This document shows positions 1-64,000 of a DNA stretch of 64,000 nucleotides, one piece after another. How positions within the stretch are numbered: position 1 is the first letter of the stretch; every line of letters begins with the position of its first letter. The notes under the pieces were generated by a model that was not told where the DNA came from, did not search any database, and saw nothing but the letters and a program-made list of their open reading frames with translations. Made by a program: the position numbers and the translations under genes. This stretch comes from Candidatus Lokiarchaeum ossiferum (lineage in GTDB: Archaea; Asgardarchaeota; Lokiarchaeia; Sigyniarchaeales; Promethearchaeaceae): positions 3,169,121 through 3,233,120 of the forward strand of contig CP104013.1 in NCBI GenBank assembly GCA_025839675.1, written 5' to 3'.

Positions 1-491
1 TTGCCGGTTGTCCAACTATTATCAGTTGAGATTTATTTTTAATACCTATACGTTCGACTTTTATTGTCCCAAAATCAATCCCAACTCGAATTTTTATCTC
101 TGGAAACTTCTTTTTATCTATAAAATAAACGAGTAATTGAGAGATATATATAGCCGTTTTTAATGCTTGATCACATGCCCACTTACCATTTTGATCAGAT
201 GAGCAAAAACTAATCATTGCCCCATCTCCTGTATATTTGTCAACAACTCCACCATTCTGACTTACTTCATTAAATACCATATGTAAAACTGGACTAATAT
301 ATTTAATAAATTCAATCTCTGAGTATTTTGATGAGTTTGCAATATCAAATACCATAATAGAGGCATTTAAGGTTCGAACCTCTCCAATCGCTATTTCATC
401 ATCATTAGGAAACTTATTGATATTCTTCTTTCCTGGATTTTTTTTCTTATTTATAAAACTATTGAGCAACTGTACATCAACCAAATCAGAA
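1..491 (-). CDS. Class III adenylyl/guanylyl cyclase catalytic-domain protein (partial; N-terminal portion, 3' end lies beyond window start)
   Basis: The minus-strand frame is open to the window edge with a TTG start near 491. The translation VDVQLLNS...IMVFDIANSSKY...VDKYTGDGAMISF...IKIRVGIDFGTI...IIVGQPA matches class III cyclase motifs, and both metal-binding Asp and the substrate Lys are present. It is absent from the ORF track because it is not closed by a stop within the window. Confidence 0.5.
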
Positions 492-634
492 TCTCCTCAG
501 TATAGTTATTCGCTTGCATTTGGAAGTTGAGAATAGAATCACCATGAATTATTGATTAGACAAAGTTGTTGTTAAATGTTATGTTTGGATAAAAAATAAT
601 TCTGAATGATTGGATATGGCAAAAGAAAGAGAAA

Positions 635-710
635 TGGCGCAGGTGACAGGGATCGAACCTGCGACCTGCCGGTTAACAGCCGACCGCTCTACCGACTAAG
701 CTACACCTGC
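635..710 (-). tRNA. tRNA-Asn (anticodon GTT), CCA encoded
   Basis: The reverse complement folds as a cloverleaf. The acceptor pairs GCAGGTG/CACCTGC, the anticodon stem is GTCGG/CCGGC with loop CTGTTAA, the T-loop is TTCGATC, and it ends in GCCA. Confidence 0.85.
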
Positions 711-909
711 ACGCCAACTTGTCATTTTCAAAACCAAAAATAACAAGATGTAAAAATCCACATTCATTAAAAATTTTTCCTCCGCTCCCTCCCACACTTG
801 CGTCACTCCCCGCAACCCCCCAGTATCCCATTTAAACTTTAGGCTCGCGAGTCGTAAAATTTTAAAACTATCGCGGATTTGATATTTTGTATTTATACAT
901 TACAAACGT

Positions 910-1017
910 GCCTTCGTAGTGTAGTCCGGTCAAGCATCTCGGGCCTTCAAATCGTTTGAGATAATAGCGATTAGGTAAACCCCGATGACCCGTGTTCGAA
1001 TCGCGGCGAAGGCACCA
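910..1017 (+). tRNA. Intron-containing tRNA, probably tRNA-Glu (anticodon TTC); ~30-nt intron at 950..979 after position 37; CCA encoded
   Basis: The acceptor pairs GCCTTCG/CGAAGGC. The D-arm is GTGT...GCAT, the anticodon stem is TCGGG/CCCGA, the T-arm is CCGTG-TTCGAAT-CGCGG, and it ends in ACCA. The spliced anticodon loop reads CCTTCAC. The intron contains the AATCG...CGATT hairpin expected of a bulge-helix-bulge substrate. Confidence 0.6.
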
Positions 1018-1214
1018 CTCCTTTTCATCCCATCTTATCAATATTTCACACTCAAGCGAATTTGAATATTTTTTCTTTAGTTGACTATTTCCTACCGGAT
1101 TTAATAAAATTAGATTGAAGGATATGTTATAAGCTGGATGAATTGATTTATGAACAAGGAAGAAAAAGTTATAGCATAGAATGAATAATTGGTGAACTCG
1201 GAATAATAAGACAG

Positions 1215-1895
1215 TTAATTGACTAAATAAGTGATTTCCCGTAATTTAGGATGGATATATTGGAGTTTTTCATCTTGGACCAATGAGATTTTTTTTAAAG
1301 AAGGAATATTGAGGAGAGAATCAGGGATATGAGTAATAGCAGTGTATTCGAGCTCTATTTCTTCCAAAGTGTGCAATTGATCAATATTATCAGGGAGTTG
1401 GGAGAACTTGGGGGATAATTTGATACCGAGATATGTGAGGGAGGGTAAGTACATGAGATCTTGGGGAAGATGAGTAATATTACTTGAACTAATACAAAAT
1501 TTCTGTAAATTTCTTGAGTTTAATCCTAATCCAATTGGTAACTGAGATAAACGCTTACCTCCAATACAAAGAATTCGTAAATTTGGTAAATTTGATAAAT
1601 CTAAGGGAATTTTATTAAGAAAATCATATTCAATTTCAAGAATTTCTAATTTTGGGAACAGATTAGTTATTTTTTGAATTTCATCTTCAATTCCAGGAAT
1701 GGGAGAAGAATGATTTCCAAATAAAAATATTTTAGTAATATTATCAAAACTATCTATAGAGAATTCAAAATCATATTCTTGTTTATTAGCTTCCCACATA
1801 TCAAATAAATTTTTGAGAAAAATCTGAATTTCGGATGGAAATCCGGAAAAGGGATAGATTTCTTTTGATTCACGGTCATTTTTTTGCAATGTCAT
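1215..1895 (-). CDS. Leucine-rich repeat (LRR) protein
   Basis: The protein shows repeating LxxLxxLPxxLxxLxxLxxL units, for example LSNLPNLRILCIGGKRLSQLPIGLG and ITHLPQDLMYLPSLTYLGIKL. Its codon usage is AT-rich like the host. Confidence 0.6.
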   Translation of the reverse strand: MTLQKNDRESKEIYPFSGFPSEIQIFLKNLFDMWEANKQEYDFEFSIDSFDNITKIFLFGNHSSPIPGIEDEIQKITNLFPKLEILEIEYDFLNKIPLDLSNLPNLRILCIGGKRLSQLPIGLGLNSRNLQKFCISSSNITHLPQDLMYLPSLTYLGIKLSPKFSQLPDNIDQLHTLEEIELEYTAITHIPDSLLNIPSLKKISLVQDEKLQYIHPKLREITYLVN

Positions 1896-1970
1896 ATTTT
1901 CACCATCAATATTATACTTATTACTAAGATAAAGGGGATTCAGTCATCTATCTTATATTGTTCTATATTT

Positions 1971-4900
1971 TTAAACATCGTGCTTTTTGTTATATTCTTC
2001 TAACCAATTTTTGAAATGCAAATGAATCCATGCAAGGTTTAGTTTTTTATTAATGAATTTTTTATTCATTCTAAGAAAATTAATCCACCAGGTCAACATT
2101 TTAGAATTAATAGCTTTTGGATTAATTTTACCATCTGAAGTTATTATTTCTTCAACATATGAATTGTTGACAATTAATCCCAATCTTACTTGAATTTCTT
2201 TTGCTCCTTTTTTGCTGTTAAACTTCCATTTTTCATAATAAGATGTATCGGATAAATGTCTCAAAGTATCAATTAATGACATCTGTGAAAGACTTAGAGC
2301 AACCAATAATTTTTTAAACTGATATCGACTGAGTAAAGGGGCTTTAATTCCAATATATCGCACATTCTGAACAAATTTCTCATCCTTGGTCTGATTGAAA
2401 TAAAAACGGCGAGTCGTAGAATCATCATAGGGAATATAAAGCGGGGCAAACCCACAAGCGAGATAGGCCAGCAATTGCAGTTCCTTTTTCAACGCATAAA
2501 GTTTGCCCTTGAATTTAGCCTTAAATCCAAGACATTCTAAAAGAAGCCCCCACAACTGCTTTTTGATTTTAAAGGTGGCCCCAATATCCAAGATCGCTTT
2601 GCGCGTGGTTTTTCCCTTGCCATCACCTTGATCCATCTGATACTTCACATTAATGGAATCATGGCGGAGGATTTTATTGAAGGTTTCCCGGGCTTGAATG
2701 GACCGAAGCGAAGGTTCAATGATCTTGAGATCATCAAGAATATCGCGTTCAAAGAAGGAGTCAGCGATGACTTTGGTCAATTTTCCTTCAATGGTAAAGT
2801 ATCGAGTAAGGAGAGTGCGGCGATCCAGCTGAGCACTAAGTAGTTCCAATAACTGCGAATAAGTGAGAAAATTACCAGAAAAGGGTTCAATCCCACCTTG
2901 ATAAAACTGCCGGGTAGCATACCGATGCCAAGTATTGAAGATGGTCCAGTTGCCGCGAAAGAACAGGTGACAAAAAAACTGCAAAAAGACATCCAATGCC
3001 AAGGTTTGTTGCGGAACAGGGCATGAAAAATAACGCGGAGAACGGGTTGGTTTGACAAAGAGAGATTGAGTATCCTTCACAGAAAAGAGAGGAGTCGACA
3101 AGGAGAGATAGATTTTGAAAAAATCATTAATAATTCCAGTGACAACTGTGGTGGGGCGGTTGGATGTTAAAGATGCAGTTGATGCAGGAAGGAGAGGAAA
3201 GAGGGCAGTAGCGGAATTTTTTTTAGTGGTAGTATTTTTGATCAAACTTCCAAAGGCTTCTGGGGTGCCTAGGCGGAATATTTTACGTAAGAGTTCGAAA
3301 AACAACAGGAAGGGTTTCCAAAAGGGCAGATGCAAAGGATGACGTAGGTTAGCATATACAGCGGTGGTAATATCGGAGCTCCCATCACCAAGAGTGGTTT
3401 GAATGAGGGATTTTTCAGGAGGGGAAAGAACTCGCCATTGGGGACTAAGGGCAACCAGAGTTTCTAAATTAGCAGAAAGCCAATCTTGACGAGTATCTGA
3501 ACGACCAGGCAGCAAATCGTGAAGGGCAGACGATGTGAAAATTTGTTCAAGGATTTGGGTTCGGGTGACAAAACCATAGTGTTCGAGCAGGAGTCCAGCA
3601 TGCAGAATGTGATTCACAGCAATCCATAAATCGTGAAGGGGCGGTTTAGTTCGCAATTTAGTGACATAGTTCTGAATGGATTTCACAAGATTCCAACGGG
3701 CAAGGGTTTTTAGAGATTTGGTACACCATGCGGTACAGGCAACGTAGGCAATATTCCGAACCATGGTATAGACATCTTGGAACCACCCCATCTGTTGAAT
3801 TTTATTATGGCGCGACTCCAAGAAGGATTTAAAGGTGAAGCGCGCATCCAGGAGTTCTTTAAGGTATTCAAGATGAGGGAGAGCATTACTTTTAAAAATG
3901 GGAGGGTGAGATCCTTGAGATCCGATAGTGACAGATTGGAATGCAACAGTCCCTGCAATGGAAAGAGGAACGGCAAAATCGGGAAGAGGTCCATAAGGAG
4001 TGGAACTTGAGAGCCTTATTTTCCCAGTTTTCCATTCGTGTAATAAACGGCAAGCTTCATCATAAGGGAGATGGAGGGATTCCATAAAATAAGTTAAAAT
4101 GAGAGCTTCATTGGCAGGATAGGATGTTTCATAGAGAATAACAGGTTGACGACTTGATTTCGCTTGTTGAGAAAGATATATATATGGGTGGGAATGACAA
4201 TAGTGCTGGAAGGCTTTTTGCTTCATGGCTTCAAAATATGCCGAGGGGGAGGTATGAGATTGGGAGCGAAGAGTCTTTTCCATTAAGGAATGAAGAAAAG
4301 TGGAAAGATCAAAGGTTTGAACATCTTCCAAGGTGGACACTCTGGCAAAGGGAGATATCAAAGGTCCTTCGAGGGATTCGAGGAGAGTTAGGAGTTCAGG
4401 ATCAGCGGAGGAAGAATCCAGGCAAGGTTCAGCAGGCAGAGAATCATCGGAGGGTTGGGATGGAGAAGACGCGGAGGTTTTTGAAGGGGAAGGATCGGAA
4501 GGGGGAGAAGAGGTGCCAGCGGCAGTGAAATATAAAGATCGAGAAAGAGAAGGAGAACGGGATAACGCAAATGACATCTGGGGTTGGAAGGTCATATAAG
4601 GCATAAAGGGGAGATAGGGAGAATAGAAGGCGATTGCTGTGCTTTCCGATGATTCCTGTAATTCTTCCCATTCATCTTCTGGGATGGGAGGTTGATAAGT
4701 AATGAAACGCATTTTTTGACGTTGTCGTCGTTTATGGGATTGAAAAATGTGTTTTTGACGGATTTTGTGTAAAAAATGTCGGTAATCGCGCAAAAGGTCC
4801 ATGAATACTCGAAAGGTGACATGAGTAAGGGTTAATTGGAGGGTGTTAAGAAAAGAAAGTAACTCCTGCGCGGACAAATCTAAGAAGGAGTTGTGAGATG

Positions 4901-7427
4901 GGAATAGGGTATGTAAAAGAGCATATAATGTGTCAAGGAGTTGTTTGCGGGGGAGATTCAATGAATTGAAAGTCCGAAGATACATTTGAAGACCATGTTG
5001 GTCAGAAGGTAATGGGTCAGATGGGGGATGATCAGATGTAGAAACAGGAGGGTCGCAGGTTTCCGCGTTTGATTCGTGGTTCACAGTATTTTCTGTGTAT
5101 TCTTCTCCATTTCCTTCATTAGTTTTTTTTTCAGATACTTCTTCTGTCTCTTCCTCACACTCTGACGAAGTGAGGACAGGAGATGAGGGTGAAATGTTAG
5201 GTTTGGAAGTTTCAGAACACTTATCCCCAAAGAATTCAGTATAGGATTGAGTGGGTGCAGTTGTAGAAGCTTCACTGTCATACAAAGCGGAAAATTGATC
5301 GATATCTTCAGAATTTGGAGGATTCAGCAGATGATCCTCTTCCAAGGGAGAATCAATGTCTTCAAATGGTGGCTCTATATCCCGAAGGGATGTTTCATCA
5401 ATTTCAGGGGAAGTGATTTGCAAATCAGAATCAAGTTCGGAATAAATTTCTTCGGATTGAGTAACGGATGGTGATTCTAAAGAAAGGAAATCTTCATATC
5501 CATCACTCGGTCCGTATGTATTCTCAGAAACCCGCTGTTGTCTGCTATCATCTTCAGATTCAACGAATGCATCTGAATCAGAATCCATGTTCGATTCCAA
5601 TGTGGAAATATCATCTATTTCGAATTCCTCCGGTTCGATAATGACTTCATCATCATGAAGGTCTGAAATAGGGGAAGAGGTAGAATCCTCACAATCTTGC
5701 TTATCTCCTTCGTGAAGAGCACTAAGAAAATGGGTTTCGTCTACTGCATTTTCTTTGGGATCAACGAGTTCTGGGATGGAGGATATATCATCGGTCGATA
5801 AATTTTCGATTGTGAAGTCTTCTAGAACATCAGACTGATCCTTATCCGTTGTATTTGGGAAAAAAATTTCATCAGAATTAATTTCAATGGGAATTAATGA
5901 TTCTGAATCGATTTCGGGATTCAGAGGAGGTGGATCAACTAAAATGGGATGCTCATTCAGGGTGGAAGGATCTTCGAGAAATTCGTTGGGGGCAAAATTT
6001 TCGTCATTTTTGATCATAGGCTCATCCAATTGAGTTTCATCAAAGGGAAATTCGAAATACTGTTCCAATTCGGGATCAATGATCAAATCATAGGAGTCTA
6101 CTTCAAGAGGGAGAGACATAGGAGCAAGCGGATCTTCAAGAGCAGAAATTTCTGTGGGGAGATTAGGATCAAGTATCTCCTCTTGTAGGAGATCTTCAAG
6201 GGAGACATCACCATGATTTACATTAGGTTCAAGATCATAGAGAATATCGGAGATTTCAGGGAATTCTGGAAAAATATCTTCTTCAATTAAAATTTCAGGA
6301 AGGTCACTTGAAGAAGTCATATCCTCAAGGGTTGCTTCCACATCTTCCCATGACATTTGCATTTCTTCTTCCAAGGGATCGAAGGAGGCTTCAGATAATT
6401 CACCTTGTAACAAAAGTTCTCCTTCTGGATTATCCGGATCGTCTCCGAAAGAGATCGGAATCCAATCTCCCGATGTGGTGGTGGAATCGGATTCGGAGAG
6501 GTTTTCCAAATCTTCGAGAGAAAGGGAATCTAATTCCGGTGGAAGCTGAATCATAACCATACCTTCCTCAGAGTCGAGCAATAGATCTTCACCGGGGAAG
6601 AGTTCAGATGAAGGATCATCAGTATCTGCTTCGTGTGGGAAATCATCACCAGCCATCCCCAGGTCTTCAGCAGGGAGAAAATCATTCCATGAATCAGATT
6701 CTGCTGAAGTTTCAATGTCGGAAGTGAGTTCAGGATCGTTTGCGGGTAAATATTCTAAGTCAGATGAATCCTCAGGAACAAGAAGGTTTTCATTGTCAGT
6801 ATTGTCCACACTGTTCTCGACGGAGTCGTCATGGGAAGTCGAATCTTCGAATTCAGCTGGGATCTCCTCGGATTCGGGAATTGATTCTTCCGAAGAATTG
6901 AATTGAGAATCGGAATTATCTTCAATTTCATCAGAATCTGATGCAATTGTTTCGTCGGGAAGTAAATTTTCTTCATCCTCAGATTCATTATCTCCATTAG
7001 TCACATTTTCAGAATCGCTAATGAGAGAACCTGGTTCAGTAGTGTCTTGAAAATCGTTACCATCTGCAATCTCACTATCGTCCTCGGAAGAAACATCTTC
7101 TTGCGCTTCTGATGGATCTGAAGGTTCCGAAGGTTCTAAAAGTTCCAAAGGGCCTTCATTCTTTTCCCCTTCATCATCGGAGGTCTCCTGCGAATCTTCA
7201 GAAGAATCAGGAGTTTCGTTAATCTTCTCATCATTGTCTTCTTCGTTATTTTGATCATTTCCTTCTTCAGTGTTTTCATCCCTCTCTTCTTCTACCTTTT
7301 CATCCCTTTCTTCTTCTACCTTTTCATCCCTTTCTTCTTCTACCTTTTCATCACTCTCTTCTTCTTCCTTTTCTTCTTCCTTTTCATCGTTTTCTTCTTC
7401 GATTTCGTTTTCGATGTCTTGTGTCAT
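1971..7427 (-). CDS. Giant (1818 aa) protein of unknown function: ~900-aa polyacidic D/E/S-rich low-complexity N-terminal half plus ~870-aa globular C-terminal half
   Basis: This is one uninterrupted ORF. The N-terminus carries tandem DEKVEEER repeats and long acidic tracts. Codon usage is visibly GC-richer (CTC/CCC/GGG/CGG codons) than neighbouring host genes. The gene sits 16 bp downstream of the ATPase gene on the same strand. Confidence 0.55.
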   Translation of the reverse strand: MTQDIENEIEEENDEKEEEKEEEESDEKVEEERDEKVEEERDEKVEEERDENTEEGNDQNNEEDNDEKINETPDSSEDSQETSDDEGEKNEGPLELLEPSEPSDPSEAQEDVSSEDDSEIADGNDFQDTTEPGSLISDSENVTNGDNESEDEENLLPDETIASDSDEIEDNSDSQFNSSEESIPESEEIPAEFEDSTSHDDSVENSVDNTDNENLLVPEDSSDLEYLPANDPELTSDIETSAESDSWNDFLPAEDLGMAGDDFPHEADTDDPSSELFPGEDLLLDSEEGMVMIQLPPELDSLSLEDLENLSESDSTTTSGDWIPISFGDDPDNPEGELLLQGELSEASFDPLEEEMQMSWEDVEATLEDMTSSSDLPEILIEEDIFPEFPEISDILYDLEPNVNHGDVSLEDLLQEEILDPNLPTEISALEDPLAPMSLPLEVDSYDLIIDPELEQYFEFPFDETQLDEPMIKNDENFAPNEFLEDPSTLNEHPILVDPPPLNPEIDSESLIPIEINSDEIFFPNTTDKDQSDVLEDFTIENLSTDDISSIPELVDPKENAVDETHFLSALHEGDKQDCEDSTSSPISDLHDDEVIIEPEEFEIDDISTLESNMDSDSDAFVESEDDSRQQRVSENTYGPSDGYEDFLSLESPSVTQSEEIYSELDSDLQITSPEIDETSLRDIEPPFEDIDSPLEEDHLLNPPNSEDIDQFSALYDSEASTTAPTQSYTEFFGDKCSETSKPNISPSSPVLTSSECEEETEEVSEKKTNEGNGEEYTENTVNHESNAETCDPPVSTSDHPPSDPLPSDQHGLQMYLRTFNSLNLPRKQLLDTLYALLHTLFPSHNSFLDLSAQELLSFLNTLQLTLTHVTFRVFMDLLRDYRHFLHKIRQKHIFQSHKRRQRQKMRFITYQPPIPEDEWEELQESSESTAIAFYSPYLPFMPYMTFQPQMSFALSRSPSLSRSLYFTAAGTSSPPSDPSPSKTSASSPSQPSDDSLPAEPCLDSSSADPELLTLLESLEGPLISPFARVSTLEDVQTFDLSTFLHSLMEKTLRSQSHTSPSAYFEAMKQKAFQHYCHSHPYIYLSQQAKSSRQPVILYETSYPANEALILTYFMESLHLPYDEACRLLHEWKTGKIRLSSSTPYGPLPDFAVPLSIAGTVAFQSVTIGSQGSHPPIFKSNALPHLEYLKELLDARFTFKSFLESRHNKIQQMGWFQDVYTMVRNIAYVACTAWCTKSLKTLARWNLVKSIQNYVTKLRTKPPLHDLWIAVNHILHAGLLLEHYGFVTRTQILEQIFTSSALHDLLPGRSDTRQDWLSANLETLVALSPQWRVLSPPEKSLIQTTLGDGSSDITTAVYANLRHPLHLPFWKPFLLFFELLRKIFRLGTPEAFGSLIKNTTTKKNSATALFPLLPASTASLTSNRPTTVVTGIINDFFKIYLSLSTPLFSVKDTQSLFVKPTRSPRYFSCPVPQQTLALDVFLQFFCHLFFRGNWTIFNTWHRYATRQFYQGGIEPFSGNFLTYSQLLELLSAQLDRRTLLTRYFTIEGKLTKVIADSFFERDILDDLKIIEPSLRSIQARETFNKILRHDSINVKYQMDQGDGKGKTTRKAILDIGATFKIKKQLWGLLLECLGFKAKFKGKLYALKKELQLLAYLACGFAPLYIPYDDSTTRRFYFNQTKDEKFVQNVRYIGIKAPLLSRYQFKKLLVALSLSQMSLIDTLRHLSDTSYYEKWKFNSKKGAKEIQVRLGLIVNNSYVEEIITSDGKINPKAINSKMLTWWINFLRMNKKFINKKLNLAWIHLHFKNWLEEYNKKHDV
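7273..7400. repeat. 24-bp tandem repeat (ttttcatccctttcttcttctacc; 3 near-perfect plus ~2 degenerate units) encoding DEKVEEER repeats at the N-terminus of the giant protein
   Basis: The repeat is directly visible: units at 7273-7296, 7297-7320 and 7321-7344 are near-identical, followed by degenerate copies. Confidence 0.8.
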
Positions 7428-7442
7428 GAAAGATTTCCTTCC

Positions 7443-10019
7443 TCAAGGGGAATGTTCTAGTTGTTGTCCAACCGGTTTCATAAATAAAATAATTGTGATG
7501 ATTTTTTTCGCGAGGATGTATAATTGATAAACTAATTTGGGGGTGAGTTTGGGATGTCTGTTAGAACAATGGGACCAAAGGCGATTAAACAATGATACAT
7601 AGCGATCAAATTGTTCCTTTAAAGCAATTTTAGCACCCCATAGGATTGTTATGTTGGGAATCATGTGATTTAAACAAGTGGCACTAATTTTTTGTCCTGA
7701 AGATTTCTTTTGAAGATAGAAATGAAGTCGGGTTCCCCATATGGATTGCACTAAGGAAAAAGCTTGAAAAAGGTAATGGTGCTGTAAACAATAGGCAAAG
7801 GAATTTTTCAAATGTTTCATAGTATTTTCTTGGAGAAAGCATGGATGATAATAGGGTTGTTGATAAAGGAGCTTTTGATAGTGCCAGAGCCAGAGAGTTC
7901 GAGGATGCAGGATTGGAGGAGGATTGGTGATTGAAACACCTTGGTCCGTAATTTTTTTTGTGAACCCAAGAAATCGATCTGCCGCATTGATCAATAGGAA
8001 ATGACGTTTGGGTAATGTTTGTAGAATTCGAATTTCTTTGGGATCAGTGCTAAAAAGAGTGGGGGATTGTGAGTCATTTAAGTTGAAGAGAATTCTAATT
8101 CCGGGAATCATTTGCACATTTGGAATTAACGACGAAGGATTTTGATCTGCAAAAATCATAGCCAAACCTCGGCTGCGATACTCGGTTAGGATTTCGTGCA
8201 TTAATTGACTCATTTTTTGAGTGGCATTGTTTTCATCCGATTCATGGATCCCTTGGGAATAAGATTTAGAGAAGACACGGTGACATTCATCAATCAGAAG
8301 GACATAATGGAGATGGCCTTTTTGTTCAGGAAGATAGGATTGAATCATATTGAGGATGAGAAATACCAAGAATTTTTTAATAGCTTCACTGCAGGGAGTA
8401 AGGTCTAAGAATATGGATTTTCCTTGGATCCAGTAATTGAACCAGGCGGGGACAAATGTACGATATGCGGTAGTGCGGATAAATTCTTTAGTAAGTAAGC
8501 TATCAATTCGATTTTCGAGCACTCGCAAAATGTTTTTCTGGACATTCGCACCATATTGATGTTTAGCTTCTGTATGATCGGTCACCACCGCATTAAAAAA
8601 GAGCCGGAGCGTAGAAGGAATTTGGCGTTTAGCAACAACGCGTTTTAGAACAGTATGAAAGATCGAATTGTAAGGATCACCCCGCCCAACTCCAGCCACT
8701 AGCATGTCTGCAGCACTTCGAAGGAGTTGTTCCCTATTTGCAACGGGGGAACGATAATTTTCAATATTAAACTCCCGTTTCTCTATGCCCAGAGTTAAAT
8801 AAGGGATCAATAACATTTCATCCCCATAGGTAAACACTTGATCTACTACTCCTTGATATTCATTTACCTGCGTAGATTTTCCAATACCAAGAATTAATTT
8901 TCCAACGTGGGGTTGTTTCGTCGCGAGTTCATCCATTAAAATACGTAGAAAACTACTTTTTCCAAATCCAGGTTTTCCAGCTACAATCATATGGCGTGGG
9001 AGATCATCGATGGGAATTGTAACCGGATTGGAGGTAATTTGGCTATTAGAAACAAAAGTTCCTAGATTTAAACGAGAGGGGATATCTATATGTTCTTCGA
9101 GAAAGATATTTTCGAGGGGATATGCGTAACTGGAGCGAATTTTGAGGTTGGAGGGAAAAGAGAAATCAAAATTTCGTTTAGTAACTTCTAAGGATGATTC
9201 CAATGATGTCAGATCCTTTAATCCATTGATCAGGTCCCAGTAATAATAGCTGACTGAAGTATCCAAAGTGCTGATAGTAGCAAGATTAGTTTTGGGTGAA
9301 TTATGTCTACTTTTCAAGCAAGAATTAAATGAATTTCTTAAGGAATTTAGATTTTGAAGGATTTCATCATAGTGATCTTTTGGGGGAGGATGAGCGAGAA
9401 AATCACACCAAAAAAAGATGCGAATGGAATATTTCTCATCATAGGGATGACTAGTTGTACCAGTTTTTTGAAACAATAAGGCGCAATGAAAATCCGATGT
9501 AGTATTGATGGCCATAGCGACAAAATTTGGAATTAGGGTTAGAGATGTATGAAGAAATAAATGACCTGTAAACTTAAGTTCCCAGATTCGAATGAATTCG
9601 TTAAGGGGTTGAATAGGAATTATGGTGACTTCTCCATCGAGGCCAAGAAGGCTTGTTTTGAGCCGATTGAGGATTATTTTAGAATTTTGTTCTTGGAACG
9701 CTTGGTTGGAAGTATTTGGAACGAAGAGTTTCATGCTTTTTTTGGTGATATCCACGATATATACTTGGCCATCTCCCAAGTAATCTAGTATCCATGGTGA
9801 ATCAGTGGAAGATTGGTTGATAGATTTTGCAGAATGGAATTTTTCTTCTGATTCAGAGGCAGATAATGGTTTGGTAACAATATTAATTACAAAATGAGTT
9901 GGAAGAGCAGAGGAATCCTGAGAATTGGGACAGGAAGAACCTGATAGAGTTTTTATCACCATGTTTATCGCCAAATGGGTGCTGAGAAGGACAAAAGAAG
10001 ATCCCTGAGTCCGAATCAC
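7443..10019 (-). CDS. FtsK/HerA-superfamily P-loop ATPase (DUF87 / VirB4-TrbE-like), 858 aa
   Basis: Walker A is HMIVAGKPGFGKSSFL and a DExH-type Walker B is HYVLLIDECHRVF. There is no obvious TM segment. Composition is GC-richer than the host genes. It lies immediately upstream of the giant ORF on the same strand. Confidence 0.6.
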   Translation of the reverse strand: MIRTQGSSFVLLSTHLAINMVIKTLSGSSCPNSQDSSALPTHFVINIVTKPLSASESEEKFHSAKSINQSSTDSPWILDYLGDGQVYIVDITKKSMKLFVPNTSNQAFQEQNSKIILNRLKTSLLGLDGEVTIIPIQPLNEFIRIWELKFTGHLFLHTSLTLIPNFVAMAINTTSDFHCALLFQKTGTTSHPYDEKYSIRIFFWCDFLAHPPPKDHYDEILQNLNSLRNSFNSCLKSRHNSPKTNLATISTLDTSVSYYYWDLINGLKDLTSLESSLEVTKRNFDFSFPSNLKIRSSYAYPLENIFLEEHIDIPSRLNLGTFVSNSQITSNPVTIPIDDLPRHMIVAGKPGFGKSSFLRILMDELATKQPHVGKLILGIGKSTQVNEYQGVVDQVFTYGDEMLLIPYLTLGIEKREFNIENYRSPVANREQLLRSAADMLVAGVGRGDPYNSIFHTVLKRVVAKRQIPSTLRLFFNAVVTDHTEAKHQYGANVQKNILRVLENRIDSLLTKEFIRTTAYRTFVPAWFNYWIQGKSIFLDLTPCSEAIKKFLVFLILNMIQSYLPEQKGHLHYVLLIDECHRVFSKSYSQGIHESDENNATQKMSQLMHEILTEYRSRGLAMIFADQNPSSLIPNVQMIPGIRILFNLNDSQSPTLFSTDPKEIRILQTLPKRHFLLINAADRFLGFTKKITDQGVSITNPPPILHPRTLWLWHYQKLLYQQPYYHPCFLQENTMKHLKNSFAYCLQHHYLFQAFSLVQSIWGTRLHFYLQKKSSGQKISATCLNHMIPNITILWGAKIALKEQFDRYVSLFNRLWSHCSNRHPKLTPKLVYQLYILAKKIITIILFMKPVGQQLEHSP

Positions 10020-10084
10020 CCTCTACAAGTATATAATTTAGATCTTTATAAAATCAAAAAGATGCAGAAGGAAGAAGATAAATG

Positions 10085-10339
10085 TTATTTGGAGGAAAAA
10101 AGGCACCCAGCAACAAGTAAAATTATGATGAGAAGGTCATAAGGTCCAAAAAAGGGGATTGATCGAGTAATCCAAACAAATTTAGAATTAAAATATAAAA
10201 TACCTATAATAATAACAAAGATAGTGACAATTTTTCCAAGATCAAGTCCCCTTCTCATAAAATCTATTCCATCATATATATTTAAAATCGAAGAATGAAT
10301 GATGGATTCTGATTTAAGAAATATCTGGAAAAAAAACAA
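10085..10339 (-). CDS. Small membrane protein (84 aa), hypothetical
   Basis: The ORF has a hydrophobic C-terminal half (IVTIFVIIIGILYF...LLIIILLVAGCLF). A degenerate paralogous copy lies at ~11590-11790. Confidence 0.35.
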   Translation of the reverse strand: MFFFQIFLKSESIIHSSILNIYDGIDFMRRGLDLGKIVTIFVIIIGILYFNSKFVWITRSIPFFGPYDLLIIILLVAGCLFSSK

Positions 10340-10450
10340 AAGGCAATATAAAAAAAGGCATTGGAAATAATTTTGTAATATTTGTTAATACTACAATATA
10401 AGATATTATAATGTTATTAAGTATAATGCAAGGAGAAGAGTATAATAATA

Positions 10451-10597
10451 ATGAAAAAAAAACAAATTACAATCAGCTTGGATGAGGATGTCATAAAAAA
10501 AATGGAAGAAGTGAGAAAGATAACCGGACTCCCAATCAGTACCCAAATAGAACTCAAATTGAAAGGATATATTGTGAAGAAAGAAATAGATGAATAA
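10451..10597 (+). CDS. Small ribbon-helix-helix (CopG-like) DNA-binding protein, 48 aa
   Basis: ATG at 10451. The translation is MKKKQITISLDEDVIKKMEEVRKITGLPISTQIELKLKGYIVKKEIDE. It is below the 60-aa ORF-track cutoff. A paralog lies at 11237..11398. Confidence 0.5.
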   Translation: MKKKQITISLDEDVIKKMEEVRKITGLPISTQIELKLKGYIVKKEIDE

Positions 10598-10598
10598 A

Positions 10599-11054
10599 TT
10601 AATAGCCAAATAATTTCCTTGAAATAAAATTTCGTTTTTGATATATTTCAAAATTGTGAATAATTTCATCCATTTCTTTTTCAATTCGTTTTACCCAACC
10701 TTCATTGGATTCTAACTTCTTTTTTTTGGGGATATGAGTTAGTTTTTTGAGATTGGAATCGAAATTTCCTTTATTTCGGAAATTTATCGCATCATTTTTT
10801 ACCAGTAAATCTAAAAGATATTGTACACTTGACATCATATCCTCACAGAAATTAAAATCAGGAATTATGGAAGCTTTCATTAGGACATATTCTCGATGTT
10901 TCCAAACGTTGATTATTATTTTCAATTGTCCAAAAATATCTTGAATATTTTCATTGTTTGCTTCTTGTTTTTTGAAAACCCGATCAATTACTTTTTTGAT
11001 TATATACGGGATTATAATAGTGATTAATCCCAAAATATAAGAAAGCAAGTCCAT
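10599..11054 (-). CDS. Hypothetical protein with N-terminal TM helix (151 aa)
   Basis: ORF with the N-terminus LSYILGLITIIIPYII. It is convergent with the small RHH gene. Confidence 0.4.
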   Translation of the reverse strand: MDLLSYILGLITIIIPYIIKKVIDRVFKKQEANNENIQDIFGQLKIIINVWKHREYVLMKASIIPDFNFCEDMMSSVQYLLDLLVKNDAINFRNKGNFDSNLKKLTHIPKKKKLESNEGWVKRIEKEMDEIIHNFEIYQKRNFISRKLFGY

Positions 11055-11236
11055 TTGATCTAGTAAGAAAACTTATAGTATATAAACTTTTAAGATAAAA
11101 CATTTTATTATAATTTAATCTCTTATGTTGCCTTAGAAACTATTATAATATAGGTAATTATAAGGATTTTTAAATACACACACGTATAGTATATTGGAGA
11201 AAACAATTTGATCTTTTCTTCAATTAGATAATGTGA

Positions 11237-11398
11237 TGGCAATGACAAAAAAACAAGTCACTATAACTCTAGATCATTCTATTGTACACGAAATGGAGCA
11301 GATTCGGGAGGATACAGGTCTCCCAATTAGTACACAAATAGAATTGAAGATGAAAGGATATATTGTCAGAAAAGAACATGAACCAATTGCAAACTAAA
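11237..11398 (+). CDS. Small ribbon-helix-helix (CopG-like) DNA-binding protein, 53 aa (paralog of 10451..10597)
   Basis: The translation is MAMTKKQVTITLDHSIVHEMEQIREDTGLPISTQIELKMKGYIVRKEHEPIAN. The two genes appear to be roughly three-quarters identical at DNA level (estimated by eye). Confidence 0.5.
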
Positions 11399-11589
11399 TT
11401 TTAGGAGGTTTTTTTTTACCAAGCTGTTTTTTTTTCTATATTTTGTTGAGATTACTCAAAAAACTTGGAAGTAATAATATTTAAATTGTTTGTGGGAATA
11501 TGATGGGAATCGAAATCATTTTTTCATTAATGCAGATAAGAATTATAATTTGACCCTACTTGATTGCTAATTCAAATTTCAAGATATTC

Positions 11590-11790
11590 TAGATTTCCTA
11601 GGAATACTGATGGCGAATCTATTTTGAAAAAGATAGTGACAATTTTACCAAAATCAAGTCTCCTTCCCATGAAATATCTTTTTTCCAGATTATTTAAAAC
11701 CGAAAGAGGATGGATTGAGTAAAAAGCAAAAAAAACTAGAACTAAAATTTTTTGCGAACGAAAAGAAAAAATGTAAGAAGATAATCCTAA
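11590..11790 (-). pseudogene. Degenerate, frameshifted copy of the 84-aa membrane-protein gene (10085..10339)
   Basis: DNA at 11631-11680 (aagatagtgacaattttaccaaaatcaagtctccttcc) nearly repeats 10213-10262. The translation is split into MFRIIFLHFFF...stop and a second frame MGRRLDFGKIVTIFF... Confidence 0.4.
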
Positions 11791-11793
11791 ACA

Positions 11794-12603
11794 TTAGATA
11801 CGGAACTTTTCTCGAAGTAGATTTGATGGTTTAGCATATTGATAGGGTCCACAAATTTTTTTGGTGGAGATGGCCGTTGTGGGGCAATGATTGTAACAGA
11901 ACCAACACCCGAAACATTTTTCCTCATCAAATTGGGGGTTTGGGGATAAAGTAATTGCTCCATAGGGACAACCTTTTTCACAGATACCACATTTGGTGCA
12001 TTTTTCAAGATCAACATATTTTTCACCCATATCTTTCTTTGCGGTTTCGGTCGACAACCGGAGAATTTTGCTGAGAATGGTAGTTATTAAATTTGTTCTA
12101 ACTTTCGCTGCTGGAAAATTTTCCATTGTTGGATGGGTGGATAATATTAACTTCAATTCGGAAATAAAGGCGTCAAATTTGGTTAATTCCTGCGAATTTG
12201 GAGAATTTTCATAACTTTGACCTCGTTTTATCATTGGAGGGTAATTTTCAGGGAGGTGTAAGGCAAAACTGGCAATCGTACGGAACCCTCGCTTTTTTAT
12301 GGCTTTTGCCAGTGATTTCAAAGTATTTCCTGAAGTGAATCCATGAGTGCTAAGAATGAAAGCAGGTTTATTTGATTGTTCAGCAATATTTTCCACAAAT
12401 TGCATGACTAAATGCGAGGGGAGCCAAAAATTAGTAAAAGTTGCAAATCCAATTATTTTGAAATTATCAAGATCAGGAATAGTATCATATTTTGCCATGT
12501 TAAAAAGTTCGAAGTCAATTTTTGAATTTAATTTGTGGACAAGATAGTTACAAGCAAGTTTAGTGTTACCAGATCCCGAATAATAGAAGATTATCCCTCT
12601 CAT
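11794..12603 (-). CDS. Flavodoxin-like domain fused to 2x[4Fe-4S] ferredoxin domain protein
   Basis: The N-terminus MRGIIFYYSGSGNT is a flavodoxin fold signature. The C-terminus has two clusters, CTKCGICEKGCP and CFGCWFCYNHCP. Confidence 0.6.
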   Translation of the reverse strand: MRGIIFYYSGSGNTKLACNYLVHKLNSKIDFELFNMAKYDTIPDLDNFKIIGFATFTNFWLPSHLVMQFVENIAEQSNKPAFILSTHGFTSGNTLKSLAKAIKKRGFRTIASFALHLPENYPPMIKRGQSYENSPNSQELTKFDAFISELKLILSTHPTMENFPAAKVRTNLITTILSKILRLSTETAKKDMGEKYVDLEKCTKCGICEKGCPYGAITLSPNPQFDEEKCFGCWFCYNHCPTTAISTKKICGPYQYAKPSNLLREKFRI

Positions 12604-12725
12604 TTTTTATCCTAATAACCACATTTGCATAATATCATTAAAAATTTTTGCTTAGGGGTATAATGGACTATTGAACCTCGAGTGCTACTGGAAAATAGGT
12701 AGTAAAAAAAGCATCAATGGTCGGA

Positions 12726-13736
12726 TTATTGATATCGCGATTGGCTGATAACATTGACCGTGCGAATAAATTTCTCAGATAACTCGTCGTTTCCGATAAT
12801 GGTCAAAAGAGAATCAACGATATTACGATCTTCACAGAGAACGGGAATGGCACCGTAGGTTAAGGGAAAAAGTGAAACGAAAGAGATCGGTATTACTATT
12901 TCGCTACCAGTATCAGAATCCGCAAATTTCAACTTTCCACTCGGATTACATAAGATACCAAAGAAATTATCTGGATCAAGACCAGAAACGCAAAGATATG
13001 ACACGATTCCGCCAATATTTAATGTATCAGCTTCTTCAACCATTTTTTGAAATCCAACATTAGCGTTTGCACTGAACGCTTCAACTGTGATGCTAAAATT
13101 CGCAGTGCTAACGGCCCGTGCATCAATATTTAATCCACTGGAGTTGACCAAACCATAATAATAGAAAACTGGATTTTGAATAGAATCTAGAATAGTGCTG
13201 ATATTCTGAACAAGTTCCAATTCTTGATAATTTTCTGAAAAATAAGCACCTTTAGCGATATCAGACCCCATTCCACATAGATAGATAGCACTTCGGACAT
13301 TATTGCTAAAGAGTTCAACTTCTTGATCTGTGATTTTACCAGAACCAAAATTATCATCAATTTCCTTCCGGAGATGATAAATACTCGATCCAATATTATC
13401 AGCATTCAAGGGCCACTCCTGGTTATGATCGTGAACAATAGTCAAAAGCGTTTGTTGGATTCGAATGGTGATTAAACAAATCTTTTCAAAAAATGAAAAA
13501 GCAATTATTTGGTCTCGAATTCCTAAATCATTCCAATTTTCTTCACTCGAAGAGAACGCAGCAGATGATATACTTGTAATTGCATTACTATCGAGTTTAA
13601 GGTCAGTGTTTCTTCCTGTTTTAGCAATGGATAGTCCATTTTCATCACTTAAAAGAGCCATAATTGTTGCTTTAGATGACCGTAAAATTGAAGAGAGATG
13701 TTTTACCAGATTTTCCCGAACGCTCATGATTTTCAA
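12726..13736 (-). CDS. Roadblock/LC7 (MglB-like) domain protein, probably multi-domain
   Basis: The N-terminal ~110 aa (NLVKHLSSIL...ATIMALLSDENGLSIAKTG...AITSISSAAF) follow the roadblock pattern. The C-terminal part is alanine/serine-rich with similar periodicity. Confidence 0.45.
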   Translation of the reverse strand: MKIMSVRENLVKHLSSILRSSKATIMALLSDENGLSIAKTGRNTDLKLDSNAITSISSAAFSSSEENWNDLGIRDQIIAFSFFEKICLITIRIQQTLLTIVHDHNQEWPLNADNIGSSIYHLRKEIDDNFGSGKITDQEVELFSNNVRSAIYLCGMGSDIAKGAYFSENYQELELVQNISTILDSIQNPVFYYYGLVNSSGLNIDARAVSTANFSITVEAFSANANVGFQKMVEEADTLNIGGIVSYLCVSGLDPDNFFGILCNPSGKLKFADSDTGSEIVIPISFVSLFPLTYGAIPVLCEDRNIVDSLLTIIGNDELSEKFIRTVNVISQSRYQ

Positions 13737-13901
13737 CTAATCTATAGATAATTAATATTGTATTGCGCGACCTTATTATTATTTCTATTGGCAGAAGTGA
13801 ATTTCTTTCAACAAAAAAAAAAGGGAAATGAAGCGAGGGGAGGGGTTTCTGTTTATGATGAAAAAAGAGAACAAGAAAATAATAAGAATCTAGGAAAAAA
13901 G

Positions 13902-13986
13902 TGCGGGGAGAGGGCTTCGAACCCTCGCGCCTCTACAGGACTGGATCCTAAGTCCAGCATCGTGGACCAGACTTGATTATCCCCGC
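13902..13986 (-). tRNA. tRNA-Leu (anticodon TAG), long variable arm, CCA not encoded
   Basis: The reverse complement reads GCGGGGATAATCAAG...CTGGA-CTTAGGA-TCCAG...GGTTCGAAGCCC...TCTCCCCGCA. Anticodon loop is CTTAGGA. The extended variable arm is typical of class II tRNAs. Confidence 0.85.
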
Positions 13987-14069
13987 AATCATGAAATTAC
14001 AAAAAAACCAAATTTCTAAATAAATGGAGTTTTACAAATAATATAAAAATTCTGATAGGATTCATTTCA

Positions 14070-14519
14070 ATGACTGAGAACCAAATAAAACTATATGGAG
14101 TGCATTTAAACCAAGATGATCCAAAAAAAAATACGGTATTGAAATTAGCAAAATATAAATTAGTTACTATAAGGAAGAAGATTTATCATTGTCCTCGAAA
14201 GGCAATAATTTTAGATCCTTTTTCTCCGATTCAATTTTCATTAAAAGACCGAGATATGGTGGCGAAATATGGAATAATTGTTATAGATTGTTCGTGGGAA
14301 CAGACGGAATCGATTTTCAAACAAAATTTTCAATTTGGAAGAAGTTTGCCTCATTTATTGGCAGCAAATACGGTCAATTATGGAAAATGGGATCGTCTTA
14401 GCTCTGCTGAAGCATTAGCTGCGGCGATGTATCTTTCAGGGTTTCAAGATCAGGCAAAATTCACATTATCAAAATTTTCTTGGGGGAGCGAATTTTTCAA
14501 AATAAATAATTTTCAATAA
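14070..14519 (+). CDS. Probable Tsr3-like (DUF367) rRNA aminocarboxypropyltransferase
   Basis: The motifs IVIDCSWEQ and LLAANTVNYGKWDRLSSAEALAAAMYLSGF resemble the DUF367/Tsr3 signature as I remember it. I did not verify this by search. Confidence 0.45.
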   Translation: MTENQIKLYGVHLNQDDPKKNTVLKLAKYKLVTIRKKIYHCPRKAIILDPFSPIQFSLKDRDMVAKYGIIVIDCSWEQTESIFKQNFQFGRSLPHLLAANTVNYGKWDRLSSAEALAAAMYLSGFQDQAKFTLSKFSWGSEFFKINNFQ

Positions 14520-14551
14520 ACAAAAACAAAAAACGGAAATAAAAAAAGGAA

Positions 14552-16150
14552 CTACTTTTTACCTGAAGATCGTATGTAATCATCAATACGAATAAATATT
14601 ATTGCTAATTCCGTTGCAAGAGAAAAAATCTGCTTTTTTATTATCATCGGTTCAATAATGCCGTGATCGACTGCATTAATTATTTCTCCTGTATAAGCAT
14701 CATAACCCATATATTGATTTTTGCCGTAATTAGTTTGAGATCTAAGTGTAGTAATAATATCCAAGGGATCTTTTCCAGAATTTTCCACAATTATCTTGGG
14801 AATAATCTCTAAGGAATCGGCAAATTGTTCAATAGCAATTTGTTCTTTTCCTCCAATTTTTTCACCATAAATAAGAATTCGTTTTCGTAACTCAATTTCT
14901 ATTGATCCTGCACCACCAACTATTTTGGGTGTTTCGATTAAACTCTTCAATACAGAAAGACCATTTTTGATTGCACGTTCTGCATCATCAACAATAAGTT
15001 CAGTTCCCCCGCGAATTAAAAGAGTAACCGACTTGGCTTTATTACATCCTTCAATAAAGATCATATTATCCTGCCCGATTTTCTGCTCTGAAATCATCTG
15101 AGCATCCCCTAAATCATCCATGGTGATATTTTTAATTTGTGTAATTATCTTAGCTCCGGATGCACGGGCAATTTTTTTCATATCAGACTGTTTTATCCTT
15201 CGAACCGCAATAATACCACTTTTTGCAAGATAATGTTGAGCCATTTCATCTATTCCTTTTTGACAAAAAACAGCGGTTGCACCAGCATCTGAAATAGAAT
15301 CGACGAGGTCTTTTAGCATAGATTCTTCTTTTTTTAGATATCCATCAATTTCTTCAGGAGAAGTAATCTGAATTTCGGAACTGAAATCGGTTTTAACAAT
15401 CTCTAAAGCACCATCAATCAAGGCAATTTTAGCATTTTTTACGAGTTTAGGCATCATAGGGTTCACAATTTCTTTATCTACGATGATCCCTTCTATCATT
15501 TGGGAATTTATCAATCCTTCTCCTTCTTTTTTCACGATTTGAATATTATCCAAATCAATATAGGATTGATCGCCCCGAGTTTCTCGAATGTGGTCAATAG
15601 CATCAGCAATCATATTTGCAAATTCTATTTTTGAATCTTCCATAGATTTACTATTTAATGCTGTTATAGCTGCTTTTTGGAGGATGTTCTTATCAGATGT
15701 ATTAACTGTAATTGAAATTTGGTCTAAAATATTCTTAGTTTCGTTGATAGCGTGAATGAAACCTTCATATATCAATGTTGGGGAAAGCTCCATTTCGATC
15801 ATTTCTTGAACTCTAGCCATGAGATCACCAATAAATATTACCGCTGAACTGGCTCCATCCCCTGTATTTTTGTGTATGGTTTTAGATAAATCTACAATCA
15901 TTTTGGCCGCTGGATTTTCTACACCCAATTCTTCCAAAATCTTAGCACCATCACCTGTCACAGTGACATCTCCGAGAGTATCGACCAACATTTTGTTTAA
16001 TCCTTTTGGACCAAGAGTAGTCCTAATTGATTCCGCAATGGCTTTAATTGCTTCGATATTTGTAATTAATGCACTTTTTCCCTTAATTTGTTGTGAACCC
16101 TCACGTAATATCATTACTGGATTTCCTGATAAATTTGACATTTGAATCAC
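14552..16150 (-). CDS. ths: Thermosome subunit (group II chaperonin)
   Basis: 532 aa. Motifs include GPKGLNKML, VTVTGDGAKIL and VDDAERAIKNGLSV, with the typical equatorial/apical organisation. Confidence 0.9.
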   Translation of the reverse strand: MIQMSNLSGNPVMILREGSQQIKGKSALITNIEAIKAIAESIRTTLGPKGLNKMLVDTLGDVTVTGDGAKILEELGVENPAAKMIVDLSKTIHKNTGDGASSAVIFIGDLMARVQEMIEMELSPTLIYEGFIHAINETKNILDQISITVNTSDKNILQKAAITALNSKSMEDSKIEFANMIADAIDHIRETRGDQSYIDLDNIQIVKKEGEGLINSQMIEGIIVDKEIVNPMMPKLVKNAKIALIDGALEIVKTDFSSEIQITSPEEIDGYLKKEESMLKDLVDSISDAGATAVFCQKGIDEMAQHYLAKSGIIAVRRIKQSDMKKIARASGAKIITQIKNITMDDLGDAQMISEQKIGQDNMIFIEGCNKAKSVTLLIRGGTELIVDDAERAIKNGLSVLKSLIETPKIVGGAGSIEIELRKRILIYGEKIGGKEQIAIEQFADSLEIIPKIIVENSGKDPLDIITTLRSQTNYGKNQYMGYDAYTGEIINAVDHGIIEPMIIKKQIFSLATELAIIFIRIDDYIRSSGKK

Positions 16151-16207
16151 TTTTTTTTTTAATTAGGAAGTCTAAGTCACTAAAAATTTTAAAATTTTTC
16201 AATAATT

Positions 16208-18892
16208 GTGAAAACAAAAATCGGTTTTTTTATAAATTGTTCTAGAGAGAAGAATAGTGTTCATATTGGAGATTATACAATGAATCTTTTCGTAATATTT
16301 TCTTCTTTCGAAATGATGCTTTCTTATACAAATATAGTAATAGGAATCATTCTTTTGATTAAACAAATTCATGATATAAGAAGAAATGTAATTTCTCGAA
16401 TTCTTACATTTACAAAAACATACTTTCTTTTTATTTTGATAAATTGTTGTTTATCGATTTTTGATTCACTAATTTATCCAGAAAGGACGTTATATTATGT
16501 TTATATTTTGATATTTCTAGGTATTGGAAATATAATCTTTTATTTTAAGTTAAGACCAAAAAATATTCCAAATTTGCTTTTAAAAAAACCTGAATTGAAA
16601 TCTTATCCAAGGGGAAAAGTGAGAATTGGAACAATTTTCCATGAACAAAAAATATTGAAGAAATTTAAACTTAACATTGAAGATATAAAGAGACATATTA
16701 TTATCTATGGTCAAACAGGAACAGGAAAAACATGGTTTTTAAAAAATTTTCTATATCAATTTTCAAAAAATTTTCCAGAAATACCTTTTATGTTATTTGA
16801 ATTTAAGGGAGAATATTCAGATTTATCAAGCACTATTTCGAATGTAGATATTATTCGTCCTGGAGAAAACTTTAAAATTAATTTATTTGATTGTGATATA
16901 TTTCAGAAAGAGATATATGTTGAAATATTGTTTGATAGCTTAAAATCTTGTCAAATAATTGAAGGAAATGCGGATTTTTCCCCCCAAATGGAAAAAGTAT
17001 TAGTCGATGTATTAAAAAAAGTATGTTTCGATTCAAAAAATCAATCATGGAATACATTATTTACTATTATGGACGAATATGCAGTTCAAAATGTACGAAA
17101 CATCCCAATGTTAAATCAAACAATCATAAGTATAAAGAATAGATTACGTCGATATGCCTCAGGCACACTTTCATCTCTTTTCAATTTCAGTGAAGATTCT
17201 GATCATATATCTGATTTATTATCAAAGAATTGCGTTATTGATCTTGGCCATATACTTAAATTGGGAGGATCTAAAGAGGATGTAATTTTTTTTGCAAATC
17301 TAATTCTTAAATGGATTTGGGAATTTAATATGAAAAAAAATCCATCAGATAGCCTGAACCACATCACCATTTTTGAAGATGCTTCTTATATTGCTTCAAG
17401 AAAGCTTTTAGAAACCTCACACTTATCAACTTATTTAGAGGATATTGCACTACTTTTACGAGGTAAAGGAGAAGCGCTTATAACACTAACAACTACTTTG
17501 GATATTAGCAAAAACATCATTTTAAATTCTGGAACGAAATTTTTTTTTAAATTTAATGAAAATCCTGAAGATATTAATTATTTTATTGGATTAAAAAGTC
17601 AAGATCATATTGATATTAATGCCCTTAATATTGGTTTTTGTTTAGCAAAAATCGATTCTATTTCAGAGGTTTTTCTATTAAAAGGAGAAACTCTTAGAAA
17701 TGATAAGAAGAGAATTAAAAGAAAGGAAAAAATAGTGACCCAAAGGAAGAACAATATTTCATGTAAAAAAAATAAAAAAAAAAAAGATTTCTCACAATTG
17801 GATGCAAATAACAAAGTTTTGAAATCTAAATCAAGAATTATAAATGAAGAATCTAATCATGAGGGGTGTGCAAATGAAATGCAAATAAATAAGGATGAAA
17901 CTCACTTTTCACTAACTAAATTGATACAGCAGGCAGAAGAATTGTATTTGATTGAGAATTATAGGCAATCAACAGAAATACTTTCCATTGTACTCCATGA
18001 TCTAAAAAAAAATTCAAAAAATTTCATAAATATAGACCATAATCCCGATATTATTAACGAAATAAATGATATCATTGATAAGAAAATTGAAAAAACATTG
18101 GAAAATGAAGTCCTTAGTTCCAATGAAATTTTAAACGTGTTAAATATAACAAAAAGGATAAATCAGAAATATTTTTTGAATAAAATAGAAGTTTCAAAGC
18201 CTTTGGAACAAAATCATCTCCCCTTATTAAACCAAAACCCCATGTTGAAAAAAAAAGTGGACATAATTCAAACAGAAAAGAAAATTAATAACCAGAGTTC
18301 TTCAGCTCCAGGAATCATGTTGTTTTATTTCAATATGATCACAGGACCAGAAAAATATTATGAGATCAATAAACTTAAACTGCCAGATCATATAGAACAA
18401 AAAATTGCAAAAAGTATGGACACGAATTCAGGAGAATTTTGCTTGGAAATTGAAGGTTACTTTTTTTATATAAATATTTTCAGCATAGAATCAATATGGG
18501 CGCGTGGAAAAGAAGAAATAATTCAATTAGTCATTTTTTATAATTTAACTGAATTTAATAAGAATTTTATGTTATCTCGACTAAAAAAAAAAACTCATTC
18601 TCTAATTAAAGCCCTAAAACAAAGAAAGACATTATTCTATGCATTTTATTTACTGGATCCCACCAAAATGCTTATTAAAGGTGAGGAAATTAAGAAAGAA
18701 AGCATTTTCATTAAGATGGAAGTAAAAAAAATATATAATCATTTCGTGTATCAGAATAATTCGAAACACAAAATTGAAGCCATTTTCAACAAAGAATATA
18801 GATTGGACAACATAGATTTCGAGTATTTTAATTCTATCATAGAAGAATTATTATTAATTGAAAAAAGCAACCCATCCTTCAATTCAAAATAA
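16208..18892 (+). CDS. Membrane-anchored FtsK/HerA-superfamily P-loop ATPase (VirD4/CedB/TraG-like architecture), 894 aa; true start may be the internal Met near MNLFVIF
   Basis: The first ~110 aa contain three hydrophobic helices. Walker A is HIIIYGQTGTGKTWFL and the Walker B-like motif is HITIFEDASY. The C-terminal tail is long and K/N-rich. Confidence 0.55.
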   Translation: MKTKIGFFINCSREKNSVHIGDYTMNLFVIFSSFEMMLSYTNIVIGIILLIKQIHDIRRNVISRILTFTKTYFLFILINCCLSIFDSLIYPERTLYYVYILIFLGIGNIIFYFKLRPKNIPNLLLKKPELKSYPRGKVRIGTIFHEQKILKKFKLNIEDIKRHIIIYGQTGTGKTWFLKNFLYQFSKNFPEIPFMLFEFKGEYSDLSSTISNVDIIRPGENFKINLFDCDIFQKEIYVEILFDSLKSCQIIEGNADFSPQMEKVLVDVLKKVCFDSKNQSWNTLFTIMDEYAVQNVRNIPMLNQTIISIKNRLRRYASGTLSSLFNFSEDSDHISDLLSKNCVIDLGHILKLGGSKEDVIFFANLILKWIWEFNMKKNPSDSLNHITIFEDASYIASRKLLETSHLSTYLEDIALLLRGKGEALITLTTTLDISKNIILNSGTKFFFKFNENPEDINYFIGLKSQDHIDINALNIGFCLAKIDSISEVFLLKGETLRNDKKRIKRKEKIVTQRKNNISCKKNKKKKDFSQLDANNKVLKSKSRIINEESNHEGCANEMQINKDETHFSLTKLIQQAEELYLIENYRQSTEILSIVLHDLKKNSKNFINIDHNPDIINEINDIIDKKIEKTLENEVLSSNEILNVLNITKRINQKYFLNKIEVSKPLEQNHLPLLNQNPMLKKKVDIIQTEKKINNQSSSAPGIMLFYFNMITGPEKYYEINKLKLPDHIEQKIAKSMDTNSGEFCLEIEGYFFYINIFSIESIWARGKEEIIQLVIFYNLTEFNKNFMLSRLKKKTHSLIKALKQRKTLFYAFYLLDPTKMLIKGEEIKKESIFIKMEVKKIYNHFVYQNNSKHKIEAIFNKEYRLDNIDFEYFNSIIEELLLIEKSNPSFNSK

Positions 18893-18921
18893 TTTTAATC
18901 TAAATAATATATATATAACTT

Positions 18922-20136
18922 ATGTTAATTGGAATTGTAGGAAAACCTTCTTCAGGGAAAAGTACCTTCTTAAATGCAGCATGTCTAACCAATGCGAAAA
19001 CTGCGAATTATCCATTCACTACGATAAAACCTAATGTGGGTAAATCCGCTATTCGTGTGAAATGTGTTTGCAAAGAGTTTTCAGTTGATGATAATCCCAA
19101 AAATTCCCAATGCATCAATGGAGAACGTTTTATTCCAATTAAATTATTAGATGTTGCGGGATTGGTTCCAGATGCTCATTTAAATAAAGGAAGAGGAAAT
19201 CAATTTCTATCCGATCTCTCGAGAGCAGATGTATTGATTCATGTAATTGATATATCTGGAAGTTTAAATGCTGAAGGACAAGATGTCAAAAAAGGAAGCC
19301 ACAATCCAATGGATGATGTTTTATTTTTAGAAAAAGAAATCAATTATTGGTTTCGGGAGATCATTACTCGAAAAGATTGGGGAAAATTTGTTCGAAAAAT
19401 CGAGCAAGAAAAATTATCGTTCCTTGAAATGTTATTAGAGAGATTATCAGGAATTTCTATCAAAAAAGAACATATTATCAAAGCTATGCAAGAACTAAAC
19501 TTGGATTTTGAACATTTAACTATGTGGTCCGACGAAGATATCTTGAATTTTGCATCAAAACTACGGCAAGTATCAAAACCAATTTTGATCGTTGCCAACA
19601 AGATAGACACACCATATAGCGCAAAAATTTACGATAATTTAAAAACTCAGTTGAAACAAAGGATAATTCCATGCAGTGCATTGGCAGAATATTGGTTGAG
19701 GCAATTCGAACAACGTAATGTAATTGAATATTTGCCAGGAGACAATTCTTTTAAAATAACTAATCCTGATTTAATAACACCCACTGAGATAAAATCTTTG
19801 GAAGAAATTCAAAAAAAAATCCTTGACAAGTATGAGGGAACGGGAGTTCAGAAAGTTCTTAATTCTGCAGTTTTAGAAGTGCTAGATAATATTGTTGCTT
19901 ATCCTGTTTATGATCTTCATAATTTTTCAGACAAAGACGGAAATGTTTTTCCAGATGCATATATTGTGCAAAACGGAACCAAACTAAAAGAGTTTGTGAA
20001 TGATAAAATCCATTCAGATTTAGCCAAAAATTTTATTTATGGAATAAATGGGCGCACAAAAATGAGATTGGGGGAAAATTATGAATTACAAAATAATGAC
20101 GTCATTAAAATAGTATCCGCAGCAAAATCAAAATGA
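18922..20136 (+). CDS. ychF: Obg-family GTPase, YchF/OLA1-like
   Basis: G1 is GIVGKPSSGKST, followed by ANYPFTTIKPNVG. The GNQFLSDLSRADVLIHVID motif and a C-terminal TGS-like region match YchF architecture. Confidence 0.7.
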   Translation: MLIGIVGKPSSGKSTFLNAACLTNAKTANYPFTTIKPNVGKSAIRVKCVCKEFSVDDNPKNSQCINGERFIPIKLLDVAGLVPDAHLNKGRGNQFLSDLSRADVLIHVIDISGSLNAEGQDVKKGSHNPMDDVLFLEKEINYWFREIITRKDWGKFVRKIEQEKLSFLEMLLERLSGISIKKEHIIKAMQELNLDFEHLTMWSDEDILNFASKLRQVSKPILIVANKIDTPYSAKIYDNLKTQLKQRIIPCSALAEYWLRQFEQRNVIEYLPGDNSFKITNPDLITPTEIKSLEEIQKKILDKYEGTGVQKVLNSAVLEVLDNIVAYPVYDLHNFSDKDGNVFPDAYIVQNGTKLKEFVNDKIHSDLAKNFIYGINGRTKMRLGENYELQNNDVIKIVSAAKSK

Positions 20137-20430
20137 AAAAAAATTAGTTGTTTTCTTTGGATGAAAGTCCGACATATACCAGTAAAAGAATGATTAATCC
20201 AGCACTGAATAATTGTAATATCAATTTATAATTATCCATAGACCAATTAGATAATTGCATAGGTAAAAAGACCATGAATTAAAAGAAAGATCGAATAAAT
20301 AAAAAAAAATTGGTACAAAATTAAGCTAACATTCTGTAGAGCTAAAAAACTCGCAATAATAGCCAATAGAAATTTTATTACAAAAAGTTTATTACTAATT
20401 TAAAAAAAGAAATTTGAAAAATGCTAAAAG

Positions 20431-20503
20431 TGGACCTAGGGGAATTTGAATCCCCGACCCCCTGAGTGCAAGTCAGGTGCTCTACCAACTGAGCCATAGG
20501 CCC
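20431..20503 (-). tRNA. tRNA-Ala (anticodon TGC), G3:U70 present
   Basis: The reverse complement reads GGGCCTATGGCTCAGTTGGTAGAGCACCTGACTTGCACTCAGG...TTCAAAT...TAGGTCCA. It lies immediately downstream of the 16S on the same strand, in the spacer position. Confidence 0.85.
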
Positions 20504-20588
20504 TATTGAAAATAAAATTAAAAATACAAAAATTATTACAGTTCTCTAAAGAGAAAAGTAGGGTCGTTATGACCCTACTTAATGGTGT

Positions 20589-22082
<1,494 letters not shown>

Positions 22083-22642
22083 TATTAATTCGTTCTCGAT
22101 CCTTCCAAATGTTAAATTATCTCGCTATCGTTATAAACTTAAGTTTAAGAATTGGCAGGTTAACTCAGAGAGTTTACCTGCCCGTTGCTTCGTTGTAACT
22201 ACATCGGTCCCCCTACTGTGTAAAAGGACTTCATATGTTTTCCCAAGTCGATGGAAAGGAGTGTTTCATATCAATGGCTATGCCGTGATCCACACTCACG
22301 CCGATAAAGACATGGGTTAGGTATAATCAATTAAATCGATTACAAAATATACAATGAAGATGATAATTTAAACATATCGAAACTTCATTCTAAAAATCTG
22401 AATTTGAATCTTCCCTAATAAATTTTAACATTTCGAGAAAAAAGGGGATCTCTTCCAGCCTCCACTATTTTATTTAAATTTTTCTGATTGTTATTTTTTT
22501 TGGGAAGAGAAAATCAAATATAAATTTAATTCTACTATTTTAATTGAATTGCAATTAACTTTCGATTTTTGTTTTAAAAATTTTTGAAGTATTTTAAAAA
22601 TAAAAAAGGGGAGTAATAATAAACCAGTATCGGTGATATAAA

Positions 22643-23644
22643 ATAAAGCTCCTTGAACAAGTAAAACTTAACTTAGATAAAATCAAAAACACTAAGGGGG
22701 TAGAGAATGTTGTACTAACCCAACGAGATGGCAATCCTATCCAACATTCTGGAATTTGGCTCTCCAAAGATGAAATCTTCAGCATTTCTGCAGCCACTTC
22801 AGCAATATTTAATTGTGGAATTCATCTTCATGACGACAATCTGAAATATATTTTAATAGAGGGAAAGAAAGCTAAGGTACTGCTTTCTCCTTTGATGAAT
22901 TATGGAGGTGAAACATTAAGGAAAATTATTGAAGCTCAAGGACTTCAGGGAAATAATAATGAATTTTTTCTCGCAATTACGACACAACAGATGATAAACC
23001 TAGGAAGTATATTTCTAAAAACTCGGAACAACATTATAGACATAAAAAAGTCATTGATTTTATCCGGAGAATCTTTTATCCCCCCTCTTAGACATTTTTC
23101 TGAAAAGAAAATTAATGATATGTTTGATTCAATTGATGTTAAGGAAAATTTATCATACAATGATTCAATTGCTTATTTTTCATTCAATATTTCTAAAGAA
23201 TTGAATCAAAACTTGACTAATGTCTTAAAAGAATTTTCAAATCATACATTGGATCTAATTGATGCATTTATTACTTATGAAGGAGGATTTGTAATTGCTG
23301 AAAAAATCAATCCAAATATTATGGAATTGATGGATATTGATGCAAAAGCCACAATGAGTTATTCTTTATTTTCGACGGCAGACAAATGTGCATGGCTTTT
23401 GAAAAAAATGCATATAGAATCGATTTTGTTAGAATGCAAGGAATGTTTTCAATTTATAAATAAAGTTGGCAATGGGATCTTTTCTACAACTATTGCTAAA
23501 GGTCGACAAAAATTGGGATTACTAAGATTAATCATACCGAGATATTGTAAAAAAATTGTGGGGATTCTCCAAAATATTAATCTCGAAAGTAATTCAGCTA
23601 AAATTCCATCATTTCAAGATCTTTTTTCAGAATTAATTATTTAA
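22643..23644 (+). CDS. Tandem roadblock/LC7-domain (MglB-like) protein; N-terminal roadblock domain lies upstream of the first canonical start (ORF track starts at 22892)
   Basis: The frame is open from the stop at 22634-22636. The translation KLLEQVKLNLDKIKNTKGVENVVLTQRDGNPIQHSGIW...ISAATSAIFNCGIHL is a classic roadblock fold. A second roadblock-like domain occurs near the C-terminus (LIDAFITYEGGFVIAEK...). The SD-like GGTGAT at 22632 and the TATA-like ttttaaaaataaaaaa upstream suggest an ATA/ATT-type start or an ATG-to-ATA sequence error. Confidence 0.5.
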   Translation: MKLLEQVKLNLDKIKNTKGVENVVLTQRDGNPIQHSGIWLSKDEIFSISAATSAIFNCGIHLHDDNLKYILIEGKKAKVLLSPLMNYGGETLRKIIEAQGLQGNNNEFFLAITTQQMINLGSIFLKTRNNIIDIKKSLILSGESFIPPLRHFSEKKINDMFDSIDVKENLSYNDSIAYFSFNISKELNQNLTNVLKEFSNHTLDLIDAFITYEGGFVIAEKINPNIMELMDIDAKATMSYSLFSTADKCAWLLKKMHIESILLECKECFQFINKVGNGIFSTTIAKGRQKLGLLRLIIPRYCKKIVGILQNINLESNSAKIPSFQDLFSELII

Positions 23645-23660
23645 AAGGAGAGAATATTGA

Positions 23661-24560
23661 TTGAACATAATTGAAATATTGTCATCTTCAAACATTGAAG
23701 AGGTGTCCTTAATTTTTCAAAGCTTATTAAATCGCACTCCAATTTTAATAATAGGTTCAGATGAGTTTATCGTAGAAGAACTGATTAATTCCCTAACTAG
23801 TTTCATGCCTTTTAGAAATATATTGATATTTTTTGATGATTTTATTCATAATGACGATTATCAGGCACTGATTGAAAATGAAGAAGTTGATATTGAAACA
23901 GAAAGAAATCTTTTTATTTCCTTTCCCAATTCTGTTAACAAGGTCATTAATCTCACTGAAATCTTTTTTTCATGGATAGTTGGATGCACTGATAATGAAA
24001 GAAATCGAAAAGTAAATGAAATAATATGGAATAAATTCTATATCAATCATGATTTTTTTTTAAAAATAGATATCACAGACAATAAAATAAAGGCAGAAGT
24101 GATAGGTAGGAAATTTCACCCATTAGATTTAACATTTGAAAGATGGTTATTTCAGAATGCAATAAATCGAACTGAAATTTCCATAGAAAAAATGAAAAGA
24201 GTGATTGCAAAAAGCTATAAAAAAAGCAAGATTTCAGAAGCTGATTTAGAAGAACTTATGGATTTTTCGTTTGAAGAATTAGAGTTAAAAGAAAATATCT
24301 TAAAAAAAGAGATCATTAATTTTTTCCAGGCATGTAAAAGAACTTTTAGTGTGCTAAATAGATTAAAAAATATAGAATCTTTCGGTTTCTCTACTAAAAT
24401 TTCAACAAGGACAATTTATTCAACAATAGCCTATAAGTTTTCTTCTATTGGGAGAATTTTAGAATTTATTGAAAAAAATTGGAAAATAAATTTTTTTACA
24501 CTTCTTGATGCGAAAAAGACATCAAATTTTACTGATACATTTGAAAGTTTATGGGGATAA
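23661..24560 (+). CDS. Hypothetical protein (299 aa) co-operonic with MglB-like and MglA-like genes
   Basis: ORF with a 16-bp gap after the preceding gene. It overlaps the GTPase start by 10 nt. I recognised no motifs. Confidence 0.5.
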   Translation: MNIIEILSSSNIEEVSLIFQSLLNRTPILIIGSDEFIVEELINSLTSFMPFRNILIFFDDFIHNDDYQALIENEEVDIETERNLFISFPNSVNKVINLTEIFFSWIVGCTDNERNRKVNEIIWNKFYINHDFFLKIDITDNKIKAEVIGRKFHPLDLTFERWLFQNAINRTEISIEKMKRVIAKSYKKSKISEADLEELMDFSFEELELKENILKKEIINFFQACKRTFSVLNRLKNIESFGFSTKISTRTIYSTIAYKFSSIGRILEFIEKNWKINFFTLLDAKKTSNFTDTFESLWG

Positions 24561-25138
24561 AAATGATTGTTAACTATAATGAAAAAAAAATTCAAATCAA
24601 AATCGTTTATTATGGCTGTGCCCTCTCAGGAAAAACAACCAGTCTAAAAAGTTTATTTTCAGGCTATGGTAGAAATGATTTGTTAACTTCGATTGAAACT
24701 ACAACTGGACGTACACTTTTCTTCGATTTTGGAACACTTCAAATTAAAGGAGGAGAATGGACAGTAAAAATTTCACTCTACTCAGCCACAGGTCAAGATT
24801 TTTATGCTTCAACTAGACCCGCCACATTATCTGGAGCAGATGGAATAGTATTTATCATAGATTCACAAAAGAAATATCTATCGGATAATATTTCTTCATG
24901 GAATGAATTGAACAGATATTATCAAAACAGTCTAAATAATATGCCCTTAATTGTTTGTTTAAATAAGCAGGATCTCCCAGAATTATTGGATACGGATGTA
25001 ATAATTAAAAATCTTAACCTAAATAGCTACAATAAAGTAGAAATAATTAAAACGATTGCATCAAGGGCAGAAGATGTGCTTCAAGCTTTTAAAAGGATGT
25101 TAGCTCAAATATTTCCGAAAATAACTATCAAGAGTTGA
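24551..25138 (+). CDS. MglA-like small Ras-superfamily GTPase
   Basis: G1 is KIVYYGCALSGKTTSL, matching the MglA KIVYYGPGLSGKTT motif. G3 is SATGQD and G4 is LNKQD. Confidence 0.7.
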   Translation: MGIKMIVNYNEKKIQIKIVYYGCALSGKTTSLKSLFSGYGRNDLLTSIETTTGRTLFFDFGTLQIKGGEWTVKISLYSATGQDFYASTRPATLSGADGIVFIIDSQKKYLSDNISSWNELNRYYQNSLNNMPLIVCLNKQDLPELLDTDVIIKNLNLNSYNKVEIIKTIASRAEDVLQAFKRMLAQIFPKITIKS

Positions 25139-25569
25139 ACTTCTATTAAAATCCTCACTGATTTTTTTGATTTTTATTCGTTCTCAATTATTTTCTATAA
25201 TATTGAGATTTCATTTCAAAAAATAATTGTTTATACAATAATTCTTATCCTTTTGTCCTTTCTAATATCAATTACAGAGGGATTTACTGGAAAAGTCGTT
25301 ATTTTTCTAATTTTTATGGTGTTGGGCAGTTATTTTTTTTTGGAAATCGAAAAAATTAAAAATTTTAGAATTTTCCTAAGGATTTTAACTGAAAATAGCT
25401 TCTTTTTTAGTTTTCAAGATTTTTTTTTAATGAGAATGACTATTATTGATTTTTATCTACAATTCACAAAATTTATTGTTCTTTTCTTGTCAATTTTGAA
25501 TGTCTCTCTCATTTTTTTAGAAATTATTTGAGAATAAGTGATCAACTCCTCAAAACTAATCCCTTAATA

Positions 25570-25870
25570 AATCAAATTTTCTTGGGTCTTAACACCCATC
25601 CAATTGTGCATGAATTAGTGATCTTACGGCTGCTCCATCCCTGGCCTGACCGATTTTGATCTCTAAGCAGATTTCTCTTTCCCTACAGAAAAAGATTCAA
25701 CCTAATCCATCTCAAAAAGCAAGTGCATCATTGACAAGTAAGATAATCTTTTTTATTAAAGTTATAATTCTTTAAAGTTTTCTAAGTCCGCTATAGGCAC
25801 GGCTCCACTCAATATAGAGTTTCAAGGAATTGCCTAGATTCCCACGATCTAGTAACAGAATTTATGGATA
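25570..25870 (-). ncRNA. Probable SRP RNA (7S RNA); boundaries approximate
   Basis: The minus-strand sequence UUAGAGAUC-aaaau-CGGUCAGGCCAGGGAUGGAGCAGCCG-uaa-GAUCACUAA reproduces SRP helix 8 of domain IV. It has the GGU/GCC pairs, a symmetric CAGG/AGCA internal loop and a capped distal stem (compare E. coli GGUCAGGUCCGGAAGGAAGCAGCC). It sits in a GC-enriched stretch of a 770-bp ORF-poor gap. Confidence 0.5.
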
Positions 25871-25909
25871 TTAAAAAAATTTTCCAAAAAATTTTTGATT
25901 TATCTAATT

Positions 25910-27088
25910 TTATCCTATTAAGGCGATTTGACTTTGGTAAAATTTCTGAATTAATTTTGTTTCTAATTCAGATTTTGATAATAGTACCATTTTTTTTAAC
26001 TTAAATAGAACAGTTTTGGTATTCAATTTTTGTATATCACAATTTTTTTCAAGAATGACGATTAGTATCCTCATACGGGAATAAAATTTTATTAAAAAAT
26101 TTGAAAAATCCTTTAAATTTAGTTTTTCTTGAATTAAAATTACACTTTGAAGGGAAGGAATACAGATTTCTCCATCTCCCTCTTGATTAAATTGAATTTC
26201 TTTAGATATCAATATCTTTTTTGTTTTCTCGAGTAATGATTCGTTAATTCTGGAAAGTATTGAACCATCAGTCTGATTTGGGATATATTCAGAATTTATG
26301 AAAGAATTCTCGAAATATGATAGAGATTGAAGCATTAAATCACAATTTTCTATTTTTCTAATATGATTGGTTGTATTTTTTATAAGATTTAGGAATGTGC
26401 GTATACTCAAGTTCTTTTTTTTTAATTGTATATCAATTTCATGAGATTGAACCATTTGGGTAAATTTTTGAATAGATTCAGGATCAGATGTTTTTAATAT
26501 CAATATTGGATTAATTTTCGTTTTAATGGTAAATTTGAAAGTTAGAAAAGCATCTATATTTAATGATTCTAGAAGATCCAAGAAAAAAACTAAATTCGAG
26601 TTGGAAAAATTTAGTTTAGTAAATTGAAATATTGCAAAAGATATTTTTTTTGAATTTTCTTGATTAAATAATATAAAGGTAGAATCACCGTATGCAATTT
26701 TACAATTTCTACTTAATTTCTGAAAATTTTCAATTTGCAAGAAAAAATTCTTTTCCAGTTCCTTATTTTCAAGAATACATAAATCTTTATTTTCAAAGTC
26801 GCACTTTAAAAGAGTTTTAATATTTCTATGGGTTTCAAACACTTCTTTTTTATTTTTACCATCAATATGGAAAAATAATACAATTCTTGATGGATTTAAA
26901 TATAATTTTACCGAGAGAGATGTTTTAACTTGAAATTTCTGAAATGTTTTAAAGATCACTTTCAATCCAGATAAATTTTTAATTATAACCCCTCGATATG
27001 AACTTACTCTTTTTGAATATTCATAGTATAAAATATCATTATTAATAAGAAAACTATCAATTGCGATTTTCTCCTTCCTTAATAACAC
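25910..27088 (-). CDS. Hypothetical protein (392 aa)
   Basis: Long ORF with K/N/I-rich host-like composition and no recognised motifs. Confidence 0.45.
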   Translation of the reverse strand: MLLRKEKIAIDSFLINNDILYYEYSKRVSSYRGVIIKNLSGLKVIFKTFQKFQVKTSLSVKLYLNPSRIVLFFHIDGKNKKEVFETHRNIKTLLKCDFENKDLCILENKELEKNFFLQIENFQKLSRNCKIAYGDSTFILFNQENSKKISFAIFQFTKLNFSNSNLVFFLDLLESLNIDAFLTFKFTIKTKINPILILKTSDPESIQKFTQMVQSHEIDIQLKKKNLSIRTFLNLIKNTTNHIRKIENCDLMLQSLSYFENSFINSEYIPNQTDGSILSRINESLLEKTKKILISKEIQFNQEGDGEICIPSLQSVILIQEKLNLKDFSNFLIKFYSRMRILIVILEKNCDIQKLNTKTVLFKLKKMVLLSKSELETKLIQKFYQSQIALIG

Positions 27089-27278
27089 ATACTTTAATTT
27101 CGAGTTTATTTTTAAATGACTTCAAATTTCTCAATTTTCTTAAAATTTACTTTCACTTTACTCTCAAGCTTCTAGAACCAATCATTCAATCAATAGAATA
27201 GTATTATCATTCAAGAAGTTTGAAACTTAGGACAATCCATTAAAAATTACAGAATAATTCATCATTTGAGGATTATTT

Positions 27279-28301
27279 ATGAACAATACATATAAAATTG
27301 AGAATTATAAAATCTGTCCTGAATGTCATGGAAGTGTTATTAAAAATCTCCACGAGAATGTTTGTGTCGAATGTGGGTTAATAATAAACGATTTACAATT
27401 GATGGATAGTTACCAATATAACGAAATAAAGAATACTGATTTATCTGCAGGAGATCAATTCGTTTCAATAGGAAAGACGATCGACAATGTTTGCACTTTA
27501 GGTAGCCATATAGGATATTACTCAAGTAATTCTTTTTTTGATCACAGAAATATGATATTACCTTCTGCTCAACAAAAAAAGTTTCGTAAATTAAAAAAAC
27601 AATATTCTTTACCGATTAAAATAAAAAATCATGAAACAGATTATAGAATACTTGGCATTTTAAACAGAATAACTCAGTATATGAATTTATCAGATAATGT
27701 TAAAAATCGTAGTGCCTATTTTTATCAATCCATAAAAAAAAAAGCAACCAACATTAGAAATCATGTATCATTAATCGCATTTTGTATATATTATTCATCT
27801 CGAGAATTTTCACAGAATGCTCCAATCAGTATTAAAGAAATTTGTAAGGTTTTTACAATTATGGGCCATAGAATCAATCCAAAATTAATTATTAGAGATA
27901 GCATCACCTATAAATGCTTTATTATGAAAAATGAAAAAATAAATCGACCTCATAAAAGTGAAGACTATATTAATAGGTTTGTAAATTCAATAGTTAATTC
28001 TTCTGAAATATGTGTTCGGATGAAGAAAAAAGGGATTTCATGGACAAAGGAAGAATATAAAAGAAAATTAGAAACAAAATGCAACTCAACACTTAAATTA
28101 CTCGATCTGAATGTTCGAAGAGCAAGAAATCCATTTATTTTAGCGGGAGCAGTAATATATTGTGCTGATAAATTGATTGCAAAAGAAAATAATACAAAAA
28201 CAATTTTAACCCAAAAATCAGCGTCAAATGCAATGGAAATAGCAGAATATTCAATTAGAGATCATTACGTGAAGATTCTAAAGCCCATTTTTTTCCCTTA
28301 A
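27279..28301 (+). CDS. tfb: Transcription factor B (TFB/TFIIB)-like
   Basis: The N-terminal Zn ribbon is CPECHGSVIKNLHENVCVECGLII. The length (340 aa) and helical repeat regions are consistent with TFB cyclin folds. The sequence is divergent. Confidence 0.6.
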   Translation: MNNTYKIENYKICPECHGSVIKNLHENVCVECGLIINDLQLMDSYQYNEIKNTDLSAGDQFVSIGKTIDNVCTLGSHIGYYSSNSFFDHRNMILPSAQQKKFRKLKKQYSLPIKIKNHETDYRILGILNRITQYMNLSDNVKNRSAYFYQSIKKKATNIRNHVSLIAFCIYYSSREFSQNAPISIKEICKVFTIMGHRINPKLIIRDSITYKCFIMKNEKINRPHKSEDYINRFVNSIVNSSEICVRMKKKGISWTKEEYKRKLETKCNSTLKLLDLNVRRARNPFILAGAVIYCADKLIAKENNTKTILTQKSASNAMEIAEYSIRDHYVKILKPIFFP

Positions 28302-29629
28302 CACCCTATCAATGAGTGATTTATAAAATCTATAATTTTTAGAGATTTTTTTTGTCCCAGTTTCGCCTCTTTGCAAAGAACAGGTACGTAATACAGATTT
28401 CTTCCCATATATGGATATTTTTGGTCTTTTTTGAATTCATTAACAAAAACTTCACCTTTCCAGTTCAGCCAACTATGATTTTTCTTTTTTGAGTAATTTA
28501 AATAAACTTTAGATAAATCTTGAGAGCGTTTTTTTATTATTTGACTAGGTAGCTGCTTTAATTTTTTTGCATCAGTATTAGGTCTAACCGTATATTTTGA
28601 AATATTTAAAACTTGAGGTTGCCACTCAGAAATGAATTCTTTTGTTTTTTGATAATCATTTTCTTGTTCAGTAGGATAACCGACAATAATATCTGTTCCG
28701 AAAGAAAAGAGTGGATCAAATTTTTGAAATTCTTTAATAATCGAATCTACTTGTTCGATTGAATAATGCCGACGCATATTTGATAAAACCATATTACTTG
28801 CAGATTGGATAGGGATATGAAGAAACCGATAAAACCTAGGATCATTAAAAATTTCTTTAAATTCAGTTAAGTTATTTATTAGATAATCAGGATTCAACAT
28901 ACCCAAACGTATCAGAAATTCTCCTTCGATTTTAGTTATGGCATTCAATAAATCATGCAACTTCTTTCCTTCAAACTTGTAATTACCCAAATCTTGACTT
29001 GTAAAGAAAAACTCTTTTACTCCAGAAAAAGCTAACTTGGAAACTTGAGCAACAATATTGTCAAAATTGAATGAAACTAAATTGCCTCTTGCGTTGGTTG
29101 TGCAACAATAAGTACAATGGTTATTGCATCCTTCAGAAATTTGAATAATTGCGGATTTTTTACCGTAGGATGAAAAATCGATATCGAGACATGATTTATC
29201 TCGCATGGGAGTAAATTTTTGGTCGATTTTTTCTGAATTTCCACCATTCTTAATAATATCAACAATATTTCCTATTTTATGCGGATGCAATATGAATCCT
29301 TTTGGTTTAATTAATTCAGTTATTAGATTTTCAACTTTTAAATCAATCAAAGGTAAACATCCTGTTATAATAAAACTCTTATCTGGATAAGTAGATACTA
29401 ATTTTCTTATTTCAGAGATAATTTTTATTTCAGTAGAATGCTTTACGGCGCAAGTATTAATTATCACATAATCAGAATTTTCGAGAGTTTCTTTATAAAA
29501 ATGATGATCATTCATAATTTGTGCAATTTTTAATGAATCTCCAGCATTAAAAGTACAACCATAAGTATGGATACAATAAGAACTAGTTTGTGTAGAGCTC
29601 AAAAGTTTCACTTTCATTTGTAAATTCAA
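28298..29629 (-). CDS. Radical-SAM methylthiotransferase (MiaB/RimO family; archaeal MtaB-like)
   Basis: The N-terminal MTTase domain has Cys residues (YGCTFNAGDS...). The radical-SAM motif is SEGCNNHCTYCCTT (CxxxCxxC). It has a C-terminal TRAM-like region. Confidence 0.8.
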   Translation of the reverse strand: MNLQMKVKLLSSTQTSSYCIHTYGCTFNAGDSLKIAQIMNDHHFYKETLENSDYVIINTCAVKHSTEIKIISEIRKLVSTYPDKSFIITGCLPLIDLKVENLITELIKPKGFILHPHKIGNIVDIIKNGGNSEKIDQKFTPMRDKSCLDIDFSSYGKKSAIIQISEGCNNHCTYCCTTNARGNLVSFNFDNIVAQVSKLAFSGVKEFFFTSQDLGNYKFEGKKLHDLLNAITKIEGEFLIRLGMLNPDYLINNLTEFKEIFNDPRFYRFLHIPIQSASNMVLSNMRRHYSIEQVDSIIKEFQKFDPLFSFGTDIIVGYPTEQENDYQKTKEFISEWQPQVLNISKYTVRPNTDAKKLKQLPSQIIKKRSQDLSKVYLNYSKKKNHSWLNWKGEVFVNEFKKDQKYPYMGRNLYYVPVLCKEAKLGQKKSLKIIDFINHSLIGC

Positions 29630-29673
29630 TTCAAAATAGATGATAATTTAAAAAACCATTATTAGATAATTAG

Positions 29674-29751
29674 TGGTGCTTCGACCGGGATTCGAACCCA
29701 GGTCTCAAGGGTGAGGGCCTTAAATGCTTGACCAAACTACACTATCGAAGC
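29674..29751 (-). tRNA. tRNA-Glu (anticodon CTC), CCA encoded
   Basis: The reverse complement reads GCTTCGATAGTGTAGTTTGGTCAAGCAT-TAAGG-CCCTCAC-CCTTG...CCTGGGTTCGAATCCCGG-TCGAAGC-ACCA. Its architecture is very similar to the intron-containing tRNA at 910..1017. Confidence 0.7.
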
Positions 29752-29797
29752 TTATATATAGTGACTCTAATTTTGGATAATTTAAATCATTTATGTT

Positions 29798-30190
29798 TCA
29801 GAAATCCCTTTTTAAATTTTTAAGGTTTTTTAATTTAGATATTATCTCCAGCGAACTATTAATATTCTTCAGAATTTGGGCGATAGACACATTATCATCT
29901 AAATTATCCAGTTTTTTTGATAACTTTAGTATTAAATTTGAAAAAATGTTATTTAAATCATAAAAATAACCTGAATCCTTTGAATTTTCATTTTCTTTAC
30001 TATGAATTGCAACAGAATTTCGTTCAATATTTGTTGATGATTTAATTGTATCTGAACAATTTGGACAAAAAATTGTACCAGTTTTGAGCCTAAACAAAAT
30101 TTTACCACATTTCGGGCATTCTTTATCTAGCATCGTTGCTCCATTCCGAAGCAATTTTGCCATATCTTTTACAATTCTATCACTATTCAT
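29798..30190 (-). CDS. Zn-ribbon protein (Sjogren/scleroderma autoantigen-1-like, UPF0148-type)
   Basis: The ribbon is CPKCGKILFRLKTGTIFCPNCSD, followed by a C-terminal coiled region. The family assignment is from memory. Confidence 0.45.
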   Translation of the reverse strand: MNSDRIVKDMAKLLRNGATMLDKECPKCGKILFRLKTGTIFCPNCSDTIKSSTNIERNSVAIHSKENENSKDSGYFYDLNNIFSNLILKLSKKLDNLDDNVSIAQILKNINSSLEIISKLKNLKNLKRDF

Positions 30191-30206
30191 TTTAATCGAA
30201 TTTCAA

Positions 30207-30407
30207 TTACTCTTCATTAGCTTTTTGATTTTTCATCAAATGTGAAATATATCCGGCAATTCGGTTTCTTACTAATTTTGATTGAATAACGGTATAACGT
30301 GGTAGTAGTTTTTTATTTTCTTCAAAATCTTTCTTAAAAACTTCTGGATATTTTTCAATTAATTCTTTAGAGACTTTTTTAATAAAAACGGGTCTTACTT
30401 TCCCCAT
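30207..30407 (-). CDS. rps17e: Ribosomal protein S17e
   Basis: The sequence MGKVRPVFIKKVSKELIEKYPEVFKKDFEENKKLLPRYTVIQSKLVRNRIAGYISHLMK matches S17e throughout. Confidence 0.8.
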   Translation of the reverse strand: MGKVRPVFIKKVSKELIEKYPEVFKKDFEENKKLLPRYTVIQSKLVRNRIAGYISHLMKNQKANEE

Positions 30408-30660
30408 TTACATCACCTAGTTATTCTAAAATCATAAAAAAATTTGAACTTTGTGATTCACATATTAAAAAGAAGAAAAATAATATTATTAAAAAAACAG
30501 TTGCGTTGATGCGCAGCATGAAAAATAAAGAAATATTCCAAAATAAGAAATTCAATGAAATTTTGCACAGTATGATTGAGAGCTTACTTTTTAGAGTTAA
30601 AATCAAGTCAAAATTCCCACTTATCCCTCCAAAAAAAAAGGTGTTGTTTTAATAATTACT

Positions 30661-33600
30661 TTGAAAAAATTTTTGATGAAAAAAAAAATTTTTTTCTACA
30701 TCTTATTACTCACAATATTAATCAAAAATTTTGAAATGGTAGATGCATGGATATTCCCAGCTCCTCCTGCAATTATGACAGATAAGCCATGTTACTTTCC
30801 AGATGAAAATATCAATATCACAGCTGAATGGAATCTTTATTGTGATAATAATTCAATTTTTGAGATAAAAATTTTATTTTTAGAGAACCAGCCAAATAGT
30901 TATAGTTCATTAAATACCATGTTTTCAAGTAGCTTGACAACCATACCAATTCCAACCAATGATTCATCGCTACACGATTTTGAACAAGTTTCTTATTTCA
31001 CAACAGTTCTAAATTCATCAGAATTATTCAATCTTTCATTTGAGAATACAAAAGAAATTTGGGTCACATTAATCTTCTATTTATGGATTGGAGGAGAAAT
31101 AAATGCTGCTTCATTAATAAAAACATTTTGCGAAATTAGTTTACAAAAATATGAACCATCCTTTCAAAATTCATTGTCCAATTATAGCTTCGAGATAGGG
31201 GATAACTATCTATTAAATAATACGATTTTAGCATCTGAAAATAGCAAAAAAATGTATCCTACTAAGGAAGTATTGTGTATTATTACCAATGAAATCACAT
31301 GTTTATCAAAAAATATGAGTTCATTAATCCAAGATGGCCAATTAACGCTTAATATCTCAAAATTTGGACAATTATCGGTTGGAACTTATAATATTACATT
31401 TATTCTAGACTTTACCAAATTCTTTTGTAATTCAAATTTAACATTAATTATGAATATCAAGGCAAAATATGTTGAGATATCTTCCTTAAACAGTACCAAT
31501 ATCCCGATGTCGTATGATATAAAATTTTTCTTTGATTTTCAACTATTAGATCAATGGGGAAAATCGTTTATAATTGAGAATTTCACTTGGTTATTCAATA
31601 GTGATTTAAATTGGAGCGAGTGTGAAATATTAGAAGATTTTTATCGTATTTATTTTGAATTTCCAAAAATCGAAGGTGAATATTATATTAATCTAAGTTT
31701 AGATAATTTCGAATATAACGTCCAATCTTACAGTAAATATTTCCATTTCTATAAAGAGGAAGTTGATTTAAATTTGTACTTAAGAAATATCACTTTAAAT
31801 CAAGAAATATCATTTTTAGTTGAGGAAAATTTGGGTTTTTCCTTGGAAAGCATAGAAAAATCCAATTTAAACTTGGAATTCTTTGATGGGGATATTTGGA
31901 TATCTATCGACTATAATATTATTGAAAAATATCCATCTATTATGAAAATTGTAACTTCATGGTCTATTTTTGAAAATTTTCCTCAGTTTTTACAAAATTC
32001 GTATTTTTATTCCCGAATAACGTTTCTTGGTAATGAAGTACTGCTTTCTGCAACTTCTAATATACTTACGATTAACCTCCCAATAATTAATTTTACTGTC
32101 AACTCAACATCAATCATTCTGGGACAAAAAATTCAGTTTCTTTTTGAGAATTATAGCATTTACCATCCAGAATCATATTTTTGGGATTTTGGGGATGGAA
32201 TAGGATATTCCACAGAAATAAATCCTGTTTATCAATATTTATTCCCTGGAAATTACTCAATTACTTTGACAACATTGAATTTTGAGGGTTATAATAATAC
32301 ATTTAATAGAGTTGGTTATATATTGGTAGATGAGGATAGAATACCTTTAGCAAAATTTGAAATCAGTCAAAATTTAACTATTCAAAATGAAACCATTGAT
32401 TTCATATTTACTGGTGATGAAGGAAATGGACCTTGTACGTATTTATGGGATTTTGGAGATGGTTTTTCTTCAAATGAAAAAAATCCAACGCATAGGTACA
32501 ATACACAGGGCAATTATTCTATTTCCTTAACTATAATTGACTGTAATCACGATTCAAGCCAAATTATTAAAAATGATCTAGTTGGAATATTATTCGACGA
32601 ACTGCCAATTGCAAATTTTTGGTTCAAAAATGAAATTTTAATAATTAACCAAGAAATCCTGTTTTTTTATAATGGGACGATTGGTAATGGAAATGAAACA
32701 TATCTATGGAATTTTGGGGATGGAACATTTTCAATGGAAAAAAATCCAGTTAAAACTTATAATAATACGGGAAGTTATTCAATTAGTGTTGAAGTTACAG
32801 ATTGTGATGGAGATACAGATCTAATTATTCAAAATGAGATAATTAATATTGAAACAGACATATTTCCTATTGCAGATTTTAATAGTTCAAACCAATCATT
32901 TTTGACAAATGAAGAAATCTTCTTTTTTTTTAATGGAACAGAAGGAAATGGTGTGAATTTATTTGAATGGAATATCGGGAATTTAATTTTTCATGAAAGA
33001 AATCCGATAGTCGTTTTCAATGCCTCTGGATCTTATTCAATCAGATTAAGTATCATTGATTCCAACGGAGATAAAGATTCTATACAAAAAGACAACTTTA
33101 TTATTATTTTAGAAGACTTGGTTCCAGAAGTTGATTTTTTTTGTCCAATAAAACAAATAGTTGCAAATGAGGATGTTCAATTTTTTTACAATGGAACAAT
33201 TGGTAATGGAAATGAAACTTATATGTGGAATTTTGGGGATGGAACATTTTCTACGGAAAAAAATCCTGTAAAATGCTATAATAATATTGGAATTTTTTCA
33301 ATTAGGGTTGAAATTACAGATTCTGATGGAGATACAATGTTTTTACAAAAAGATGACTTTATAATTATTTTAGAAGACTTTCTTCCAGTAGCGGATTTCT
33401 ATTGTTTACAAAATAAAATTATAGGTGGAGAAGAAGTTCAATTCTTTTATAATGGGACAATGGGAAATGAAAAAATGACTTACTCTTGGGAATTTGGAGA
33501 TAATACATCCAGTAATGAAGAAAATCCAAAAAAAAGGTATTCAATTCCTGGAAACTACACAATTAAACTTAAAGTGACTGATTTCGATGGGGATATAAAT

Positions 33601-34800
33601 TTCAAACTATTATCAAATTATATTGAAGTTTTACCAGACTATTTTCCAGAAGCAGAATTTAATTATTCACAAAATACAAGTATCGCTGGAGAAAGTATTC
33701 AATTCATGTTTACTGGAAGTTTAGGAAATGGGAATCTTACTTACTATTGGAAATTTGGAGAGCATCTTAGTTCATCCTTATCAAATCCGATTATTTCGTT
33801 TGAATATCCAGGGATTTATTCTGTTTTTTTACAAATCATGGATGAAGATGGAGATATTGGAACATTGACAAAAGAAAACGTGGTGAACATTATTCCTGAT
33901 ATTCATCCTAAATCGAATTTTACTTGTTCACAAAATACAAGTATCGCTGGGGAAAGTATTCAATTCACATTTACTGGAAGCTTAGGTAATGGAAATCTTT
34001 CCTATTATTGGAAATTTGGAGAACATCTTAATTCGTCCTTACCAAATCCGATTGTTTCTTTTGAATATCCAGGGATTTATTCTGTTTTTTTACAAATCAT
34101 GGATGAAGATGGAGATATTGGAACATTGACAAAAGAAAACGTGGTGAACATTATTCCTGATATTCATCCTAAATCGAATTTTACTTGTTCACAAAATACA
34201 AGTATCGCTGGAGAAAGTATTCAATTCACATTTACTGGAAGCTTAGGTAATGGAAATCTTTCCTATTATTGGAAATTTGGAGAACACCTTAATTCGTCCT
34301 TACAAAATCCGATTGTTTCTTTTGAACATCCGGGAGAGTATTCCATATCATTGTTTATTTCTGATATCGATGGAGATATAGATTATTTAACTAAAAAGAA
34401 TTCTATAAATATTTATCCCGATCTAAAACCTATTGCACACTTCTATTTTAATAGTTCATCATTTGTCACTGGGAAGGGCATCCAGTTTTATTTTAATGGA
34501 ACAAATGGTAATGGAAATATAACTTGGACCTGGAATTTTGGGGATGGGAGCATTTCTAAAGAAATTAATCCTATTAAACAATATGAAAAACCAGGAAATT
34601 ATGTTGTTTCTATTATTGTTGTAGATGATGATGGAGACAAAGATATTTTTAGTTTAAATATAGATATCAAAAGAGATAATTGGATTGAAATCTTTCCGTT
34701 TTCGATAATAACGAGCGTTATTGGAACAATTTCAATTCTTACCAGAAAATATTGGAAGAAAAAAATTAAATTGGTTGCTCTAAATTCAATTAAGATTTAA
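30661..34800 (+). CDS. Large surface protein (1379 aa): signal peptide, ~480-aa unique N-terminal region, ~10-11 PKD-like domains, C-terminal TM anchor with KKK tail
   Basis: The N-terminus is MKKFLMKKKIFFYILLLTILI. Repeats of about 90 aa carry the PKD signature (FNGT.GNGN.TY.WNFGDG...NP...Y...G.Y.I.L.V.D.DGD). The C-terminus reads FSIITSVIGTISILTRKYWKKK. Confidence 0.75.
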   Translation: MKKFLMKKKIFFYILLLTILIKNFEMVDAWIFPAPPAIMTDKPCYFPDENINITAEWNLYCDNNSIFEIKILFLENQPNSYSSLNTMFSSSLTTIPIPTNDSSLHDFEQVSYFTTVLNSSELFNLSFENTKEIWVTLIFYLWIGGEINAASLIKTFCEISLQKYEPSFQNSLSNYSFEIGDNYLLNNTILASENSKKMYPTKEVLCIITNEITCLSKNMSSLIQDGQLTLNISKFGQLSVGTYNITFILDFTKFFCNSNLTLIMNIKAKYVEISSLNSTNIPMSYDIKFFFDFQLLDQWGKSFIIENFTWLFNSDLNWSECEILEDFYRIYFEFPKIEGEYYINLSLDNFEYNVQSYSKYFHFYKEEVDLNLYLRNITLNQEISFLVEENLGFSLESIEKSNLNLEFFDGDIWISIDYNIIEKYPSIMKIVTSWSIFENFPQFLQNSYFYSRITFLGNEVLLSATSNILTINLPIINFTVNSTSIILGQKIQFLFENYSIYHPESYFWDFGDGIGYSTEINPVYQYLFPGNYSITLTTLNFEGYNNTFNRVGYILVDEDRIPLAKFEISQNLTIQNETIDFIFTGDEGNGPCTYLWDFGDGFSSNEKNPTHRYNTQGNYSISLTIIDCNHDSSQIIKNDLVGILFDELPIANFWFKNEILIINQEILFFYNGTIGNGNETYLWNFGDGTFSMEKNPVKTYNNTGSYSISVEVTDCDGDTDLIIQNEIINIETDIFPIADFNSSNQSFLTNEEIFFFFNGTEGNGVNLFEWNIGNLIFHERNPIVVFNASGSYSIRLSIIDSNGDKDSIQKDNFIIILEDLVPEVDFFCPIKQIVANEDVQFFYNGTIGNGNETYMWNFGDGTFSTEKNPVKCYNNIGIFSIRVEITDSDGDTMFLQKDDFIIILEDFLPVADFYCLQNKIIGGEEVQFFYNGTMGNEKMTYSWEFGDNTSSNEENPKKRYSIPGNYTIKLKVTDFDGDINFKLLSNYIEVLPDYFPEAEFNYSQNTSIAGESIQFMFTGSLGNGNLTYYWKFGEHLSSSLSNPIISFEYPGIYSVFLQIMDEDGDIGTLTKENVVNIIPDIHPKSNFTCSQNTSIAGESIQFTFTGSLGNGNLSYYWKFGEHLNSSLPNPIVSFEYPGIYSVFLQIMDEDGDIGTLTKENVVNIIPDIHPKSNFTCSQNTSIAGESIQFTFTGSLGNGNLSYYWKFGEHLNSSLQNPIVSFEHPGEYSISLFISDIDGDIDYLTKKNSINIYPDLKPIAHFYFNSSSFVTGKGIQFYFNGTNGNGNITWTWNFGDGSISKEINPIKQYEKPGNYVVSIIVVDDDGDKDIFSLNIDIKRDNWIEIFPFSIITSVIGTISILTRKYWKKKIKLVALNSIKI
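33640..34450. repeat. Three near-identical ~270-bp tandem repeats (each one PKD domain) within the surface-protein gene
   Basis: Blocks beginning near 33640, 33910 and 34180 are almost identical at nucleotide level. The protein blocks FTGSLGNGNL(T/S)YYWKFGEHL...IMDEDGDIGTLTKENVVNIIPDIHPKSNFTCSQNTSIAGESIQF recur verbatim. Confidence 0.8.
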
Positions 34801-35143
34801 TTTAGAAAAAAAGAACGTTTATGGACTTTTTACCCGCTTTTTTGTATCATATAGATTGAGATATCCGACTTTTCGGGAGTCTCTTGCAGTTTCTCGACAA
34901 ACTAAATGCAAATTTTTCCCTTTCTTCAAGGATCTTAGTCGTTTCAATTCAAGGAAAACAAAATCTCAGGAAAATGCACCTTCATCGTTTTGATTACCAA
35001 ATCCGTTTCTATTCTAAGATTCTGATTTTCATCAATTTCTTACCTTGTTCGAGATTAAGAAGCGAAGTTTCTCATTGTTAAGTAACAATGTAAATCTCAA
35101 AATCCTAAACGTAAGTCTAATAATAGATGATGTTTAAAAAATT

Positions 35144-35166
35144 TCGACATTTTAATATAAAAAAAG
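35144..35166 (+). promoter_or_regulatory. BRE/TATA-like promoter (tttaatataaaaaaag) ~20 nt upstream of the pilin ATG, implying a leaderless or near-leaderless transcript
   Basis: An AT-rich TATA-like box sits at the expected distance upstream of 35179. Confidence 0.3.
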
Positions 35167-35178
35167 ATAAAAACAATA

Positions 35179-35379
35179 ATGAAAATTTTGAGAAAAATAA
35201 AAAATAAGATTCATTTACTTCTAAAAGATGAAAAAGGAGGGTCAATGCTCGAATCAGGTTTACTGATTGCATTAAGTTTGATTCTATTTCTTATGTTAAT
35301 AGGAATTGTAGGGAATGTTTATGATTGGATTGAGATTAAATTTTCTGAAGTGCTGAATTTTTTTGACTCTCCAATATGA
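35179..35379 (+). CDS. Flp/Tad-like archaeal pilin with class III (prepilin) signal peptide, 66 aa
   Basis: MKILRKIKNKIHLLLKDEKGG | SMLESGLLIALSLILFLMLIGIV has a charged N-region and Gly-Gly before the predicted cleavage site, then a hydrophobic helix with Glu at +4/+5. It is followed by tandem stops and a T-tract. Confidence 0.55.
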   Translation: MKILRKIKNKIHLLLKDEKGGSMLESGLLIALSLILFLMLIGIVGNVYDWIEIKFSEVLNFFDSPI

Positions 35380-35403
35380 TGATAAATCGAAAAATCATCA
35401 GAC

Positions 35404-35418
35404 ACATGTTATTTTTGT
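35404..35418 (+). terminator. Oligo-T tract (ttattttt) downstream of pilin gene, possible partial terminator
   Basis: A T-run lies immediately after the pilin stop codons and before the Orc1 start. Confidence 0.2.
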
Positions 35419-35448
35419 TGGCTGCCGACAAATTTCATATCAATTACT

Positions 35449-36675
35449 TTGAGCAATTGGGGAACAACTTTGAACAAAAATTACCTAGAACAACAATTTT
35501 ATTGCAAGGATTTATTTATTAATGAAGAATATCTCGATATAAATTATCTTCCAGAAGACATCTTGCACAGAGAACAAGAATTAATAATTTTATCAAAAAT
35601 TTTCATTAAATTAATAGAAAATCCTTTTAAAATAACAAGAAAATTGTTAATTCAAGGGGATGTGGGAATTGGAAAAACAGCGATAGCGCGTACTTTTGGA
35701 ATAATGTTGAAAAGAAGTGCGAAAAAACGAAATATAAAAATTGAAGTTGTACATATTAATTGCAGAAAAGAAAGAACACATTTTAAAATACTTCAACAAA
35801 TTTTATTGACACTATCGTATCCAGTTCCTAAAAGAGGTTTCTCTCCTCAAGAATTAATGACTATACTACAAGAATATCTTGAAAAGAATAAAATATATTT
35901 ATTCTTAGTATTGGATGAAATGAATCATATACAGAGCTCAGATTATGATTTGATATACGCTTTAACTAGATTAAATGATACTACAGGAAAAGATTCTTCG
36001 TTTCTCTCTTTATTATATATTGTTCGGGATATCACCCTTTTAAGAAATTTAGACGAATCAACCATCAGCACATTACAAGGAAATATTCTTTCTCTAAAAA
36101 AATATAATAAAATGCAAATAAATGATATTTTAGAAGAGAGAATTAATAAATCAATTCAAAAAGGAGTATTTCCATCTAAATTGACTATGATAATATCTGA
36201 AAAAATCGAAGATTCAGGAGATATTAGAAAGGGATTAAACATAGTGAGAAATGCAGTTAAAATAGCAGAAATCAAAGATAAAACAATAGTATCTTATGAC
36301 GAAATTCACCAAGCGATCAAAAATCTAATCCCAAGTCTACAGGATGATGCTTTGGGAATATTAAATATGCATCAAACAATTATACTTTTTTCAATTACTA
36401 CATACTTCATAGAAAATAAGGAAAAAAGAATTACACTAAATCAACTTAATCCTTATTATTTGAATACTTGTAAAAAATATGACCAATTGCCCAGAAAAAG
36501 CACTCAAATATGGCAAAATTTACAACAATTACGAAATTTGAATCTCATCAAAATTGTAACTATTTCTAAAAATATGAAAGGAAGGAAATCTTTTTGTTCA
36601 ATTAATGATATACCCCTGAACATTTTAAATGAAGAATTGAATCAAAAACTGAAAAATTTTTACTGTGGTAGGTGA
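35449..36675 (+). CDS. Orc1/Cdc6-family AAA+ protein with C-terminal winged helix (TTG start)
   Basis: N-terminal INYLPEDILHREQELIIL matches the initiator-type motif. Walker A is LLIQGDVGIGKTAIAR and Walker B is YLFLVLDEMNHI. YALTRLND...SLLYIVRD and KGLNIVRNAVKIAE follow, then a wH domain. Confidence 0.8.
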   Translation: MSNWGTTLNKNYLEQQFYCKDLFINEEYLDINYLPEDILHREQELIILSKIFIKLIENPFKITRKLLIQGDVGIGKTAIARTFGIMLKRSAKKRNIKIEVVHINCRKERTHFKILQQILLTLSYPVPKRGFSPQELMTILQEYLEKNKIYLFLVLDEMNHIQSSDYDLIYALTRLNDTTGKDSSFLSLLYIVRDITLLRNLDESTISTLQGNILSLKKYNKMQINDILEERINKSIQKGVFPSKLTMIISEKIEDSGDIRKGLNIVRNAVKIAEIKDKTIVSYDEIHQAIKNLIPSLQDDALGILNMHQTIILFSITTYFIENKEKRITLNQLNPYYLNTCKKYDQLPRKSTQIWQNLQQLRNLNLIKIVTISKNMKGRKSFCSINDIPLNILNEELNQKLKNFYCGR

Positions 36676-36678
36676 AAT

Positions 36679-36984
36679 ATGCTGATTGTAAAAAAAATGG
36701 TAAATACAGGTTTGTTTGAAGAAATTTTTTCCTCGAAAGGAAGAGCGAAGATAGTTAAGATCTTGGCATTAAGAAATGAAATGAATATTTCAAAAATTAT
36801 TTCCTTAGCAGGCACAAGCCATTCAAGTGCTGAATACCATCTGAATTTCTTAAAAACAATAGAATTTGTTAGAGAAAAAAAATTTGGAAGAATTCGGATT
36901 TTTGAATATCAAAATGATAATTTAGACGCTAGAGCTCTAAAAAATTTAATTCTATTTTGGGAACAAAAAAATGTGGAGTTATGA
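36679..36984 (+). CDS. Winged-helix (ArsR/TrmB-like) transcription regulator, 101 aa
   Basis: The motif ISKIISLAGTSHSSAEYHLNFLKTIEFVREKKFGRIRIFEY is an HTH plus wing. It is 3 bp after Orc1 and overlaps the next gene by 14 nt. Confidence 0.5.
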   Translation: MLIVKKMVNTGLFEEIFSSKGRAKIVKILALRNEMNISKIISLAGTSHSSAEYHLNFLKTIEFVREKKFGRIRIFEYQNDNLDARALKNLILFWEQKNVEL

Positions 36985-37441
36985 GAGCGAACAAATTTTA
37001 TTGTTATCATATTTTCTATTATTAGTAATAATTTCCATAGAAGATTGTGTTTTTGGAAAAATATTTAACTTTACAATTATATGGGGAATTCTCCTTCGAA
37101 TTTTCTTTTTTTTTTCTTATAATGAAAAAATCACACCTTCAATTGGAAAAATGTTTCAAAATTTTATTATTGTTATTATTTTTTTCATATTGTGGAATAA
37201 AAACATAATCGGTGGTGGAGATTTAAAGACGATTTTACTTTTCTTATTTTATATCTCTGCACATTCTAACAAACATACGATAATATTCCCATATCAACTA
37301 TTTGATAGAGTTCAATTTTTCATTTCTTTTTTTATGATAATATTTTTCTCAAAATTAATTCAAAAAAAAAAAAAACACTCTCCAATTTTCAAATTGGGGC
37401 CAATTTTTTTAATTTCAATGTCTATTGCAATTTTATTTTAA
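36971..37441 (+). CDS. Prepilin peptidase (A24 family; PibD/FlaK/TadV-like), 156 aa
   Basis: A polytopic membrane protein with Asp in SIEDCVF near the N-terminus and a second Asp in the conserved IIGGGDLK motif. This corresponds to the two catalytic Asp of PibD/FlaK. Confidence 0.6.
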   Translation: MWSYESEQILLLSYFLLLVIISIEDCVFGKIFNFTIIWGILLRIFFFFSYNEKITPSIGKMFQNFIIVIIFFILWNKNIIGGGDLKTILLFLFYISAHSNKHTIIFPYQLFDRVQFFISFFMIIFFSKLIQKKKKHSPIFKLGPIFLISMSIAILF

Positions 37442-37473
37442 TCGTTTTTTTTAAAGAATTTTAGAATGTAAGA

Positions 37474-39549
37474 GTGATGAAAAAATGCAAGAATAATTTA
37501 AATTCTTCCTTAAAGAATGAAATGGATCAAAGAATTTTAAGCCTGAATTGCTCTTCTTTTCCCAGTGACGATAAAAAATTGTGTTTAACTTGCATAGTTG
37601 ATAAGTTACTGGAATTATCTAAAAAATCTTATGATGATATTCAAATAAATTGGAGAGTATTGGATAATTCCGAAACAAAGGTCTTGGTATACTTAAGTAA
37701 CTTTCTAATTGATCTTCGTAAAAGAGATCTTAGTTCAAATTGTAAAATCGCACTTTTACAATGTCAATACAATAGCAAACTAATTAATCCTTTAGAAAAA
37801 ATAACAATTCAATCCATTTTCAGATGTTTAAAAAATGAAAACGTGCCAAATTCAAAAGATTTGCATGAAGAAGGATATAATCTTGACAAAATATGTGAAT
37901 CTTGCATAAAAAAACAATACAAAAAAAACAAATTAATTAATAAAATATATTGCAAATCAAAATTTGCCTCATTACTTGAAAAAAAATATGGATTATTTCA
38001 TCCTTCCTTAGGAGATATAGTGAGAATATTACCTTCATTTTCTCTTATTAGTGTCGAAAATAACCTTAAGTCAAATTCTCACATTTACAGTGAGATTGAA
38101 CAATATAGTTTACACAAAAATATATTTTTAGTTAAAATTTTTAAAATTGAAAATGAAATAGAAAACTTATATCAAGTTACAAATTTGATATCACCCTCAC
38201 TTAGTCAAAAATTAGATTTTTTCAAAAAATTCTTCAAAACGAAGTTATCAAGCCTTAAATTCCAGTATTTCTCGAATTTAGCCGAAAAAATTGATCATAT
38301 TGAGATCCAATTAAAATCTTCATTCAAGAATTTTTTTCCTGAAATTAGAGTAGATGAAATTACAAAATTAAGTCTGATCCTAGCGTTAAAATACTTGAAA
38401 GTTGAAAAATTATTTCCTCTTTTAGTCGACCCGTTTATCGAAGAAATATTTCTTGATTCCGCTGAAGCATTTATTTATTTAAACCATCAAAAATTTGGGA
38501 GATGTATTACCAAATTATGTATAAATGAAATTGAGATAGAAGCTTTAAAAACCCATCTTAGGTTTGAAAGTGAAAAAAGATTGGATGAAAAATCCCCCAG
38601 CTTAATCCATTCTATAAATAATAAATACTTCCACTGTAGATTTTCAATTGATATATTTCCATCACATTGGAAAAATTTTTCATTTGACATTAGAAAAATG
38701 AATAAAAATATTTATTCAATAATCGATCTTATAAGTTTGAACACCTTAAGCGTAAGAATGGCTAGTTTTTTAATTTTTTGTATCATAAATAGAATAAATA
38801 TCACAATTGCGGGTGAAGTTAACTCAGGGAAGACAACATTACTTAATTCTATTGATCTAATGATTCCGAAAAATTTCCGTAAAATATATGTTGAAGAAAC
38901 ATTGGAGAGCTTAGAAATACCAATAAGTCAAAATCACCAATTAAAATATGTAGTTGAGTCCGATTTAGACGGAATAAACAGAGGAAAAGAAAAAGAAATA
39001 TATAAATTGCTCCACCGTTCAGGAGATATAATTATTTTGGGAGAGATTCTTAACAAATCAGAATCTGATGCATTATTTCATTGTTTGAGTGCAGGATTGA
39101 AAGGTATTCAGACAACTCATGCTTCATCAATTCAAGGATTAATTAATCGATGGATAGTTCATTTTAATATTGATAAAAGTTGTTTTAATGATCTTGGAAT
39201 AATTGTTTTGATGAAGAAAATAGGACAACAGAGAAAAATCCTGTCCATTTGTGAAACTATATATAACAGAAGAGAAGATTCGCTACACATAAATGACTTC
39301 TTTAAATATTTCCCTAATTCTAATAAATGGAAACAAATTATTCCATTCACAGATTCAAATCTTTTCAAGAAATTGAATAGTTATTTAAATCTCACAGATT
39401 ATAAATACCAGAATATTATCAATACTATCGAAGATGCTCTATATCAATTAATCCAGAAATCTAAAGAAACGAAAAAATCTAAATTTAACTTAGCACAAGG
39501 AATTTTAAAATCTTTGAATGAAATTGAACCTATGATTGGAGGTAATTAA
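37474..39549 (+). CDS. Type IV pilus/secretion ATPase (PilB/VirB11/FlaI/TadA superfamily) with ~380-aa N-terminal extension
   Basis: Walker A is ITIAGEVNSGKTTLLNS. The Asp box/Walker B is RSGDIIILGEILNKSE. The His box is LKGIQTTHASS. Confidence 0.8.
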   Translation: MMKKCKNNLNSSLKNEMDQRILSLNCSSFPSDDKKLCLTCIVDKLLELSKKSYDDIQINWRVLDNSETKVLVYLSNFLIDLRKRDLSSNCKIALLQCQYNSKLINPLEKITIQSIFRCLKNENVPNSKDLHEEGYNLDKICESCIKKQYKKNKLINKIYCKSKFASLLEKKYGLFHPSLGDIVRILPSFSLISVENNLKSNSHIYSEIEQYSLHKNIFLVKIFKIENEIENLYQVTNLISPSLSQKLDFFKKFFKTKLSSLKFQYFSNLAEKIDHIEIQLKSSFKNFFPEIRVDEITKLSLILALKYLKVEKLFPLLVDPFIEEIFLDSAEAFIYLNHQKFGRCITKLCINEIEIEALKTHLRFESEKRLDEKSPSLIHSINNKYFHCRFSIDIFPSHWKNFSFDIRKMNKNIYSIIDLISLNTLSVRMASFLIFCIINRINITIAGEVNSGKTTLLNSIDLMIPKNFRKIYVEETLESLEIPISQNHQLKYVVESDLDGINRGKEKEIYKLLHRSGDIIILGEILNKSESDALFHCLSAGLKGIQTTHASSIQGLINRWIVHFNIDKSCFNDLGIIVLMKKIGQQRKILSICETIYNRREDSLHINDFFKYFPNSNKWKQIIPFTDSNLFKKLNSYLNLTDYKYQNIINTIEDALYQLIQKSKETKKSKFNLAQGILKSLNEIEPMIGGN

Positions 39550-39976
39550 GATCAATCAAATTTTGGATAAGATGCTATTAATGGTATTTGGTTTAATTTC
39601 CATCCTAGTTTTTGCACCAATATTATTTTTTTTTTTGGAAAATAATTTTTCTACAATATCAGTTGAAAATACAGTAGAATTAGAACAGATTGATTCTGAT
39701 ATATTAAATTTGGCAGAAAATTTTAAAATTTTTCAGGAAGACAATAACGAATCTCAGATATTTTATTTTGAATTCCAAGGAGTGATTACTGTCTTTTACG
39801 AAAATTTGAATAATTTAACTACGTTATATTTGAATTTTTATTACAACGAAACAAAATCTCCGATCTTTAGGCATTTAATTTTCAACAACGAACTAAATAT
39901 TACAATTAATTCATACCAGATTAACCAATATTTCTTCCTTAAAGAAAAAAATGTGATTTCACTAATTTTTTCTTAA
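39536..39976 (+). CDS. Hypothetical protein with N-terminal TM helix (possible pilus accessory/minor pilin-like)
   Basis: MLLMVFGLISILVFAPILFFFL is followed by a soluble domain. It overlaps the ATPase stop. Confidence 0.4.
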   Translation: MEVIKINQILDKMLLMVFGLISILVFAPILFFFLENNFSTISVENTVELEQIDSDILNLAENFKIFQEDNNESQIFYFEFQGVITVFYENLNNLTTLYLNFYYNETKSPIFRHLIFNNELNITINSYQINQYFFLKEKNVISLIFS

Positions 39977-39990
39977 GGAGGTGCTAAATC

Positions 39991-41517
39991 ATGAATTTTT
40001 CGAAAATAATCAATGACACATATTTTCACTTATGTTCCAAACTCCCAAAAAAAAACAATTTTGAAAGCAAGCAAGAAATAGTTTATGAGGATATTATTAG
40101 AGTTGAATATAATTTAACAAAAAGTCAACAGATGCAAGGAGCTTATCTATTATCAATGGGATTTTTTATTGTTTTATGTATAGCACATTATATTTGGCAA
40201 TTTGACATGATTTATTTAATATTTTTGATATGTATCGGTTTTTTAATCTTCACTTACTTGAAAAACTATTTCAAGAATCAAATAAAGGTGAAGGAATATA
40301 GTTTAATAAATCATTTACAATTTTTGGTGGTCCAAATTAAGATATTTTTAAAAAATGTTTCAAAAACTAAAGATAGGGAAATATTAATTTTAGAAATGTT
40401 GACTTACGGTCCAAAATTATCCCCAAATATAGATCAAGTTTATTATTCTCTTAGTTTAGGTAAAAATTCAAAAAAAAGTCTGGAAAAATTAATCTTTTAC
40501 TCTCCTGCTTTTACCAAATTTTTCCAAACGATGATCAAATTCAATTTTGATGAAAAAATTGTATCAAAATTAGATGAATTTAATTCATCTTATGAAAAAA
40601 AAATAGAAATGTTTATACAATCTCTCGAGACAAGATTAAGTCTTTTCTTCTTTTTCTCGATTTTTTATCCAATTGGTGTCTTTTATTTTGCAGCAACATA
40701 CCCAATTTCTTTTAAAACTATGTTAATGCTGGTTTTAATATATTATTTGGCACAAGAAATTATTTTAAAATATGTGCTGGATAATCGAATACATTTGCTA
40801 GGCGATGTATCTAATTTGAAAAAAAAAAAAAAAAATGAATTTGAAACATTTTTAGACTTTTTCTTGATTTTAGGAAGAAATTTAATCAATAGTTCTCCTG
40901 AAATTGCAATATTTGAAGCTTTTAAAAGCATAGGTCCGAAATCTCAAGAAATTTTAAAATTATCTAATTTTAATTTCTCTCTTGAATTTTTATCTCTTGA
41001 ACATTTTTTAAATAAAATGTCTCAAACCTTGCAGAACAGTGAAATAAGTCAATTTTTAAATTTCTTGTTAAAACTTTTTAAAAATGATTCTTCACAAGGA
41101 TATAATTTTTTAATTGATACTTTAATTCAAATTAATTCTCATAAAGTTCAAGTAAACAAGCAAGAAGTTGCTTTCAAAAATGCCTATTCTAAGTCAAATT
41201 TATTCAAAATGCTTCTTGCTTTAATACTTGGCATATTAACTCCATTTATCATCAAATTTCAAGCAACGATAGTTGAATTTCAAAAAGTAGTAAACAGCTC
41301 ACAAGATTTCTATTTTGAATACTCGACTTTAGCAATCAATCAATCGATATCTCTTGTATTAAGAGTAATTTCATTACTATTTCTTATTATAAATATTACT
41401 TCTTTTAATCGTTTTTATATTAAACGATCTTTCAAAAAAATAGATTTTCTCGTAATTATTTTATACATTATTTTTAATCTAATTTCGAATATTTTGCTCC
41501 AAAATACAATCCTTTGA
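39991..41517 (+). CDS. Polytopic membrane protein, probable TadC/FlaJ/PilC-like platform protein
   Basis: 508 aa with multiple TM helices separated by two cytoplasmic helical regions, positioned immediately after the ATPase. The assignment rests on architecture and context. Confidence 0.45.
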   Translation: MNFSKIINDTYFHLCSKLPKKNNFESKQEIVYEDIIRVEYNLTKSQQMQGAYLLSMGFFIVLCIAHYIWQFDMIYLIFLICIGFLIFTYLKNYFKNQIKVKEYSLINHLQFLVVQIKIFLKNVSKTKDREILILEMLTYGPKLSPNIDQVYYSLSLGKNSKKSLEKLIFYSPAFTKFFQTMIKFNFDEKIVSKLDEFNSSYEKKIEMFIQSLETRLSLFFFFSIFYPIGVFYFAATYPISFKTMLMLVLIYYLAQEIILKYVLDNRIHLLGDVSNLKKKKKNEFETFLDFFLILGRNLINSSPEIAIFEAFKSIGPKSQEILKLSNFNFSLEFLSLEHFLNKMSQTLQNSEISQFLNFLLKLFKNDSSQGYNFLIDTLIQINSHKVQVNKQEVAFKNAYSKSNLFKMLLALILGILTPFIIKFQATIVEFQKVVNSSQDFYFEYSTLAINQSISLVLRVISLLFLIINITSFNRFYIKRSFKKIDFLVIILYIIFNLISNILLQNTIL

Positions 41518-41716
41518 AAACATTGTCTTTGGAAAAAGATTTTTTGATAGAAAAAATGAAATAAAGTCCACCTTCAGACATCCAATATGATTGAATAGTA
41601 GTAAATTACTCATTTATCTGAATAACAATTATGGGTAGGATGCTATACTTGCACAGAATTACACACGTGAGAATTTAATGAACAAATTAAAATAAAAATA
41701 AAATAAAAAAAGAAAT

Positions 41717-41983
41717 TTAGAAGATACCTAACTTAATTGCAAGATCTGCTGCCGAATTATTCGGATGAAGTTTTACAAAGGCTTTTTTATTTCCATTTGA
41801 ATGAATTAAAGTGTTAATTTTTACAACTTTAACATCATATAATTTTTCAATAGCCTCTTTAATTTGGAATTTATTCGCTTTTCGTTCAACTATAAACACC
41901 AATTTATTATGATCTTCAATTAAATCGAATGTATTTTCTGTGACTAAAGGTTTCAAAATTATAGAATAATAATTCACTGACAT
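41717..41983 (-). CDS. rpl23: Ribosomal protein L23
   Basis: The sequence ...ILKPLVTENTFDLIEDHNKLVFIVERKANKFQIKEAIEKLYDVKVVKINTL... is L23-like, and the gene sits after L3 and L4 in conserved order. Confidence 0.85.
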   Translation of the reverse strand: MSVNYYSIILKPLVTENTFDLIEDHNKLVFIVERKANKFQIKEAIEKLYDVKVVKINTLIHSNGNKKAFVKLHPNNSAADLAIKLGIF

Positions 41984-41987
41984 TTTA

Positions 41988-42785
41988 TTAGTTCACCTCA
42001 TATTTATTCAAAGATTTGAATGCTGATTGAGTCCAAATGACTAAACGTCCAGAATGGGTTCCTGGAGCTAACAGATTGCAATTCAAATTATCAATTTTGA
42101 CAACTTCAACTCCAGGAATATTCCGTGCAGCTTTATAGATACCAAAATTTTCCTTGATTACAACCAAAGGACCACGTCTTCGTTTATACTTCCGACCACG
42201 TCGTTTTCCTTTTCCTGCTCGAATTGTAACACTATTCTTCACTCTTGCCATTTCATCAATTAATCCGATTTTTTCAAAAACATCAATAACTTGAGATGTT
42301 TTTTTAAGAGTTTGAAGTTTATCATCAATAACTATCGGTAAAGAAGATATTTTTTCAATAGCATGTCCTCGTTTCTGAACAAGATTCCGTTTCTCGGTGG
42401 CAGAAATAGCAGATAATAATGCTAATTGCTTTTCTTTACGATTAATTCGTTTAATTGTTACTTTTTCTGCTCGAGGTGGATGAGCTACACGCCCACCGAC
42501 AACACCAGGTGCAAAAGCAGCACTCCGCGCACCAGGATACCCAGAACCACGTAATCGAGGAACTCTTGCAGATGCAAAACCAGTCCCCCAACTTAATGCA
42601 GTATTTCGCTTTCCAGCTAATGGATTTCGCCCTTGTGGTTGCTTTTGAGCAGCTTCTGTTGAAATAACTGCTCTTTCGATAAGATCTAAACGAGGTGTAA
42701 TGGAAAATACATCTGGAAGATCAATCGATTCTTTTTCCTTTCCATCTAATCCAAGGATATTAATTTTTTCTTTTTGATTTGCCAT
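41988..42785 (-). CDS. rpl4: Ribosomal protein L4 (L4/L1e)
   Basis: 265 aa in conserved operon position. G/R-rich core GKRNTALSWGTGFASARVPRLRGSGYP. Confidence 0.85.
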   Translation of the reverse strand: MANQKEKINILGLDGKEKESIDLPDVFSITPRLDLIERAVISTEAAQKQPQGRNPLAGKRNTALSWGTGFASARVPRLRGSGYPGARSAAFAPGVVGGRVAHPPRAEKVTIKRINRKEKQLALLSAISATEKRNLVQKRGHAIEKISSLPIVIDDKLQTLKKTSQVIDVFEKIGLIDEMARVKNSVTIRAGKGKRRGRKYKRRRGPLVVIKENFGIYKAARNIPGVEVVKIDNLNCNLLAPGTHSGRLVIWTQSAFKSLNKYEVN

Positions 42786-42794
42786 ATTTTACAC

Positions 42795-43850
42795 CTACTT
42801 TCCTTGTTGACTGAGTTTACTAATATAAGTTATCTCAGGTACAGATACTGCATGATGTGCTTTGGGTCTCATAGTTTCTCTTAATCGAATTAATCTTTTC
42901 TTTGAACCGGGTACAGAACCGAGTAAAAGTAAATAATCACTTTTAATTAACCCATATCTGATAATTCCACCTTTAGGATTTACTTCATCTCCATCTTCAG
43001 ATATTTTAACTACACGCTTATGATATTCCACCCGCTGGTGATAACCCATCTGTCCTGAACGCGCAATGGTGTATAAAAGCTTTGGAGGCTTCCATGGTCC
43101 AATACATCCGACTCTACGTTTGCCTTTTCGATTCTTTCTTGACATTAATTTAATTCCAAATTTCTTAACAGCACCTTGAAAACCTTTTCCTTTGGAAACG
43201 GAAATGGAATCAATTAAAGAGCCTTCTTCGATACAATCTCGAACTCGAAGTTCTTGTCCAAGTAAATCTCTCACATATTCAAATTGTTCTTTAGATTTAC
43301 CACCAGAAACTTTAATTTCAATTATATCCGGTTTAATTCTTGGAACTGAAGTATTGTATGGCTGTGTATGGAATAAGCCCCGAATTTCAACACCATCAAC
43401 TATTTTTCCTTCCAATTCTTTTAACTTCTCTTCGAAATTATAGGTCTCAGGATTTGGTAATTGAATTTTTCGACCCAATTCTGGTTTCAACGTTGGTGAT
43501 AATATTTCCCCAACAGGATTCATACCATATTCATCTCGGAGATATACTTTCATTCCAAATAATACTAATGCGGGTGCTTCAACAATAGTTACTGCTTTCA
43601 CAAGTTCTTTTCCAAAGAATGGACTAGTCTCTTGATCTTCAATATAGGCAATGTGTGTCATGCCTGCTTTAAATCCTGCAAATCCCAAAAATTTTGGTTT
43701 TCCTTCGTAATCTAACCAATTTCTAACACGGCCTTTACCATATCTTGCTCTTTTTCGAGGAAGATAGGCCAGCGAGCCATGCCGGGGTGCAGATTGTCTT
43801 CGATGTCCCATGTTTATCACATATTGATTTGTGAGCAAAAATTGCATCAC
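42795..43850 (-). CDS. rpl3: Ribosomal protein L3
   Basis: MGHRRQSAPRHGSLAYLPRKRARYGKGRVRNW...GFAGFKAGMTHIAYIED is archaeal L3. Confidence 0.9.
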   Translation of the reverse strand: MMQFLLTNQYVINMGHRRQSAPRHGSLAYLPRKRARYGKGRVRNWLDYEGKPKFLGFAGFKAGMTHIAYIEDQETSPFFGKELVKAVTIVEAPALVLFGMKVYLRDEYGMNPVGEILSPTLKPELGRKIQLPNPETYNFEEKLKELEGKIVDGVEIRGLFHTQPYNTSVPRIKPDIIEIKVSGGKSKEQFEYVRDLLGQELRVRDCIEEGSLIDSISVSKGKGFQGAVKKFGIKLMSRKNRKGKRRVGCIGPWKPPKLLYTIARSGQMGYHQRVEYHKRVVKISEDGDEVNPKGGIIRYGLIKSDYLLLLGSVPGSKKRLIRLRETMRPKAHHAVSVPEITYISKLSQQGK

Positions 43851-44081
43851 GACTTCTCATGAGATCTTGGGAAACTTTTTTTTCATTTCACCTTGAATGA
43901 GAAGTTATTTTAAATAATATGTGATTATTGTTAAATTTTTCGATTTATGTCGATATTAACATGGGATATTTTATGAGAAATCATTAGAATTCATCTGAAT
44001 GTGAATTTAAATAAAAAAAATAGGTCAGTTTAAAGAAAAACATTAAATTTTTGAGGAAAACTTGAAAATACTTGATTTACT

Positions 44082-45905
44082 TCAATCTTCATCTTTTGTT
44101 GGGATATAGTAATATTCTCCAATTTTTCTTTGATATTTATCCAAGTTCGAATTTATTTTATTAACTCTGGGTCTACCAGTAGATAAATCTCTTCTAAAGG
44201 TAATATTCATCATTTTCAAAAACTCATTCATTCCAGATCTCAAATCTTGAGGAACGCTGGAAAAACCCATTACACCAGGAGTACCTTTAAATACGATTAA
44301 TGAATCAGATATGAAATCTTGCGTTATAATATCATGTTCAACAATAAAAGCAGCTTTTTTTATGCTTTCAATGGATCTTCGTATAATTAATGCCATGGAA
44401 AGCCGCATTTCAACGTCAAGAAACGCAGATGGTTCATCGATTAGATATACATCAGCTTCATTAGTTAAACAATCAGCAATTGCAATTCTTTGAAGTTCTC
44501 CGCCACTTAACTCTTTAATGGTCCTATTCTCAATATCTTCCAACTTAAATCCTTGAATAATACGCTTTTTATATTGTGAATCGAAATGAGGAGAACCTTT
44601 AATCTTTTGGAGAATTCCATAAACAGTTATTTCCGGTTCATAATCAATATATTGAGTTTTTACAGACAATTTCAAATCTTTTTGATCGATAACACCTTTA
44701 TCGGGATTAATTTTACCAGAAATCAGATTAATGAAGGTAGTTTTTCCACTACCATTTGGACCTAAGATCCCAATAACTTCTCCAGCGTGAATTTCTCCTC
44801 CTGGTATTTTCAAATGGAAATCTCCTAGAGTGGTTTCCATATCTCCATACTCAAACAAAATTTTTGAATTTTCATATAGGGATGAAGCGGGAGGTCTTTC
44901 ATGAAATTGAATTGCTTCTTCACGAAATCGCATATTTTCGTCTTTGATATAACCATTTAAATATATATTAATACCCACTCTAACACCTTGTACATTTGAA
45001 ATGATTCCATACGCTCCAGGAACCCCATAGAGCAAGCAAATTTGATCACTTAAAAAATCTAATATTGCCAAATCGTGTTCGATCACGATAACTCTTTTTT
45101 CAGTATCGGATAACTCCCGAATTAGCTTGGCCATCTTTAACCTTTGACTGACGTCTAAATACGAAGAAGGTTCATCAAATAGGTAACATTCACCTTCTCG
45201 AAGCAATGCAGCAGCAATCGAGACGCGTTGTAATTCACCTCCACTCAAAACAGACAAATCTCGATGTAAAATTTTATCCAATGATAGTTCTGATACAATA
45301 TAGTCCATTTTTTCGGTGGTGTCAATTTTTTTTAGAAGAGATTCTACGGTTCCCTTTACAAATTTTGGAATAGCGGTGATTTCTTGTGGTTTATGAATTA
45401 ATTTCAACTTCTTTTCTTTCAAACCTTCCAAATATCCTTGCAATATGGATCCTTTAAAGTGATCTATAATTTCAGGCCAATCAGGGCTATCTTCATTAAA
45501 TAATCCCAAATTCATTTTAAGATGTCCCGATAGAATATTCATTGCTGTTGATTTGCCAATTCCATTTTGTCCAATTACACCTAAAACTCTCCCTTTACTT
45601 GGTAACAACATTCTAAATAGGGTAAAACCATCTAAAGCATATTTATGTGTTATTTGGGAATCTAGTTTTTCAGGTACGTTCACAATTTTGTAGCAATTAA
45701 ATGGACATTTCTTAACACAAATCCCGCAACCTGAACATAGCGATGGTGTTAAATATGGGAATCCATTTTTACCCAGTGTTATTGTTTCCAATCCGGTTCT
45801 TACTCCCGGACAATATTTGATGCATGGTTTATTTGAAGATACAGAACAATCCGTTGGCTTGCATGTATCTCTATCAAGGACAGCTATCCGCATTTTTTTT
45901 CCCAA
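44082..45905 (-). CDS. abce1: ABCE1 / RNase L inhibitor (ribosome recycling factor)
   Basis: The N-terminal 2x[4Fe-4S] region has KPCIKYCPGV...CSGCGICVKKCPF, followed by two ABC cassettes: GQNGIGKST / LSGGELQR / LFDEPSSYLD, and GPNGSGKTT / LSGGELQR / LIDEPSAFLD. Confidence 0.9.
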   Translation of the reverse strand: MGKKMRIAVLDRDTCKPTDCSVSSNKPCIKYCPGVRTGLETITLGKNGFPYLTPSLCSGCGICVKKCPFNCYKIVNVPEKLDSQITHKYALDGFTLFRMLLPSKGRVLGVIGQNGIGKSTAMNILSGHLKMNLGLFNEDSPDWPEIIDHFKGSILQGYLEGLKEKKLKLIHKPQEITAIPKFVKGTVESLLKKIDTTEKMDYIVSELSLDKILHRDLSVLSGGELQRVSIAAALLREGECYLFDEPSSYLDVSQRLKMAKLIRELSDTEKRVIVIEHDLAILDFLSDQICLLYGVPGAYGIISNVQGVRVGINIYLNGYIKDENMRFREEAIQFHERPPASSLYENSKILFEYGDMETTLGDFHLKIPGGEIHAGEVIGILGPNGSGKTTFINLISGKINPDKGVIDQKDLKLSVKTQYIDYEPEITVYGILQKIKGSPHFDSQYKKRIIQGFKLEDIENRTIKELSGGELQRIAIADCLTNEADVYLIDEPSAFLDVEMRLSMALIIRRSIESIKKAAFIVEHDIITQDFISDSLIVFKGTPGVMGFSSVPQDLRSGMNEFLKMMNITFRRDLSTGRPRVNKINSNLDKYQRKIGEYYYIPTKDED

Positions 45906-46007
45906 TTTAAATAAAAATTTATAATTCTTATCTTTTCCGATTCATAAAGTCCTTCATATTAACAAAAAATTCAAAATTTATTCATTCCTACTTACATTTG
46001 AACATAT

Positions 46008-47741
46008 ATGGAAAATGATAATGATCAAAAATCTCAAGATGAATTTCCAATTCATTGGTTAGAAGGATTAATTCAAAAAATTAATGGACGAAATCTTTCT
46101 GAGATTGCTTTATCTACGGGAAAAACACCAAGTGGACATATTCACTTAGGTATCATGAGAGAATTGTTGATATGTGACGCGATTAAGAGAATTTTTGAAG
46201 AAAAGGGAAAAATTGTCCATTTCAGATTATTTATAGACAGTTTAGATGCAGCTAAAAGATTTCCTGGATACATCAAAGAGGATTATGCAAAAAAAAATAT
46301 AGGAAAACCATTTGCTTTAATTCCAAATCCAATAAATCAAAATGATAAAAATTATGCACAATATTTTGGTGAAGAGTTAGAAAGTATCTTTCCTTTATTT
46401 GGAATTGGGGCAAAAATCGTCTGGACTCATGAGTTATATAAAACTAAAGAAATGAAAGATATGATTCGGATAGGTTTAAAAAAAAATGAAGAAGTTAAAA
46501 GAATTGTTGCAAAATATCTAACAGCCTCTATGTCCGAAGAACAAAAAGACATTTATTTAGAACAACAGAAAACTTGGATGGGGGCCATGGTTATATGTGA
46601 AAAATGTCAATGTACTCAGAAAAAACAGAAGGATGGGACAATTTCCCCTAATAGAGTTCTTGAATATGATCAAAAATCCGATTCTTGCTATTATCAATGT
46701 CCTGCGTGTGGTTATAAAGGTTCAGTAGGTATAGAGAGCGGACTAGTAAAATTAAATTGGAGACTGGATTGGCCAGCAAAATGGACAATATTCAAAACAA
46801 CTTGTGAACCGGCAGGAAAAGATCATTGCACTCCAGGTGGATCCTACGATACGGGATTAGATTTATGTAAAAACATCTATGGATATGAGGGCCCAATAAA
46901 ATTATCCTATGAATGGTTGCGACTCGGAGATCGGGACATGAAAACATCAAAGGGAATCGTTTTCACCCCCGCAAAATTTTTAGAAATGGTTGATCCAAAA
47001 ATATTAAGGATGTTGATTTTCCAAACTAATCCAAATAAACATATTTCTATTAGAATAGAAGAACTTGAGCAATATTATAATGAATATCAAAGAATTGAAA
47101 GAATTTTCTTTGGAAAAGAAGAATCAACTGAAACTGAAAAAAAAGAAGTAGAATTCATCTATCCGTTAATTCAAGTTGATAAAGTTCCCAAAGAATTTCC
47201 CGCCCAAATTCCTCTAAAACTTGTGACAGTTTTAGCTCAATTGAAATCAGTTTTAAAAGAGGAGATTATATTTTCAAAAGCAAAAGAATATCTCATTTCA
47301 AATGGAAATACTTCAAATCTTTCAATTGAAGAATTTCGGATCATTATAAAGCGAGCTTTAAACTGGATTGATGAAATGCAAAGAATCATTAATACAGAAA
47401 AAGATCCAGGAAAAGTTAAAAAATTAAAACAAAAAACAGAAATCTTCACATTTGTGCCCGAGATAACACAAAATATTCGAAAAAATCTTGATCAATCTCA
47501 AGTTGATGCTTTAAAAAGCTTTTTAGATCATACTAAAGAAATGGCAGCATTCACAGAGGAAAATGTCAAAAATGTAATGATGAGCATAAGAGAAAAATTA
47601 AATATTAAACCGATGAAGATATTTCAAGCATTTTATCGTATATTCTTGGATGCAAAAAAAGGACCTCGTTTAGGACCTTTAATGACGATGTTAGATAAAT
47701 CTTGGATTGAAAATCGAATAAAAGAAGCAATTCAAGAATAA
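46008..47741 (+). CDS. lysK: Lysyl-tRNA synthetase, class I (archaeal type)
   Basis: The HIGH-type motif is PSGHIHLGIMRE and the KMSKS-type motif is DMKTSKG. Zn-binding Cys are CEKCQC...CPACGYKG. Length 577 aa. Confidence 0.8.
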   Translation: MENDNDQKSQDEFPIHWLEGLIQKINGRNLSEIALSTGKTPSGHIHLGIMRELLICDAIKRIFEEKGKIVHFRLFIDSLDAAKRFPGYIKEDYAKKNIGKPFALIPNPINQNDKNYAQYFGEELESIFPLFGIGAKIVWTHELYKTKEMKDMIRIGLKKNEEVKRIVAKYLTASMSEEQKDIYLEQQKTWMGAMVICEKCQCTQKKQKDGTISPNRVLEYDQKSDSCYYQCPACGYKGSVGIESGLVKLNWRLDWPAKWTIFKTTCEPAGKDHCTPGGSYDTGLDLCKNIYGYEGPIKLSYEWLRLGDRDMKTSKGIVFTPAKFLEMVDPKILRMLIFQTNPNKHISIRIEELEQYYNEYQRIERIFFGKEESTETEKKEVEFIYPLIQVDKVPKEFPAQIPLKLVTVLAQLKSVLKEEIIFSKAKEYLISNGNTSNLSIEEFRIIIKRALNWIDEMQRIINTEKDPGKVKKLKQKTEIFTFVPEITQNIRKNLDQSQVDALKSFLDHTKEMAAFTEENVKNVMMSIREKLNIKPMKIFQAFYRIFLDAKKGPRLGPLMTMLDKSWIENRIKEAIQE

Positions 47742-47742
47742 A

Positions 47743-47994
47743 CTATTTTGAACTTGTAATTGCAATGATAATGAAAACAATGATCATGATAGCGTATGAA
47801 CCGACCATTATTATCGTTCTTTTTCTTTTACTTTTTTTTTGACCCTGAATTTGTCCAGAACATTCCATTGAACAATATTCATCAAATTCATTCCCTTCTT
47901 CTGGAATCATTTTTTTACATACAGAACAATGCTTATGAGGAAAAACTGATTCTAAGTCCTTGTATTGATTATATTTAGATGAAAATTTTGACAT
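47743..47994 (-). CDS. Small Zn-ribbon protein with C-terminal TM helix
   Basis: CSVCKK...CSMEC precedes IIMVGSYAIMIIVFIIIAI. Confidence 0.35.
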   Translation of the reverse strand: MSKFSSKYNQYKDLESVFPHKHCSVCKKMIPEEGNEFDEYCSMECSGQIQGQKKSKRKRTIIMVGSYAIMIIVFIIIAITSSK

Positions 47995-48034
47995 AAACTC
48001 ACAATTCTAAAAGATTGATAAAAAAAAAAGGTAG

Positions 48035-51000
48035 CTAAAATTTCATGGTTTGGTTCTTTTTGAAAATGTGACTTTTATAATTGATAATTATTATGGACAC
48101 ACCAAGAAGAGCCAAAACAATAATAATTGGCAAAAAGTTGTTTAAGTTTGGAATATCGTAGTAAAGATAAAATAGAAGAAATTCACTGGATGATCCTCCA
48201 TCCGAATCCCGAACGGTTATCCACAATAAGGTAAAATAATTGATCATATCTGTTTGTAATGATTGATCTCTTATATTACCTGCACGAGAATAATTCAAGC
48301 TTTCTGGGAATGAAAAAACACTACGGTGAGAATTATCTTCCGAATTATATTCAAAATTCAATGTTGGAAATTCTTGAGGATTTAATAAATTAATAAAACC
48401 ATTATAAACCAAGATTGGAACTATTGACGCGACCACTGTCAAATCCTCATTCGAATCTTCAAAAGACACTTTTTCTTCAGTAAATACAGTTAAACTGTAG
48501 GGAGTTCCCAACTTTGCTGAAATAGGATAGATTGATCCACCAGATTGTGTTGTAGAAAATTTTACATTGGAAAAAAGAGATTTTCCAAAATCTATTTCAG
48601 GAATATAATTTTGAACACTGAAAAGAAATCTATCCGGAGAAAAATCAATACATTGAGTAGAAGAATTATCTTGAGTGAAACAATAAGCATATCCCTCACC
48701 GCCCGTAGTGATTTCGGATGAATTTATTTGAATCTTGTAGAAAAAATCAGAGAGATTATGGATACTTACTCTACCTTTCAGTTCGGATAGTCTATTTGAT
48801 GCCAAATATGAATCTGAATAGATTGAAATATATGATTCCAATTGATTGTTTGACGGGCTATTCACATATAAGGCAGGTTTTGATTCAATAGAGCGATTTA
48901 TTTCTACATTATCATCTGTAATATTAGAATACCCCTGAATTTGATAAGGATAATAATAGAACTCAAATGAATCTTGGATTATTTCGGAATTTTTTGCAAT
49001 TTTCGTTACAATCCTAAGTGCTTCTTGACTGGTTGCTTCGTTCTCTAAGAAAAGATTCAGATTAAAATGATTATCAATTTTTTCGATTTGATTTGAAAGA
49101 GGACTTTCTGTACCATTTCCATAAATGATTGTGGTGTTAATGCTTTCTCCAGGGATAAATTCATCTTCAAATTTATTAATATAATTATTAAACACGTTGA
49201 TTGATATATTCAGATAATTTTCTGTTGTATTTTGTCGTTCAAAATCATGAGATATCTCAATTGGATCAAGTGGCATTAAATAATCAACCAAATTTAATAA
49301 TAATTTAGAATGATTTGAGTAATAAGTTGGATCATTATAATATGAATTACCAAAAGTATGGTAATCTCCAAAAGCAACTATTTTTCCCTTTCCATTTTCA
49401 GTCGAATCATAACATGAAACAACACACTTACCATCTATTGAGGCAAGTGCCTCTGCATTTCCAGATGTTTCAAAAGAATTTCCGAACAGAAATTTGAAAC
49501 TATCAATATTTGAAAAGATTGAATGCTGTTGATCTAAGTTCGATACAACGTAAGGTTGAACACTAGCTCCAATTGAATAATCTCTAAAATTGAAAATATT
49601 TTTTTCTGTTATACTTATCCCCGAGTTAAGAGCAGAAAAAAGAGAGTTGATTGAATCAATACACATTTTATTCGATTTTGTACCTAAAAATAAAATTGAT
49701 CCCCCTCTATTAAAGAAGTTTACAATTGTTGTACGTTCAAATTCAGAGTAAGCTAAGATTGGGGTTTGTAAAACGAGCAGATCAATATCAGCTAACGAGC
49801 GAGGTGATAGAATTTCTGCATCCGAACTTGAAAAATATCCTGAAGTCCAATTTTGCATCTTATAAGAAATACTATAGTTTTGATGCGATAAATCATACAT
49901 CATATTATAGAGTTGGATCTGAGAATAGATCGGAGATTCTGAAGGATAAAGGTCATTAAGACCATGAAAACTTTCAAAATAGATCTTCTGTTTAGGAATT
50001 GCAATAGAGATATTAATTAAAACGCTATCTAATATTCTATTTGAAATTCTATCAGTTATATTTACAGTACCAAGTCTATTACCTGCAATGGCAGAATTTT
50101 TTATATGTATTTCCAATGGAAAAGATATAATTCCATGATAATCTAGAGAAAATTCATTTTCGGGAGTATTAAATTCAATTCCGACTAAGTTAGGTAATTC
50201 TATGGAAATATGACATTCAGAGCCAGAATAGATGGAAAAATTCATTCCTTGATAATCTCCAGGAAATCGTAATAAATCAAATGGAGCATAAGGAATTTGT
50301 CTTGGAAAAAGAAGAACTTGATTATTTACACTATCTGCCTGTTTTTTTATATTGCCTAGATAATCCAAAGATTTACTGACATTAATCAACCCAGCACCTT
50401 GAGCAGCACCATATCCTTCAGGAGAGGGTCTTTCTATCACTGAAGAGCCCTTGATGAGTGCATTACGAATGGATTCAGGCGTAGATTCTGGAAAAGCTTC
50501 AAGAAGGATTGCAACGGCCCCAGCTACCATAGGACATGCCATGCTTGTACCAGAAAGAGGTATATAACCAAATTGATTTTTAGAATTAATTAGTGGGTTA
50601 GCATAAGTATAATCCAAGGAAAGAATTGAATCTAAAGAATCGGTGGAAATGATATTTACCCCCGGTGCACAAATATCTGGTCCGATTTGATTTGAAAAGG
50701 AAGGACCAACACTACTAAATGAAGCAACATGATTGTTTATATCAGTTGCACCGACAGATATCGAGTATAACCCCGTTCCAGGAGTTCCTGCAGTATAAAA
50801 ATTTGGGCCGCTATTTCCCGCGGAAGTAACGACAACAATACCCGATTCAACTGCTTTCTGAATGGCCAATGTTTCAACATTCCAAACCTCAGGAATATTC
50901 AAGCCAAAACTCATACTAATAATTTGAACTCCTATTTCCATGCACCATTCAATCGCTGCAACTACATCTGATTCTTCTATAGTTCCACTCGAATTTGAGA

Positions 51001-51883
51001 TTTTCGCATTTATAAATTCAACTTCTGGTGCAACTCCACGAAATTTTCCATTTGATGTTATGCCATTACCTCCAGCTATTCCAGCACAATGAGTTCCATG
51101 ACCATAGCAATCGTAGGTATAATCTTCAATGGAAACGGCTCTTTCGTAGGTAAAATTCTTGCTCGCAAATATTCGAGATTGTGAAGGATTTCCATCTTCA
51201 AAAAAATCGGGGTGAACAGATATACCAGTATCCATAATTGCCAATTTAATGCCTTTACCAGTATAATTTACATTTGACATGCCTATGGCATCCAACCACC
51301 AGTTTTCGTCACTAAAGGGAGCATTCCACTTAGAATTATCTGAAAAAAGGTTTTGAAATCTTGACGAGGCTAAATTAGTTCGATGATCCTGCGATAAAAA
51401 ACGAATTGATCTAAAATTTTCAATATTATCAATAACATGGGCTAAATATTGGTTTTCAACTTCAATTGAAGTACAAGGGAGAATATCATAATTATAACCA
51501 ATCTTAACTTTTGGAAACCAGGTTTTTAATAGTTCTATTCGATTATTTTTTGAAATATGGTCCTGAAAATACACTATAATTTTAACTTCAGTACTTAATG
51601 GTAAATTGTTTGAAATTTCAATCAGTTTTGAATCAATTTTATTGCTTAAACTAAAGAAAGAAGATAATTTTGATTTCGGCTCCATGAAAGATGAATCAAC
51701 ATCCTGATTGAATGATTGGAAAATAATATCCTGATTTTTTTTGAATGTATCTAATTCTCTAATTGATATTGCTTTAGAATTTCGAAAATTCAATGTGGAA
51801 ATAGTAGATATGGGTAATAAAAAGAGAATTATGAATGTTACCAATTTTTGTCTTATTCTTCTTGGAATTTGCATTTTCTTCAC
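48035..51883 (-). CDS. Subtilisin-like serine protease (S8) with signal peptide, large C-terminal extension and C-terminal TM anchor
   Basis: The catalytic triad blocks are DTGISVHPDF, HGTHCAGIAGG and GTSMACPMVAGAVAIL. The N-terminus is MKKMQIPRRIRQKLVTFIILFLL. The C-terminal helix is PIIIVLALLGVSIIII. Confidence 0.85.
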   Translation of the reverse strand: MKKMQIPRRIRQKLVTFIILFLLPISTISTLNFRNSKAISIRELDTFKKNQDIIFQSFNQDVDSSFMEPKSKLSSFFSLSNKIDSKLIEISNNLPLSTEVKIIVYFQDHISKNNRIELLKTWFPKVKIGYNYDILPCTSIEVENQYLAHVIDNIENFRSIRFLSQDHRTNLASSRFQNLFSDNSKWNAPFSDENWWLDAIGMSNVNYTGKGIKLAIMDTGISVHPDFFEDGNPSQSRIFASKNFTYERAVSIEDYTYDCYGHGTHCAGIAGGNGITSNGKFRGVAPEVEFINAKISNSSGTIEESDVVAAIEWCMEIGVQIISMSFGLNIPEVWNVETLAIQKAVESGIVVVTSAGNSGPNFYTAGTPGTGLYSISVGATDINNHVASFSSVGPSFSNQIGPDICAPGVNIISTDSLDSILSLDYTYANPLINSKNQFGYIPLSGTSMACPMVAGAVAILLEAFPESTPESIRNALIKGSSVIERPSPEGYGAAQGAGLINVSKSLDYLGNIKKQADSVNNQVLLFPRQIPYAPFDLLRFPGDYQGMNFSIYSGSECHISIELPNLVGIEFNTPENEFSLDYHGIISFPLEIHIKNSAIAGNRLGTVNITDRISNRILDSVLINISIAIPKQKIYFESFHGLNDLYPSESPIYSQIQLYNMMYDLSHQNYSISYKMQNWTSGYFSSSDAEILSPRSLADIDLLVLQTPILAYSEFERTTIVNFFNRGGSILFLGTKSNKMCIDSINSLFSALNSGISITEKNIFNFRDYSIGASVQPYVVSNLDQQHSIFSNIDSFKFLFGNSFETSGNAEALASIDGKCVVSCYDSTENGKGKIVAFGDYHTFGNSYYNDPTYYSNHSKLLLNLVDYLMPLDPIEISHDFERQNTTENYLNISINVFNNYINKFEDEFIPGESINTTIIYGNGTESPLSNQIEKIDNHFNLNLFLENEATSQEALRIVTKIAKNSEIIQDSFEFYYYPYQIQGYSNITDDNVEINRSIESKPALYVNSPSNNQLESYISIYSDSYLASNRLSELKGRVSIHNLSDFFYKIQINSSEITTGGEGYAYCFTQDNSSTQCIDFSPDRFLFSVQNYIPEIDFGKSLFSNVKFSTTQSGGSIYPISAKLGTPYSLTVFTEEKVSFEDSNEDLTVVASIVPILVYNGFINLLNPQEFPTLNFEYNSEDNSHRSVFSFPESLNYSRAGNIRDQSLQTDMINYFTLLWITVRDSDGGSSSEFLLFYLYYDIPNLNNFLPIIIVLALLGVSIIIINYKSHIFKKNQTMKF

Positions 51884-52282
51884 ATTATTATTTATATTGT
51901 AAGATCAATAGAAATGAAAAAATTTTAAATTTATGTCGAACAACTCTCTTTATATCAAAATATATGTGATAATTATGGGATTATATACATTAGTTGAACA
52001 ATTATTGCCAGAATCATTTTCACTTTATCAATTTATGGCAGTGTTAGATATGGAACAAGATGATGCACGTGAAGCTCGAAATATTTTAAAGCAATTCTAT
52101 TTACGAGGTTTAGTTAAAAGAAATTCAAAAAATATGTACATTAAGGTAAAGTAAATTTCAAACAATCTTTTTTCTAATTCTCTACTACAACCAATAACAC
52201 GAAGCTAGATCGTACTTAAAAAGTGATTTAAATTTTTACCCAAAATTCAATAAATTTAATGACTTCATATATAATTATATAA

Positions 52283-52666
52283 ATGAAAATTTGTAAAACA
52301 TGTGGAATTTGTTGTCAATCAACTGAAATGGAACTAAGCATAAAAGACATTAATAGGATTGAAGAATCAAATAAAACTAAACATACAAAAGACGATTTTT
52401 GCTCTTTTGAAAATGGTTATTATTTATTAAAAAACGTCAATAATAGTTGCATTTTTTATGATTTAAAACTAAAACAATGCCAAATTTATTCTGTTCGCCC
52501 CGAAGGATGCAGATTTTATCCAATGATCTATAATATAGACCAAGATAAATGTGAGCTAGATTCTGATTGTCCGTATAGGAATCAATTTTACCAACATCCT
52601 CCAGTTTTTAAAACCAAATGTAAAGCTTTAAGAAAATGGGTAAATGCAAATCTACTGAAAGATTAG
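52283..52666 (+). CDS. YkgJ-type Fe-S/Zn-chelating (CxxCxxCC) domain protein
   Basis: N-terminal MKICKTCGICCQS plus additional conserved Cys (CIFYD...CQIY...GCRFYP). Confidence 0.5.
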   Translation: MKICKTCGICCQSTEMELSIKDINRIEESNKTKHTKDDFCSFENGYYLLKNVNNSCIFYDLKLKQCQIYSVRPEGCRFYPMIYNIDQDKCELDSDCPYRNQFYQHPPVFKTKCKALRKWVNANLLKD

Positions 52667-52708
52667 GAACAAATAAATAAATTTTAAAATAAAATCATAT
52701 TCAATAGT

Positions 52709-53221
52709 ATGGAGCATAAAATGTCAGATATCCCCTTAGAAAAAGAAACAAAAAGACTGTATGTTGAAAGAATTTGTAATGGCACAGTGATTGATCACAT
52801 CAGAGCAGGTTTTGCGTTTTCTGTACTAAAAATTCTTGGTTTAGAAGGTAGAGACGGCAAGCTAATTACAGTTGGAATTAATGTTAAATCCAATTCATCA
52901 CAAAGTGGTAAAAAAGATATTGTGAAAGTTGAAAATATTTTATTAGATGAAAAACAAATCCACCAAATAGCCCTTATCTCCCCAATGTGCAAAGTTTCTT
53001 TCATTGAAGATTATAAAGTTGTGGAAAAATTAGTAGTCAAAATACCAGAGATGATATTAGGAATAATTAAGTGTCCTAATGAGAAATGCATAACAAATGT
53101 AGAACGGGAACCTGTAGCAACAGAATTTAAAGTACTTAAAGAAGAACCTTTGAAAGTAGCGTGTAACTATTGTGAACGAATTGTTTATAAAGAAGAAATG
53201 TTACGCACAAGTTTTTCTTGA
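52709..53221 (+). CDS. pyrI: Aspartate carbamoyltransferase regulatory subunit PyrI
   Basis: ICNGTVIDHIRAG is the allosteric-domain signature. The C-terminal Zn domain is CPNEKCITN...CNYCER. It aligns along its length with E. coli PyrI. No pyrB gene is adjacent. Confidence 0.8.
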   Translation: MEHKMSDIPLEKETKRLYVERICNGTVIDHIRAGFAFSVLKILGLEGRDGKLITVGINVKSNSSQSGKKDIVKVENILLDEKQIHQIALISPMCKVSFIEDYKVVEKLVVKIPEMILGIIKCPNEKCITNVEREPVATEFKVLKEEPLKVACNYCERIVYKEEMLRTSFS

Positions 53222-53309
53222 GAAAAAGTAAAAAACCAAAATTTTTTTGATTACTTTTAATTTTGATCATGTAGTTTTAACAACCAATATAATTATAATG
53301 TGAAAAGAA

Positions 53310-54674
53310 GTGGCTAAGAAAAAAAAGAAAAAAATAATGTACAAGGTAAAAACGAAGGAAAAAGTCGCAGATATTGAGAAAAAAAAAGAGATAACCAAAG
53401 AAGAAAAATTCTATTGGGTTAGAGTTGCTGTTGCTGCTGTTTCCGCACTTTTAGGAGTACTGGTCTTTAAACTTGTCGGTTGGTGGATGTTTTTGTATAT
53501 GATGCTGCTACTTTTGGGATGGCCGTTCATTCAAAGTTTCTTAATATTTAAATTACCCTATCAAAAAGATAAGTGGGATTGGAAACAGATATTAAAAACT
53601 GGGATCGGAGGTCATTTCTTTACATTCATGTTCATCTCTACAATTTGTTTTACTCTTGTATCTTATCCTGCTTGGGATGATCAATTAAGTAATCCCGCTG
53701 ATACCTACGATATCCAAATCGAAGGAAATATGGTGTATATTGCAGATGGTACAAATGGATTTGTTATTTTGGATATCACCAATCCGAATCACAGAGAATT
53801 GATGAGTTCTTATAAAATAGATGGGCTTAATGCACAAAAAATTTTTGTTGCCGATGATATTGGCTATTTAGCAGATTCAAATAATTCAATTCTCCTTTTT
53901 GATTTAAGCGATGAAACTAATCCAATATTGTTATCTAAATACCAATATTCTAATAGCATTGCAAGTATTTCTGTACAAGGTAATTTAGCATATGTAGCAA
54001 TAGGAAATGAAGGTTTATCTATTTTAGACGTATCAACTCCATCGAACCCATCTCAAGTAGGAAAAATTGATGGAAGCATAAGTGATGTTGTAGTAATTAA
54101 TAATACAGCATATTTGACAGATTTTAATGAGGGTTTGAAAATAGTGAATGTATCAGATGCTACCCATCCTATTATTATGTCAACACTCAATTTAGAAGGC
54201 CAAATGATGGATTTGGAAATTTCGGATTCCATAATTTTCATTGCTGCTGGTGAAAAAGGAATGCATATTGTTAATTCAAGTGTATTAGACAGCCCCCAAT
54301 TACTTGGAAGTTATAATTCAACAGCAAATGCAAGTTCTATCGTTGTTAATGGAGAATCAGCATATTTATCAAATGGAGAACAAGGAATTTCATTTATTGA
54401 TATTTCAGATTTATCGAATCCTGTAAATATAACGGATGATAAACTCTACAATACAATCGGTCCAGCTTATGATTTAGCAATTTACAATGATTATTTGGTT
54501 GTAGCTGATGGGACAAAAGGATTAACATTGATCTATCTCCCAGAACCAGCAGCTGAACCAGATGAAATTGTTGCTACTGCAAATAAAACTATCCCCTTTG
54601 GATGGACATGGGGAATTATATCGCTGATAACTGTAACAAGTTTAGTTTCCGCAATTAAAAAGAGAGAAAACTAA
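53310..54674 (+). CDS. LVIVD-repeat beta-propeller surface protein with N-terminal TM segments and C-terminal TM anchor
   Basis: Repeats such as NMVYIADGTNGFVILDITNP and NLAYVAIGNEGLSILDVSTP recur about 8 times. The N-terminus is K-rich and followed by hydrophobic helices. Confidence 0.6.
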   Translation: MAKKKKKKIMYKVKTKEKVADIEKKKEITKEEKFYWVRVAVAAVSALLGVLVFKLVGWWMFLYMMLLLLGWPFIQSFLIFKLPYQKDKWDWKQILKTGIGGHFFTFMFISTICFTLVSYPAWDDQLSNPADTYDIQIEGNMVYIADGTNGFVILDITNPNHRELMSSYKIDGLNAQKIFVADDIGYLADSNNSILLFDLSDETNPILLSKYQYSNSIASISVQGNLAYVAIGNEGLSILDVSTPSNPSQVGKIDGSISDVVVINNTAYLTDFNEGLKIVNVSDATHPIIMSTLNLEGQMMDLEISDSIIFIAAGEKGMHIVNSSVLDSPQLLGSYNSTANASSIVVNGESAYLSNGEQGISFIDISDLSNPVNITDDKLYNTIGPAYDLAIYNDYLVVADGTKGLTLIYLPEPAAEPDEIVATANKTIPFGWTWGIISLITVTSLVSAIKKREN

Positions 54675-54738
54675 ACAATTTTAATTCTATTTTTTTAAAT
54701 ATTAATTTTAACAATATTCTAAAAGGATTGCAATCAAA

Positions 54739-56874
54739 ATGGCAACCAATATAAATAATCTCAAACTAATCAAGAAATCCATCAGCAATATCGATATTTT
54801 TGTCCTTTCTCATGAATTAAATGCAGTTTTGGAAGATGGTTTTATTCAAAACATTTACGAAGTACCAAGTAAAGAAGGGAAAATACTTCTAATCAAATGT
54901 AGATCAAAGGATGGAAAAAAAAACATCATCATTGATCCAAAACGAAGAATCAATTTCACTGAATTTACTTATCCTGTTCCCCCTTTTCCATCACAATTTA
55001 TTACTTCGCTTAGAAAATATATGAAAGGGAGGAGGATTGAACGGGTTTATCAGTATAAACTCGATCGAATACTAATATTTCAATTAAAATCTTCAGAAGG
55101 AAAACCATGGAAATTCATAGTCGAGTTTTTTGGAGGGGGAAATTATATTCTGGTAGATGGAGATGATATGACGTACATGGCTAAAAGTTATAAAAAAATG
55201 CGAGATCGAGCCATTCTTGCAAAAAAACCTTATTTATATCCCCCTTCAAGGGGTGTGGATTTGTGGGATATTAATGACGATTTATTCATTGATCATTTAA
55301 AAGAGTCCACAGGTGAGCTGGTAAGAATTATTGCCCGTTCTTTTAATGTTGGAGGGGCTTTTTCCGAAGAAATTTGTAAAAGGGCAAATATTGATAAAAA
55401 ATCGGAAGTTACTAACCTATCTAATGATCAAATGTGTCTCATTTATAATACAACGAAAAATATGATAGAATCTCTTCAAAAATCGAAATTTTCTCCTAGA
55501 CTAATTCTAAATAAAGAAAATATTCCAGTTGGATTTGAACCTATTGAGATGCAATTATATTCGAACTTCGATTCAAAAAAATTAGAAAGTTTTAATCAAG
55601 TTGTTGATGAATTTTTCTCTAGATTTGATTCGGATGAAATTTTTGATGGAGAAGTAAAAGAATCTCAAGGAAAATTATCGAAAAACGAGAAAATATTAAA
55701 AAAGCAATTAGAAAAAATTGATGAATCAAAAAAAATTCGCGAAAGATCGATAACACAAGGACATTTAATTTATCAATATATACCTCAGATAGACACGTTA
55801 ATTAATACAATAATGACTCAAAAACGAGAAAAAAAGAGATCTTGGAAAGAAATTACAAATATATTAAAAATGGGAAAAGAAAAACAAATTCCAGAATGTT
55901 TAATTTTTGATAAAATTTTTGAAAAAGAAGTGGCTGTTCAAATAAAACTGGAAGAGAATTTGTTTAAACTTGATCTAAAGAAAAGTGCCATTGATAATGC
56001 TCAAATAATTTACGATAGAGCAAAAAAAGCGAAGAAAAAGATAATTGGGGCTAAAAAAGCATCAATCGATACAAAAAAGAAAATAGAAAGACAAAAGGAA
56101 GTCCATGAAGATGTTGAAGCAAGAAAAGCTATACTCTTAAAACGTCCAAAAATGAAATGGTACGAAAAATTTAGATGGTTCATTTCAAGCGATAATTTTT
56201 TAATAGTAGGGGGAAGAGATGCCTCATCAAATGAAGCAATTGTAAAAAAACATATGAGCAAAAACGATCTTTTCTTTCATACTGACGTTAGAGGTGCTTC
56301 AGTGTGTATAATAAAGAATGATGATAATCTAAATATTCCAGAACAAACTATTAAAGAGACTGCGAATTTTGCATCTTGTTATTCATCAGCATGGAAACAA
56401 GGATGGGGAAACGCCGACATATTTTACGTTCATCCCGAGCAAATATCGAAATCTCCCAAATCAGGGGAATATCTAAAAAAGGGCTCTTTTATTGTAAACG
56501 GAACGAAAAATTTCTTAACCAAACCATTTCTTGAAATTGGAATAGGAGTTAAATTAATTTCTGCAAATGATCAAAATGAGGAAGAGGCAGATTCCACAAA
56601 TGAAAACTCTTCTTTAAATGAAGAGGGAGAGGAAAAACAATTCTATCCAATGGTGTTGGCTGGTCCAATTTCTGCATTAAAATTACAAACTAACAATTTC
56701 GTTCGAATAAAACCATCTAAAAGTGGGTTAAAAACGAGTAAACTTGCGAAGAAAATTCTTGGAAAATTTATTTTCAAAGCGAGACCTTCAGAAAAAAAAT
56801 GGGTCCGATTAACCTCTATCGATGATCTCATCCGTATAATTCCAACCGGTTCAGCTGAAATAGCTCAAAAATAA
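54739..56874 (+). CDS. NFACT-family protein (archaeal Rqc2/NEMF/FbpA homolog)
   Basis: The N-terminal NFACT-N is NIDIFVLSHELNAVLEDGFIQNIYEV. Coiled-coil middle. NFACT-R/DUF814 region FHTDVRGASVCIIKN...ADIFYVHPEQISKS. Confidence 0.7.
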   Translation: MATNINNLKLIKKSISNIDIFVLSHELNAVLEDGFIQNIYEVPSKEGKILLIKCRSKDGKKNIIIDPKRRINFTEFTYPVPPFPSQFITSLRKYMKGRRIERVYQYKLDRILIFQLKSSEGKPWKFIVEFFGGGNYILVDGDDMTYMAKSYKKMRDRAILAKKPYLYPPSRGVDLWDINDDLFIDHLKESTGELVRIIARSFNVGGAFSEEICKRANIDKKSEVTNLSNDQMCLIYNTTKNMIESLQKSKFSPRLILNKENIPVGFEPIEMQLYSNFDSKKLESFNQVVDEFFSRFDSDEIFDGEVKESQGKLSKNEKILKKQLEKIDESKKIRERSITQGHLIYQYIPQIDTLINTIMTQKREKKRSWKEITNILKMGKEKQIPECLIFDKIFEKEVAVQIKLEENLFKLDLKKSAIDNAQIIYDRAKKAKKKIIGAKKASIDTKKKIERQKEVHEDVEARKAILLKRPKMKWYEKFRWFISSDNFLIVGGRDASSNEAIVKKHMSKNDLFFHTDVRGASVCIIKNDDNLNIPEQTIKETANFASCYSSAWKQGWGNADIFYVHPEQISKSPKSGEYLKKGSFIVNGTKNFLTKPFLEIGIGVKLISANDQNEEEADSTNENSSLNEEGEEKQFYPMVLAGPISALKLQTNNFVRIKPSKSGLKTSKLAKKILGKFIFKARPSEKKWVRLTSIDDLIRIIPTGSAEIAQK

Positions 56875-57197
56875 AATTAATAACTAAGATTCTTTTTTTC
56901 TTTCGGTTTCTTCAATTCTTTTTTCCAGATTATGTAATTTCCCTTCTAATCGTTCCACAGTAGATGATAAGGACTGAATTATTTTCTGAAGATTTCCAGC
57001 AACAGCTCCAAAGTGATCTAGGCTTTCTGCTAATTGATCTTCTTCAAATACATCCTCTATTGTATTTTCTTCACTGATATTATTAGTTTTGCTTGTTATG
57101 GAAGTTTTATTTGAAACCTTTTTTTGCATAAACACCATTTCCGGTATCATCACGATATTGTTCAGGAATAAATAAAAATTTATTTATATATTCTTTG

Positions 57198-57347
57198 ATG
57201 AAATTAATTACATTAAATCTTCCGGAACCATATCTTGAGGGACTTGAAAAATTGGTTCAAGAAGAACTCTATCCAAATCGATCTGAAGCAATCAGGCACG
57301 CAGTTCGCGATTTAATAAGAAAGGAAAAAGCATTTACTCCATTATAA
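57198..57347 (+). CDS. Ribbon-helix-helix (NikR N-domain/CopG-like) regulator, 49 aa
   Basis: ATG at 57198. The translation is MKLITLNLPEPYLEGLEKLVQEELYPNRSEAIRHAVRDLIRKEKAFTPL. The motif YPNRSEAIR.AVRDL is typical of RHH. It is below the ORF-track size cutoff. Confidence 0.5.
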   Translation: MKLITLNLPEPYLEGLEKLVQEELYPNRSEAIRHAVRDLIRKEKAFTPL

Positions 57348-57393
57348 TATTTAAAGAAAAACAAAAAGTGCAAAAAAAGGATGGATATTTGAC

Positions 57394-57915
57394 TTATTCA
57401 ATATCTAATTCGTTGTTAACTTTCCCTTGAATAAAATACATATATGTTAGGACAATCGCAACTCCGCAAGCACAAATCACAAAAATTAACCCACTTGTAG
57501 TTGCTTGAATTAACGTAATTATTAATAGTACCAATAATTCTTTCCAAGACATTAAATATCCAGATAATTCTCGATAATTAGCAACTGAAATTAAAGTAAA
57601 GAAGAAGAATGCAATGATTGAAATTGTTTTGATAAGGATATCTGCAATATAAATAAAGGGCATTCCTTCATTATTCTCAACTTTAAGTGCTGCTTCATTA
57701 ACCAAATCAACCCACCCATTAATAGCTAATCCATTGAATAAAAATGAAATGATCAAAAATATAGCAGCAATGAGATATGTTATGAAAGATGACTTAAACA
57801 TAGATTGTTTCAATATTGCTTTTTGATTTTCTAAATCACGTAATTTTTCTTGTCGAGTTTTTTTCTTTTTTTCAATTTTTGGCATTTTACTTTCCCCCCT
57901 CACGAATTTCTCCAA
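57394..57915 (-). CDS. Polytopic membrane protein (173 aa), hypothetical
   Basis: 3-4 hydrophobic helices. It overlaps the upstream gene by 29 nt, which suggests an operon. Confidence 0.45.
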   Translation of the reverse strand: MEKFVRGESKMPKIEKKKKTRQEKLRDLENQKAILKQSMFKSSFITYLIAAIFLIISFLFNGLAINGWVDLVNEAALKVENNEGMPFIYIADILIKTISIIAFFFFTLISVANYRELSGYLMSWKELLVLLIITLIQATTSGLIFVICACGVAIVLTYMYFIQGKVNNELDIE

Positions 57916-58717
57916 CTTTTGATTTGGAAGACATTAAGACAAGGCCATACACAACAAAAATGCTTGAAACAGAAATCATAACGATTATTATATATTTTTC
58001 GACATTTATATCTACCTCTATAACTGTATCATCTGTTGCACTAGATTCTCGTCCAATTTGAATTAATAATGGGTCAGATTCATATATCACTTCATTTGTA
58101 AAATTTAATCCAACTTTGATGGCATAAGTACCTCTTCCTACAATTATAGCATCTTGACTTGAATTTGTTGAATTCGATTTAACTTTAAATTCATAATATC
58201 TAGTCTCAGGGTTTGTAGTATTGCTATATCTTGCTTTTCCTTCAAATGAGACAGTAGAACTTGCATCAGAATCTGTTACATATTCCCCATCAGATAAAAA
58301 TAAGTCTTGACTGGTAGAAGTCTCATTCCCCTTTTCATCAGCATTCAACATCGTAATTTGCTTCTTATCATAGAAATTTTCAGATGAATTATCAGAAGAA
58401 ATTTGAATTGAGAATGTTTCAGAAGATGAGGTACAAATAAAATCTGTTTCAATCAGAAAATATAGATTGTTCTCATCATGTTGTACAAAAAGTTTAAATT
58501 GTAAATCTAAATAACATACTGAAGAATTGATACCTTCAGCCAACCATGAATCATCTATATTACCATTAATCTCGGGAGAATTACTAAGATTGTTTGAAAT
58601 AATCTCCGTACGACTCCAATTACCCGATTGAGCAGAACCCATTAAGATGGATGAAGAGATTATTGAAACGGAGAAAAGTAATAAGATAGATATTGAAATA
58701 CTTTTTCGCGACATCAT
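57887..58717 (-). CDS. Secreted, S/T/N-rich protein with signal peptide and C-terminal TM anchor (276 aa)
   Basis: MMSRKSISISILLLFSVSIISSSILMGSAQS is a signal peptide. The C-terminus is YIIIVMISVSSIFVVYGLVLMSSKSK. Confidence 0.5.
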   Translation of the reverse strand: MMSRKSISISILLLFSVSIISSSILMGSAQSGNWSRTEIISNNLSNSPEINGNIDDSWLAEGINSSVCYLDLQFKLFVQHDENNLYFLIETDFICTSSSETFSIQISSDNSSENFYDKKQITMLNADEKGNETSTSQDLFLSDGEYVTDSDASSTVSFEGKARYSNTTNPETRYYEFKVKSNSTNSSQDAIIVGRGTYAIKVGLNFTNEVIYESDPLLIQIGRESSATDDTVIEVDINVEKYIIIVMISVSSIFVVYGLVLMSSKSKVGEIREGGK

Positions 58718-58982
58718 TTACACTATATTCTCCAAATTATGAAAATTTTTTAAACTTGTTGTTCAATTATTTTGTCATAATGAAATTGAAAGGTTAATTT
58801 TTCAAAATTCAGTTTTAAGACTTAAAATACAAAGATTTGAGTTTTCAATTTATATTCGTTACTTCGATGCAGACAAAATTCGATAAAATATATATCTCTA
58901 CATAATATGCAATATTAATTAGCTTTATTTCTCCATATTATTTAGATATTATTCACGTATATCGAATAGGATTTGATTTAAA

Positions 58983-59165
58983 ATGAGATTAATAACAGTT
59001 CACTTGCCGGAAGCTTATCTTGCTGGAATTGACAAATTAGTTACAAATGAAGCCTACCCCAACCGATCTGAAACCATCAGAGTAGCCGTTCGTGATTTGC
59101 TCAAAGCTGAATTAGGTGGATTTATAAGATATGAAACGAAAGAAGTTCCAGATCTTCTGAATTAA
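58983..59165 (+). CDS. Ribbon-helix-helix (NikR N-domain/CopG-like) regulator, 60 aa (paralog of 57198..57347)
   Basis: MRLITVHLPEAYLAGIDKLVTNEAYPNRSETIRVAVRDLLKAELGG. It is divergent from the secreted-protein operon. Confidence 0.55.
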   Translation: MRLITVHLPEAYLAGIDKLVTNEAYPNRSETIRVAVRDLLKAELGGFIRYETKEVPDLLN

Positions 59166-59271
59166 GCGTTTTTTTTTCTTTGTTTATTTCTAGATTTAAT
59201 ATGTCTATTACTTGGCAATCTTTATATTTATCTAGAACATTATACAAACCAGAAAGAAGTGAGAAATATCT

Positions 59272-59718
59272 ATGAAGCAATGGCAGATAACAGTAAAAAT
59301 TGCAGATGAACCCAAAGAGGATCTTATATTAGCAGATATTAATGAATTTTTAGAAGGATATCTTACTGTCCATCGGAATTTCTTTGATGAATTACTTAAT
59401 ATCGTGAAGATGATCAAAAAATATGTAATTGGCAAAGGAATTGAAAAAATTTTGGGCCCTGATAAAAAGGATTGGACACATAATTCTTGGGTTTTAGTAA
59501 TGTTTAAAGATAACGAAAAAAATATCCCGTTTTGGTTATTATTAAAACGCGAAAAAGATTTAAACGGAAATTTAGTCGCTATTGGGCCTGAAAAATTTGT
59601 CGATTATTGTAAAAAATCAACGGATCCAGATGATGAAATTAAGAAATTAATGGAATATATTGTTGCTTATCCTCAAAAGTTCAAGGTTTCCATAATAATT
59701 CCTAATTTTGTTGAATAA
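59272..59718 (+). CDS. Hypothetical protein (148 aa)
   Basis: ORF with a plausible context and no recognised motifs. Confidence 0.4.
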   Translation: MKQWQITVKIADEPKEDLILADINEFLEGYLTVHRNFFDELLNIVKMIKKYVIGKGIEKILGPDKKDWTHNSWVLVMFKDNEKNIPFWLLLKREKDLNGNLVAIGPEKFVDYCKKSTDPDDEIKKLMEYIVAYPQKFKVSIIIPNFVE

Positions 59719-59722
59719 TTTT

Positions 59723-60091
59723 TTATCTTCTATATTCTCTTTCATAAAATCCTCGAGATTTGTGTTTTCCAAAAGACAATAAACCTTCGGATTCTAACCG
59801 GGTTCGAAACTCCAGCGCTTGATCATAAGATATTTCACCATTATTCTCTAAATAATCAATAATCTCAATAGCTTGTTCATTTGTTGAACATCTTCTAATG
59901 AAATCAATTGCAGTTGGATCTTTTGGTTTTTGGGGGTTTTGTCGAATACCAGAAATTGGTACTGTCGCTTTTTTATTACTTTCCAACATTTCAGATGCCA
60001 AATTGGGTAACGAAGTAACAAATTCCTCTTTTTCATATTCTACTGTCAACTTATCATCAGAAAGCGTAGCTCTCGATTTATTTTTATTCAT
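59723..60091 (-). CDS. Hypothetical protein (122 aa)
   Basis: ORF with no recognised motifs. Confidence 0.4.
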   Translation of the reverse strand: MNKNKSRATLSDDKLTVEYEKEEFVTSLPNLASEMLESNKKATVPISGIRQNPQKPKDPTAIDFIRRCSTNEQAIEIIDYLENNGEISYDQALEFRTRLESEGLLSFGKHKSRGFYEREYRR

Positions 60092-60143
60092 AATATCTCA
60101 CTAAAAATAAAAGAAAACCCAAATTTTATTTTTTTGGGAAAAC

Positions 60144-61058
60144 TCAATCATTTTTTTTTTTTAGGTAATCTAATGAAATAGAATCACCCATTAATGTGCG
60201 AATCTTATCCTTAAACTCGATTTTTTCTAACTCAGCTAACGATGGTGTTTTATTTTTATCAAAATATTCTGATACTTTTTCATTTATGTCAATATTTGCT
60301 TCGGACAATATTTTTTTGAGAACATTCAATTCAGGAAAAGAAAAATGCAAAGAGTTTTTCATATAATCCCGCCATGCTTGAATCGTTATCGGAAAAAATT
60401 TTTCAGCCATTTCTACCATTGCTTCTGCATACTCGCGGATCTCAAATTGCGCGTGAGAATCGGTTCGAAGTGTTAAGAAATTGAGCAAATTTCTAAGGTC
60501 TGATTTATAGCAAAAGGTAGTATATAAAGAAAGAGGTAAATTAATTCGTGCAATTTCTCTCGCCACACCTCTTTCTAAATAATTATTATACTTTTTTAAT
60601 AAATCGTTAGCATCAGAATTAAATTCATCTCGTATTAACTCAGAATCGTTGAGAACAGTTCCAGTTCTCGCTTGTCTATTCCTTCTATCTTGAGTAGTAA
60701 TCCATTCAGATTTTGGAACATAATACTCATCAGTTGCCTCAGAGTATCGCAAACTAACTTCATTATAGGACCCTGTTCTATGTCTAAACCATTGTCGCGC
60801 CACAAAAAGTGGACAACGAATTCTAAAAACCAGCTCTCCAAATTCTAATGGACCAGAATGTTGATGTCTCATTAAATATCTGATTAGCTGTTTGGTTGAA
60901 GATACTTTTTTTGTCCCTTTATCATAGGATGTGCGCGCAGCATTTACAATAGCTTGATCAGAACCAAGTACATCTACGAGTTCAACAAATCCATGGTCAA
61001 GAATGTTTTTTACTTGTAATAATTCTCCTTTTTTTTCCATCGAGATCAACTTATTCAT
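60144..61058 (-). CDS. thyX: Flavin-dependent thymidylate synthase ThyX
   Basis: The ThyX signature RHRTGSYNEVSLRYSE (RHR-x7-S) is present, along with a FVARQWFRH block. Confidence 0.75.
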   Translation of the reverse strand: MNKLISMEKKGELLQVKNILDHGFVELVDVLGSDQAIVNAARTSYDKGTKKVSSTKQLIRYLMRHQHSGPLEFGELVFRIRCPLFVARQWFRHRTGSYNEVSLRYSEATDEYYVPKSEWITTQDRRNRQARTGTVLNDSELIRDEFNSDANDLLKKYNNYLERGVAREIARINLPLSLYTTFCYKSDLRNLLNFLTLRTDSHAQFEIREYAEAMVEMAEKFFPITIQAWRDYMKNSLHFSFPELNVLKKILSEANIDINEKVSEYFDKNKTPSLAELEKIEFKDKIRTLMGDSISLDYLKKKND

Positions 61059-61089
61059 TCAATGTTTATTAGTAATTTATGAATTCTTA

Positions 61090-61881
61090 TTAGATGATTA
61101 ATACTGGTTCAGCTGTCTCGATAAAATAAAAATTATCTCTGGGGAACTCTAAAGATAGTATTTTCTGCAGATTTTCCATCCCATGTTTTTCACTTGAATA
61201 GTGCGATGCTGCAATTAGATTCAAGTCCATTTTTTTTGCTATTTGGGCTTCTTGATAAGTAAATTCACCAGAAATAATGGTGTTACAACCTGCTCGAATT
61301 ATATCGATGAAATGACGGCTTTCAATTCCAGTGCCTCCTTTCACTAAAACCTTCTTAACAGTCTTCTTTGGGTTCCCAGCAATTTGTATAAAAGATAATC
61401 TTAAATTTCTTTTCAATGTGGTACATATTGATTCCACAGATGTATTCTCTTGGTATGGAAAACCGAATCTACCTAGAGAGTATGTTCTTTCATTTTTAGA
61501 AATTCGAAAAGTTCCTTCAATATTGATGCCCGCTTGTTTTGCTAAATTATCTGAAATTCCTCCCTTCGCATTGTGCCATGGTCGATGGATAACAAATAAT
61601 TTAATATCGCTCAGTGAGAGTAATTTTATCTCATTGTAAATACCATCATTAAAATATGTCATTGACTGATCAGTTAGACCATGATGCGAAATAATTATAT
61701 GTGATTTAAGTTTTCGGGCTTTCATAATCACTTCTTTATCACACTCGAGTGATATTGCAATATTATGCAAATTTTGATCTTTCATTAGGGAACCGAATTG
61801 TAATCCATAAGTTTCATCACTAAATTCAAGATTTTTTGGTGCTAATTTTTCTAATTTTTCCTTCAACATTGAAAAAAGCAT
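61090..61881 (-). CDS. NIF3-family (YqfO/YbgI-like) dinuclear metal-center protein
   Basis: 263 aa, with IIISHHGL and AASHYSSEKHGM motifs typical of NIF3. Confidence 0.65.
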   Translation of the reverse strand: MLFSMLKEKLEKLAPKNLEFSDETYGLQFGSLMKDQNLHNIAISLECDKEVIMKARKLKSHIIISHHGLTDQSMTYFNDGIYNEIKLLSLSDIKLFVIHRPWHNAKGGISDNLAKQAGINIEGTFRISKNERTYSLGRFGFPYQENTSVESICTTLKRNLRLSFIQIAGNPKKTVKKVLVKGGTGIESRHFIDIIRAGCNTIISGEFTYQEAQIAKKMDLNLIAASHYSSEKHGMENLQKILSLEFPRDNFYFIETAEPVLII

Positions 61882-61993
61882 AGTTACTTCTGATAGCGGA
61901 TGTATTAATAAACCCCCACCAAGTAATTTTTTTAATTTTAAAATTAATAATCAAAAAACAAAATGGTTATAACAAGTTAAAAAGTACTTAGAC

Positions 61994-62422
61994 TTGATAC
62001 ATATGAACGATCCCGAATGTTTATTTTGTAAAATTCTTGCTGGTGAGATCCCTAGTTACAAGGTTTTTGAATCAGAATTTACCCTTGCTTTTTTAGATAT
62101 TGCACCTGTAAGTGAAGGCCACACAGTTGTGATTCCTAAAAATCATTATTACAATCTTCTTGATATCCCAGAAAATGAGATTCTACCATTTTTTAATGAT
62201 TTAAAAACAGTTGCAAATCTTATCAAGACAAAACTTGGTTGTGAAGGATTTAATATTGTTCAAAATAATTTCCCTGCGGCGGGGCAGGTGATTCCTCACT
62301 TTCATTTTCACATTTGGCCTCGTATTTCAAGTGATAAACTCTCTCATTTTCAGCGAAATCCTGAAATTGCAAATAAGGAAGAGATTGAATCAGTTTTTAA
62401 GAAATTTACCAATGATTATTAA
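61994..62422 (+). CDS. HIT-family (histidine triad) hydrolase
   Basis: HTVVIPK...HFHFHIWPR is the HxHxHxx histidine triad. Confidence 0.8.
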   Translation: MIHMNDPECLFCKILAGEIPSYKVFESEFTLAFLDIAPVSEGHTVVIPKNHYYNLLDIPENEILPFFNDLKTVANLIKTKLGCEGFNIVQNNFPAAGQVIPHFHFHIWPRISSDKLSHFQRNPEIANKEEIESVFKKFTNDY

Positions 62423-62939
62423 AAACCAATAATCTTATTCTTTCGTAAAAACCAATTTGGAAGTTGAATCACCTGAGTTTCATCTAAAATTAACGAAAGA
62501 TCATTTTTTACAATATATTTTGGCACAATTATTCTTCGTTTGAGAGTATCGACATAAATATGAAAAAATTTTGTATCAATTTCTTTAATTTTACCATTAA
62601 TTTGTGAATATTCTTCTCCGTACAATATCATAGTCAATAGCTTATCTTGAACATCCGACAATAAAAAAAGGGAGAGGGTGATGACTTTTTAAAATAAAAG
62701 GATGACCCTTTCATCCCAGATTTCTTCAATTTAGATATTTCCGAGTGGAATTTGAATAGATTTCAGCGTAACTATAAAAAGTCATAAATTAAACTTAAAC
62801 TTAATTTCCAATTTTTTTTCTATCGTCATCAATCTATCCACTGATCGGTATCAGAACCACAAATCGTGTTCTTAAATATGGAAAGTAATAGGACTTTTTA
62901 TATTTACTCTAAAAGATTTACATTCTGAGATTTAGAAAA

Positions 62940-64000
62940 TCAGAGAAAATTTTTGATTGAAAGTTGTTTAGGAAGACTTTGCCCGATAAATGGAAGATTA
63001 CATTGTAATAACTGCATTTTTATCTCATTGGACAAGACAAATGGAACCATATTAACAAAAGCTCGCAATAAAAGTTCTTTATACTTCCCAATATCATAAT
63101 TCTTACCGCGTTCACGATAAATTTGAACAGGTAAAACTCGATCCATTTTATTAGGGGCACAATCATCTACAATAATAAACGAGATTTTTTGTCCTGCTCC
63201 TAGCGGTAAACCCGCCATTTGTAAATGCTTGGCTGCTATTGCTTGATAGTTCAACACACTATATTGTTCTGGTCGACGAGTCAAACGAATATTTACTGCC
63301 AGATCATCAATACTAACGGTACCCGATTCTAAATATGCAACATATTTTTTAAACACAGGAATAATAGTCTGTTTCAACAGCTGATCAAAGTTATGCCTGT
63401 AAGAGGAAGAGCCAATAACACGCATTAATTCTTCTTGAAATTTTTTAATTAAAATAGGTGAATCATGCCTTCTAAGCTCTAAGCCTCGAACTTTTGCTTT
63501 TCCTGAAGGTTTTATCCCCCAATAACGATTAAGAGCACCAATTAATGGATCTGCTTTTGTTGGTAAAAAAGAAATAAACTGGAAGTAATCTTTCGTAGAA
63601 TCATAAGAAATGGGAATATTTGTTCTTTGTGTGATTTCTTGAGTAATTTTTTGACATTCTGCATGAAAATTCTCCATACTCATTGATTGAGGGGATTGGA
63701 CGTAGAGTGAATCAACAATTCCATGTAAGTAGTGAATTCCATGTTTTTCAACTATCTCCATACCATCTATCAGAAATTCTCGAGCATAAGCACAAACTGC
63801 TTGATGAGCCTCAATACGGCCAAATCGAGCATTTCGAAATCCAAGATATCCAAAGCAAACAACTAATATCCATTTCAGCGCAGTTTGCATTTGATCATAT
63901 TTCTTTTTTATTCTTCCGTGGCTGGAAATTGCCAATTTTTTGTAATGCATGCGCTTAGTTAACGGGAGACGCAAGGAAAGAGGCACAACCCCAGTTCGTT
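62940..64000 (-). CDS. Family B DNA polymerase, C-terminal portion (partial; N-terminus beyond window end); motifs B and C degenerate
   Basis: KWILVVCFGYLGF...HQAVCAYAREF...IHYLHGIVDSLYV aligns with PolB KILANSFYGYYGY...AESVTAWGR...YIDTDGLYA. The N, S and Y of motif B are replaced. In motif C only the second Asp is retained (DTD becomes IVD). Confidence 0.6.
   Translation of the reverse strand, partial: RTGVVPLSLRLPLTKRMHYKKLAISSHGRIKKKYDQMQTALKWILVVCFGYLGFRNARFGRIEAHQAVCAYAREFLIDGMEIVEKHGIHYLHGIVDSLYVQSPQSMSMENFHAECQKITQEITQRTNIPISYDSTKDYFQFISFLPTKADPLIGALNRYWGIKPSGKAKVRGLELRRHDSPILIKKFQEELMRVIGSSSYRHNFDQLLKQTIIPVFKKYVAYLESGTVSIDDLAVNIRLTRRPEQYSVLNYQAIAAKHLQMAGLPLGAGQKISFIIVDDCAPNKMDRVLPVQIYRERGKNYDIGKYKELLLRAFVNMVPFVLSNEIKMQLLQCNLPFIGQSLPKQLSIKNFL

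Follow-up and report, generated by a model that had tools for sequence, protein, structure and literature searches.

A compositionally atypical three-gene block beside a tRNA gene of Candidatus Lokiarchaeum ossiferum: a divergent HerA-like ATPase, a giant protein with a probable nuclease domain and an LRR protein as a possible conflict module

The DNA analyzed here, called the window, is a stretch of 64,000 nt of Candidatus Lokiarchaeum ossiferum (GCA_025839675.1, CP104013.1, positions 3,169,121-3,233,120, forward strand). An earlier note on this DNA had described two minus-strand ORFs, and both are present, one of 858 aa starting from a GTG (7443-10019) and one of 1818 aa (1971-7427). The first is annotated as NEF87_002690 with an ATG start at 9962, which gives an ATPase of 839 aa (7443-9962) extendable to the GTG at 10019; the one orthologue found also starts at the annotated position. 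The second, NEF87_002689 (UYP46404.1), encodes the giant protein. The two genes are separated by 15 nt (7428-7442), one fewer than the 16 bp given before, and from this short gap they are likely to be co-transcribed. A third minus-strand gene, 75 nt downstream of the giant gene (1215-1895), encodes an LRR protein of 226 aa (Pfam LRR_8, 1e-9). Since an LRR gene recurs downstream of members of the giant-protein family, the unit was taken as ATPase-giant-LRR (1215-9962) instead of ending at 1971, and with the LRR gene included the block reaches to about 200 bp from an intron-containing tRNA gene (910-1014, plus strand; Rfam RF00005, 43.1 bits). A tRNA-Asn (GTT) gene is found at 638-710 on the minus strand (ARAGORN and Rfam). 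The surrounding genes belong to the host core (thermosome, Tsr3, Obg-like GTPase and 16S rRNA), indicating that the 1215-9962 block is a small insert and not part of a large element; other neighbours are RHH-like ORFs and a ferredoxin/flavodoxin gene. A second HerA-like gene in the window (16280-18892) was considered as a paralogue of the ATPase and rejected, the match being confined to the Walker A region. No mention of the locus tags or of the contig accessions was found in the literature.

The ATPase contains the core motifs GKPGFGKSS (Walker A), LLIDECH (Walker B, within VLLIDECH) and ADQNPSSL. The first two, correctly read from the translation before, are kept in the orthologue (P0002) and correspond to G.tGsGKS and EEAHR in the alignment with HerA/DUF87 chains; LLIDECH is a HerA 'EAH'-type Walker B and not the SF2 helicase DExH box that its previous label implied. 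ADQNPSSL aligns with SSQRPSEL of the HerA/DUF87 chains with Q and P retained, the R of this QRP motif being replaced by N in the window ATPase, by D in P0002 and by I in P0003. The proposed placement in the FtsK-HerA superfamily was supported by Pfam, PADLOC and PDB profile matches alike. The window ATPase matched Pfam FtsK_SpoIIIE with 29.1 bits (cut-off 24) and PADLOC mad8 and HerA with 6e-14 and 5e-9, respectively, and the DUF87/HerA profile (cut-off 23.2) was matched by P0002 with 27.5 and, below the cut-off, by the window ATPase with 20.7. The best PDB profile matches were HerA/DUF87 chains with E-values of 1e-4 to 2e-3, the nearest being named by their depositors 'DUF87 domain-containing protein' (8yho), 'ATP-binding protein, HerA' (8xau), 'Helicase HerA central domain-containing protein' (8wiv) and 'TdpA' (8wet). 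The FtsK/SpoIIIE chain 4nh0 was also matched (E 0.005), and HerA/DUF87 chains outscored those of the EssC type. The affinity to VirB4 previously suggested was not borne out, HerA/DUF87 being the nearest clade. Judged by these profile matches, the ATPase is a very divergent HerA/DUF87-like P-loop member of the FtsK-HerA superfamily.

Outside this core the ATPase has an N-terminal region of 300 aa and a C-terminal region of 190 aa; Pfam gave no family for either, nor for the middle or the acidic half of the giant protein. As to the hallmarks of HerA proper, the N-terminal 300 aa gave no Pfam match (HAS-barrel), no NurA is found in the neighbourhood, and NCBIfam HerA_antiphage scored only 15 bits against a cut-off of 800. 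The AF2 monomer model, built from a two-sequence alignment, had a pLDDT of 34. A search of 5.8 billion clustered proteins returned one real homologue, with 47% identity, a count that may be too low since the word-indexed search missed members of the giant C-terminal family, AT-rich and of low complexity, that are present in the same collection. No relatives of the ATPase were found in IMG/VR, JGI metagenomes, INPHARED phages or PLSDB plasmids, nor in the GTDB species genomes, a collection that seems to lack the L. ossiferum genome or this region. At the locus of the orthologue (L001) the ATPase gene is followed, after a gap of 23 nt compared with 15 nt in the window, by the gene of a polyacidic protein.

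The N-terminal half of the giant protein (aa 1-810; 4998-7427, minus strand) is polyacidic and probably disordered. D and E account for 23-52% of each 100 aa, K/R nearly disappear beyond aa 100, and aa 1-800 have a net charge of -246; the basic half, which bears the putative nuclease, has a net charge of +33. The acidic half includes a 24-nt tandem repeat of 4.2 copies with 94% matches (7273-7373), encoding EKVEEERD units, and the motif WIPISFGDDPDNPEGELLLQ (aa 322-341; 6405-6464), conserved in the L001 orthologue as one copy at the colinear position and about five more. The half as a whole is colinear with the acidic protein encoded 3' of the orthologous ATPase, and two independent short-read contigs (Logan SRR22273277 and SRR32148623) terminate in the acidic repeat region. 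A polyacidic extension is carried by exactly the two family members located 3' of the ATPase and is absent from five apparently full-length members without ATPase (P0005, P0011, P0012, P0014 and P0015); with just these two examples the co-occurrence of ATPase and acidic region is anecdotal. The ordered middle region (aa 811-1539; 2811-4997, minus strand) is non-acidic. Homology to P0005 begins at about aa 1061, and the part that was modelled (aa 1220-1539) is predicted to be helical, with low confidence.

The C-terminal domain (aa 1540-1818; 1974-2810, minus strand) is the best-conserved part of the giant-protein family, with the motifs LDIG, ExLGF, YGxxK, GFxPIYIPY, IGxxAPLL, QxAFGL and WWxN. 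Structure prediction, proposed before as a check, gave an AF2 model of the last ~280 residues (pLDDT about 76-97 per 10-residue block) with nuclease-like fold matches. The best non-helical structural matches were PD-(D/E)xK nucleases, the top of the Foldseek PDB list including SwaI, MspJI, PfoI, MunI, BamHI, AddAB and Cap4; fold matches in BFVD included DUF2726, DUF1064, VRR-NUC, Cas4 and Mrr-like proteins, and TnsA was also among the fold matches. Three residues encoded within 2484-2588 (minus strand) stand out across the 12 family members, D1614 being nearly invariant and E1631 and K1648 invariant. D1614 (codon 2586-2588) is located directly ahead of a predicted beta-strand, E1631 (2535-2537) in the next predicted strand and K1648 (2484-2486) in the helix after the latter, positions that fit an alpha-beta-beta-beta-alpha-beta core with K outside the canonical (D/E)xK position, residue E+2 being L. 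Migrated active-site residues are known among PD-(D/E)xK nucleases. The model and its matches suggest that the domain probably has a PD-(D/E)xK (restriction-endonuclease-like) nuclease fold, with D1614, E1631 and K1648 as candidate catalytic residues by family conservation and predicted strands. This predicted end domain makes it probable that the earlier note was mistaken in counting neither partner as a known nuclease.

Exhaustive HMMER searching recovered 11 relatives of the giant C-terminus; the word-indexed search gave no match with either the single sequence or the 12-sequence alignment, and closer-alignment scans yielded only the L008 contig, already known, in genomes and none in metagenomes. 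None of the 12 members matched a Pfam family; NCBIfam, PADLOC and PHROGs gave no family either, and there was no PDB sequence match. The C-terminal domain of 280 residues is a conserved, previously unannotated family. All members traceable to a named organism are lokiarchaeal. The proteins range from 435 to 1818 aa, are 20-40% identical to each other and have about 600 aa of extra conserved sequence in common. In most of them the gene has no adjacent ATPase.

The LRR gene is a more frequent companion. Among the seven contexts, window included, an LRR gene follows the family gene strongly in four and weakly in one: it is directly downstream of the relatives on L006, L007 and L014, and weakly so on L005, whose protein has an N-terminal motif in common with the LRR protein of the window. 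On L008 the gene downstream of the family member gave weak ankyrin matches. Since most family members have no neighbouring ATPase, the putative nuclease-LRR pair appears able to work without it. LRR, ankyrin and HEAT repeat proteins are documented as immunity proteins, and REase-fold domains as C-terminal toxins (PMC3482391).

The composition of the block was then compared with that of the rest of the window. The ATPase and giant genes had been described as GC-richer than their neighbours, and windowed GC, GC3, four-fold-site GC and tetranucleotide distance were all atypical. GC was 0.37-0.44 in 1-kb windows of 2001-10000 and 0.24-0.36 elsewhere, the 16S rRNA gene aside, and tetranucleotide distance peaked at 4001-8000 (0.045), with every other block of the window at 0.027 or less; composition is thus not uniform, and these two intervals stand out. 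GC3 of the ATPase and giant genes was 0.347 and 0.327, compared to 0.17-0.31 in other genes. Their four-fold-site GC, 0.410 and 0.405, was the highest in the window, the 39 other window genes used as reference having a mean of 0.235 (sd 0.053, maximum 0.381); the excess corresponds to a gene-level z of 3.2-3.3 and a binomial z of 11.9 and 7.7. The LRR gene was intermediate (0.343), and the ferredoxin/flavodoxin neighbour reached 0.381. The compositional anomaly of the ATPase and giant genes is real but moderate. The metagenome contig with the orthologous ATPase has 46% GC, and two paralogue-bearing contigs of the same assembly have 36-37%.

These values bear on whether the two could be ordinary host genes acting on DNA or chromatin, that is, a HerA-NurA-like motor-nuclease pair with a histone- or basic-protein-binding acidic region, whose odd composition would result from amino-acid content and gene-specific constraints and not from transfer. 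HerA-nuclease pairs have housekeeping roles in archaea, Ca. Harpocratesius repetitus has two paralogues of the C-terminal family among its host genes, which marks the family as native to Lokiarchaeia, and host genes of the window reach a four-fold-site GC of 0.38. However, four-fold-site GC is independent of amino-acid content and is the window maximum in both genes, and the single ATPase homologue among billions of proteins, the lack of a NurA match and the patchy distribution with multiple paralogues also fit poorly, so that we consider an ordinary host function unlikely.

Both tRNA genes named in the earlier note, Asn and intron-containing, were confirmed; the latter, missed by ARAGORN and found by Rfam, has a 34-nt insert in the anticodon loop. 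The stop of the giant gene is 957 bp from it, in agreement with the ~950 bp reported, and the 3' ends of this tRNA and of the module face each other, 200 bp apart. The link to tRNA genes proved stronger than claimed, relatives of the giant protein being located within 200 bp of a tRNA at three further loci. In total, four of the seven contexts (window, L004, L006 and L008) have a tRNA gene no more than 200 bp from the module's 3' end, and three (L005, L007 and L014) have none. Arithmetic from locus lengths puts the chance of all three tRNAs detected by Rfam on L004, L006 and L008 falling within this distance at ~2e-5. The tRNAs differ among loci, and on L004 and L008 a lone family gene is found between ordinary genes and the tRNA. 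The intron-containing tRNA is a putative hotspot boundary.

Such proximity to differing tRNAs, with no integrase or att site and in two cases with a single gene, would also be produced by a selfish, homing-like family of free-standing endonucleases inserting beside tRNA genes. Cleavage by the C-terminal nuclease, in or close to tRNA genes, would be followed by repair that spreads the gene, the L. ossiferum copy having gained the acidic extension and the ATPase; the REase-like fold, with TnsA among its matches, agrees with this. On the other hand, the proteins, with their sizes and ~600 aa of extra conserved sequence, far exceed known homing endonucleases, three contexts have no tRNA, the divergence among copies gives no sign of recent mobility and the recurrent LRR partner is left unexplained. 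A homing-like origin is unlikely.

The block was also searched for traces of a mobile element. Each tRNA 3' end is single-copy (up to 3 mismatches) and flanking direct repeats were not beyond chance; the Pfam scan found no integrase or recombinase among the ORFs of 1-25 kb, and no capsid, terminase, relaxase or T4SS gene was found in 1-14 kb. On the other flank, the duplicated pieces of a previously described small-gene module do exist, in the form of two RHH-like ORFs (10451-10597 and 11233-11397, plus strand) that are 67% identical and of a 90-nt segment (10217-10306) recurring at 11629-11718 with 76% identity, but they are not arranged as a single tandem module. A weak imperfect inverted repeat (1911-1966/10388-10427) brackets the ATPase and giant genes; it was rejected as a TIR, since one arm lies upstream of the LRR gene and the other upstream of an RHH-like gene, and since the 13-mer core (up to 2 mismatches) occurs at chance frequency.

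According to the earlier note, the pair might be the remnant of an integrated conjugative or viral element, in which the ATPase would be a translocation or packaging motor and the giant protein a leftover structural or accessory protein. FtsK-HerA ATPases do drive conjugation and varidnavirus packaging, Asgard skuldviruses included, and the atypical composition, the tRNA 3' end pointing toward the block, the small RHH-like genes and the bracketing repeat are compatible with this origin. It nevertheless appears unlikely: besides the lack of att repeats and, in 1-14 kb, of integrase, capsid and relaxase or other conjugation genes, the ATPase has no relative in IMG/VR, INPHARED or PLSDB, and its PHROG matches are weak, partial and at the P-loop level only. 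A32-type packaging ATPases are small, unlike the 839-aa ATPase with its large extra domains, and the known provirus of L. ossiferum (B36) is at another locus and of another type.

A toxin export system like bacterial type VII secretion, with an FtsK/SpoIIIE-family ATPase, a C-terminal nuclease toxin and a downstream immunity gene (here LRR), is improbable, since the toxin-like order of a C-terminal REase-like domain and then a repeat protein, the documented Imm-LRR and Imm-Ank immunity proteins (PMC3482391), the weakly ankyrin-like gene on L008 and the 4nh0 match are set against three proteins with no signal peptide or convincing TM segment, no linked membrane component nearby, a conserved C-terminus that is the reverse of polymorphic toxins and the better scores of HerA/DUF87 over EssC-type chains.

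The reading that we favour, tentatively and with less than even confidence, is that the block may be a HerA-plus-nuclease conflict module that reached a tRNA-adjacent hotspot by horizontal transfer, with a function that we infer as follows. The 1215-9962 genes would form one minus-strand three-gene module of HerA-type ATPase, giant effector and LRR protein, serving as a conflict system, either anti-invader defence or toxin/addiction-like. The source may have been a GC-richer lokiarchaeal relative, or a mobile element of that relative, and the landing place would be a tRNA-adjacent variable site of L. ossiferum. The effector would be the PD-(D/E)xK-type nuclease at the giant-protein C-terminus, and the LRR protein might bind this domain as an inhibitor (immunity-like) or as a sensor. 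Purely as conjecture, the HerA-type ring motor may cooperate with the polyacidic region, which would be a DNA-like polyanion filling the DNA-binding surfaces of the motor and/or of the basic nuclease half, so that the complex would stay off until foreign DNA or another trigger displaced the polyanion. No known defence effector or complete system was matched, PADLOC matches being at the ATPase level only.

A bolder version of this mechanism, which we regard as a long shot, is that the substrate of the HerA-type ring ATPase is a protein polyanion instead of, or in addition to, DNA. The K/R-free acidic half would be a DNA-like thread lying in the pore of the motor or drawn through it, and would gate the tethered nuclease, with the LRR protein as sensor or inhibitor. 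The one observation pointing to it is the acidic extension in exactly the two family members that follow an ATPase. If true, FtsK-HerA motors would be regulated in a new way, and LRR protein, nuclease and motor would make up a three-part immune or toxin module specific to Asgard archaea.

If the conflict module is real, it would be an additional HerA-plus-nuclease conflict system, unusual for its polyanionic region of 800 residues and its LRR partner, and would define an unannotated nuclease-like family found beside tRNA genes and lokiarchaeal wherever the source can be named. In a prokaryotic relative of eukaryotes, it would also bring together a putative nuclease effector and an LRR protein, a type of protein that is greatly expanded in Asgard archaea and has a central role in eukaryotic innate immunity. 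Since L. ossiferum belongs to the very small number of Asgard archaea in culture, the module can be tested in the organism. Should the conflict reading be wrong, the locus would still be of note as a small variable site adjacent to a tRNA, with two proteins that are nearly orphans.

Among known systems, the HerA-effector anti-phage systems, to which SIR2-HerA and DUF4297-HerA belong, and TdpAB resemble the block in that a HerA/DUF87-type ATPase gene adjoins a gene with a probable PD-(D/E)xK-like nuclease domain and in that its Walker A, Walker B (EAH) and QRP-like motifs can be aligned with those of HerA/DUF87 chains. The E-values are, however, just 1e-4 to 2e-3, and the R of QRP is N here and D in the orthologue. 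In contrast to HerA-effector systems, the putative effector is a protein of 1818 aa, 800 of them in a polyacidic half, that matches none of the known effector families; an LRR gene is present as third member, and the host is an archaeon. HerA-NurA, the archaeal DNA-end resection pair of motor and nuclease, likewise has a HerA-family motor beside a nuclease-like partner, but in the block a NurA domain is lacking and the fold matches favour PD-(D/E)xK over NurA; the block is also rare, patchily distributed and of atypical composition. For the polyanion, the analogues are phage Ocr-type DNA mimics and eukaryotic ANP32, an LRR domain with an acidic tail. By analogy, the charge of -246 over 800 residues is found in a predicted DNA-acting protein with an LRR protein alongside; unlike Ocr-type mimics it is spread over a long low-complexity, probably disordered stretch, with no sequence or structural relationship to them. 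MADS is an eight-gene operon, mad1-mad8 (bioRxiv 10.1101/2023.03.30.534895). No single profile fits the ATPase better than its mad8 (residues 299-638 on positions 1-263 of 314), but the aligned part is limited to the P-loop core, and mad1-mad7 are absent at the locus. Polymorphic toxin cassettes combine REase-fold C-terminal toxins with Imm-LRR, Imm-Ank or Imm-HEAT immunity (Zhang et al. 2012, PMC3482391). The block is like them in having a nuclease-like domain at the extreme C-terminus and an LRR gene immediately 3' (ankyrin-like on L008), and like type VII secretion in having an FtsK-HerA-superfamily ATPase gene upstream; it differs from both in having no secretion signal, N-terminal trafficking domain or membrane anchor, and from polymorphic toxins in its conserved, not variable, C-terminal domain with no Pfam Tox-REase match and in being archaeal. 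Set beside these systems, the 1215-9962 module looks like an undescribed conflict module.

The ATPase and giant ORFs of the earlier note were both recovered at their claimed positions by an ORF check and translation. The ATPase ORF (7443-9962(-)) matches at 100% identity NEF87_002690, which Candidatus Lokiarchaeum ossiferum carries on a 6,035,313-bp contig, and the giant ORF (1971-7427(-), 1818 aa) is NEF87_002689 (UYP46404.1). The ATG at 9962 is the more likely ATPase start (839 aa), being the annotated one and agreeing with the start of the sole orthologue found. The genes are separated by 15 nt, not by the 16 bp first counted.

The pair differs in composition from its surroundings. The 1-kb windows across 2001-10000 had a GC content of 0.37-0.44, against 0.24-0.36 in the rest of the window outside the rRNA gene, and GC3 was 0.347 and 0.327 in the ATPase and giant genes compared with 0.17-0.31 in other genes. 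Four-fold degenerate sites, at which amino-acid effects on GC are removed, gave 0.410 and 0.405 for the two genes and 0.235 +/- 0.053 (maximum 0.381) for the 39 other window genes that form the whole compositional background; the excess corresponds to a gene-level z of about 3.3 for the two genes and to binomial z values of 11.9 and 7.7. The tetranucleotide distance of block 4001-8000 was by far the largest within the window. These four-fold GC and tetranucleotide outliers, together with windowed GC and GC3, confirm the foreign composition claimed for the pair, which is moderate rather than extreme. Separated from the giant gene's 3' end by a 75-nt gap, the LRR gene at 1215-1895(-) is intermediate (four-fold GC 0.343).

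The module is flanked by core host genes (thermosome, Tsr3, Obg-like GTPase, 16S rRNA gene), and the window carries the archaeal 16S rRNA gene together with Asgard-typical genes (LRR, roadblock-like, Arf-like GTPase). The 16S rRNA gene is complete (20431-22082(-)) and followed by a tRNA-Ala; no 23S rRNA was found in the AT-rich 4 kb beyond, so the rRNA genes seem not to be linked in this region. Signalling genes of the eukaryote-like sort that is typical of Asgard archaea are 12726-13736(-), whose product weakly matches MAPKK1_Int (roadblock/LAMTOR-like), 24551-25138(+), for an Arf/Ras-like small GTPase, and, as a fragment at the window edge, 2-487(-), with a weak match to adenylate/guanylate cyclase. 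A 1374-aa ORF (30676-34800(+)) contains tandem repeats across 32401-34641, comprising three 261-nt copies (74-100% identity) and 156-nt relatives.

The island ATPase scored above threshold with Pfam FtsK_SpoIIIE, and its orthologue with DUF87/HerA. PADLOC profiles matched it as mad8 (6e-14) and HerA (5e-9), and a three-sequence ATPase profile searched against the PDB retrieved a depositor-named DUF87 protein, HerA, a HerA central-domain protein, TdpA, FtsK/SpoIIIE and a further HerA (E 1e-4 to 0.02). When aligned to HerA/DUF87-type PDB chains, Walker A corresponds to GKPGFGKSS, Walker B (EAH) to IDECH and 'SQRPSEL' to ADQNPSSL, in which Q and P are retained and R is replaced by N. By sequence, the protein is thus HerA/DUF87-like, a divergent representative of the FtsK-HerA superfamily; the earlier assignment to an FtsK/HerA/VirB4 clade holds for the superfamily and fails for VirB4. 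The first 300 and last 190 residues had no Pfam match, and no convincing membrane segment was found in the protein.

The orthologue, P0002 (47% identity over the full length), lies on a 4.5-kb contig (L001) of assembly GCA_029935835.1. It was the sole true homologue among 5.8 billion clustered proteins in a word-indexed search, whose rarity estimates are soft because it missed the giant protein's family although members were in the collection. The next relative is bacterial (22% identity), a 999-aa protein of Desulforhabdus sp. whose gene clusters on one strand with those for FHA, PP2C phosphatase, Ser/Thr kinase and BON-domain proteins (L012, 1-11857). The window holds a second HerA/DUF87-like ATPase (16280-18892(+), 870 aa, Pfam DUF87 4e-11), which is AT-rich and host-like in composition, has a hydrophobic N-terminus that may anchor it in the membrane, and resembles the island ATPase in the Walker A region only.

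The giant protein consists of two dissimilar halves. Residues 1-810 are polyacidic (D+E 23-52% per 100 residues, K/R nearly absent; net charge of residues 1-800, -246), and a 24-nt tandem repeat lies at the beginning of this region. Short-read contigs of public sequencing runs match the window exactly but are broken within the acidic repeat, and so are uninformative on strain variation. The product of the gene 3' of the orthologous ATPase on L001 is likewise polyacidic; it is truncated at 627 aa and colinear with the acidic half of the giant protein. The two acidic proteins have in common the motif W[IV]x[IV]x[FY]GDxPxxPEGE, found once in the giant protein (aa 322-341; WIPISFGDDPDNPEGE, a short conserved stretch inside the acidic region) and about six times on L001. 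There (2618-4498) it takes the form EW[VE]xVxYGxxxLRPEGE[IV]E, recurring every ~30-60 residues, and resembles a short linear binding motif of the multivalent kind.

Residues 811-1818 are non-acidic (net charge +33). HMMER, run exhaustively over 1.84 billion representatives, detected 11 relatives (E 5e-97 to 8e-4). In the C-terminal domain of the family, ~230-280 residues long, the E, K, Y, G, P and WWxN positions are invariant and a D is nearly so; the family had no match in Pfam, NCBIfam, PADLOC, PHROG or PDB sequences. In an AF2 model built from a 12-sequence alignment the last ~280 residues are confident (pLDDT ~76-97 per 10-residue block). Foldseek returned nothing significant from the PDB with this model; the non-significant top list includes SwaI, MspJI, PfoI, MunI, BamHI, AddAB and Cap4, and the BFVD list, also of weak fold matches, DUF2726, DUF1064, VRR-NUC, Cas4 and Mrr-like proteins. 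The candidate catalytic residues are predicted to lie before one strand (D1614), in the next strand (E1631) and in the helix after it (K1648), a placement that fits an alpha-beta-beta-beta-alpha-beta core with a shifted lysine. The domain probably has a nuclease fold, and we infer that the putative nuclease would be catalytically active.

Downstream DNA was readable in seven contexts of the family (the window, L004, L005, L006, L007, L008 and L014). A clear LRR gene comes next on the same strand in four of them (window, L006, L007, L014), while on L005 (Ca. Harpocratesius repetitus) and L008 the next gene gives weak matches, to LRR and to ankyrin respectively. The LRR proteins of the window and L005 have a specific N-terminal motif in common. 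The recurrent neighbour and common motif indicate that LRR gene 1215-1895 belongs to the unit. On L014 (region 14510-16062), also from Ca. Harpocratesius repetitus, a 207-aa gene and an AbiEii gene, together an AbiE-type toxin-antitoxin or defence pair, follow 1.4 kb downstream of a second family paralogue with its LRR gene, an arrangement that hints at a defence-island setting.

Both tRNA genes reported beside the island were verified, tRNA-Asn at 638-710 and an intron-containing tRNA at 910-1014(+) (Rfam 43 bits, missed by ARAGORN). A tRNA gene lies within 200 bp of the module 3' end in four of the seven contexts (window, L004, L006, L008), its 3' end turned towards the module in three; by our arithmetic from locus lengths, the chance that all three Rfam tRNAs (L004, L006, L008) fall there is ~2e-5. 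The L008 tRNA (3479-3583(+)), adjoining a family member, is also intron-containing and Rfam-detected but missed by ARAGORN; it and the window's are 105 nt each and are different tRNAs.

The acidic extension is present in both ATPase-linked members and absent from the ATPase-less, apparently full-length relatives (P0005, P0011, P0012, P0014, P0015). L001 has 46% GC against 36-37% in two paralogue-bearing contigs of the same assembly, perhaps not one organism, and thus the ATPase-acidic pair looks GC-rich in both places.

The proposal of a conjugative or viral remnant was not upheld: a Pfam scan of ORFs around the module detected neither an integrase nor a gene for a capsid, a relaxase or another hallmark, no att-like repeats of tRNA 3' ends were found, and viral and plasmid collections held no relative. 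The provirus published for L. ossiferum is not this element and lies at another place in the strain B36 genome. The ATPase and giant genes stand between the arms of an imperfect inverted repeat (1911-1966/10388-10427; matches 17/22 and 16/18, the left arm carrying a 16-nt insert); the repeat was rejected as an element end, being not beyond chance and having one arm upstream of the LRR gene and the other upstream of an RHH-like ORF. The 'duplicated small-gene module' stood in part. Two RHH-like ORFs (10451-10597(+) and 11233-11397(+)), in AT-rich DNA on the far flank of the island, share 67% identity and weakly resemble RelB/DinJ (E 0.014-0.055); the 90-nt repeat is separate, segment 10217-10306 recurring at 11629-11718 (76% identity) within an apparent truncated copy of a small membrane ORF. 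A degraded integrative element would agree with the foreign composition and the adjacent tRNA genes; given the missing hallmarks, it is improbable.

The earlier observation is confirmed and its interpretation borne out in part. Tentatively, and at somewhat less than even confidence, we favour a small conflict module of three genes, acquired horizontally and lying in a variable site next to a tRNA gene. A HerA-type motor and an LRR partner would accompany a giant effector, whose nuclease domain is probably of the PD-(D/E)xK type. The link between ATPase and acidic extension, seen in two cases, suggests that the motor may work with the acidic polyanion; purely as speculation, the polyanion might mimic DNA and keep the complex inactive. 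A homing-like nuclease family aiming at tRNA-adjacent sites would suit the tRNA positions and the putative nuclease, less obviously the LRR partner, and seems unlikely. We are equally doubtful of a housekeeping DNA-metabolism pair, to which a HerA-like motor could belong and with which the foreign composition agrees less readily. A secretion or toxin system, with its motor ATPase lacking a convincing membrane segment, is the least probable.

A conflict module of this composition would belong to a known kind, in which a HerA-family motor is paired with a nuclease effector. It resembles HerA-effector defence systems and HerA-NurA in having HerA beside a nuclease, and toxin/immunity cassettes in the order of a nuclease gene followed by a repeat-protein gene; immunity proteins of the Imm-LRR and Imm-Ank types, and toxins with an REase fold, have been described from such cassettes (PMC3482391). 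Unusual in the proposed module would be its polyacidic half, its LRR partner and its position beside a tRNA gene.

Follow-up and report, generated by a model that had tools for sequence, protein, structure and literature searches.

An 1818-residue protein (the giant protein) and its partner ATPase in Candidatus Lokiarchaeum ossiferum may form a horizontally acquired ATPase-nuclease module. Such a module would most probably serve in conflict with foreign DNA, and the long acidic head of the giant protein would have a regulatory role. We put this reading forward tentatively, as the leading one of several. We infer nuclease activity from the fold of a C-terminal domain, a complex from the neighbouring genes, and autoinhibition or DNA mimicry from the charge of the head; the defence role is a further step of the same kind.

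Among prokaryotic immune systems, pairs of an ATPase and a nuclease make up a large class that is still growing, and to our knowledge almost all of the characterised ones are bacterial. Long charged disordered regulators of DNA-binding modules are regarded as typically eukaryotic. The module would add an undescribed endonuclease-fold family, with archaeal sequences only (from Lokiarchaeota where named) and recurrently beside leucine-rich repeat (LRR) proteins, together with a very rare clade of FtsK/HerA-type ATPases. The acidic head, present only with the ATPase, is among the longest and most charged of the predicted disordered regions that we know in a prokaryotic protein. Since the host is a cultured Asgard archaeon, the role of such regions could be tested in a close prokaryotic relative of eukaryotes.

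Layout of the locus

The window, that is, the whole stretch of 64,000 nucleotides that was analysed, contains an archaeal 16S rRNA gene and has an overall GC content of about 29%. The first-pass annotation had claimed an open reading frame (ORF) of 1818 aa at 1971..7427 on the minus strand with the gene of a partner ATPase adjoining it, and both are present as described. That annotation had missed the nuclease-like domain, the LRR gene and the foreign composition of the cassette, which are treated below. The genes of the locus are listed here.

1215..1895, minus strand: LRR gene, 226 aa, 75 nt downstream of the giant gene, with matches to LRR families
1971..7427, minus strand: giant gene NEF87_002689 (UYP46404.1), 1818 codons for 1818 aa; protein identical to the database entry
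7443..10019, minus strand: FtsK/HerA-superfamily P-loop ATPase gene NEF87_002690; protein identical to the database entry

The database labels for NEF87_002689 and NEF87_002690 are only hypothetical or domain-containing protein, and NEF87_002689 lies on a contig of 6.04 Mb. The longest ATPase ORF has 858 aa and starts from the GTG at 10019, and the database protein has 839 aa and starts from the ATG at 9962. The giant gene begins 15 nt downstream of the ATPase stop codon on the same strand. In a related locus, L001, the gene of the ATPase P0002 (47% identity) ends 23 nt before that of an acidic protein, the same gene order as in the window. The proposed coupling of the giant protein to the ATPase is supported by both the short gap and the repeated order.

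Composition and origin

The cassette differs in composition from its surroundings.

2400..10020, no strand: compositionally foreign segment, GC about 0.38-0.46 compared with about 0.25-0.33 around it

In the giant gene and the ATPase gene GC3 was 0.33-0.35 and C3 was 0.21-0.22. The other 39 ORFs had GC3 values of 0.17-0.31 (mostly 0.20-0.25) and C3 values of 0.05-0.20 (mostly about 0.10). The L001 cassette is richer still, with 44-49% GC. The cassette with the ATPase and giant genes looks imported. tRNA genes are found near it. Within the giant gene, GC3 drops sharply near aa 1690, from about 0.45 to about 0.22, inside the conserved C-terminal domain. We checked this point as a possible recombination junction with a resident paralogue, and identity to the homologues was equal on both sides.

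Partner ATPase

FtsK/HerA-type ATPases form rings and move along double-stranded DNA. On its Walker motifs, and with profile scores that are mixed, the partner ATPase is assigned to a divergent clade of the FtsK/HerA superfamily, with the class set at the level of the P-loop. The Walker A (GKPGFGKS) and Walker B (VLLIDECH) motifs are invariant between this protein (P0001) and P0002, which are 47% identical. The Pfam FtsK_SpoIIIE profile matched with 29.1 bits (8e-7; cut-off 24) and was covered only at positions 24-90. DUF87/HerA of Pfam reached 20.7 bits, below its cut-off of 23.2. The best PADLOC match was mad8 at 6e-14 (263 of 314 profile positions), and the HerA models gave 5e-9; the text of the MADS preprint gives no account of which domains mad8 contains. 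NCBIfam CedD and HerA scores were far below their cut-offs. A PDB sequence search returned insignificant matches only, including HerA-type, TrwB and EccC chains, and the sole HerA-class matches, SIR2-HerA/HerA-type chains (8j4u and related entries), were weak. The protein had been called HerA/VirB4-like at first; FtsK/HerA holds at the P-loop level, whereas no VirB4-specific evidence was found for it.

A word-indexed search of 5.8 billion clusters found as relatives only the ATPase itself and the 47%-identical P0002. Alignment of the ATPase against metagenome and viral contigs gave no match. In this protein K+R exceeds D+E, and there is no convincing membrane segment, only one marginal C-terminal hydrophobic stretch with two lysines.

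C-terminal nuclease-like domain

The C-terminal part of the giant protein divides into two segments.

2328..2825, minus strand: restriction-endonuclease-like (PD-(D/E)xK fold) domain, aa ~1535-1700, from the AlphaFold2 model, Foldseek and alignment
1974..2327, minus strand: conserved C-terminal helical subdomain, aa ~1701-1818, with motifs IG..APLL, IQ.AFGL and WW.N

AlphaFold2 modelling of aa 1519-1818 with a 12-sequence alignment gave a pLDDT of 90.4 and a pTM of 0.88. The core fold of alpha-beta-beta-beta-alpha-beta is present in this model. A longer model of aa 1060-1818 (759 residues) had a pLDDT of 58.6, was confident only over the last ~280 residues and gave nothing significant in Foldseek. 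In Foldseek searches of PDB and viral models nucleases ranked first, with weak E-values. The defence nucleases Cap4, Can2, Card1 and Upx were among the structural neighbours of the domain.

D1614, E1631, Y1644 and K1648 are invariant in all family sequences that cover them (11 of 11 for D1614 and 12 of 12 for E1631). D1614 stands at the start of a core strand of the model and E1631 within the core strand after it; the helix that follows carries Y1644 and K1648. The position of the canonical (D/E)xK lysine is occupied by an invariant Leu (L1633), so the active site is either a relocated-lysine variant or inactive. The first-pass annotation had proposed a DNA-related function and had named, as the case against it, a C-terminal domain from an enzyme family unrelated to DNA. 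The modelled fold is endonuclease-like, which makes a role in a DNA transaction very probable, and the conserved domain may be a nuclease.

Acidic head of the giant protein

The N-terminal part of the giant protein has the following features.

5043..7427, minus strand: polyacidic, probably disordered region, aa 1-795, from the charge profile; no Pfam match
6399..6464, minus strand: short conserved motif, aa 322-343 (DWIPISFGDDPDNPEGELLLQG), BLASTP E=0.004 against the L001 acidic protein
7273..7373, minus strand: 24-bp tandem repeat of DEKVEEER units (TRF: period 24, 4.2 copies, 94% matches, score 174)

An acidic N-terminal half rich in D, E and S had been reported to extend over 900-950 residues. 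The region is indeed strongly acidic, but it ends at about aa 795 (nt 5043). In the charge profile aa 1-795 contain 266 D+E (33.5%) and 21 K+R (2.6%), with a net charge of -245, and they also contain 12.3% Ser and 7.7% Pro. A run of 383 residues, aa 90-472, has neither K nor R. A check of disorder and charge density had been suggested, and it agreed with the earlier description: relative to the Uversky charge-hydropathy line, each of the eight blocks of 100 residues that make up aa 1-800 plots as disordered. Beyond aa 800 the blocks plot as folded, apart from the Ser/Pro-rich one at 901-1000. The statement that the region has no hydrophobic core is an argument from composition only, and it has to be read with the 26-34% of hydrophobic residues mixed among the acids in aa 200-700.

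The peak net negative charge per 100 residues is 43 in the giant protein, compared with at most 16 in the other 40 window ORFs of at least 100 aa. Within the window sample, such extreme acidity is therefore no habit of the lineage. The family homologues without the ATPase also have no acidic N-terminus. In these two comparisons the acidic tract is thus not the common lineage feature that the first-pass annotation had considered as an objection. The curated profile collections gave no match of the giant protein to DNA-mimic anti-restriction families of the Ocr/ArdA type.

The DEKVEEER tandem repeat near the 5' end was found as claimed. It codes for three exact DEKVEEER units with degenerate units on either side. 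The locus is also covered by two contigs assembled from short reads, which match the window at 100% identity and both end inside this 24-bp repeat. Tandem repeats make up only ~100-190 of the 2385 nt of the acidic region.

An earlier suggestion to search for acidic proteins beside such ATPases led to one, the L001 protein. It is at least 627 aa long, read up to the contig end, with 32% D+E and a net charge of -162. Its acidic region cannot be aligned with that of the giant protein outside the short motif, whose consensus is W-x-x-[VI]-x-[YF]-G-x-x-[PILM]-x-x-P-[DE]-G (in short form WxxVxYGxxPxxPEG). The motif occurs once in the giant protein and five times in the L001 acidic protein, and a regex search of the window and of the 13 fetched loci, all translated in six frames, found none elsewhere. 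Its conservation suggests a docking-type site for another protein. Functional disordered regions typically keep their composition, length and docking-type motif while the sequence drifts. The acidic head fits this description, because its composition, length and motif are kept despite the drift.

Acidic regions were found only in the ATPase-linked versions, that is, in the giant protein and in the L001 protein as far as its contig reaches, and not in the ATPase-free homologues. The acidic region therefore tracks the ATPase and not the nuclease-like family as such.

Middle of the giant protein

Three segments lie between the acidic head and the C-terminal domain.

4758..5030, minus strand: basic, hydrophobic segment, aa 800-890, including HKIRQKHIFQSHKRRQRQKMRF, from the charge and composition profile
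4398..4730, minus strand: neutral Ser/Pro-rich low-complexity linker, aa ~900-1010, from composition
2826..4250, minus strand: mostly alpha-helical region, aa 1060-1534, common to P0004, P0010, P0011 and P0014

The segment aa 800-890 is probably of helical character. In the helical region aa 1060-1534 the AlphaFold2 pLDDT was mostly 30-65. The C-terminal half of the giant protein has a net charge of +30. No part of the giant protein matched a curated family in Pfam, NCBIfam, PADLOC or PHROGs, and the protein has no hydrophobic segment and no signal-like N-terminus.

Family members and neighbouring genes

An exhaustive HMMER search with aa 800-1818 against 1.84 billion cluster representatives found 11 other clusters at E <=0.001. 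The module common to the family consists of the ~280 C-terminal residues, with the motifs LDIG, E.LG, YG..K, P(I/V)YI, IG.APLL, IQ.AFGL and WW.N. Longer members also have the helical region upstream of it. Two members are named (Candidatus Harpocratesius repetitus / Lokiarchaeota), one further locus is from an uncultured archaeon, and the rest are from metagenome contigs. A locus search with the four closest sequences found a single locus in the genomes, L004, and no match among viral or metagenome contigs.

Of the nine loci with a readable downstream flank, five independent ones have an LRR-type gene directly behind the family member: the window, L006, L008, L009/L010 and L011/L013. The downstream gene of L011 has no Pfam match and is homologous to the LRR protein of the window (E=5e-12). 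The LRR gene was not found in L004, L005, L007 and L012. The upstream ATPase was absent from L004, L005, L006, L009, L011 and L012, all with a readable flank; the flanks of L007 and L008 were too short. A survey of Asgard defence systems makes no mention of HerA or of the giant protein's family.

Proposed function

The ATPase and the giant protein would be encoded by the two core genes of the module, and the LRR protein would probably be a third component. The C-terminal domain of restriction-endonuclease fold would be the likely part that cuts or holds DNA. By analogy with HerA-DUF4297 and other nuclease-NTPase pairs, the two proteins may join in a complex, with cleavage controlled by its assembly and by ATP hydrolysis. 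In the characterised HerA-DUF4297 system, the hexamer of HerA and the nuclease of PD-(D/E)xK type were nearly inactive alone and became active once assembled in one complex (PMC11291478). In a survey of 16 nuclease-NTPase systems, complex formation was universal (10.1101/2025.07.10.664194).

The acidic head may act as a disordered electrostatic regulator, an in-cis competitor of DNA. D/E tracts in eukaryotic DNA-binding proteins compete electrostatically with DNA in cis (PMC10250230). The head would cover the basic surfaces that bind DNA, on the C-terminal half of the giant protein (net +30), on the ATPase or on both. Until something displaces it, nuclease and motor would stay off host DNA. 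The WxxVxYGxxPxxPEG motif could be its docking site. A stricter form of this idea makes the head a true in-cis nucleic-acid mimic, which plugs or threads the motor, masks the nuclease and is displaced by foreign DNA or by a viral protein sensed through the LRR protein. We regard this stricter form as quite improbable. If it is true, an archaeal system would already use D/E-tract autoinhibition, for which the other documented cases are eukaryotic DNA-binding proteins, and its nuclease would belong to a family found so far mainly in Lokiarchaeia.

Alternative explanations

The cassette could instead be the remnant of a mobile element or virus, in which the ATPase pumps or segregates element DNA and the giant protein is a nickase or a terminase-like or TnsA-like partner. 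The head would then work against the host, as a DNA mimic or as a decoy that draws its histones or nucleoid proteins. Only two observations point to such an origin, the foreign composition of the segment and the tRNA genes near it. Against it, no integrase, recombinase, capsid, replication or conjugation genes were found in the stretch 1-16 kb of the window, and no att-like repeats bracket the foreign segment. Neither protein has relatives in IMG/VR viral contigs, INPHARED phages or PLSDB plasmids (tblastn for phages and plasmids), neither has convincing membrane segments, and the other family members are in ordinary chromosomal contexts. A mobile-element origin is therefore unlikely, though it keeps some weight, and the role in DNA transfer put forward in the first-pass annotation found no support. 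An arrangement like type VII secretion, with an FtsK-family ATPase exporting a nuclease toxin, was rejected because the giant protein lacks both a hydrophobic segment and a signal-like N-terminus, and because the ATPase has a single hydrophobic stretch, which is marginal, C-terminal and contains two lysines.

The remaining alternatives concern single parts of the giant protein. The endonuclease-like domain may be catalytically dead, which would make the family a nucleic-acid-binding or scaffolding partner of LRR proteins, signalling or regulatory in Lokiarchaeia, and the ATPase and head a lineage-specific addition with no defence role. We think this rather improbable, since D, E, K and Y at active-site-like positions do not vary among sequences of 26-41% identity, as would be unusual if the enzyme were dead, and since the protein is physically coupled to an ATPase of the DNA-motor type. 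Strong negative charge amid hydrophobic residues resembles the sequences of acidic histone chaperones and activation domains, and the short conserved motif suggests a site for protein-protein docking. Both would suit a head that serves as a platform, sponge or chaperone for basic proteins, for example histones of archaea or viruses and other DNA-binding proteins, so that motor and nuclease act on stripped DNA. There is, however, no homology to a chaperone family and no histone or nucleoid gene in the operon, and with support that is purely compositional we consider this role very doubtful. The least probable reading is that the acidic region is a neutral low-complexity expansion, produced by repeat slippage in a tolerated N-terminal extension. 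The nearly perfect 24-bp repeat at the 5' end does indicate recent slippage, and the two known examples of the region show no conservation of sequence. However, the tandem repeats account for only a small part of the region, and a K/R-free run of 383 residues would be hard to keep without selection. Moreover, the length (at least 627 and 795 aa), the 32-33.5% D+E and the motif are kept in the two proteins, although their ATPases are only 47% identical. If the head were neutral, the finding would reduce to a new but ordinary nuclease-NTPase pair.

Comparison with known systems

By analogy, the preferred ATPase-nuclease module is most like the nuclease-NTPase defence pairs, a known class of architecture. 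The nuclease-like family, its linkage to LRR genes and the clade of the ATPase are new here, and the polyacidic head of 795 residues is the foremost of the new elements. HerA-DUF4297 is likewise a two-gene system of an FtsK/HerA-class P-loop ATPase and a PD-(D/E)xK-fold protein. However, the present locus has no DUF4297 match, so it is not a member of that system, and no curated HerA model scored above its cut-off. The partner protein has 1818 aa, with the 795-aa acidic head and a helical middle of ~700 aa, compared with a few hundred in HerA-DUF4297. The lysine of ExK is replaced here, an LRR gene is attached, and the host is an Asgard archaeon.

The type II enzymes NgoMIV, Cfr10I, Bse634I, SgrAI, AgeI and BsaWI and other PD-(D/E)xK enzymes are only 7-11% identical to the C-terminal domain. 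Unlike those type II enzymes, the giant protein has no methyltransferase partner, and its domain stands at the end of a giant multidomain protein. In immune sensors of the NLR/STAND type, LRRs are fused to a NACHT/NB-ARC STAND NTPase. The 226-aa LRR protein has matches to LRR families and to nothing else, and the partner ATPase is no STAND NTPase, so the locus is not an NLR.

Ocr and ArdA are small folded anti-restriction proteins whose charges are arranged to copy B-form DNA. The acidic head shares with them a dense negative charge and a tie to DNA conflict systems. However, it is predicted to be disordered and is part of the nuclease-like protein itself; as it is not a small folded protein and has no family match, it is not of the Ocr/ArdA type. 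Acidic tails of a kind comparable to the head are present in HMGB1, SSB and T7 gp2.5. Autoinhibitory D/E tracts typically have tens of residues, whereas the head has 795 residues and a net charge of -245, in an archaeon, with a putative link to DNA binding; the likeness lies in a disordered polyanion in cis with a basic DNA-directed module (PMC10250230).

Nuclease-like gene and LRR-type partner

Ca. Harpocratesius repetitus (GCA_021498095.1), a Lokiarchaeon, carries two short paralogues of the nuclease-like domain family, chromosomally far apart.

L009 10001-13067: nuclease-like paralogue, 410 aa, and LRR-type gene
L011 10001-12293: nuclease-like paralogue, 330 aa, and LRR-type gene

An LRR-type gene lies about 200 nt downstream of the paralogue at both loci. 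This suggests that the nuclease-like gene and the LRR-type gene form a conserved two-gene unit that is independent of the ATPase.

Composition and tandem repeat of the giant gene

Within the conserved C-terminal domain of the giant gene (NEF87_002689), GC3 falls abruptly from ∼0.45 to ∼0.22 at 2328-2400 (around aa 1680-1700). Composition is host-like over the final ∼120 codons and in the LRR gene, and foreign-like in the remainder of the giant gene and in the ATPase gene. The drop may mark a recombination junction; both sides of it show equal identity to homologues.

Two Logan contigs from independent short-read assemblies, L002 (matching window 7323-13929) and L003 (matching window 7357-10247), are 100% identical to the window, and each stops inside the 24-bp tandem repeat at the 5′ end of the giant gene. 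Repeat-number variation is therefore not visible in public short-read data.

Region upstream of the ATPase gene

AT-rich, TATA-box-like elements, TTTTATAAA and AAATTATATA, are located at 10030-10053 on the minus strand, 10-35 nt 5′ of the ATPase GTG at 10019. They would suit an archaeal promoter giving a short-leader transcript of the ATPase, giant and LRR genes. Further upstream, a small module is present twice, as a direct repeat and a paralogous ORF pair.

10217-10306 and 11629-11718: 90-nt direct repeat, 76% identity, in which a small membrane-protein ORF begins
10451-10597 and 11233-11397, plus strand: paralogous ribbon-helix-helix-like ORFs, 48/54 aa (MKKKQITISLDEDV... and MTKKQVTITLDHSI...)

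Other features of the window

910-1014, plus strand: tRNA match, 105 nt, 43.1 bits, which exceeds the Rfam gathering score
20430-22082, minus strand: 16S rRNA gene, then tRNA-Ala
30661-34800, plus strand: very large ORF, 1379 aa, low K+R
48035-51883, minus strand: very large ORF, 1282 aa, low K+R, 12% Ser

The tRNA match, with tRNA-Asn (635-710) on one side and the LRR gene on the other, is probably an intron-containing tRNA. ARAGORN made no call for it, and it was also absent from the whole-window gathering run. The 64-kb window contains no 23S rRNA gene; here the rRNA genes therefore appear to be unlinked. K+R content of the two very large ORFs is 5.9-6.9%.

Follow-up and report, generated by a model that had tools for sequence, protein, structure and literature searches.

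A second Orc1/Cdc6 gene within a Tad/Epd-like pilus cluster of Candidatus Lokiarchaeum ossiferum and related Asgard archaea

In Candidatus Lokiarchaeum ossiferum, and likewise in dozens of its Asgard relatives, a Tad/Epd-like pilus gene cluster includes genes for a second copy of Orc1/Cdc6 and for a small DNA-binding protein. This arrangement suggests, without proving, that the Orc1 copy serves the pilus system and not a replication origin. In the L. ossiferum window (64,000 nucleotides of contig CP104013.1), the cluster consists of seven co-directional, tightly packed and partly overlapping plus-strand ORFs (35179-41517). Every one was found where an earlier note on this DNA had placed it, and profile searches matched the identities proposed for the Orc1/Cdc6, winged helix-turn-helix (wHTH), A24 peptidase and FlaI/GspE-type ATPase proteins (A24 marginally here, clearly in orthologs). 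From the pilin gene to that of the 508-aa protein, successive ORFs are separated by +69, +3, -14, +32, -14 and +14 nt (negative values are overlaps). The G+C content of the cluster is 0.24-0.27, like that of the adjoining non-ribosomal genes. The features of the region are as follows.

30661..34800, plus strand: PKD surface protein, 1379 aa (PKD_4, 346.8 bits in 9 stretches)
34823..35105, minus strand: RNase P RNA gene, archaeal type (RF00373)
35140..35159, plus strand: putative pilin promoter, AATTTCGACA followed by TATA-like TTTTAATATA (read from sequence; ~24 nt before the ATG)
35179..35379, plus strand: Flp/Epd-like pilin precursor, 66 aa, NEF87_002710 (Flp_Fap, ortholog motif, one TM segment)
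35425..35436, plus strand: CCGACAAATTTC box, candidate operator, conserved upstream of Orc1
35449..36675, plus strand: Orc1/Cdc6, NEF87_002711 (TIGR02928, Cdc6_lid, Cdc6_C; PDB matches 1FNN, 2QBY_A, 2V1U)
36679..36984, plus strand: ArsR-family wHTH protein, 101 aa, NEF87_002712 (HTH_5, NF033788)
36971..37441, plus strand: A24 class III signal/prepilin peptidase, 156 aa, NEF87_002713 (Peptidase_A24, IED and GGGD motifs)
37474..39549, plus strand: type IV filament ATPase, 691 aa (T2SSE, 46.8 bits; FlaI model, E-value: 5.7e-28)
39536..39976, plus strand: small protein, 146 aa (one N-terminal TM helix at residues 14-32, beta-rich remainder)
39991..41517, plus strand: polytopic membrane protein, 508 aa, NEF87_002716 (T2SSF in orthologs; hhalign to L116)

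The Orc1 gene is tagged NEF87_002711, between NEF87_002710 and NEF87_002712, and its NCBI start is at 35470 (401 aa). The protein matches TIGR02928 with 219.6 bits (cut-off 181.3) as well as Cdc6_lid and Cdc6_C, in agreement with the earlier description of a full-length Orc1/Cdc6. Walker A/B, sensor 2 and the winged helix (wH) are intact, and the motifs are invariant in 12 orthologs; judged by its sequence, NEF87_002711 is a complete, ATPase-competent Orc1/Cdc6. Because a different L. ossiferum Orc1 gene, NEF87_002496, has been reported as the match to the Haloferax Orc1 initiator (42.5% identity; PMC12890983), NEF87_002711 is a paralog, as had been proposed. Against solved structures, the family scores 228 bits with 1FNN, 187 bits with SsoOrc1-1 and 138 bits with ApeORC2, and by sequence similarity it is nearer the initiator class (1FNN, SsoOrc1-1) than the non-initiator class (ApeORC2). 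Its orthologs reach the NCBIfam NF001623 equivalog cut-off ("ORC1-type DNA replication protein"), and the wH recognition-helix and wing residues look initiator-like by eye in an alignment with 1FNN. One copy of this Orc1 was recovered per genome, in all 58 Asgard genomes found, with identity declining stepwise across them.

The 101-aa wHTH protein is of the ArsR type, with an HTH_5 score above the cut-off (23.6 versus 22), an NF033788 E-value of 1e-7 and weak PDB matches to SmtB and CzrA. Ahead of Orc1, the CCGACAAATTTC box is invariant in four genera. In 33/58 loci the core [CT]CGACA occurs on the plus strand no more than 330 nt before Orc1; the number expected per region is 0.04. Because this CCGACA box shows no enrichment ahead of the ATPase (4/44), Orc1 and the separately transcribed ATPase operons appear to share no operator. 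In an alignment of relatives inspected by eye, two boxes, CCGACA (distal) and TACTCTGTA (proximal), have a common ACAGA/TCTGT dyad about 100 nt apart, with no obvious AT-rich unwinding stretch between the two.

The gap between the PKD and pilin genes is occupied by an RNase P RNA gene that the earlier note did not mention. RF00373 is matched over the full model (1-288) with 77.3 bits (gathering score 84; E-value: 1.5e-21), and a copy in L024, likewise upstream of Orc1 and on the opposite strand, scores 88.5 bits, above the gathering score. Across four genera the DNA of this gene is more conserved than the flanking genes. Since it fills the gap, the non-coding DNA ahead of Orc1 amounts to just 73 + 69 bp; no ORB-like repeats or repeat clusters were found nearby, so that both space and signal for an adjoining ORB-flanked origin are lacking, in line with the earlier view that the DNA upstream is too short for one. 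The PKD-repeat surface protein noted just upstream was also recovered; it has a signal peptide, nine PKD repeats and a TM anchor at its C-terminus (TM segments 10-28 and 1342-1360), and has orthologs at the equivalent position in MK-D1, Harpocratesius and L007. The suggestion that it is a pilus adhesin is speculative; between it and the pilus operon lies the RNase P RNA gene, in the opposite orientation.

The pilin has a basic leader followed by a single hydrophobic helix (TM segment 27-45), without a globular domain. Cleavage is predicted at KDEKG|GSMLES, with Glu at +5 (G|xxxxE motif). The Flp_Fap profile is matched with an E-value of only 0.05, and UniRef names the protein a "Flagellin Flp1-like domain" protein. 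Orthologs of 62-71 aa keep G|(G/S)S(M/T/I)(L/I)E(S/Y)GL(L/I)I before one TM helix (GGSIVEYGLI in L010), and this retention upholds the assignment as a Flp-like pilin with a class III signal. The locus lacks a pilin gene in most relatives. Within the putative promoter, AAA..TTTCG is invariant in four genera, and we infer from the sequence that the pilin mRNA is leaderless.

The A24 peptidase has four hydrophobic segments and both conserved Asp motifs (IED.. and GGGD). Its Peptidase_A24 score is just below the cut-off (26.1 versus 26.5), but the L009 ortholog passes clearly (36.7), so that the identification holds; the protein has 156 aa here versus 208-230 aa in orthologs. The ATPase, previously described as of PilB/FlaI/TadA type with a long N-terminal extension, has a FlaI/GspE-like core at residues ~270-620 and is closest in structure databases to afGspE (2OAP) and FlaI (4II7), then CpaF. 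The extension of ~270 aa is family-specific and contains conserved CxxC pairs. The 146-aa protein has no Pfam match in profile searches; its orthologs, present in 50 loci, invariably lie between the ATPase and platform genes and share the N-terminus M(T/S)NLxEKxLLxGFG. NEF87_002716 had been called a TadC/FlaJ-like platform, a claim that stands in weakened form. It has no Pfam match of its own, and T2SSF is matched in 4/39 orthologs (best E-value: 0.002). Residues 133-243 and 370-492 align colinearly by hhalign with the split platform pair of L116, an outgroup locus (probabilities 77% and 76%; E-values about 2e-5), the second gene of which matches T2SSF (E-value: 1e-4). An AF2 model is all-helical and of low confidence. 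The protein is thus probably, on weak sequence support, a fused TadB/TadC-like (T2SSF) platform.

Comparison of gene neighbourhoods, a check proposed beforehand, covered 58 Asgard genomes or loci, with counts limited to loci with enough flank. In every such locus the Orc1-wHTH pair stays with pilus genes. In 57/57 testable loci the wHTH gene comes directly after Orc1, in 37/37 the ATPase and platform genes are within about 2-4 kb of Orc1, in at least four gene orders, and the Orc1, wHTH and A24 reading frames overlap or are 3 nt apart in all lineages. MK-D1, Harpocratesius and L007 have the same operon. Where Orc1 orthologs are ~40% identical, both wHTH+A24 and the ATPase/small protein/platform module are retained, even if the module is inverted or moved. 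A reciprocal scan from the ATPase found Orc1 and wHTH in 18 metagenome loci, which were all those with a complete ATPase/platform module and sufficient contig beyond it. Conserved synteny alone is nevertheless weaker evidence than it appears, because the S17e...L3/L4 housekeeping block around Orc1 is almost equally conserved (45/47 and 35/36 loci), and the adjacency may partly reflect a frozen neighbourhood. In L010 the linkage persists without the S17e and L3 neighbours. L116, a non-Asgard Epd/Tad-like locus, has no Orc1 within 10 kb, and the association is therefore a derived Asgard feature. In the papers on the two cultured species, pili go unmentioned.

The proposed model, to which we give roughly an even chance, is that the locus is an Epd/Tad-like type IV filament locus in an Asgard-specific form, with the Orc1 paralog and the wHTH protein built into its transcription unit as regulators of the filament genes. 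Pilin would be made from its own strong promoter, and the Orc1-wHTH-A24 genes (and the ATPase and following genes) would be transcribed from a promoter with the conserved CCGACA box. Orc1 would be an ATP-switched DNA binder that, together with the wHTH protein, controls transcription of the filament genes and its own operon, and perhaps of other genes as well. Filament biogenesis would thereby be coupled to DNA or cell-cycle status, by analogy with Sulfolobus Orc1-2 and the Ups pili, and the role of canonical initiator would fall to NEF87_002496.

The earlier proposal that this Orc1 was recruited to the pilus and does not mark oriC is favoured by its paralogy, the lack of an origin signal and the conserved linkage, and is weakened by its initiator-class similarity and the comparably conserved housekeeping block. 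These weaknesses are the strength of a doubtful though serious alternative: Orc1 would be a bona fide initiator or general cell-cycle Orc1, the pilus genes mere co-residents of a block containing S17e, RNase P RNA, the r-protein L3/L4/L23 operon and ABCE1, and the origin would lie elsewhere or be a minimal site close to the conserved boxes ahead of Orc1. The intact ATPase and wH motifs, the NF001623 matches, the core-gene-like single copy per genome and the paired boxes with their dyad would all fit. However, repeated ORB-like elements are missing from the short non-coding DNA upstream, NEF87_002496 is closer to a proven initiator, the pilus linkage outlasts both several rearrangements and the loss of housekeeping neighbours, and the Orc1-wHTH-A24 frames remain overlapping or 3 nt apart.

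A role of type IV filaments in DNA uptake is established in bacteria, with Ups/Ced as the case in Sulfolobus, and Orc1 and wHTH could instead be machine parts that bind or load DNA at the membrane ATPase and platform of a filament apparatus for DNA uptake, exchange or surface display. Their strict co-inheritance with the ATPase/platform module, even without a nearby pilin gene, the Cys-rich ATPase extension as a candidate interaction module, and a HerA/FtsK-like ATPase (DUF87, TrwB_AAD_bind) adjoining the L116 pilin, a hint that filaments of this clade may handle DNA, are consistent with such a role. It is improbable, being deduced wholly from neighbourhood; the locus yielded no homolog of a DNA channel or nuclease, and Orc1 lacks membrane-targeting features. 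Orc1/Cdc6-like initiators are frequent in archaeal plasmids and viruses, and weak TniB, VirB11 and TrbB matches could recall an integrated element that brought such an initiator with a secretion- or conjugation-like ATPase module. The VirB11 and TrbB matches, however, reflect the generic T2SSE core, the G+C content is near that of the adjoining non-ribosomal genes, the chromosomal position is unchanged in dozens of species, Orc1 identity falls stepwise across genomes, and a search for an integrase, att-like repeats and a tRNA target found none. A mobile origin is thus disfavoured as very improbable.

Among known systems, the filament genes most resemble the Epd pili of Methanococcus and bacterial Tad (Flp) pili, "system 1" of archaeal type IV filaments (Makarova et al. 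2016, PMC4858521; preprint 10.64898/2026.04.22.720090). Shared features are a short Flp-type pilin that lacks a globular domain, the G|xxxxE(Y) motif, a dedicated A24 peptidase, a T2SSE ATPase and a TadB/TadC-type platform; in L116, the nearest outgroup locus, a Flp-like pilin accompanies the classic split pair of platform proteins. In contrast, the 508-aa Asgard platform is apparently a fusion, the ATPase carries the ~270-aa Cys-rich extension, Lokiarchaeaceae have a shortened peptidase, most relatives lack a pilin gene at the locus, and Orc1 and wHTH genes are built into the locus; neither publication mentions Orc1 or Cdc6 in Epd/Tad-like loci. The canonical initiators beside oriC (P. aerophilum Cdc6 1FNN, S. 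solfataricus Orc1-1 2QBY_A and A. pernix ORC1 2V1U) have the same domain architecture and catalytic motifs and are the best sequence matches. Unlike them, the Asgard Orc1 has no adjacent ORB-flanked AT-rich origin and its gene stands second in a pilus operon, and the other Orc1 of L. ossiferum is closer to the Haloferax initiator.

By analogy, the precedent for a tie between Orc1 and pili is the control of Ups pili by Sulfolobus Orc1-2. In Saccharolobus/Sulfolobus islandicus this non-initiator Orc1 binds and activates the upsA and upsE pilus promoters (PMC6061795) and serves as DNA-damage regulator for both the ups pili and the ced genes (PMC6061795, PMC9738581). Both proteins are full-length Orc1/Cdc6 paralogs (AAA+, ISM, wH) that coexist with initiator Orc1 proteins. 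Orc1-2 is an ATP-switched transcription factor acting on type IV pilus promoters and its own gene, whereas its Asgard counterpart is a candidate regulator and by sequence is nearer the Orc1-1 class than ApeORC2. The Sulfolobus orc1-2 gene lies outside the pilus operon, while the Asgard Orc1 gene is embedded in it, paired with an ArsR wHTH and a prepilin peptidase.

The filament locus of Candidatus Lokiarchaeum ossiferum comprises seven ORFs, all of which are present where the earlier note had placed them:

35179-35379, plus strand, 66-aa pilin
35449-36675, plus strand, Orc1/Cdc6 protein
36679-36984, plus strand, 101-aa winged helix-turn-helix (wHTH) protein
36971-37441, plus strand, 156-aa A24 prepilin peptidase
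37474-39549, plus strand, ATPase
39536-39976, plus strand, 146-aa small protein
39991-41517, plus strand, 508-aa protein, putative platform

From the pilin gene through the platform gene, the spacing is +69, +3, -14, +32, -14 and +14 nt. The G+C content of these genes (0.24-0.27) is like that of adjacent non-ribosomal genes.

The protein encoded at 35449-36675 belongs to the Orc1/Cdc6 family, as had been claimed (TIGR02928, 219.6 bits against a curated cut-off of 181.3; orthologs 218-275). Its sequence agrees at every residue (100% identity) with a Cdc6/Cdc18 protein of this species. It has the conserved domains Cdc6_lid (33.3 bits) and Cdc6_C (44.6 bits). The Walker A and B motifs described as intact (GDVGIGKT and LVLDE) are invariant in 12 orthologs, as are the GDIR sensor-2 motif (SGDIR) and the GRK wing, and the predicted winged helix corresponds to Cdc6_C. 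Exact look-up assigns the locus tags NEF87_002710 to the pilin, NEF87_002712 to the wHTH protein, NEF87_002713 to the A24 peptidase and NEF87_002716 to the platform, so the Orc1 protein among them is NEF87_002711 (UYP46426.1), deposited under the name 'ORC1-type DNA replication protein 2'. A 2026 paper reports 42.5% identity between the Haloferax volcanii Orc1 initiator and the L. ossiferum homolog NEF87_002496 (PMC12890983). NEF87_002496, which is cited as the nearest to a proven initiator, is a different gene, approximately 215 genes away from NEF87_002711, and L. ossiferum therefore has at least two Orc1 proteins. By the locus tags and this one paper, NEF87_002711 is a paralog.

The class of this paralog was assessed with a profile of its orthologs. 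On the initiator side, P. aerophilum Cdc6 (1FNN) scores 228 bits, S. solfataricus Orc1-1 187.5 bits and A. pernix ORC1 156 bits; A. pernix ORC2 (138 bits) and Orc1-3 (81 bits) score lower. By these profile scores the family is not closer to the ORC2 type than to Orc1-1, and sequence comparison does not support membership in the non-initiator Orc1-2 cluster. The NCBIfam ORC1 equivalog cut-off (311) is reached by several orthologs, and the Lokiarchaeaceae copies fall short of it (250-259). The next protein is, as proposed, a wHTH protein, specifically of the ArsR type (HTH_5, 23.6 bits against a cut-off of 22; ortholog 25.0). No metal-site motif is apparent on reading its sequence.

The remaining genes encode filament components. 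The pilin (KDEKG|GSMLESGLLIALSLILFL) has a class III signal of the form G|xxxxE(Y/S) and a hydrophobic helix. Its Pfam Flp_Fap match reaches only E=0.05; the description as Flp-like is borne out by orthologs of 62-71 aa, which keep a basic leader, the motif G|(G/S)S(M/T/I)(L/I)E(S/Y)GL(L/I)I and a single hydrophobic helix. In one of them the motif takes the textbook Flp form (ERG|GSIVEYGLI). The A24 peptidase scores 26.1 bits against the Peptidase_A24 cut-off of 26.5, and a longer ortholog in a related locus (L009) scores 36.7; the two catalytic Asp motifs noted earlier (IED and GGGD) are conserved. The PilB/FlaI/TadA-type ATPase is recognized by T2SSE (46.8 bits) and by a FlaI model (E=6e-28), and its nearest solved structures are afGspE (2OAP) and FlaI (4II7), followed by the Tad ATPase CpaF. 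The long N-terminal extension noticed earlier is family-specific, spans approximately 270 residues and carries conserved CxxC pairs. The 146-aa protein has one N-terminal transmembrane helix and is invariably encoded between the ATPase and the platform.

The least secure of the proposed identities is that of the 508-aa protein as a TadC/FlaJ-like platform. The window sequence has no Pfam match of its own, and T2SSF matches occur in only 4 of 39 orthologs. In the outgroup locus L116 the platform is split into two genes, with which the two halves of the 508-aa protein are colinear (hhalign probabilities 77% and 76%; E about 2e-5); the second gene matches T2SSF (E=1e-4). An hhalign test for an internal repeat was negative. 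An AF2 model from a shallow alignment of 4-5 sequences (pLDDT 62.6) had no Foldseek match in the PDB below E=0.3, and a profile search of the PDB found nothing. With moderate confidence, this protein, of which 47 orthologs were recovered, is predicted to be a fused TadB/TadC-like platform.

The same seven-gene order, behind a PKD-repeat surface protein (30661-34800 in the window), is found in Promethearchaeum syntrophicum MK-D1 (CP042905.2, approximately 164.5-171 kb), in Harpocratesius and on a 200-kb metagenome contig. Where the Orc1 orthologs are only about 40% identical, the wHTH (4-nt overlap) and A24 peptidase genes still lie downstream, and the module of ATPase, small protein and platform is still adjoining, even if inverted (L008 and L009). 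In L010, another related locus, the module has moved upstream and the outer context is different, yet it is still beside Orc1. When one genome was scanned for each species, 58 Asgard loci were recovered, one per genome; the patterns were specific to this Orc1 family, so this number is not a count of paralogs. The wHTH gene directly follows Orc1 in 57/57 of these loci. The ATPase and platform are present in all 37 loci with 8 kb or more of flanking sequence downstream, at a median distance of 2.5 kb from Orc1, the arrangement being convergent in 34 and co-directional in 3. In the reciprocal scan, in which the ATPase alignment served as query against metagenomes, Orc1 and wHTH genes were found in 18 loci, that is, in every locus whose contig reached far enough past a complete module. 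The neighborhood comparison called for in the earlier note thus finds the Orc1-wHTH pair conserved with the pilus genes.

Three loci differ from this pattern. In L112, a more distant lineage, Orc1 and wHTH are 6.6 kb away. L105 encodes an orphan 825-aa ATPase paralog (9164-11638; 838 bits to the family HMM) on a low-G+C contig with small-GTPase-like genes as neighbors; within 10 kb of it there is neither a small protein nor a platform, Orc1 or wHTH gene. The third is part of a contig of 1.68 Mb that, in its gene content, does not look Asgard-like:

L116, 8460-14369, Epd/Tad-like outgroup locus with a 505-aa ATPase without N-terminal extension and a split platform of 236 + 196 aa

L116 also encodes a 63-aa Flp-like pilin (KG|VQILEE), three small pilin-like proteins and a HerA/FtsK-like ATPase (DUF87), the last of which suggests that the clade may handle DNA. 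No Orc1 gene is present within 10 kb. Taken with the conserved linkage elsewhere, these loci make the Orc1-filament association look like a derived, stable feature of this Asgard group.

The upstream surface-protein gene is also positionally conserved: the repeated motif YFPDE.I.I.A.W.L.Y...F.I.I, found in the N-terminal region of the PKD protein outside its PKD repeats (30661-31500), is shared by non-PKD, C-terminally anchored surface proteins that distant loci encode at the corresponding position (L008, 6439-7815; L009, 6672-7739). In loci of the convergent type, as read in L008 and L009, the gap of approximately 2 kb between A24 and platform genes contains genes for a protein of approximately 125 aa, acidic and ending in DPW, and, on the opposite strand, for a 162-aa V4R-domain-like protein (V4R, E=9e-4). 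In Harpocratesius repetitus (L005), the platform and L23 genes are separated by a group II intron (17245-18867; RF00029, 54.8 bits) that carries a reverse-transcriptase ORF, and the platform gene is absent from the source annotation.

The 378-bp gap between the PKD and pilin genes contains DNA that is conserved across four genera beyond the neighboring proteins. This DNA, considered as a possible origin, is instead most probably an RNA gene, placed divergently and adjoining the pilin promoter:

34823-35105, minus strand, archaeal RNase P RNA (RF00373, full-length model, E=1.5e-21)

Its score of 77.3 bits is below the gathering score of 84, so a default Rfam scan misses it. A related copy that is also upstream of Orc1, in L024 (1531-1842, minus strand), scores above it (88.5 bits). 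The non-coding DNA that remains amounts to 73 bp between the RNase P RNA and pilin genes and 69 bp between pilin and Orc1. Searches for direct and inverted repeats, both at 34700-35500 and across the whole window, found no ORB-like clusters. No ORB elements flanking an AT-rich stretch adjoin Orc1, and the upstream space is taken up by the pilin ORF and the RNase P RNA gene. This strengthens the earlier argument that an origin would not fit here, and origin-like features are absent at the Orc1 locus. GC skew in the window tracks gene strand and is uninformative on this point.

Elsewhere in the window, ribosomal protein genes are present together with two structural RNA genes:

20588-22082, minus strand, complete archaeal 16S rRNA gene
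20431-20503, minus strand, tRNA-Ala, after the 16S rRNA gene

There is no Rfam match to LSU rRNA anywhere in the window, so the rRNA genes appear to be unlinked; 14552-20136 is taken up by protein-sized ORFs. An unusually gene-poor stretch carries two copies of a 90-nt element (10217-10306 and 11629-11718; 76% identical, 1412 nt apart) with a 151-aa ORF between them (10599-11054), which together may form a small unit that is mobile or has been duplicated. The 5' end of an 1818-aa ORF (1971-7427, minus strand) carries a 24-nt periodic repeat (7215-7418), which on that strand would encode an acidic Glu/Asp/Lys-rich repeat region.

Candidate regulatory sequences were found in front of Orc1. In 33/58 loci, the 330 nt upstream of Orc1 contain a strand-specific [CT]CGACA core, where the expected number is 0.04 per region. 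The core is represented in the window:

35425-35436, CGACA-core box upstream of Orc1, CCGACAAATTTC

In loci of the convergent type, the core is approximately 100 nt upstream of a strongly conserved promoter block (AAAAAAyTAnTACTCTGTAyTTTATTATAA), and a TACTCTGTA/TATA block occurs in relatives. No operator shared by the Orc1 and ATPase promoters was found, the core being upstream of the ATPase operon in only 4/44 cases. The putative pilin promoter (35140-35159) has a TATA-like TTTTAATATA approximately 24 nt before the pilin ATG. A member of the Orc1-2/Cdc6-2 cluster would be expected to bind an ANTTTC promoter element of pilus and DNA-damage genes. AATTTC is found in the pilin promoter (35140-35145) and in the box upstream of Orc1 (35431-35436); for a hexamer in 27% G+C DNA, this is no evidence. 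A hairpin and T-tract after the pilin gene was rejected as a terminator, as it folds no better than shuffled sequences (z=0.34).

Of the models considered, the one with the most support is that the Orc1 paralog and the wHTH protein are dedicated, ATP-switched DNA-binding regulators in an Asgard-specific Epd/Tad-like filament locus, a proposal for which belief and doubt are evenly balanced. The genes would be co-transcribed, and their products would act on DNA targets to regulatory effect. Alternatively, NEF87_002711 could be a true initiator or cell-cycle Orc1 that happens to sit in a frozen housekeeping block, which is rather unlikely. Its profile scores do favor initiator-class proteins over A. 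pernix ORC2, and several orthologs reach the equivalog cut-off; however, the locus has no origin-like features and NEF87_002496 is the one cited as closest to a proven initiator. The conserved adjacency could partly reflect such a frozen neighborhood, because the wider block (S17e, p27-like Zn-ribbon, surface protein, Orc1, wHTH, A24, platform, small protein, ATPase, L3, L4) is nearly as conserved, with S17e in 45/47 loci and L3 in 35/36. Against this, and for a specific tie, the Orc1-wHTH-A24 frames overlap or are spaced by 3 nt in every lineage, the set is kept together across at least four gene orders, and L010 retains pilin-A24-X-Orc1-wHTH and the ATPase module despite having lost S17e and L3.

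Two readings give Orc1 a more direct part. In the broader one, which is speculative and improbable, Lokiarchaeia and their relatives would have a core, vertically inherited machine in which Orc1/Cdc6 and wHTH work directly with the filament ATPase and platform; possible roles are DNA import or exchange, or tying envelope and filament assembly to replication or cell-cycle state. If true, this would be a pre-eukaryotic case in which an ORC-family protein was recruited to a non-replicative, membrane-linked function. That Orc1 itself takes part directly in a mechanism by which the filament machine handles DNA, as the HerA/FtsK-like ATPase of L116 might hint, is quite improbable. A domesticated mobile element is very improbable and was rejected on composition, fixed position and the lack of integration signatures.

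No closer relatives of eukaryotes are known than the Asgard archaea, and in eukaryotes the Orc1/Cdc6 family diversified into ORC1-5 and Cdc6. A second Orc1, conserved and fixed in a surface-filament operon, would show that the family also diversified in function within the Asgard lineage. The locus seems, moreover, to be the principal site of type IV filament genes in Lokiarchaeia, previously under-described, and it offers testable targets in two cultured species (NEF87_002710-002716 and the MK-D1 genes). No description of a link between Orc1/Cdc6 and pilus genes was found in the 2016 census of archaeal type IV pili (PMC4858521), the Asgard replication paper, the MK-D1 and L. ossiferum culture papers (which do not mention pili), reviews or the keyword-searched literature. 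A 2026 preprint on filaments (10.64898/2026.04.22.720090) reports no more than core components for the genomes of Asgard archaea, and Orc1 is not mentioned in it. Both parts, Orc1/Cdc6 and the filament locus, are of known kinds; what is new is their conserved physical fusion in Asgard archaea.

One precedent is known. In S. islandicus, the non-initiator protein Orc1-2 activates both the Ced DNA importer and the type IV pili that are induced by UV, and it binds at the promoters of upsA and upsE (PMC6061795; PMC9738581). The Asgard Orc1 would extend this precedent, adding to the Sulfolobus Orc1-2/Ups case a physical operon link and a second archaeal superphylum.

Follow-up and report, generated by a model that had tools for sequence, protein, structure and literature searches.

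The PolB2 (Dpo2) group of family B DNA polymerases was defined by Feng et al. (PMC8764526) by the change of motif C from YxDTD to HxxxD together with the loss of the Exo motifs, features found likewise in a related bacterial clade. The family had been predicted to be inactive (Rogozin 2008; Makarova 2014, PMC4104785), and the latter paper cites an earlier study in which recombinant Sso Dpo2 displayed only very weak activity. The Dpo2 proteins of S. islandicus and of S. solfataricus, with the same HxxxD motif C and no Exo motifs, were later found to be roughly the equals of the replicase Dpo1 in nucleotide incorporation (PMC8764526). Sulfolobus Dpo2 is a robust, exonuclease-free enzyme that inserts poorly opposite lesions, but extends mismatched or lesion-paired termini highly efficiently (PMC8764526). 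The dpo2 gene is damage-inducible and is the sole polymerase gene essential for damage-induced mutagenesis (PMC8764526; PMC7390963). According to structural work summarised in PMC8764526, the second Asp of the DTD triad binds metal in family B polymerases, whereas the first Asp faces away from the active site. The prediction of inactivation for PolB2 was judged erroneous by Timinskas et al. 2025 (PMC11791011).

Here a gene of this kind is described from Candidatus Lokiarchaeum ossiferum. It lies at the end of the window, by which the whole analysed stretch of 64,000 nucleotides is meant, and probably encodes a PolB2-group family B polymerase belonging to the orthologue group of Sulfolobus Dpo2, for which an extender role and a tether to PCNA are proposed.

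Extent, family and fold of the encoded fragment

The part of the gene that falls within the window is the following.

62940..64000, minus strand: 3′ part of polB2, encoding the C-terminal 352 residues (fingers, palm, thumb and C-terminal tail), with the stop codon at 62940-62942.

Translation of the minus strand gave a reading frame of 352 codons without interruption from the stop to the window edge, and the 5′ part, of about 370-490 codons by comparison with related sequences, would lie beyond that edge (position 64000). The complete or near-complete relatives have 711-867 aa, from which a full-length protein of 770-840 aa is expected, with about 52-57% of it off-window rather than the N-terminal two thirds that a preliminary description of this DNA had placed there.

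The same description had recognised the C-terminal region of a family B polymerase at 62940-64000, and this was borne out by Pfam, NCBIfam and PDB matches. The Pfam profile DNA_pol_B (PF00136) matched the fragment with 59.8 bits (cut-off 23; E=2.9e-16) over profile positions 116-449 of 453. Two NCBIfam models, NF004416 ('type B DNA-directed DNA polymerase') at E=3.4e-56 and NF004418 at E=7e-50, outscored by far the PolB1/PolB3-type 'DNA polymerase I' models. Among solved structures, HMMER matched the P. calidifontis PolB (5mdn, E=7e-15), Sso Dpo1 and Thermococcales enzymes, the PolB1/PolB3 matches ranging from E=1e-10 to 1e-15, and the top protein homologue was found with E=3e-123. These matches leave no doubt that the fragment is the C-terminal portion of a family B DNA polymerase; the homology is far beyond chance.

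For the 352 residues, AlphaFold2 run on the family alignment gave a model with a mean pLDDT of 87.5 and a pTM of 0.80, and only the loop 51-60 and the last 14 residues (339-352, pLDDT <50) were disordered in it. When this model was compared with the PDB by Foldseek, Thermococcales PolB and Pol alpha structures were retrieved over 320-350 columns (E~1e-14, probability 1.00). The TM scores were moderate (0.5-0.63), as expected because the query is a multi-domain fragment. The fingers-palm-thumb fold is intact, as homology and the predicted structure show. This architecture is shared over ~340 Foldseek columns with the PolB3/PolB1 enzymes (Pfu, KOD, 9°N and P. calidifontis PolB; Sso Dpo1), although solved structures of these groups are only 20-23% identical to the window protein.

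The GC content is ~30%, with that of the polB2 region matching its surroundings, and the genes near it are HIT, NIF3, ThyX, NFACT, LysRS (class I), ABCE1 and the ribosomal L3/L4. The window also holds a 16S rRNA gene, tRNAs, a thermosome gene, a TFB-like gene, and genes for a small Arf/Ras-like GTPase and for an LRR protein. It is archaeal and chromosomal, and its content, taken with the taxonomy of the best homologues, points to an Asgard host. An Orc1/Cdc6 gene is found at 35449-36675, ~26 kb from polB2 and therefore outside its neighbourhood.

Motif signature and placement within PolB2

Four conserved elements were located in the fragment, all on the same strand.

63837..63875, minus strand: PolB2-type motif B (Pol II region), K42-WILVVCFGYLG-F54, followed by RNARFG; located by alignment to 5mdn, 1s5j and 8s84.

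63708..63731, minus strand: PolB2-type motif C (Pol I region), Y90-L-H92-G-I-V-D96-S97, with HxxxD for YxDTD; located by HMMER alignment.

63516..63530, minus strand: equivalent of the KxY motif, N157-R-Y159-W-G161, corresponding to canonical KKRYA; Tyr retained, Lys substituted.

63462..63488, minus strand: palm/thumb element R171-GLELRRH-D179, corresponding to canonical RGLEIVRRD.

In the HMMER alignments, motif B KWILVVCFGYLGF was paired with KVMANAMYGYLGW / KILANSVYGHMGF of solved PolBs, so that N is replaced by V, S by V and Y by F, a loss of N, S and Y already noticed in the preliminary description; the phosphate-contacting Lys of this motif is retained as K42. Motif C, YLHGIVDS, was aligned with VIYGDTDS, with Y changed to H, the first D to I and the second D (D96) retained. 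The elements AxxVxAxxR and LY after motif C had been described as kept, and indeed AHQAVCAYAR aligned with AESVTAFAR and DSLYV with DSLFV. A possible mis-registration of the motifs had been raised as well; the register was confirmed against the solved PolBs, and the DTD triad is not intact. The statement that the first catalytic Asp is lost holds to the extent that this position is Ile, but it overstates the change because the retained D96 is the metal-coordinating Asp (PMC8764526).

Where the canonical PolB1/PolB3 enzymes have YxDTD and KxxxNSxYG, the window protein has YLHGIVDS and KWILVVCFG. It differs from these enzymes in having no YxDTD, no N/S/Y of motif B and no Lys of KxY, and the exonuclease catalytic residues are missing in its relatives. 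An 8-9-residue insertion (PTKADPLIGAL) specific to PolB2 was found in the alignments just before N157-R-Y159, and it too separates the window protein from PolB3/PolB1. With the archaeal PolB2/Dpo2 proteins, on the other hand, it shares HxxxD, KW.LV..FGY.G..NARFG, NRY(W/Y)G and RGxExRRxD. Its motif B string ALKWILVVCFGYLGFRNARFGRIEAH can be set against AIKWILVASFGYLGYRNSLFGKIEAY of Sis Dpo2, and the pattern ALKW(I/L)LV..FGY.G..NA.FG..E.H is present in it, as it is in curated haloarchaeal and Lokiarchaeota PolB2. The sequence H92-G-I-V-D96-S has the HxxxD form that defines the group in PMC8764526 and corresponds to the curated 'HGIVDS / IVD' entries of PMC11791011.

A search of 5.8 billion proteins yielded 242 homologues, 134 of which were used for motif counts. 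The best were metagenome proteins with 56-59% identity, followed by Lokiarchaeota, Helarchaeota, Hodarchaeales and Promethearchaeota proteins (36-46%) and then by a large set from bacterial MAGs with ~35% identity (NC10, Binatia, Acidobacteriota and Anaerolineales). Scans of contigs and metagenomes gave a nearest database sequence with 63% identity (recovered twice, as L001 and L007), in which the gene is also incomplete, and the protein-seeded metagenome scan returned in addition a Freyarchaeota-like locus with 31% identity. An exact 40-mer taken from 63941-63980 had no match among the metagenome contigs. The sequence is new, with no more than 63% identity to any that was retrieved, and its kind is known.

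The pattern KW.LV..FG[YF].G was present in 128 of the 134 homologues, and a DxD in motif C in none of them. Across this set, motif C reads H(G/A)(I/L/V)(V/I/T)D(S/C); one Hodarchaeales cluster has A instead of the H. In an alignment of 40 sequences, residues K42, W43, L45, V46, F49, G50, Y51, G53, N56, F59, G60, H65, R73, D96, G172 and D179 were invariant, and H92, V95, N157, Y159, G161, R171, R176 and R177 were at least 90% conserved; the window protein has every one of them. The motifs had been called degenerate, a term that does not fit them because they are invariant or nearly so throughout the family, in the 134 homologues as in the 40-sequence alignment. On this comparison of sequences, the departures from the canonical motifs are a fixed signature of the PolB2 family and not random decay.

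These data also bear on the idea that the locus is a pseudogene in which a canonical replicative PolB is decaying. Its departure from the canonical motifs and the truncation of the gene by the window edge could be taken in that sense. However, 352 codons are open, the same departures are common to hundreds of archaeal and bacterial homologues, all the family-invariant residues are retained, the model is confident and the protein ends in a conserved PIP box (see below). The open frame and the family-wide sharing of the motifs effectively refute decay, to which we give next to no credence.

Placement within the PolB2 group was examined further with published sequences and with a tree. In the relevant portion of the curated PolB2 table of Timinskas et al. 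2025 (PMC11791011), a Lokiarchaeota entry is listed with the string ALKWILVVSFGYLGFRNARFGRVEGHQSVCAYSREIILQTRDMAHQKGFEVLHGIVDSMWL, scored as 'IVD' and assigned to an iRadA-PPB2-PolB2 operon; the window string from motif B to motif C, ALKWILVVCFGYLGFRNARFGRIEAHQAVCAYAREFLIDGMEIVEKHGIHYLHGIVDSLYV, is ~62% identical to that entry, as counted on these two strings. Many of the haloarchaeal PolB2 entries in the same portion of the supplement end in ...HGIVDSIWV, clearly similar to the window string, whereas the homologue accessions KXB04320, NVM31027 and MCX8060977 are absent among the entries listed there. By BLASTP, S. islandicus Dpo2 was 41% identical over 99 residues (E=1e-19); the comparison covered its first 399 residues (from the supplement of PMC11791011), which reach only to motif C, and the alignment stops at LHSIIDSLVV.

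In a neighbour-joining tree, computed from distances over the C-terminal half only, the window protein and a homologue (P0001) fell, together with sequences from Promethearchaeota and Lokiarchaeota, within an Asgard subclade. Further outward came Helarchaeota and Hodarchaeales and then bacterial and other archaeal PolB2, with a DxD-intact Freyarchaeota polymerase (YADTDC) as sister to the PolB2 clade and PolB3/PolB1 as the outgroup. This order mirrors the published picture, in which DxD-intact PolB2 are basal (PMC11791011). The comparison with PolB1, PolB2 and PolB3 that the preliminary description had called for therefore points to PolB2, both by the tree and by identity (41% against 20-23%).

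The two Freyarchaeota polymerases of the DxD-intact, basal PolB2-like type (L002 and L008) have 31-32% identity with the window protein and, in the tree, branch as sister to its clade. They keep YADTDC and have another motif B, KMMLVVIYGYSG; in the window protein the state is the derived one, IVD. Both have iRadA upstream, and PPB2 is also present in L002.

Operon partners in relatives and probable function

Related Asgard loci carry the polymerase gene in a recurrent setting. In a Promethearchaeota locus (L005), a Rad51-like gene (326 aa, without Walker A), a DUF8156 gene (89 aa) and PolB2 (867 aa) follow in this order. A Lokiarchaeota locus (L003) has the same set with one insertion and with PolB2 split, and the Freyarchaeota locus L002 has the arrangement iRadA-PPB2-PolB. 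The small DUF8156/PPB2 proteins of the relatives begin with MGRTVxSF, as does S. islandicus PPB2 (PPB2 being arCOG07300). The operon is not universal because one Helarchaeota PolB2 (L006) is solitary, no Rad51-like or DUF8156 gene having been called within 6 kb of it.

In the window, neither iRadA nor PPB2 was found downstream of polB2, and its upstream side lies beyond position 64000. The only downstream ORF on the same strand (62419-62661, 80 aa) was considered as PPB2 and rejected, as it had no Pfam hit and no MGRT N-terminus; beyond it lies the HIT gene, on the opposite strand. Judging from the related Asgard operons, the polymerase would probably work with iRadA, an inactivated RadA, and with a trimer of PPB2, whose genes would lie just upstream, off-window.

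Archaeal mobile elements often carry family B polymerases, and horizontal transfer of PolB2, including into bacteria, has been described (PMC11791011), so an origin of the gene from a casposon, a protein-primed PolB element or a provirus residing in the chromosome was also considered. No signs of mobile elements were seen around polB2 within the window, its neighbours are housekeeping genes and its GC content is like that of its surroundings. The protein also has no affinity to casposon or protein-primed PolB, its nearest relatives being chromosomal Asgard PolB2 in iRadA-PPB2 operons, and we regard such an origin as very improbable.

The N-terminal ~55% of the protein is off-window, and the state of its motif A, its D(K/R)GG loop and its exonuclease remnant is inferred from relatives with 43-63% identity. 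All relatives covering this region have a motif A of the form xDFxSM(Y/F)P and, upstream of it, a D(K/R)GG loop. The closest relative that covers the N-terminal half (P0029, 63% identical in the overlap) has DRGG in place of YEGG and an intact motif A, LDFTSMYP. Its ExoII sequence is NGDELLFPYL, with Asp changed to Leu, and its ExoI could not be aligned.

The preliminary description had proposed an inactivated, non-catalytic PolB paralogue. The protein is indeed of the PolB2 type, a group historically called inactivated, but the non-catalytic reading has been superseded for this group, judging by the active Sulfolobus Dpo2. Such a paralogue would have a structural or regulatory role, for instance as a DNA- or PCNA-binding scaffold with iRadA and PPB2. 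The first Asp of DxD, the N/S/Y of motif B and the Lys of KxY are all replaced; inactivity was the published prediction (Rogozin 2008; Makarova 2014), early recombinant Sso Dpo2 was described as very weakly active (study cited in PMC4104785), and the known activity comes from Sulfolobales enzymes. Yet Sulfolobus enzymes carrying these very substitutions equal Dpo1 in activity (PMC8764526). D96, K42, Y159 and RGxExRRxD are invariant or nearly so in 40 diverse members, which is hard to explain without catalysis, and every relative covering the region retains both the Asp and the Tyr of motif A. A truly inactive paralogue is therefore considered unlikely.

A catalytically competent extender is the most likely function, by extrapolation from the Sulfolobales enzymes (~41% core identity). 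This role is drawn from the active Sulfolobus HxxxD enzymes and from the retained second Asp, D96, and competence is the better supported because the window protein keeps every family-invariant residue. By analogy with these enzymes, the gene should be annotated as a PolB2 (Dpo2-like) translesion/extender polymerase and not as an inactive pseudo-polymerase.

Catalysis would proceed through D96 of motif C and the motif A Asp, which is off-window and retained in every relative that reaches it. As the literature leads us to suppose, the missing first Asp may be compensated for by His92, which is specific to the family, or by the D(K/R)GG loop. The proofreading domain, also off-window, is predicted to be dead, as suggested by the ExoII change in the closest relative. 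By this analogy, the enzyme would not replicate the genome but would extend mismatched or lesion-paired primer ends in translesion synthesis, after insertion by another polymerase. The relaxed contacts of motif B (Y to F, N to V) and of KxY (K to N) could plausibly explain a tolerance of distorted primer ends.

The window protein would be much longer (expected 770-840 aa) than the Sulfolobus Dpo2, which is the smallest PolB2 known (PMC8764526). The eukaryotic Pol zeta (Rev3), a proofreading-deficient extender of family B, is a functional analogue only, the analogy having been drawn by Feng et al. (PMC8764526); it keeps the canonical DTD and has no specific sequence affinity to the window protein, and the likeness lies in the mode of action only.

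A predicted PCNA-interacting motif in the Asgard subclade

The fragment ends in a further element, within the tail that is disordered in the model.

62943..62966, minus strand: predicted PCNA-interacting (PIP) box, Q345-LSIKNF-L352, the last eight residues; recognised from the sequence, in the disordered tail (pLDDT <50).

The C-terminal peptide with this predicted box, ...SLPKQLSIKNFL, fits the pattern Qxx[ILM]xx[FY][FYLW]. The 63%-identical relative (L001, the same as L007) ends in QISIKKFF* after a linker that is not conserved. In other close relatives the C-terminus is QSDIRQFF* or QKSLRAFL*, or QKPISAYF, QKDLACYL or QKTIGTFF is present near the end, and the remoter Asgard members have (K/R/S)xxLD(K/R)(F/Y)(F/L/M). 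As a control, stop-to-stop segments of at least 100 aa in the window were inspected, and one of 56 ended in a PIP pattern, the density of which was 5e-4 per residue.

Timinskas et al. (PMC11791011) reported PCNA motifs for only a small share of PolB2, and more frequently for iRadA. The window polymerase differs from most PolB2 systems in having a C-terminal PIP box of its own, whereas elsewhere the motif is mostly on iRadA. Within the Asgard PolB2 subclade, the PCNA motif appears, from these sequences, to be carried on the polymerase itself, and the terminal QLSIKNFL box would most likely tie the polymerase directly to PCNA.

It has been hypothesised that the inactive C-terminal half of Pol epsilon derived from a PolB2-like protein (PMC4104785). 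The long Asgard PolB2 with a PIP box, the form found in the closest archaeal kin of eukaryotes, might represent a distinct PCNA-tethered extender that bears on the origin of the specialised or inactivated B-family modules of eukaryotes, a conjecture that we rate as very improbable. Beyond taxonomy and the PIP box, nothing specific in the data supports the eukaryotic link; if true, it could also involve the extender role common to PolB2 and Pol zeta.

The importance of the finding is slight beyond the correct annotation of the gene as PolB2 (Dpo2-like). It extends what is known of the Asgard PolB2 subclade, which is already represented in published alignments and operon tables and whose members typically have a canonical PIP box on the polymerase, and the Asgard PolB2 is a candidate for biochemical testing.

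Genes in the wider neighbourhood of polB2

Two genes of the window recall a regulatory theme from Sulfolobus, where the DNA-damage response that induces dpo2, the PolB2 gene of that genus, is controlled by Orc1-2 and TFB3 paralogues (PMC6061795, PMC6101594):

27279-28301 (+), divergent TFIIB/TFB-like protein of 340 aa, with a weak TFIIB repeat match
35449-36675 (+), Orc1/Cdc6 homologue of 408 aa

Both genes were located 26-35 kb from polB2, the family B DNA polymerase gene at the window edge, and therefore no link to polB2 is implied.

Four further protein-coding genes were identified, the last two of which encode very large proteins of secreted or surface type:

1215-1895 (-), leucine-rich-repeat protein of 226 aa
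24551-25138 (+), Arf/Ras/Roc-family small GTPase of 195 aa
30661-34800 (+), protein of 1379 aa with at least nine PKD domains
48035-51883 (-), S8 subtilase of 1282 aa

Leucine-rich-repeat proteins and small GTPases of the Arf/Ras/Roc family belong to the eukaryote-like signature proteins that Asgard archaea typically encode, and the presence of both in the window fits the taxonomy of the PolB2 homologues.

High-GC block and rRNA gene arrangement

A block of ~40% GC with strong GC skew, in a window that is elsewhere ~30% GC, was found to hold a very long ORF, for which Pfam and PADLOC searches returned no match. The gene adjoining it on its upstream side, in the same strand, encodes an ATPase, and the two could form a single operon; a second HerA-like gene was also detected:

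1971-7427 (-), ORF call of 1818 aa
7443-10019 (-), FtsK/HerA-like ATPase of 858 aa, with weak PADLOC matches to mad8 and HerA
16208-18892 (+), HerA-like protein of 894 aa

This region, comprising the 1818-aa ORF and the HerA-like genes, may represent a large system of a kind not yet characterised, or else an island of foreign DNA.

The window also contains a 16S rRNA gene, followed by a tRNA gene:

20588-22082 (-), 16S rRNA
20430-20503 (-), tRNA-Ala(TGC)
18922-20136 (+), Obg/YchF-like GTPase

As no 23S gene adjoins the 16S gene in the window, and the next gene past the tRNA is that of the GTPase, the rRNA genes appear to be unlinked.

PolB2 genes and their partners

A putative ORF of 80 aa (62419-62661, (-)) lies 280 bp downstream of polB2 in the same strand. 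It had no match in a Pfam search and was rejected as PPB2, the small partner in the known iRadA-PPB2-PolB2 operon, as it bears no resemblance to that protein.

Among the relatives, the PolB2 of a Lokiarchaeota contig (JARRLT010000215.1, 3228-5617) was called as two genes 17 bp apart, encoding the N-terminal domain (200 aa) and the remainder (589 aa), an arrangement that could stem from a frameshift or from misassembly, or could mean that the gene is truly split.

In two Freyarchaeota-like loci, L002 (polymerase at 2275-4485) and L008, the PolB2-like polymerases retain an intact catalytic motif C (YADTDC), and a gene for an inactivated RadA is located directly upstream of each; in L002, a PPB2 gene is also found upstream. 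Timinskas et al. (PMC11791011) described DxD-intact PolB2 from TACK archaea only; these two Asgard polymerases may extend that basal group.
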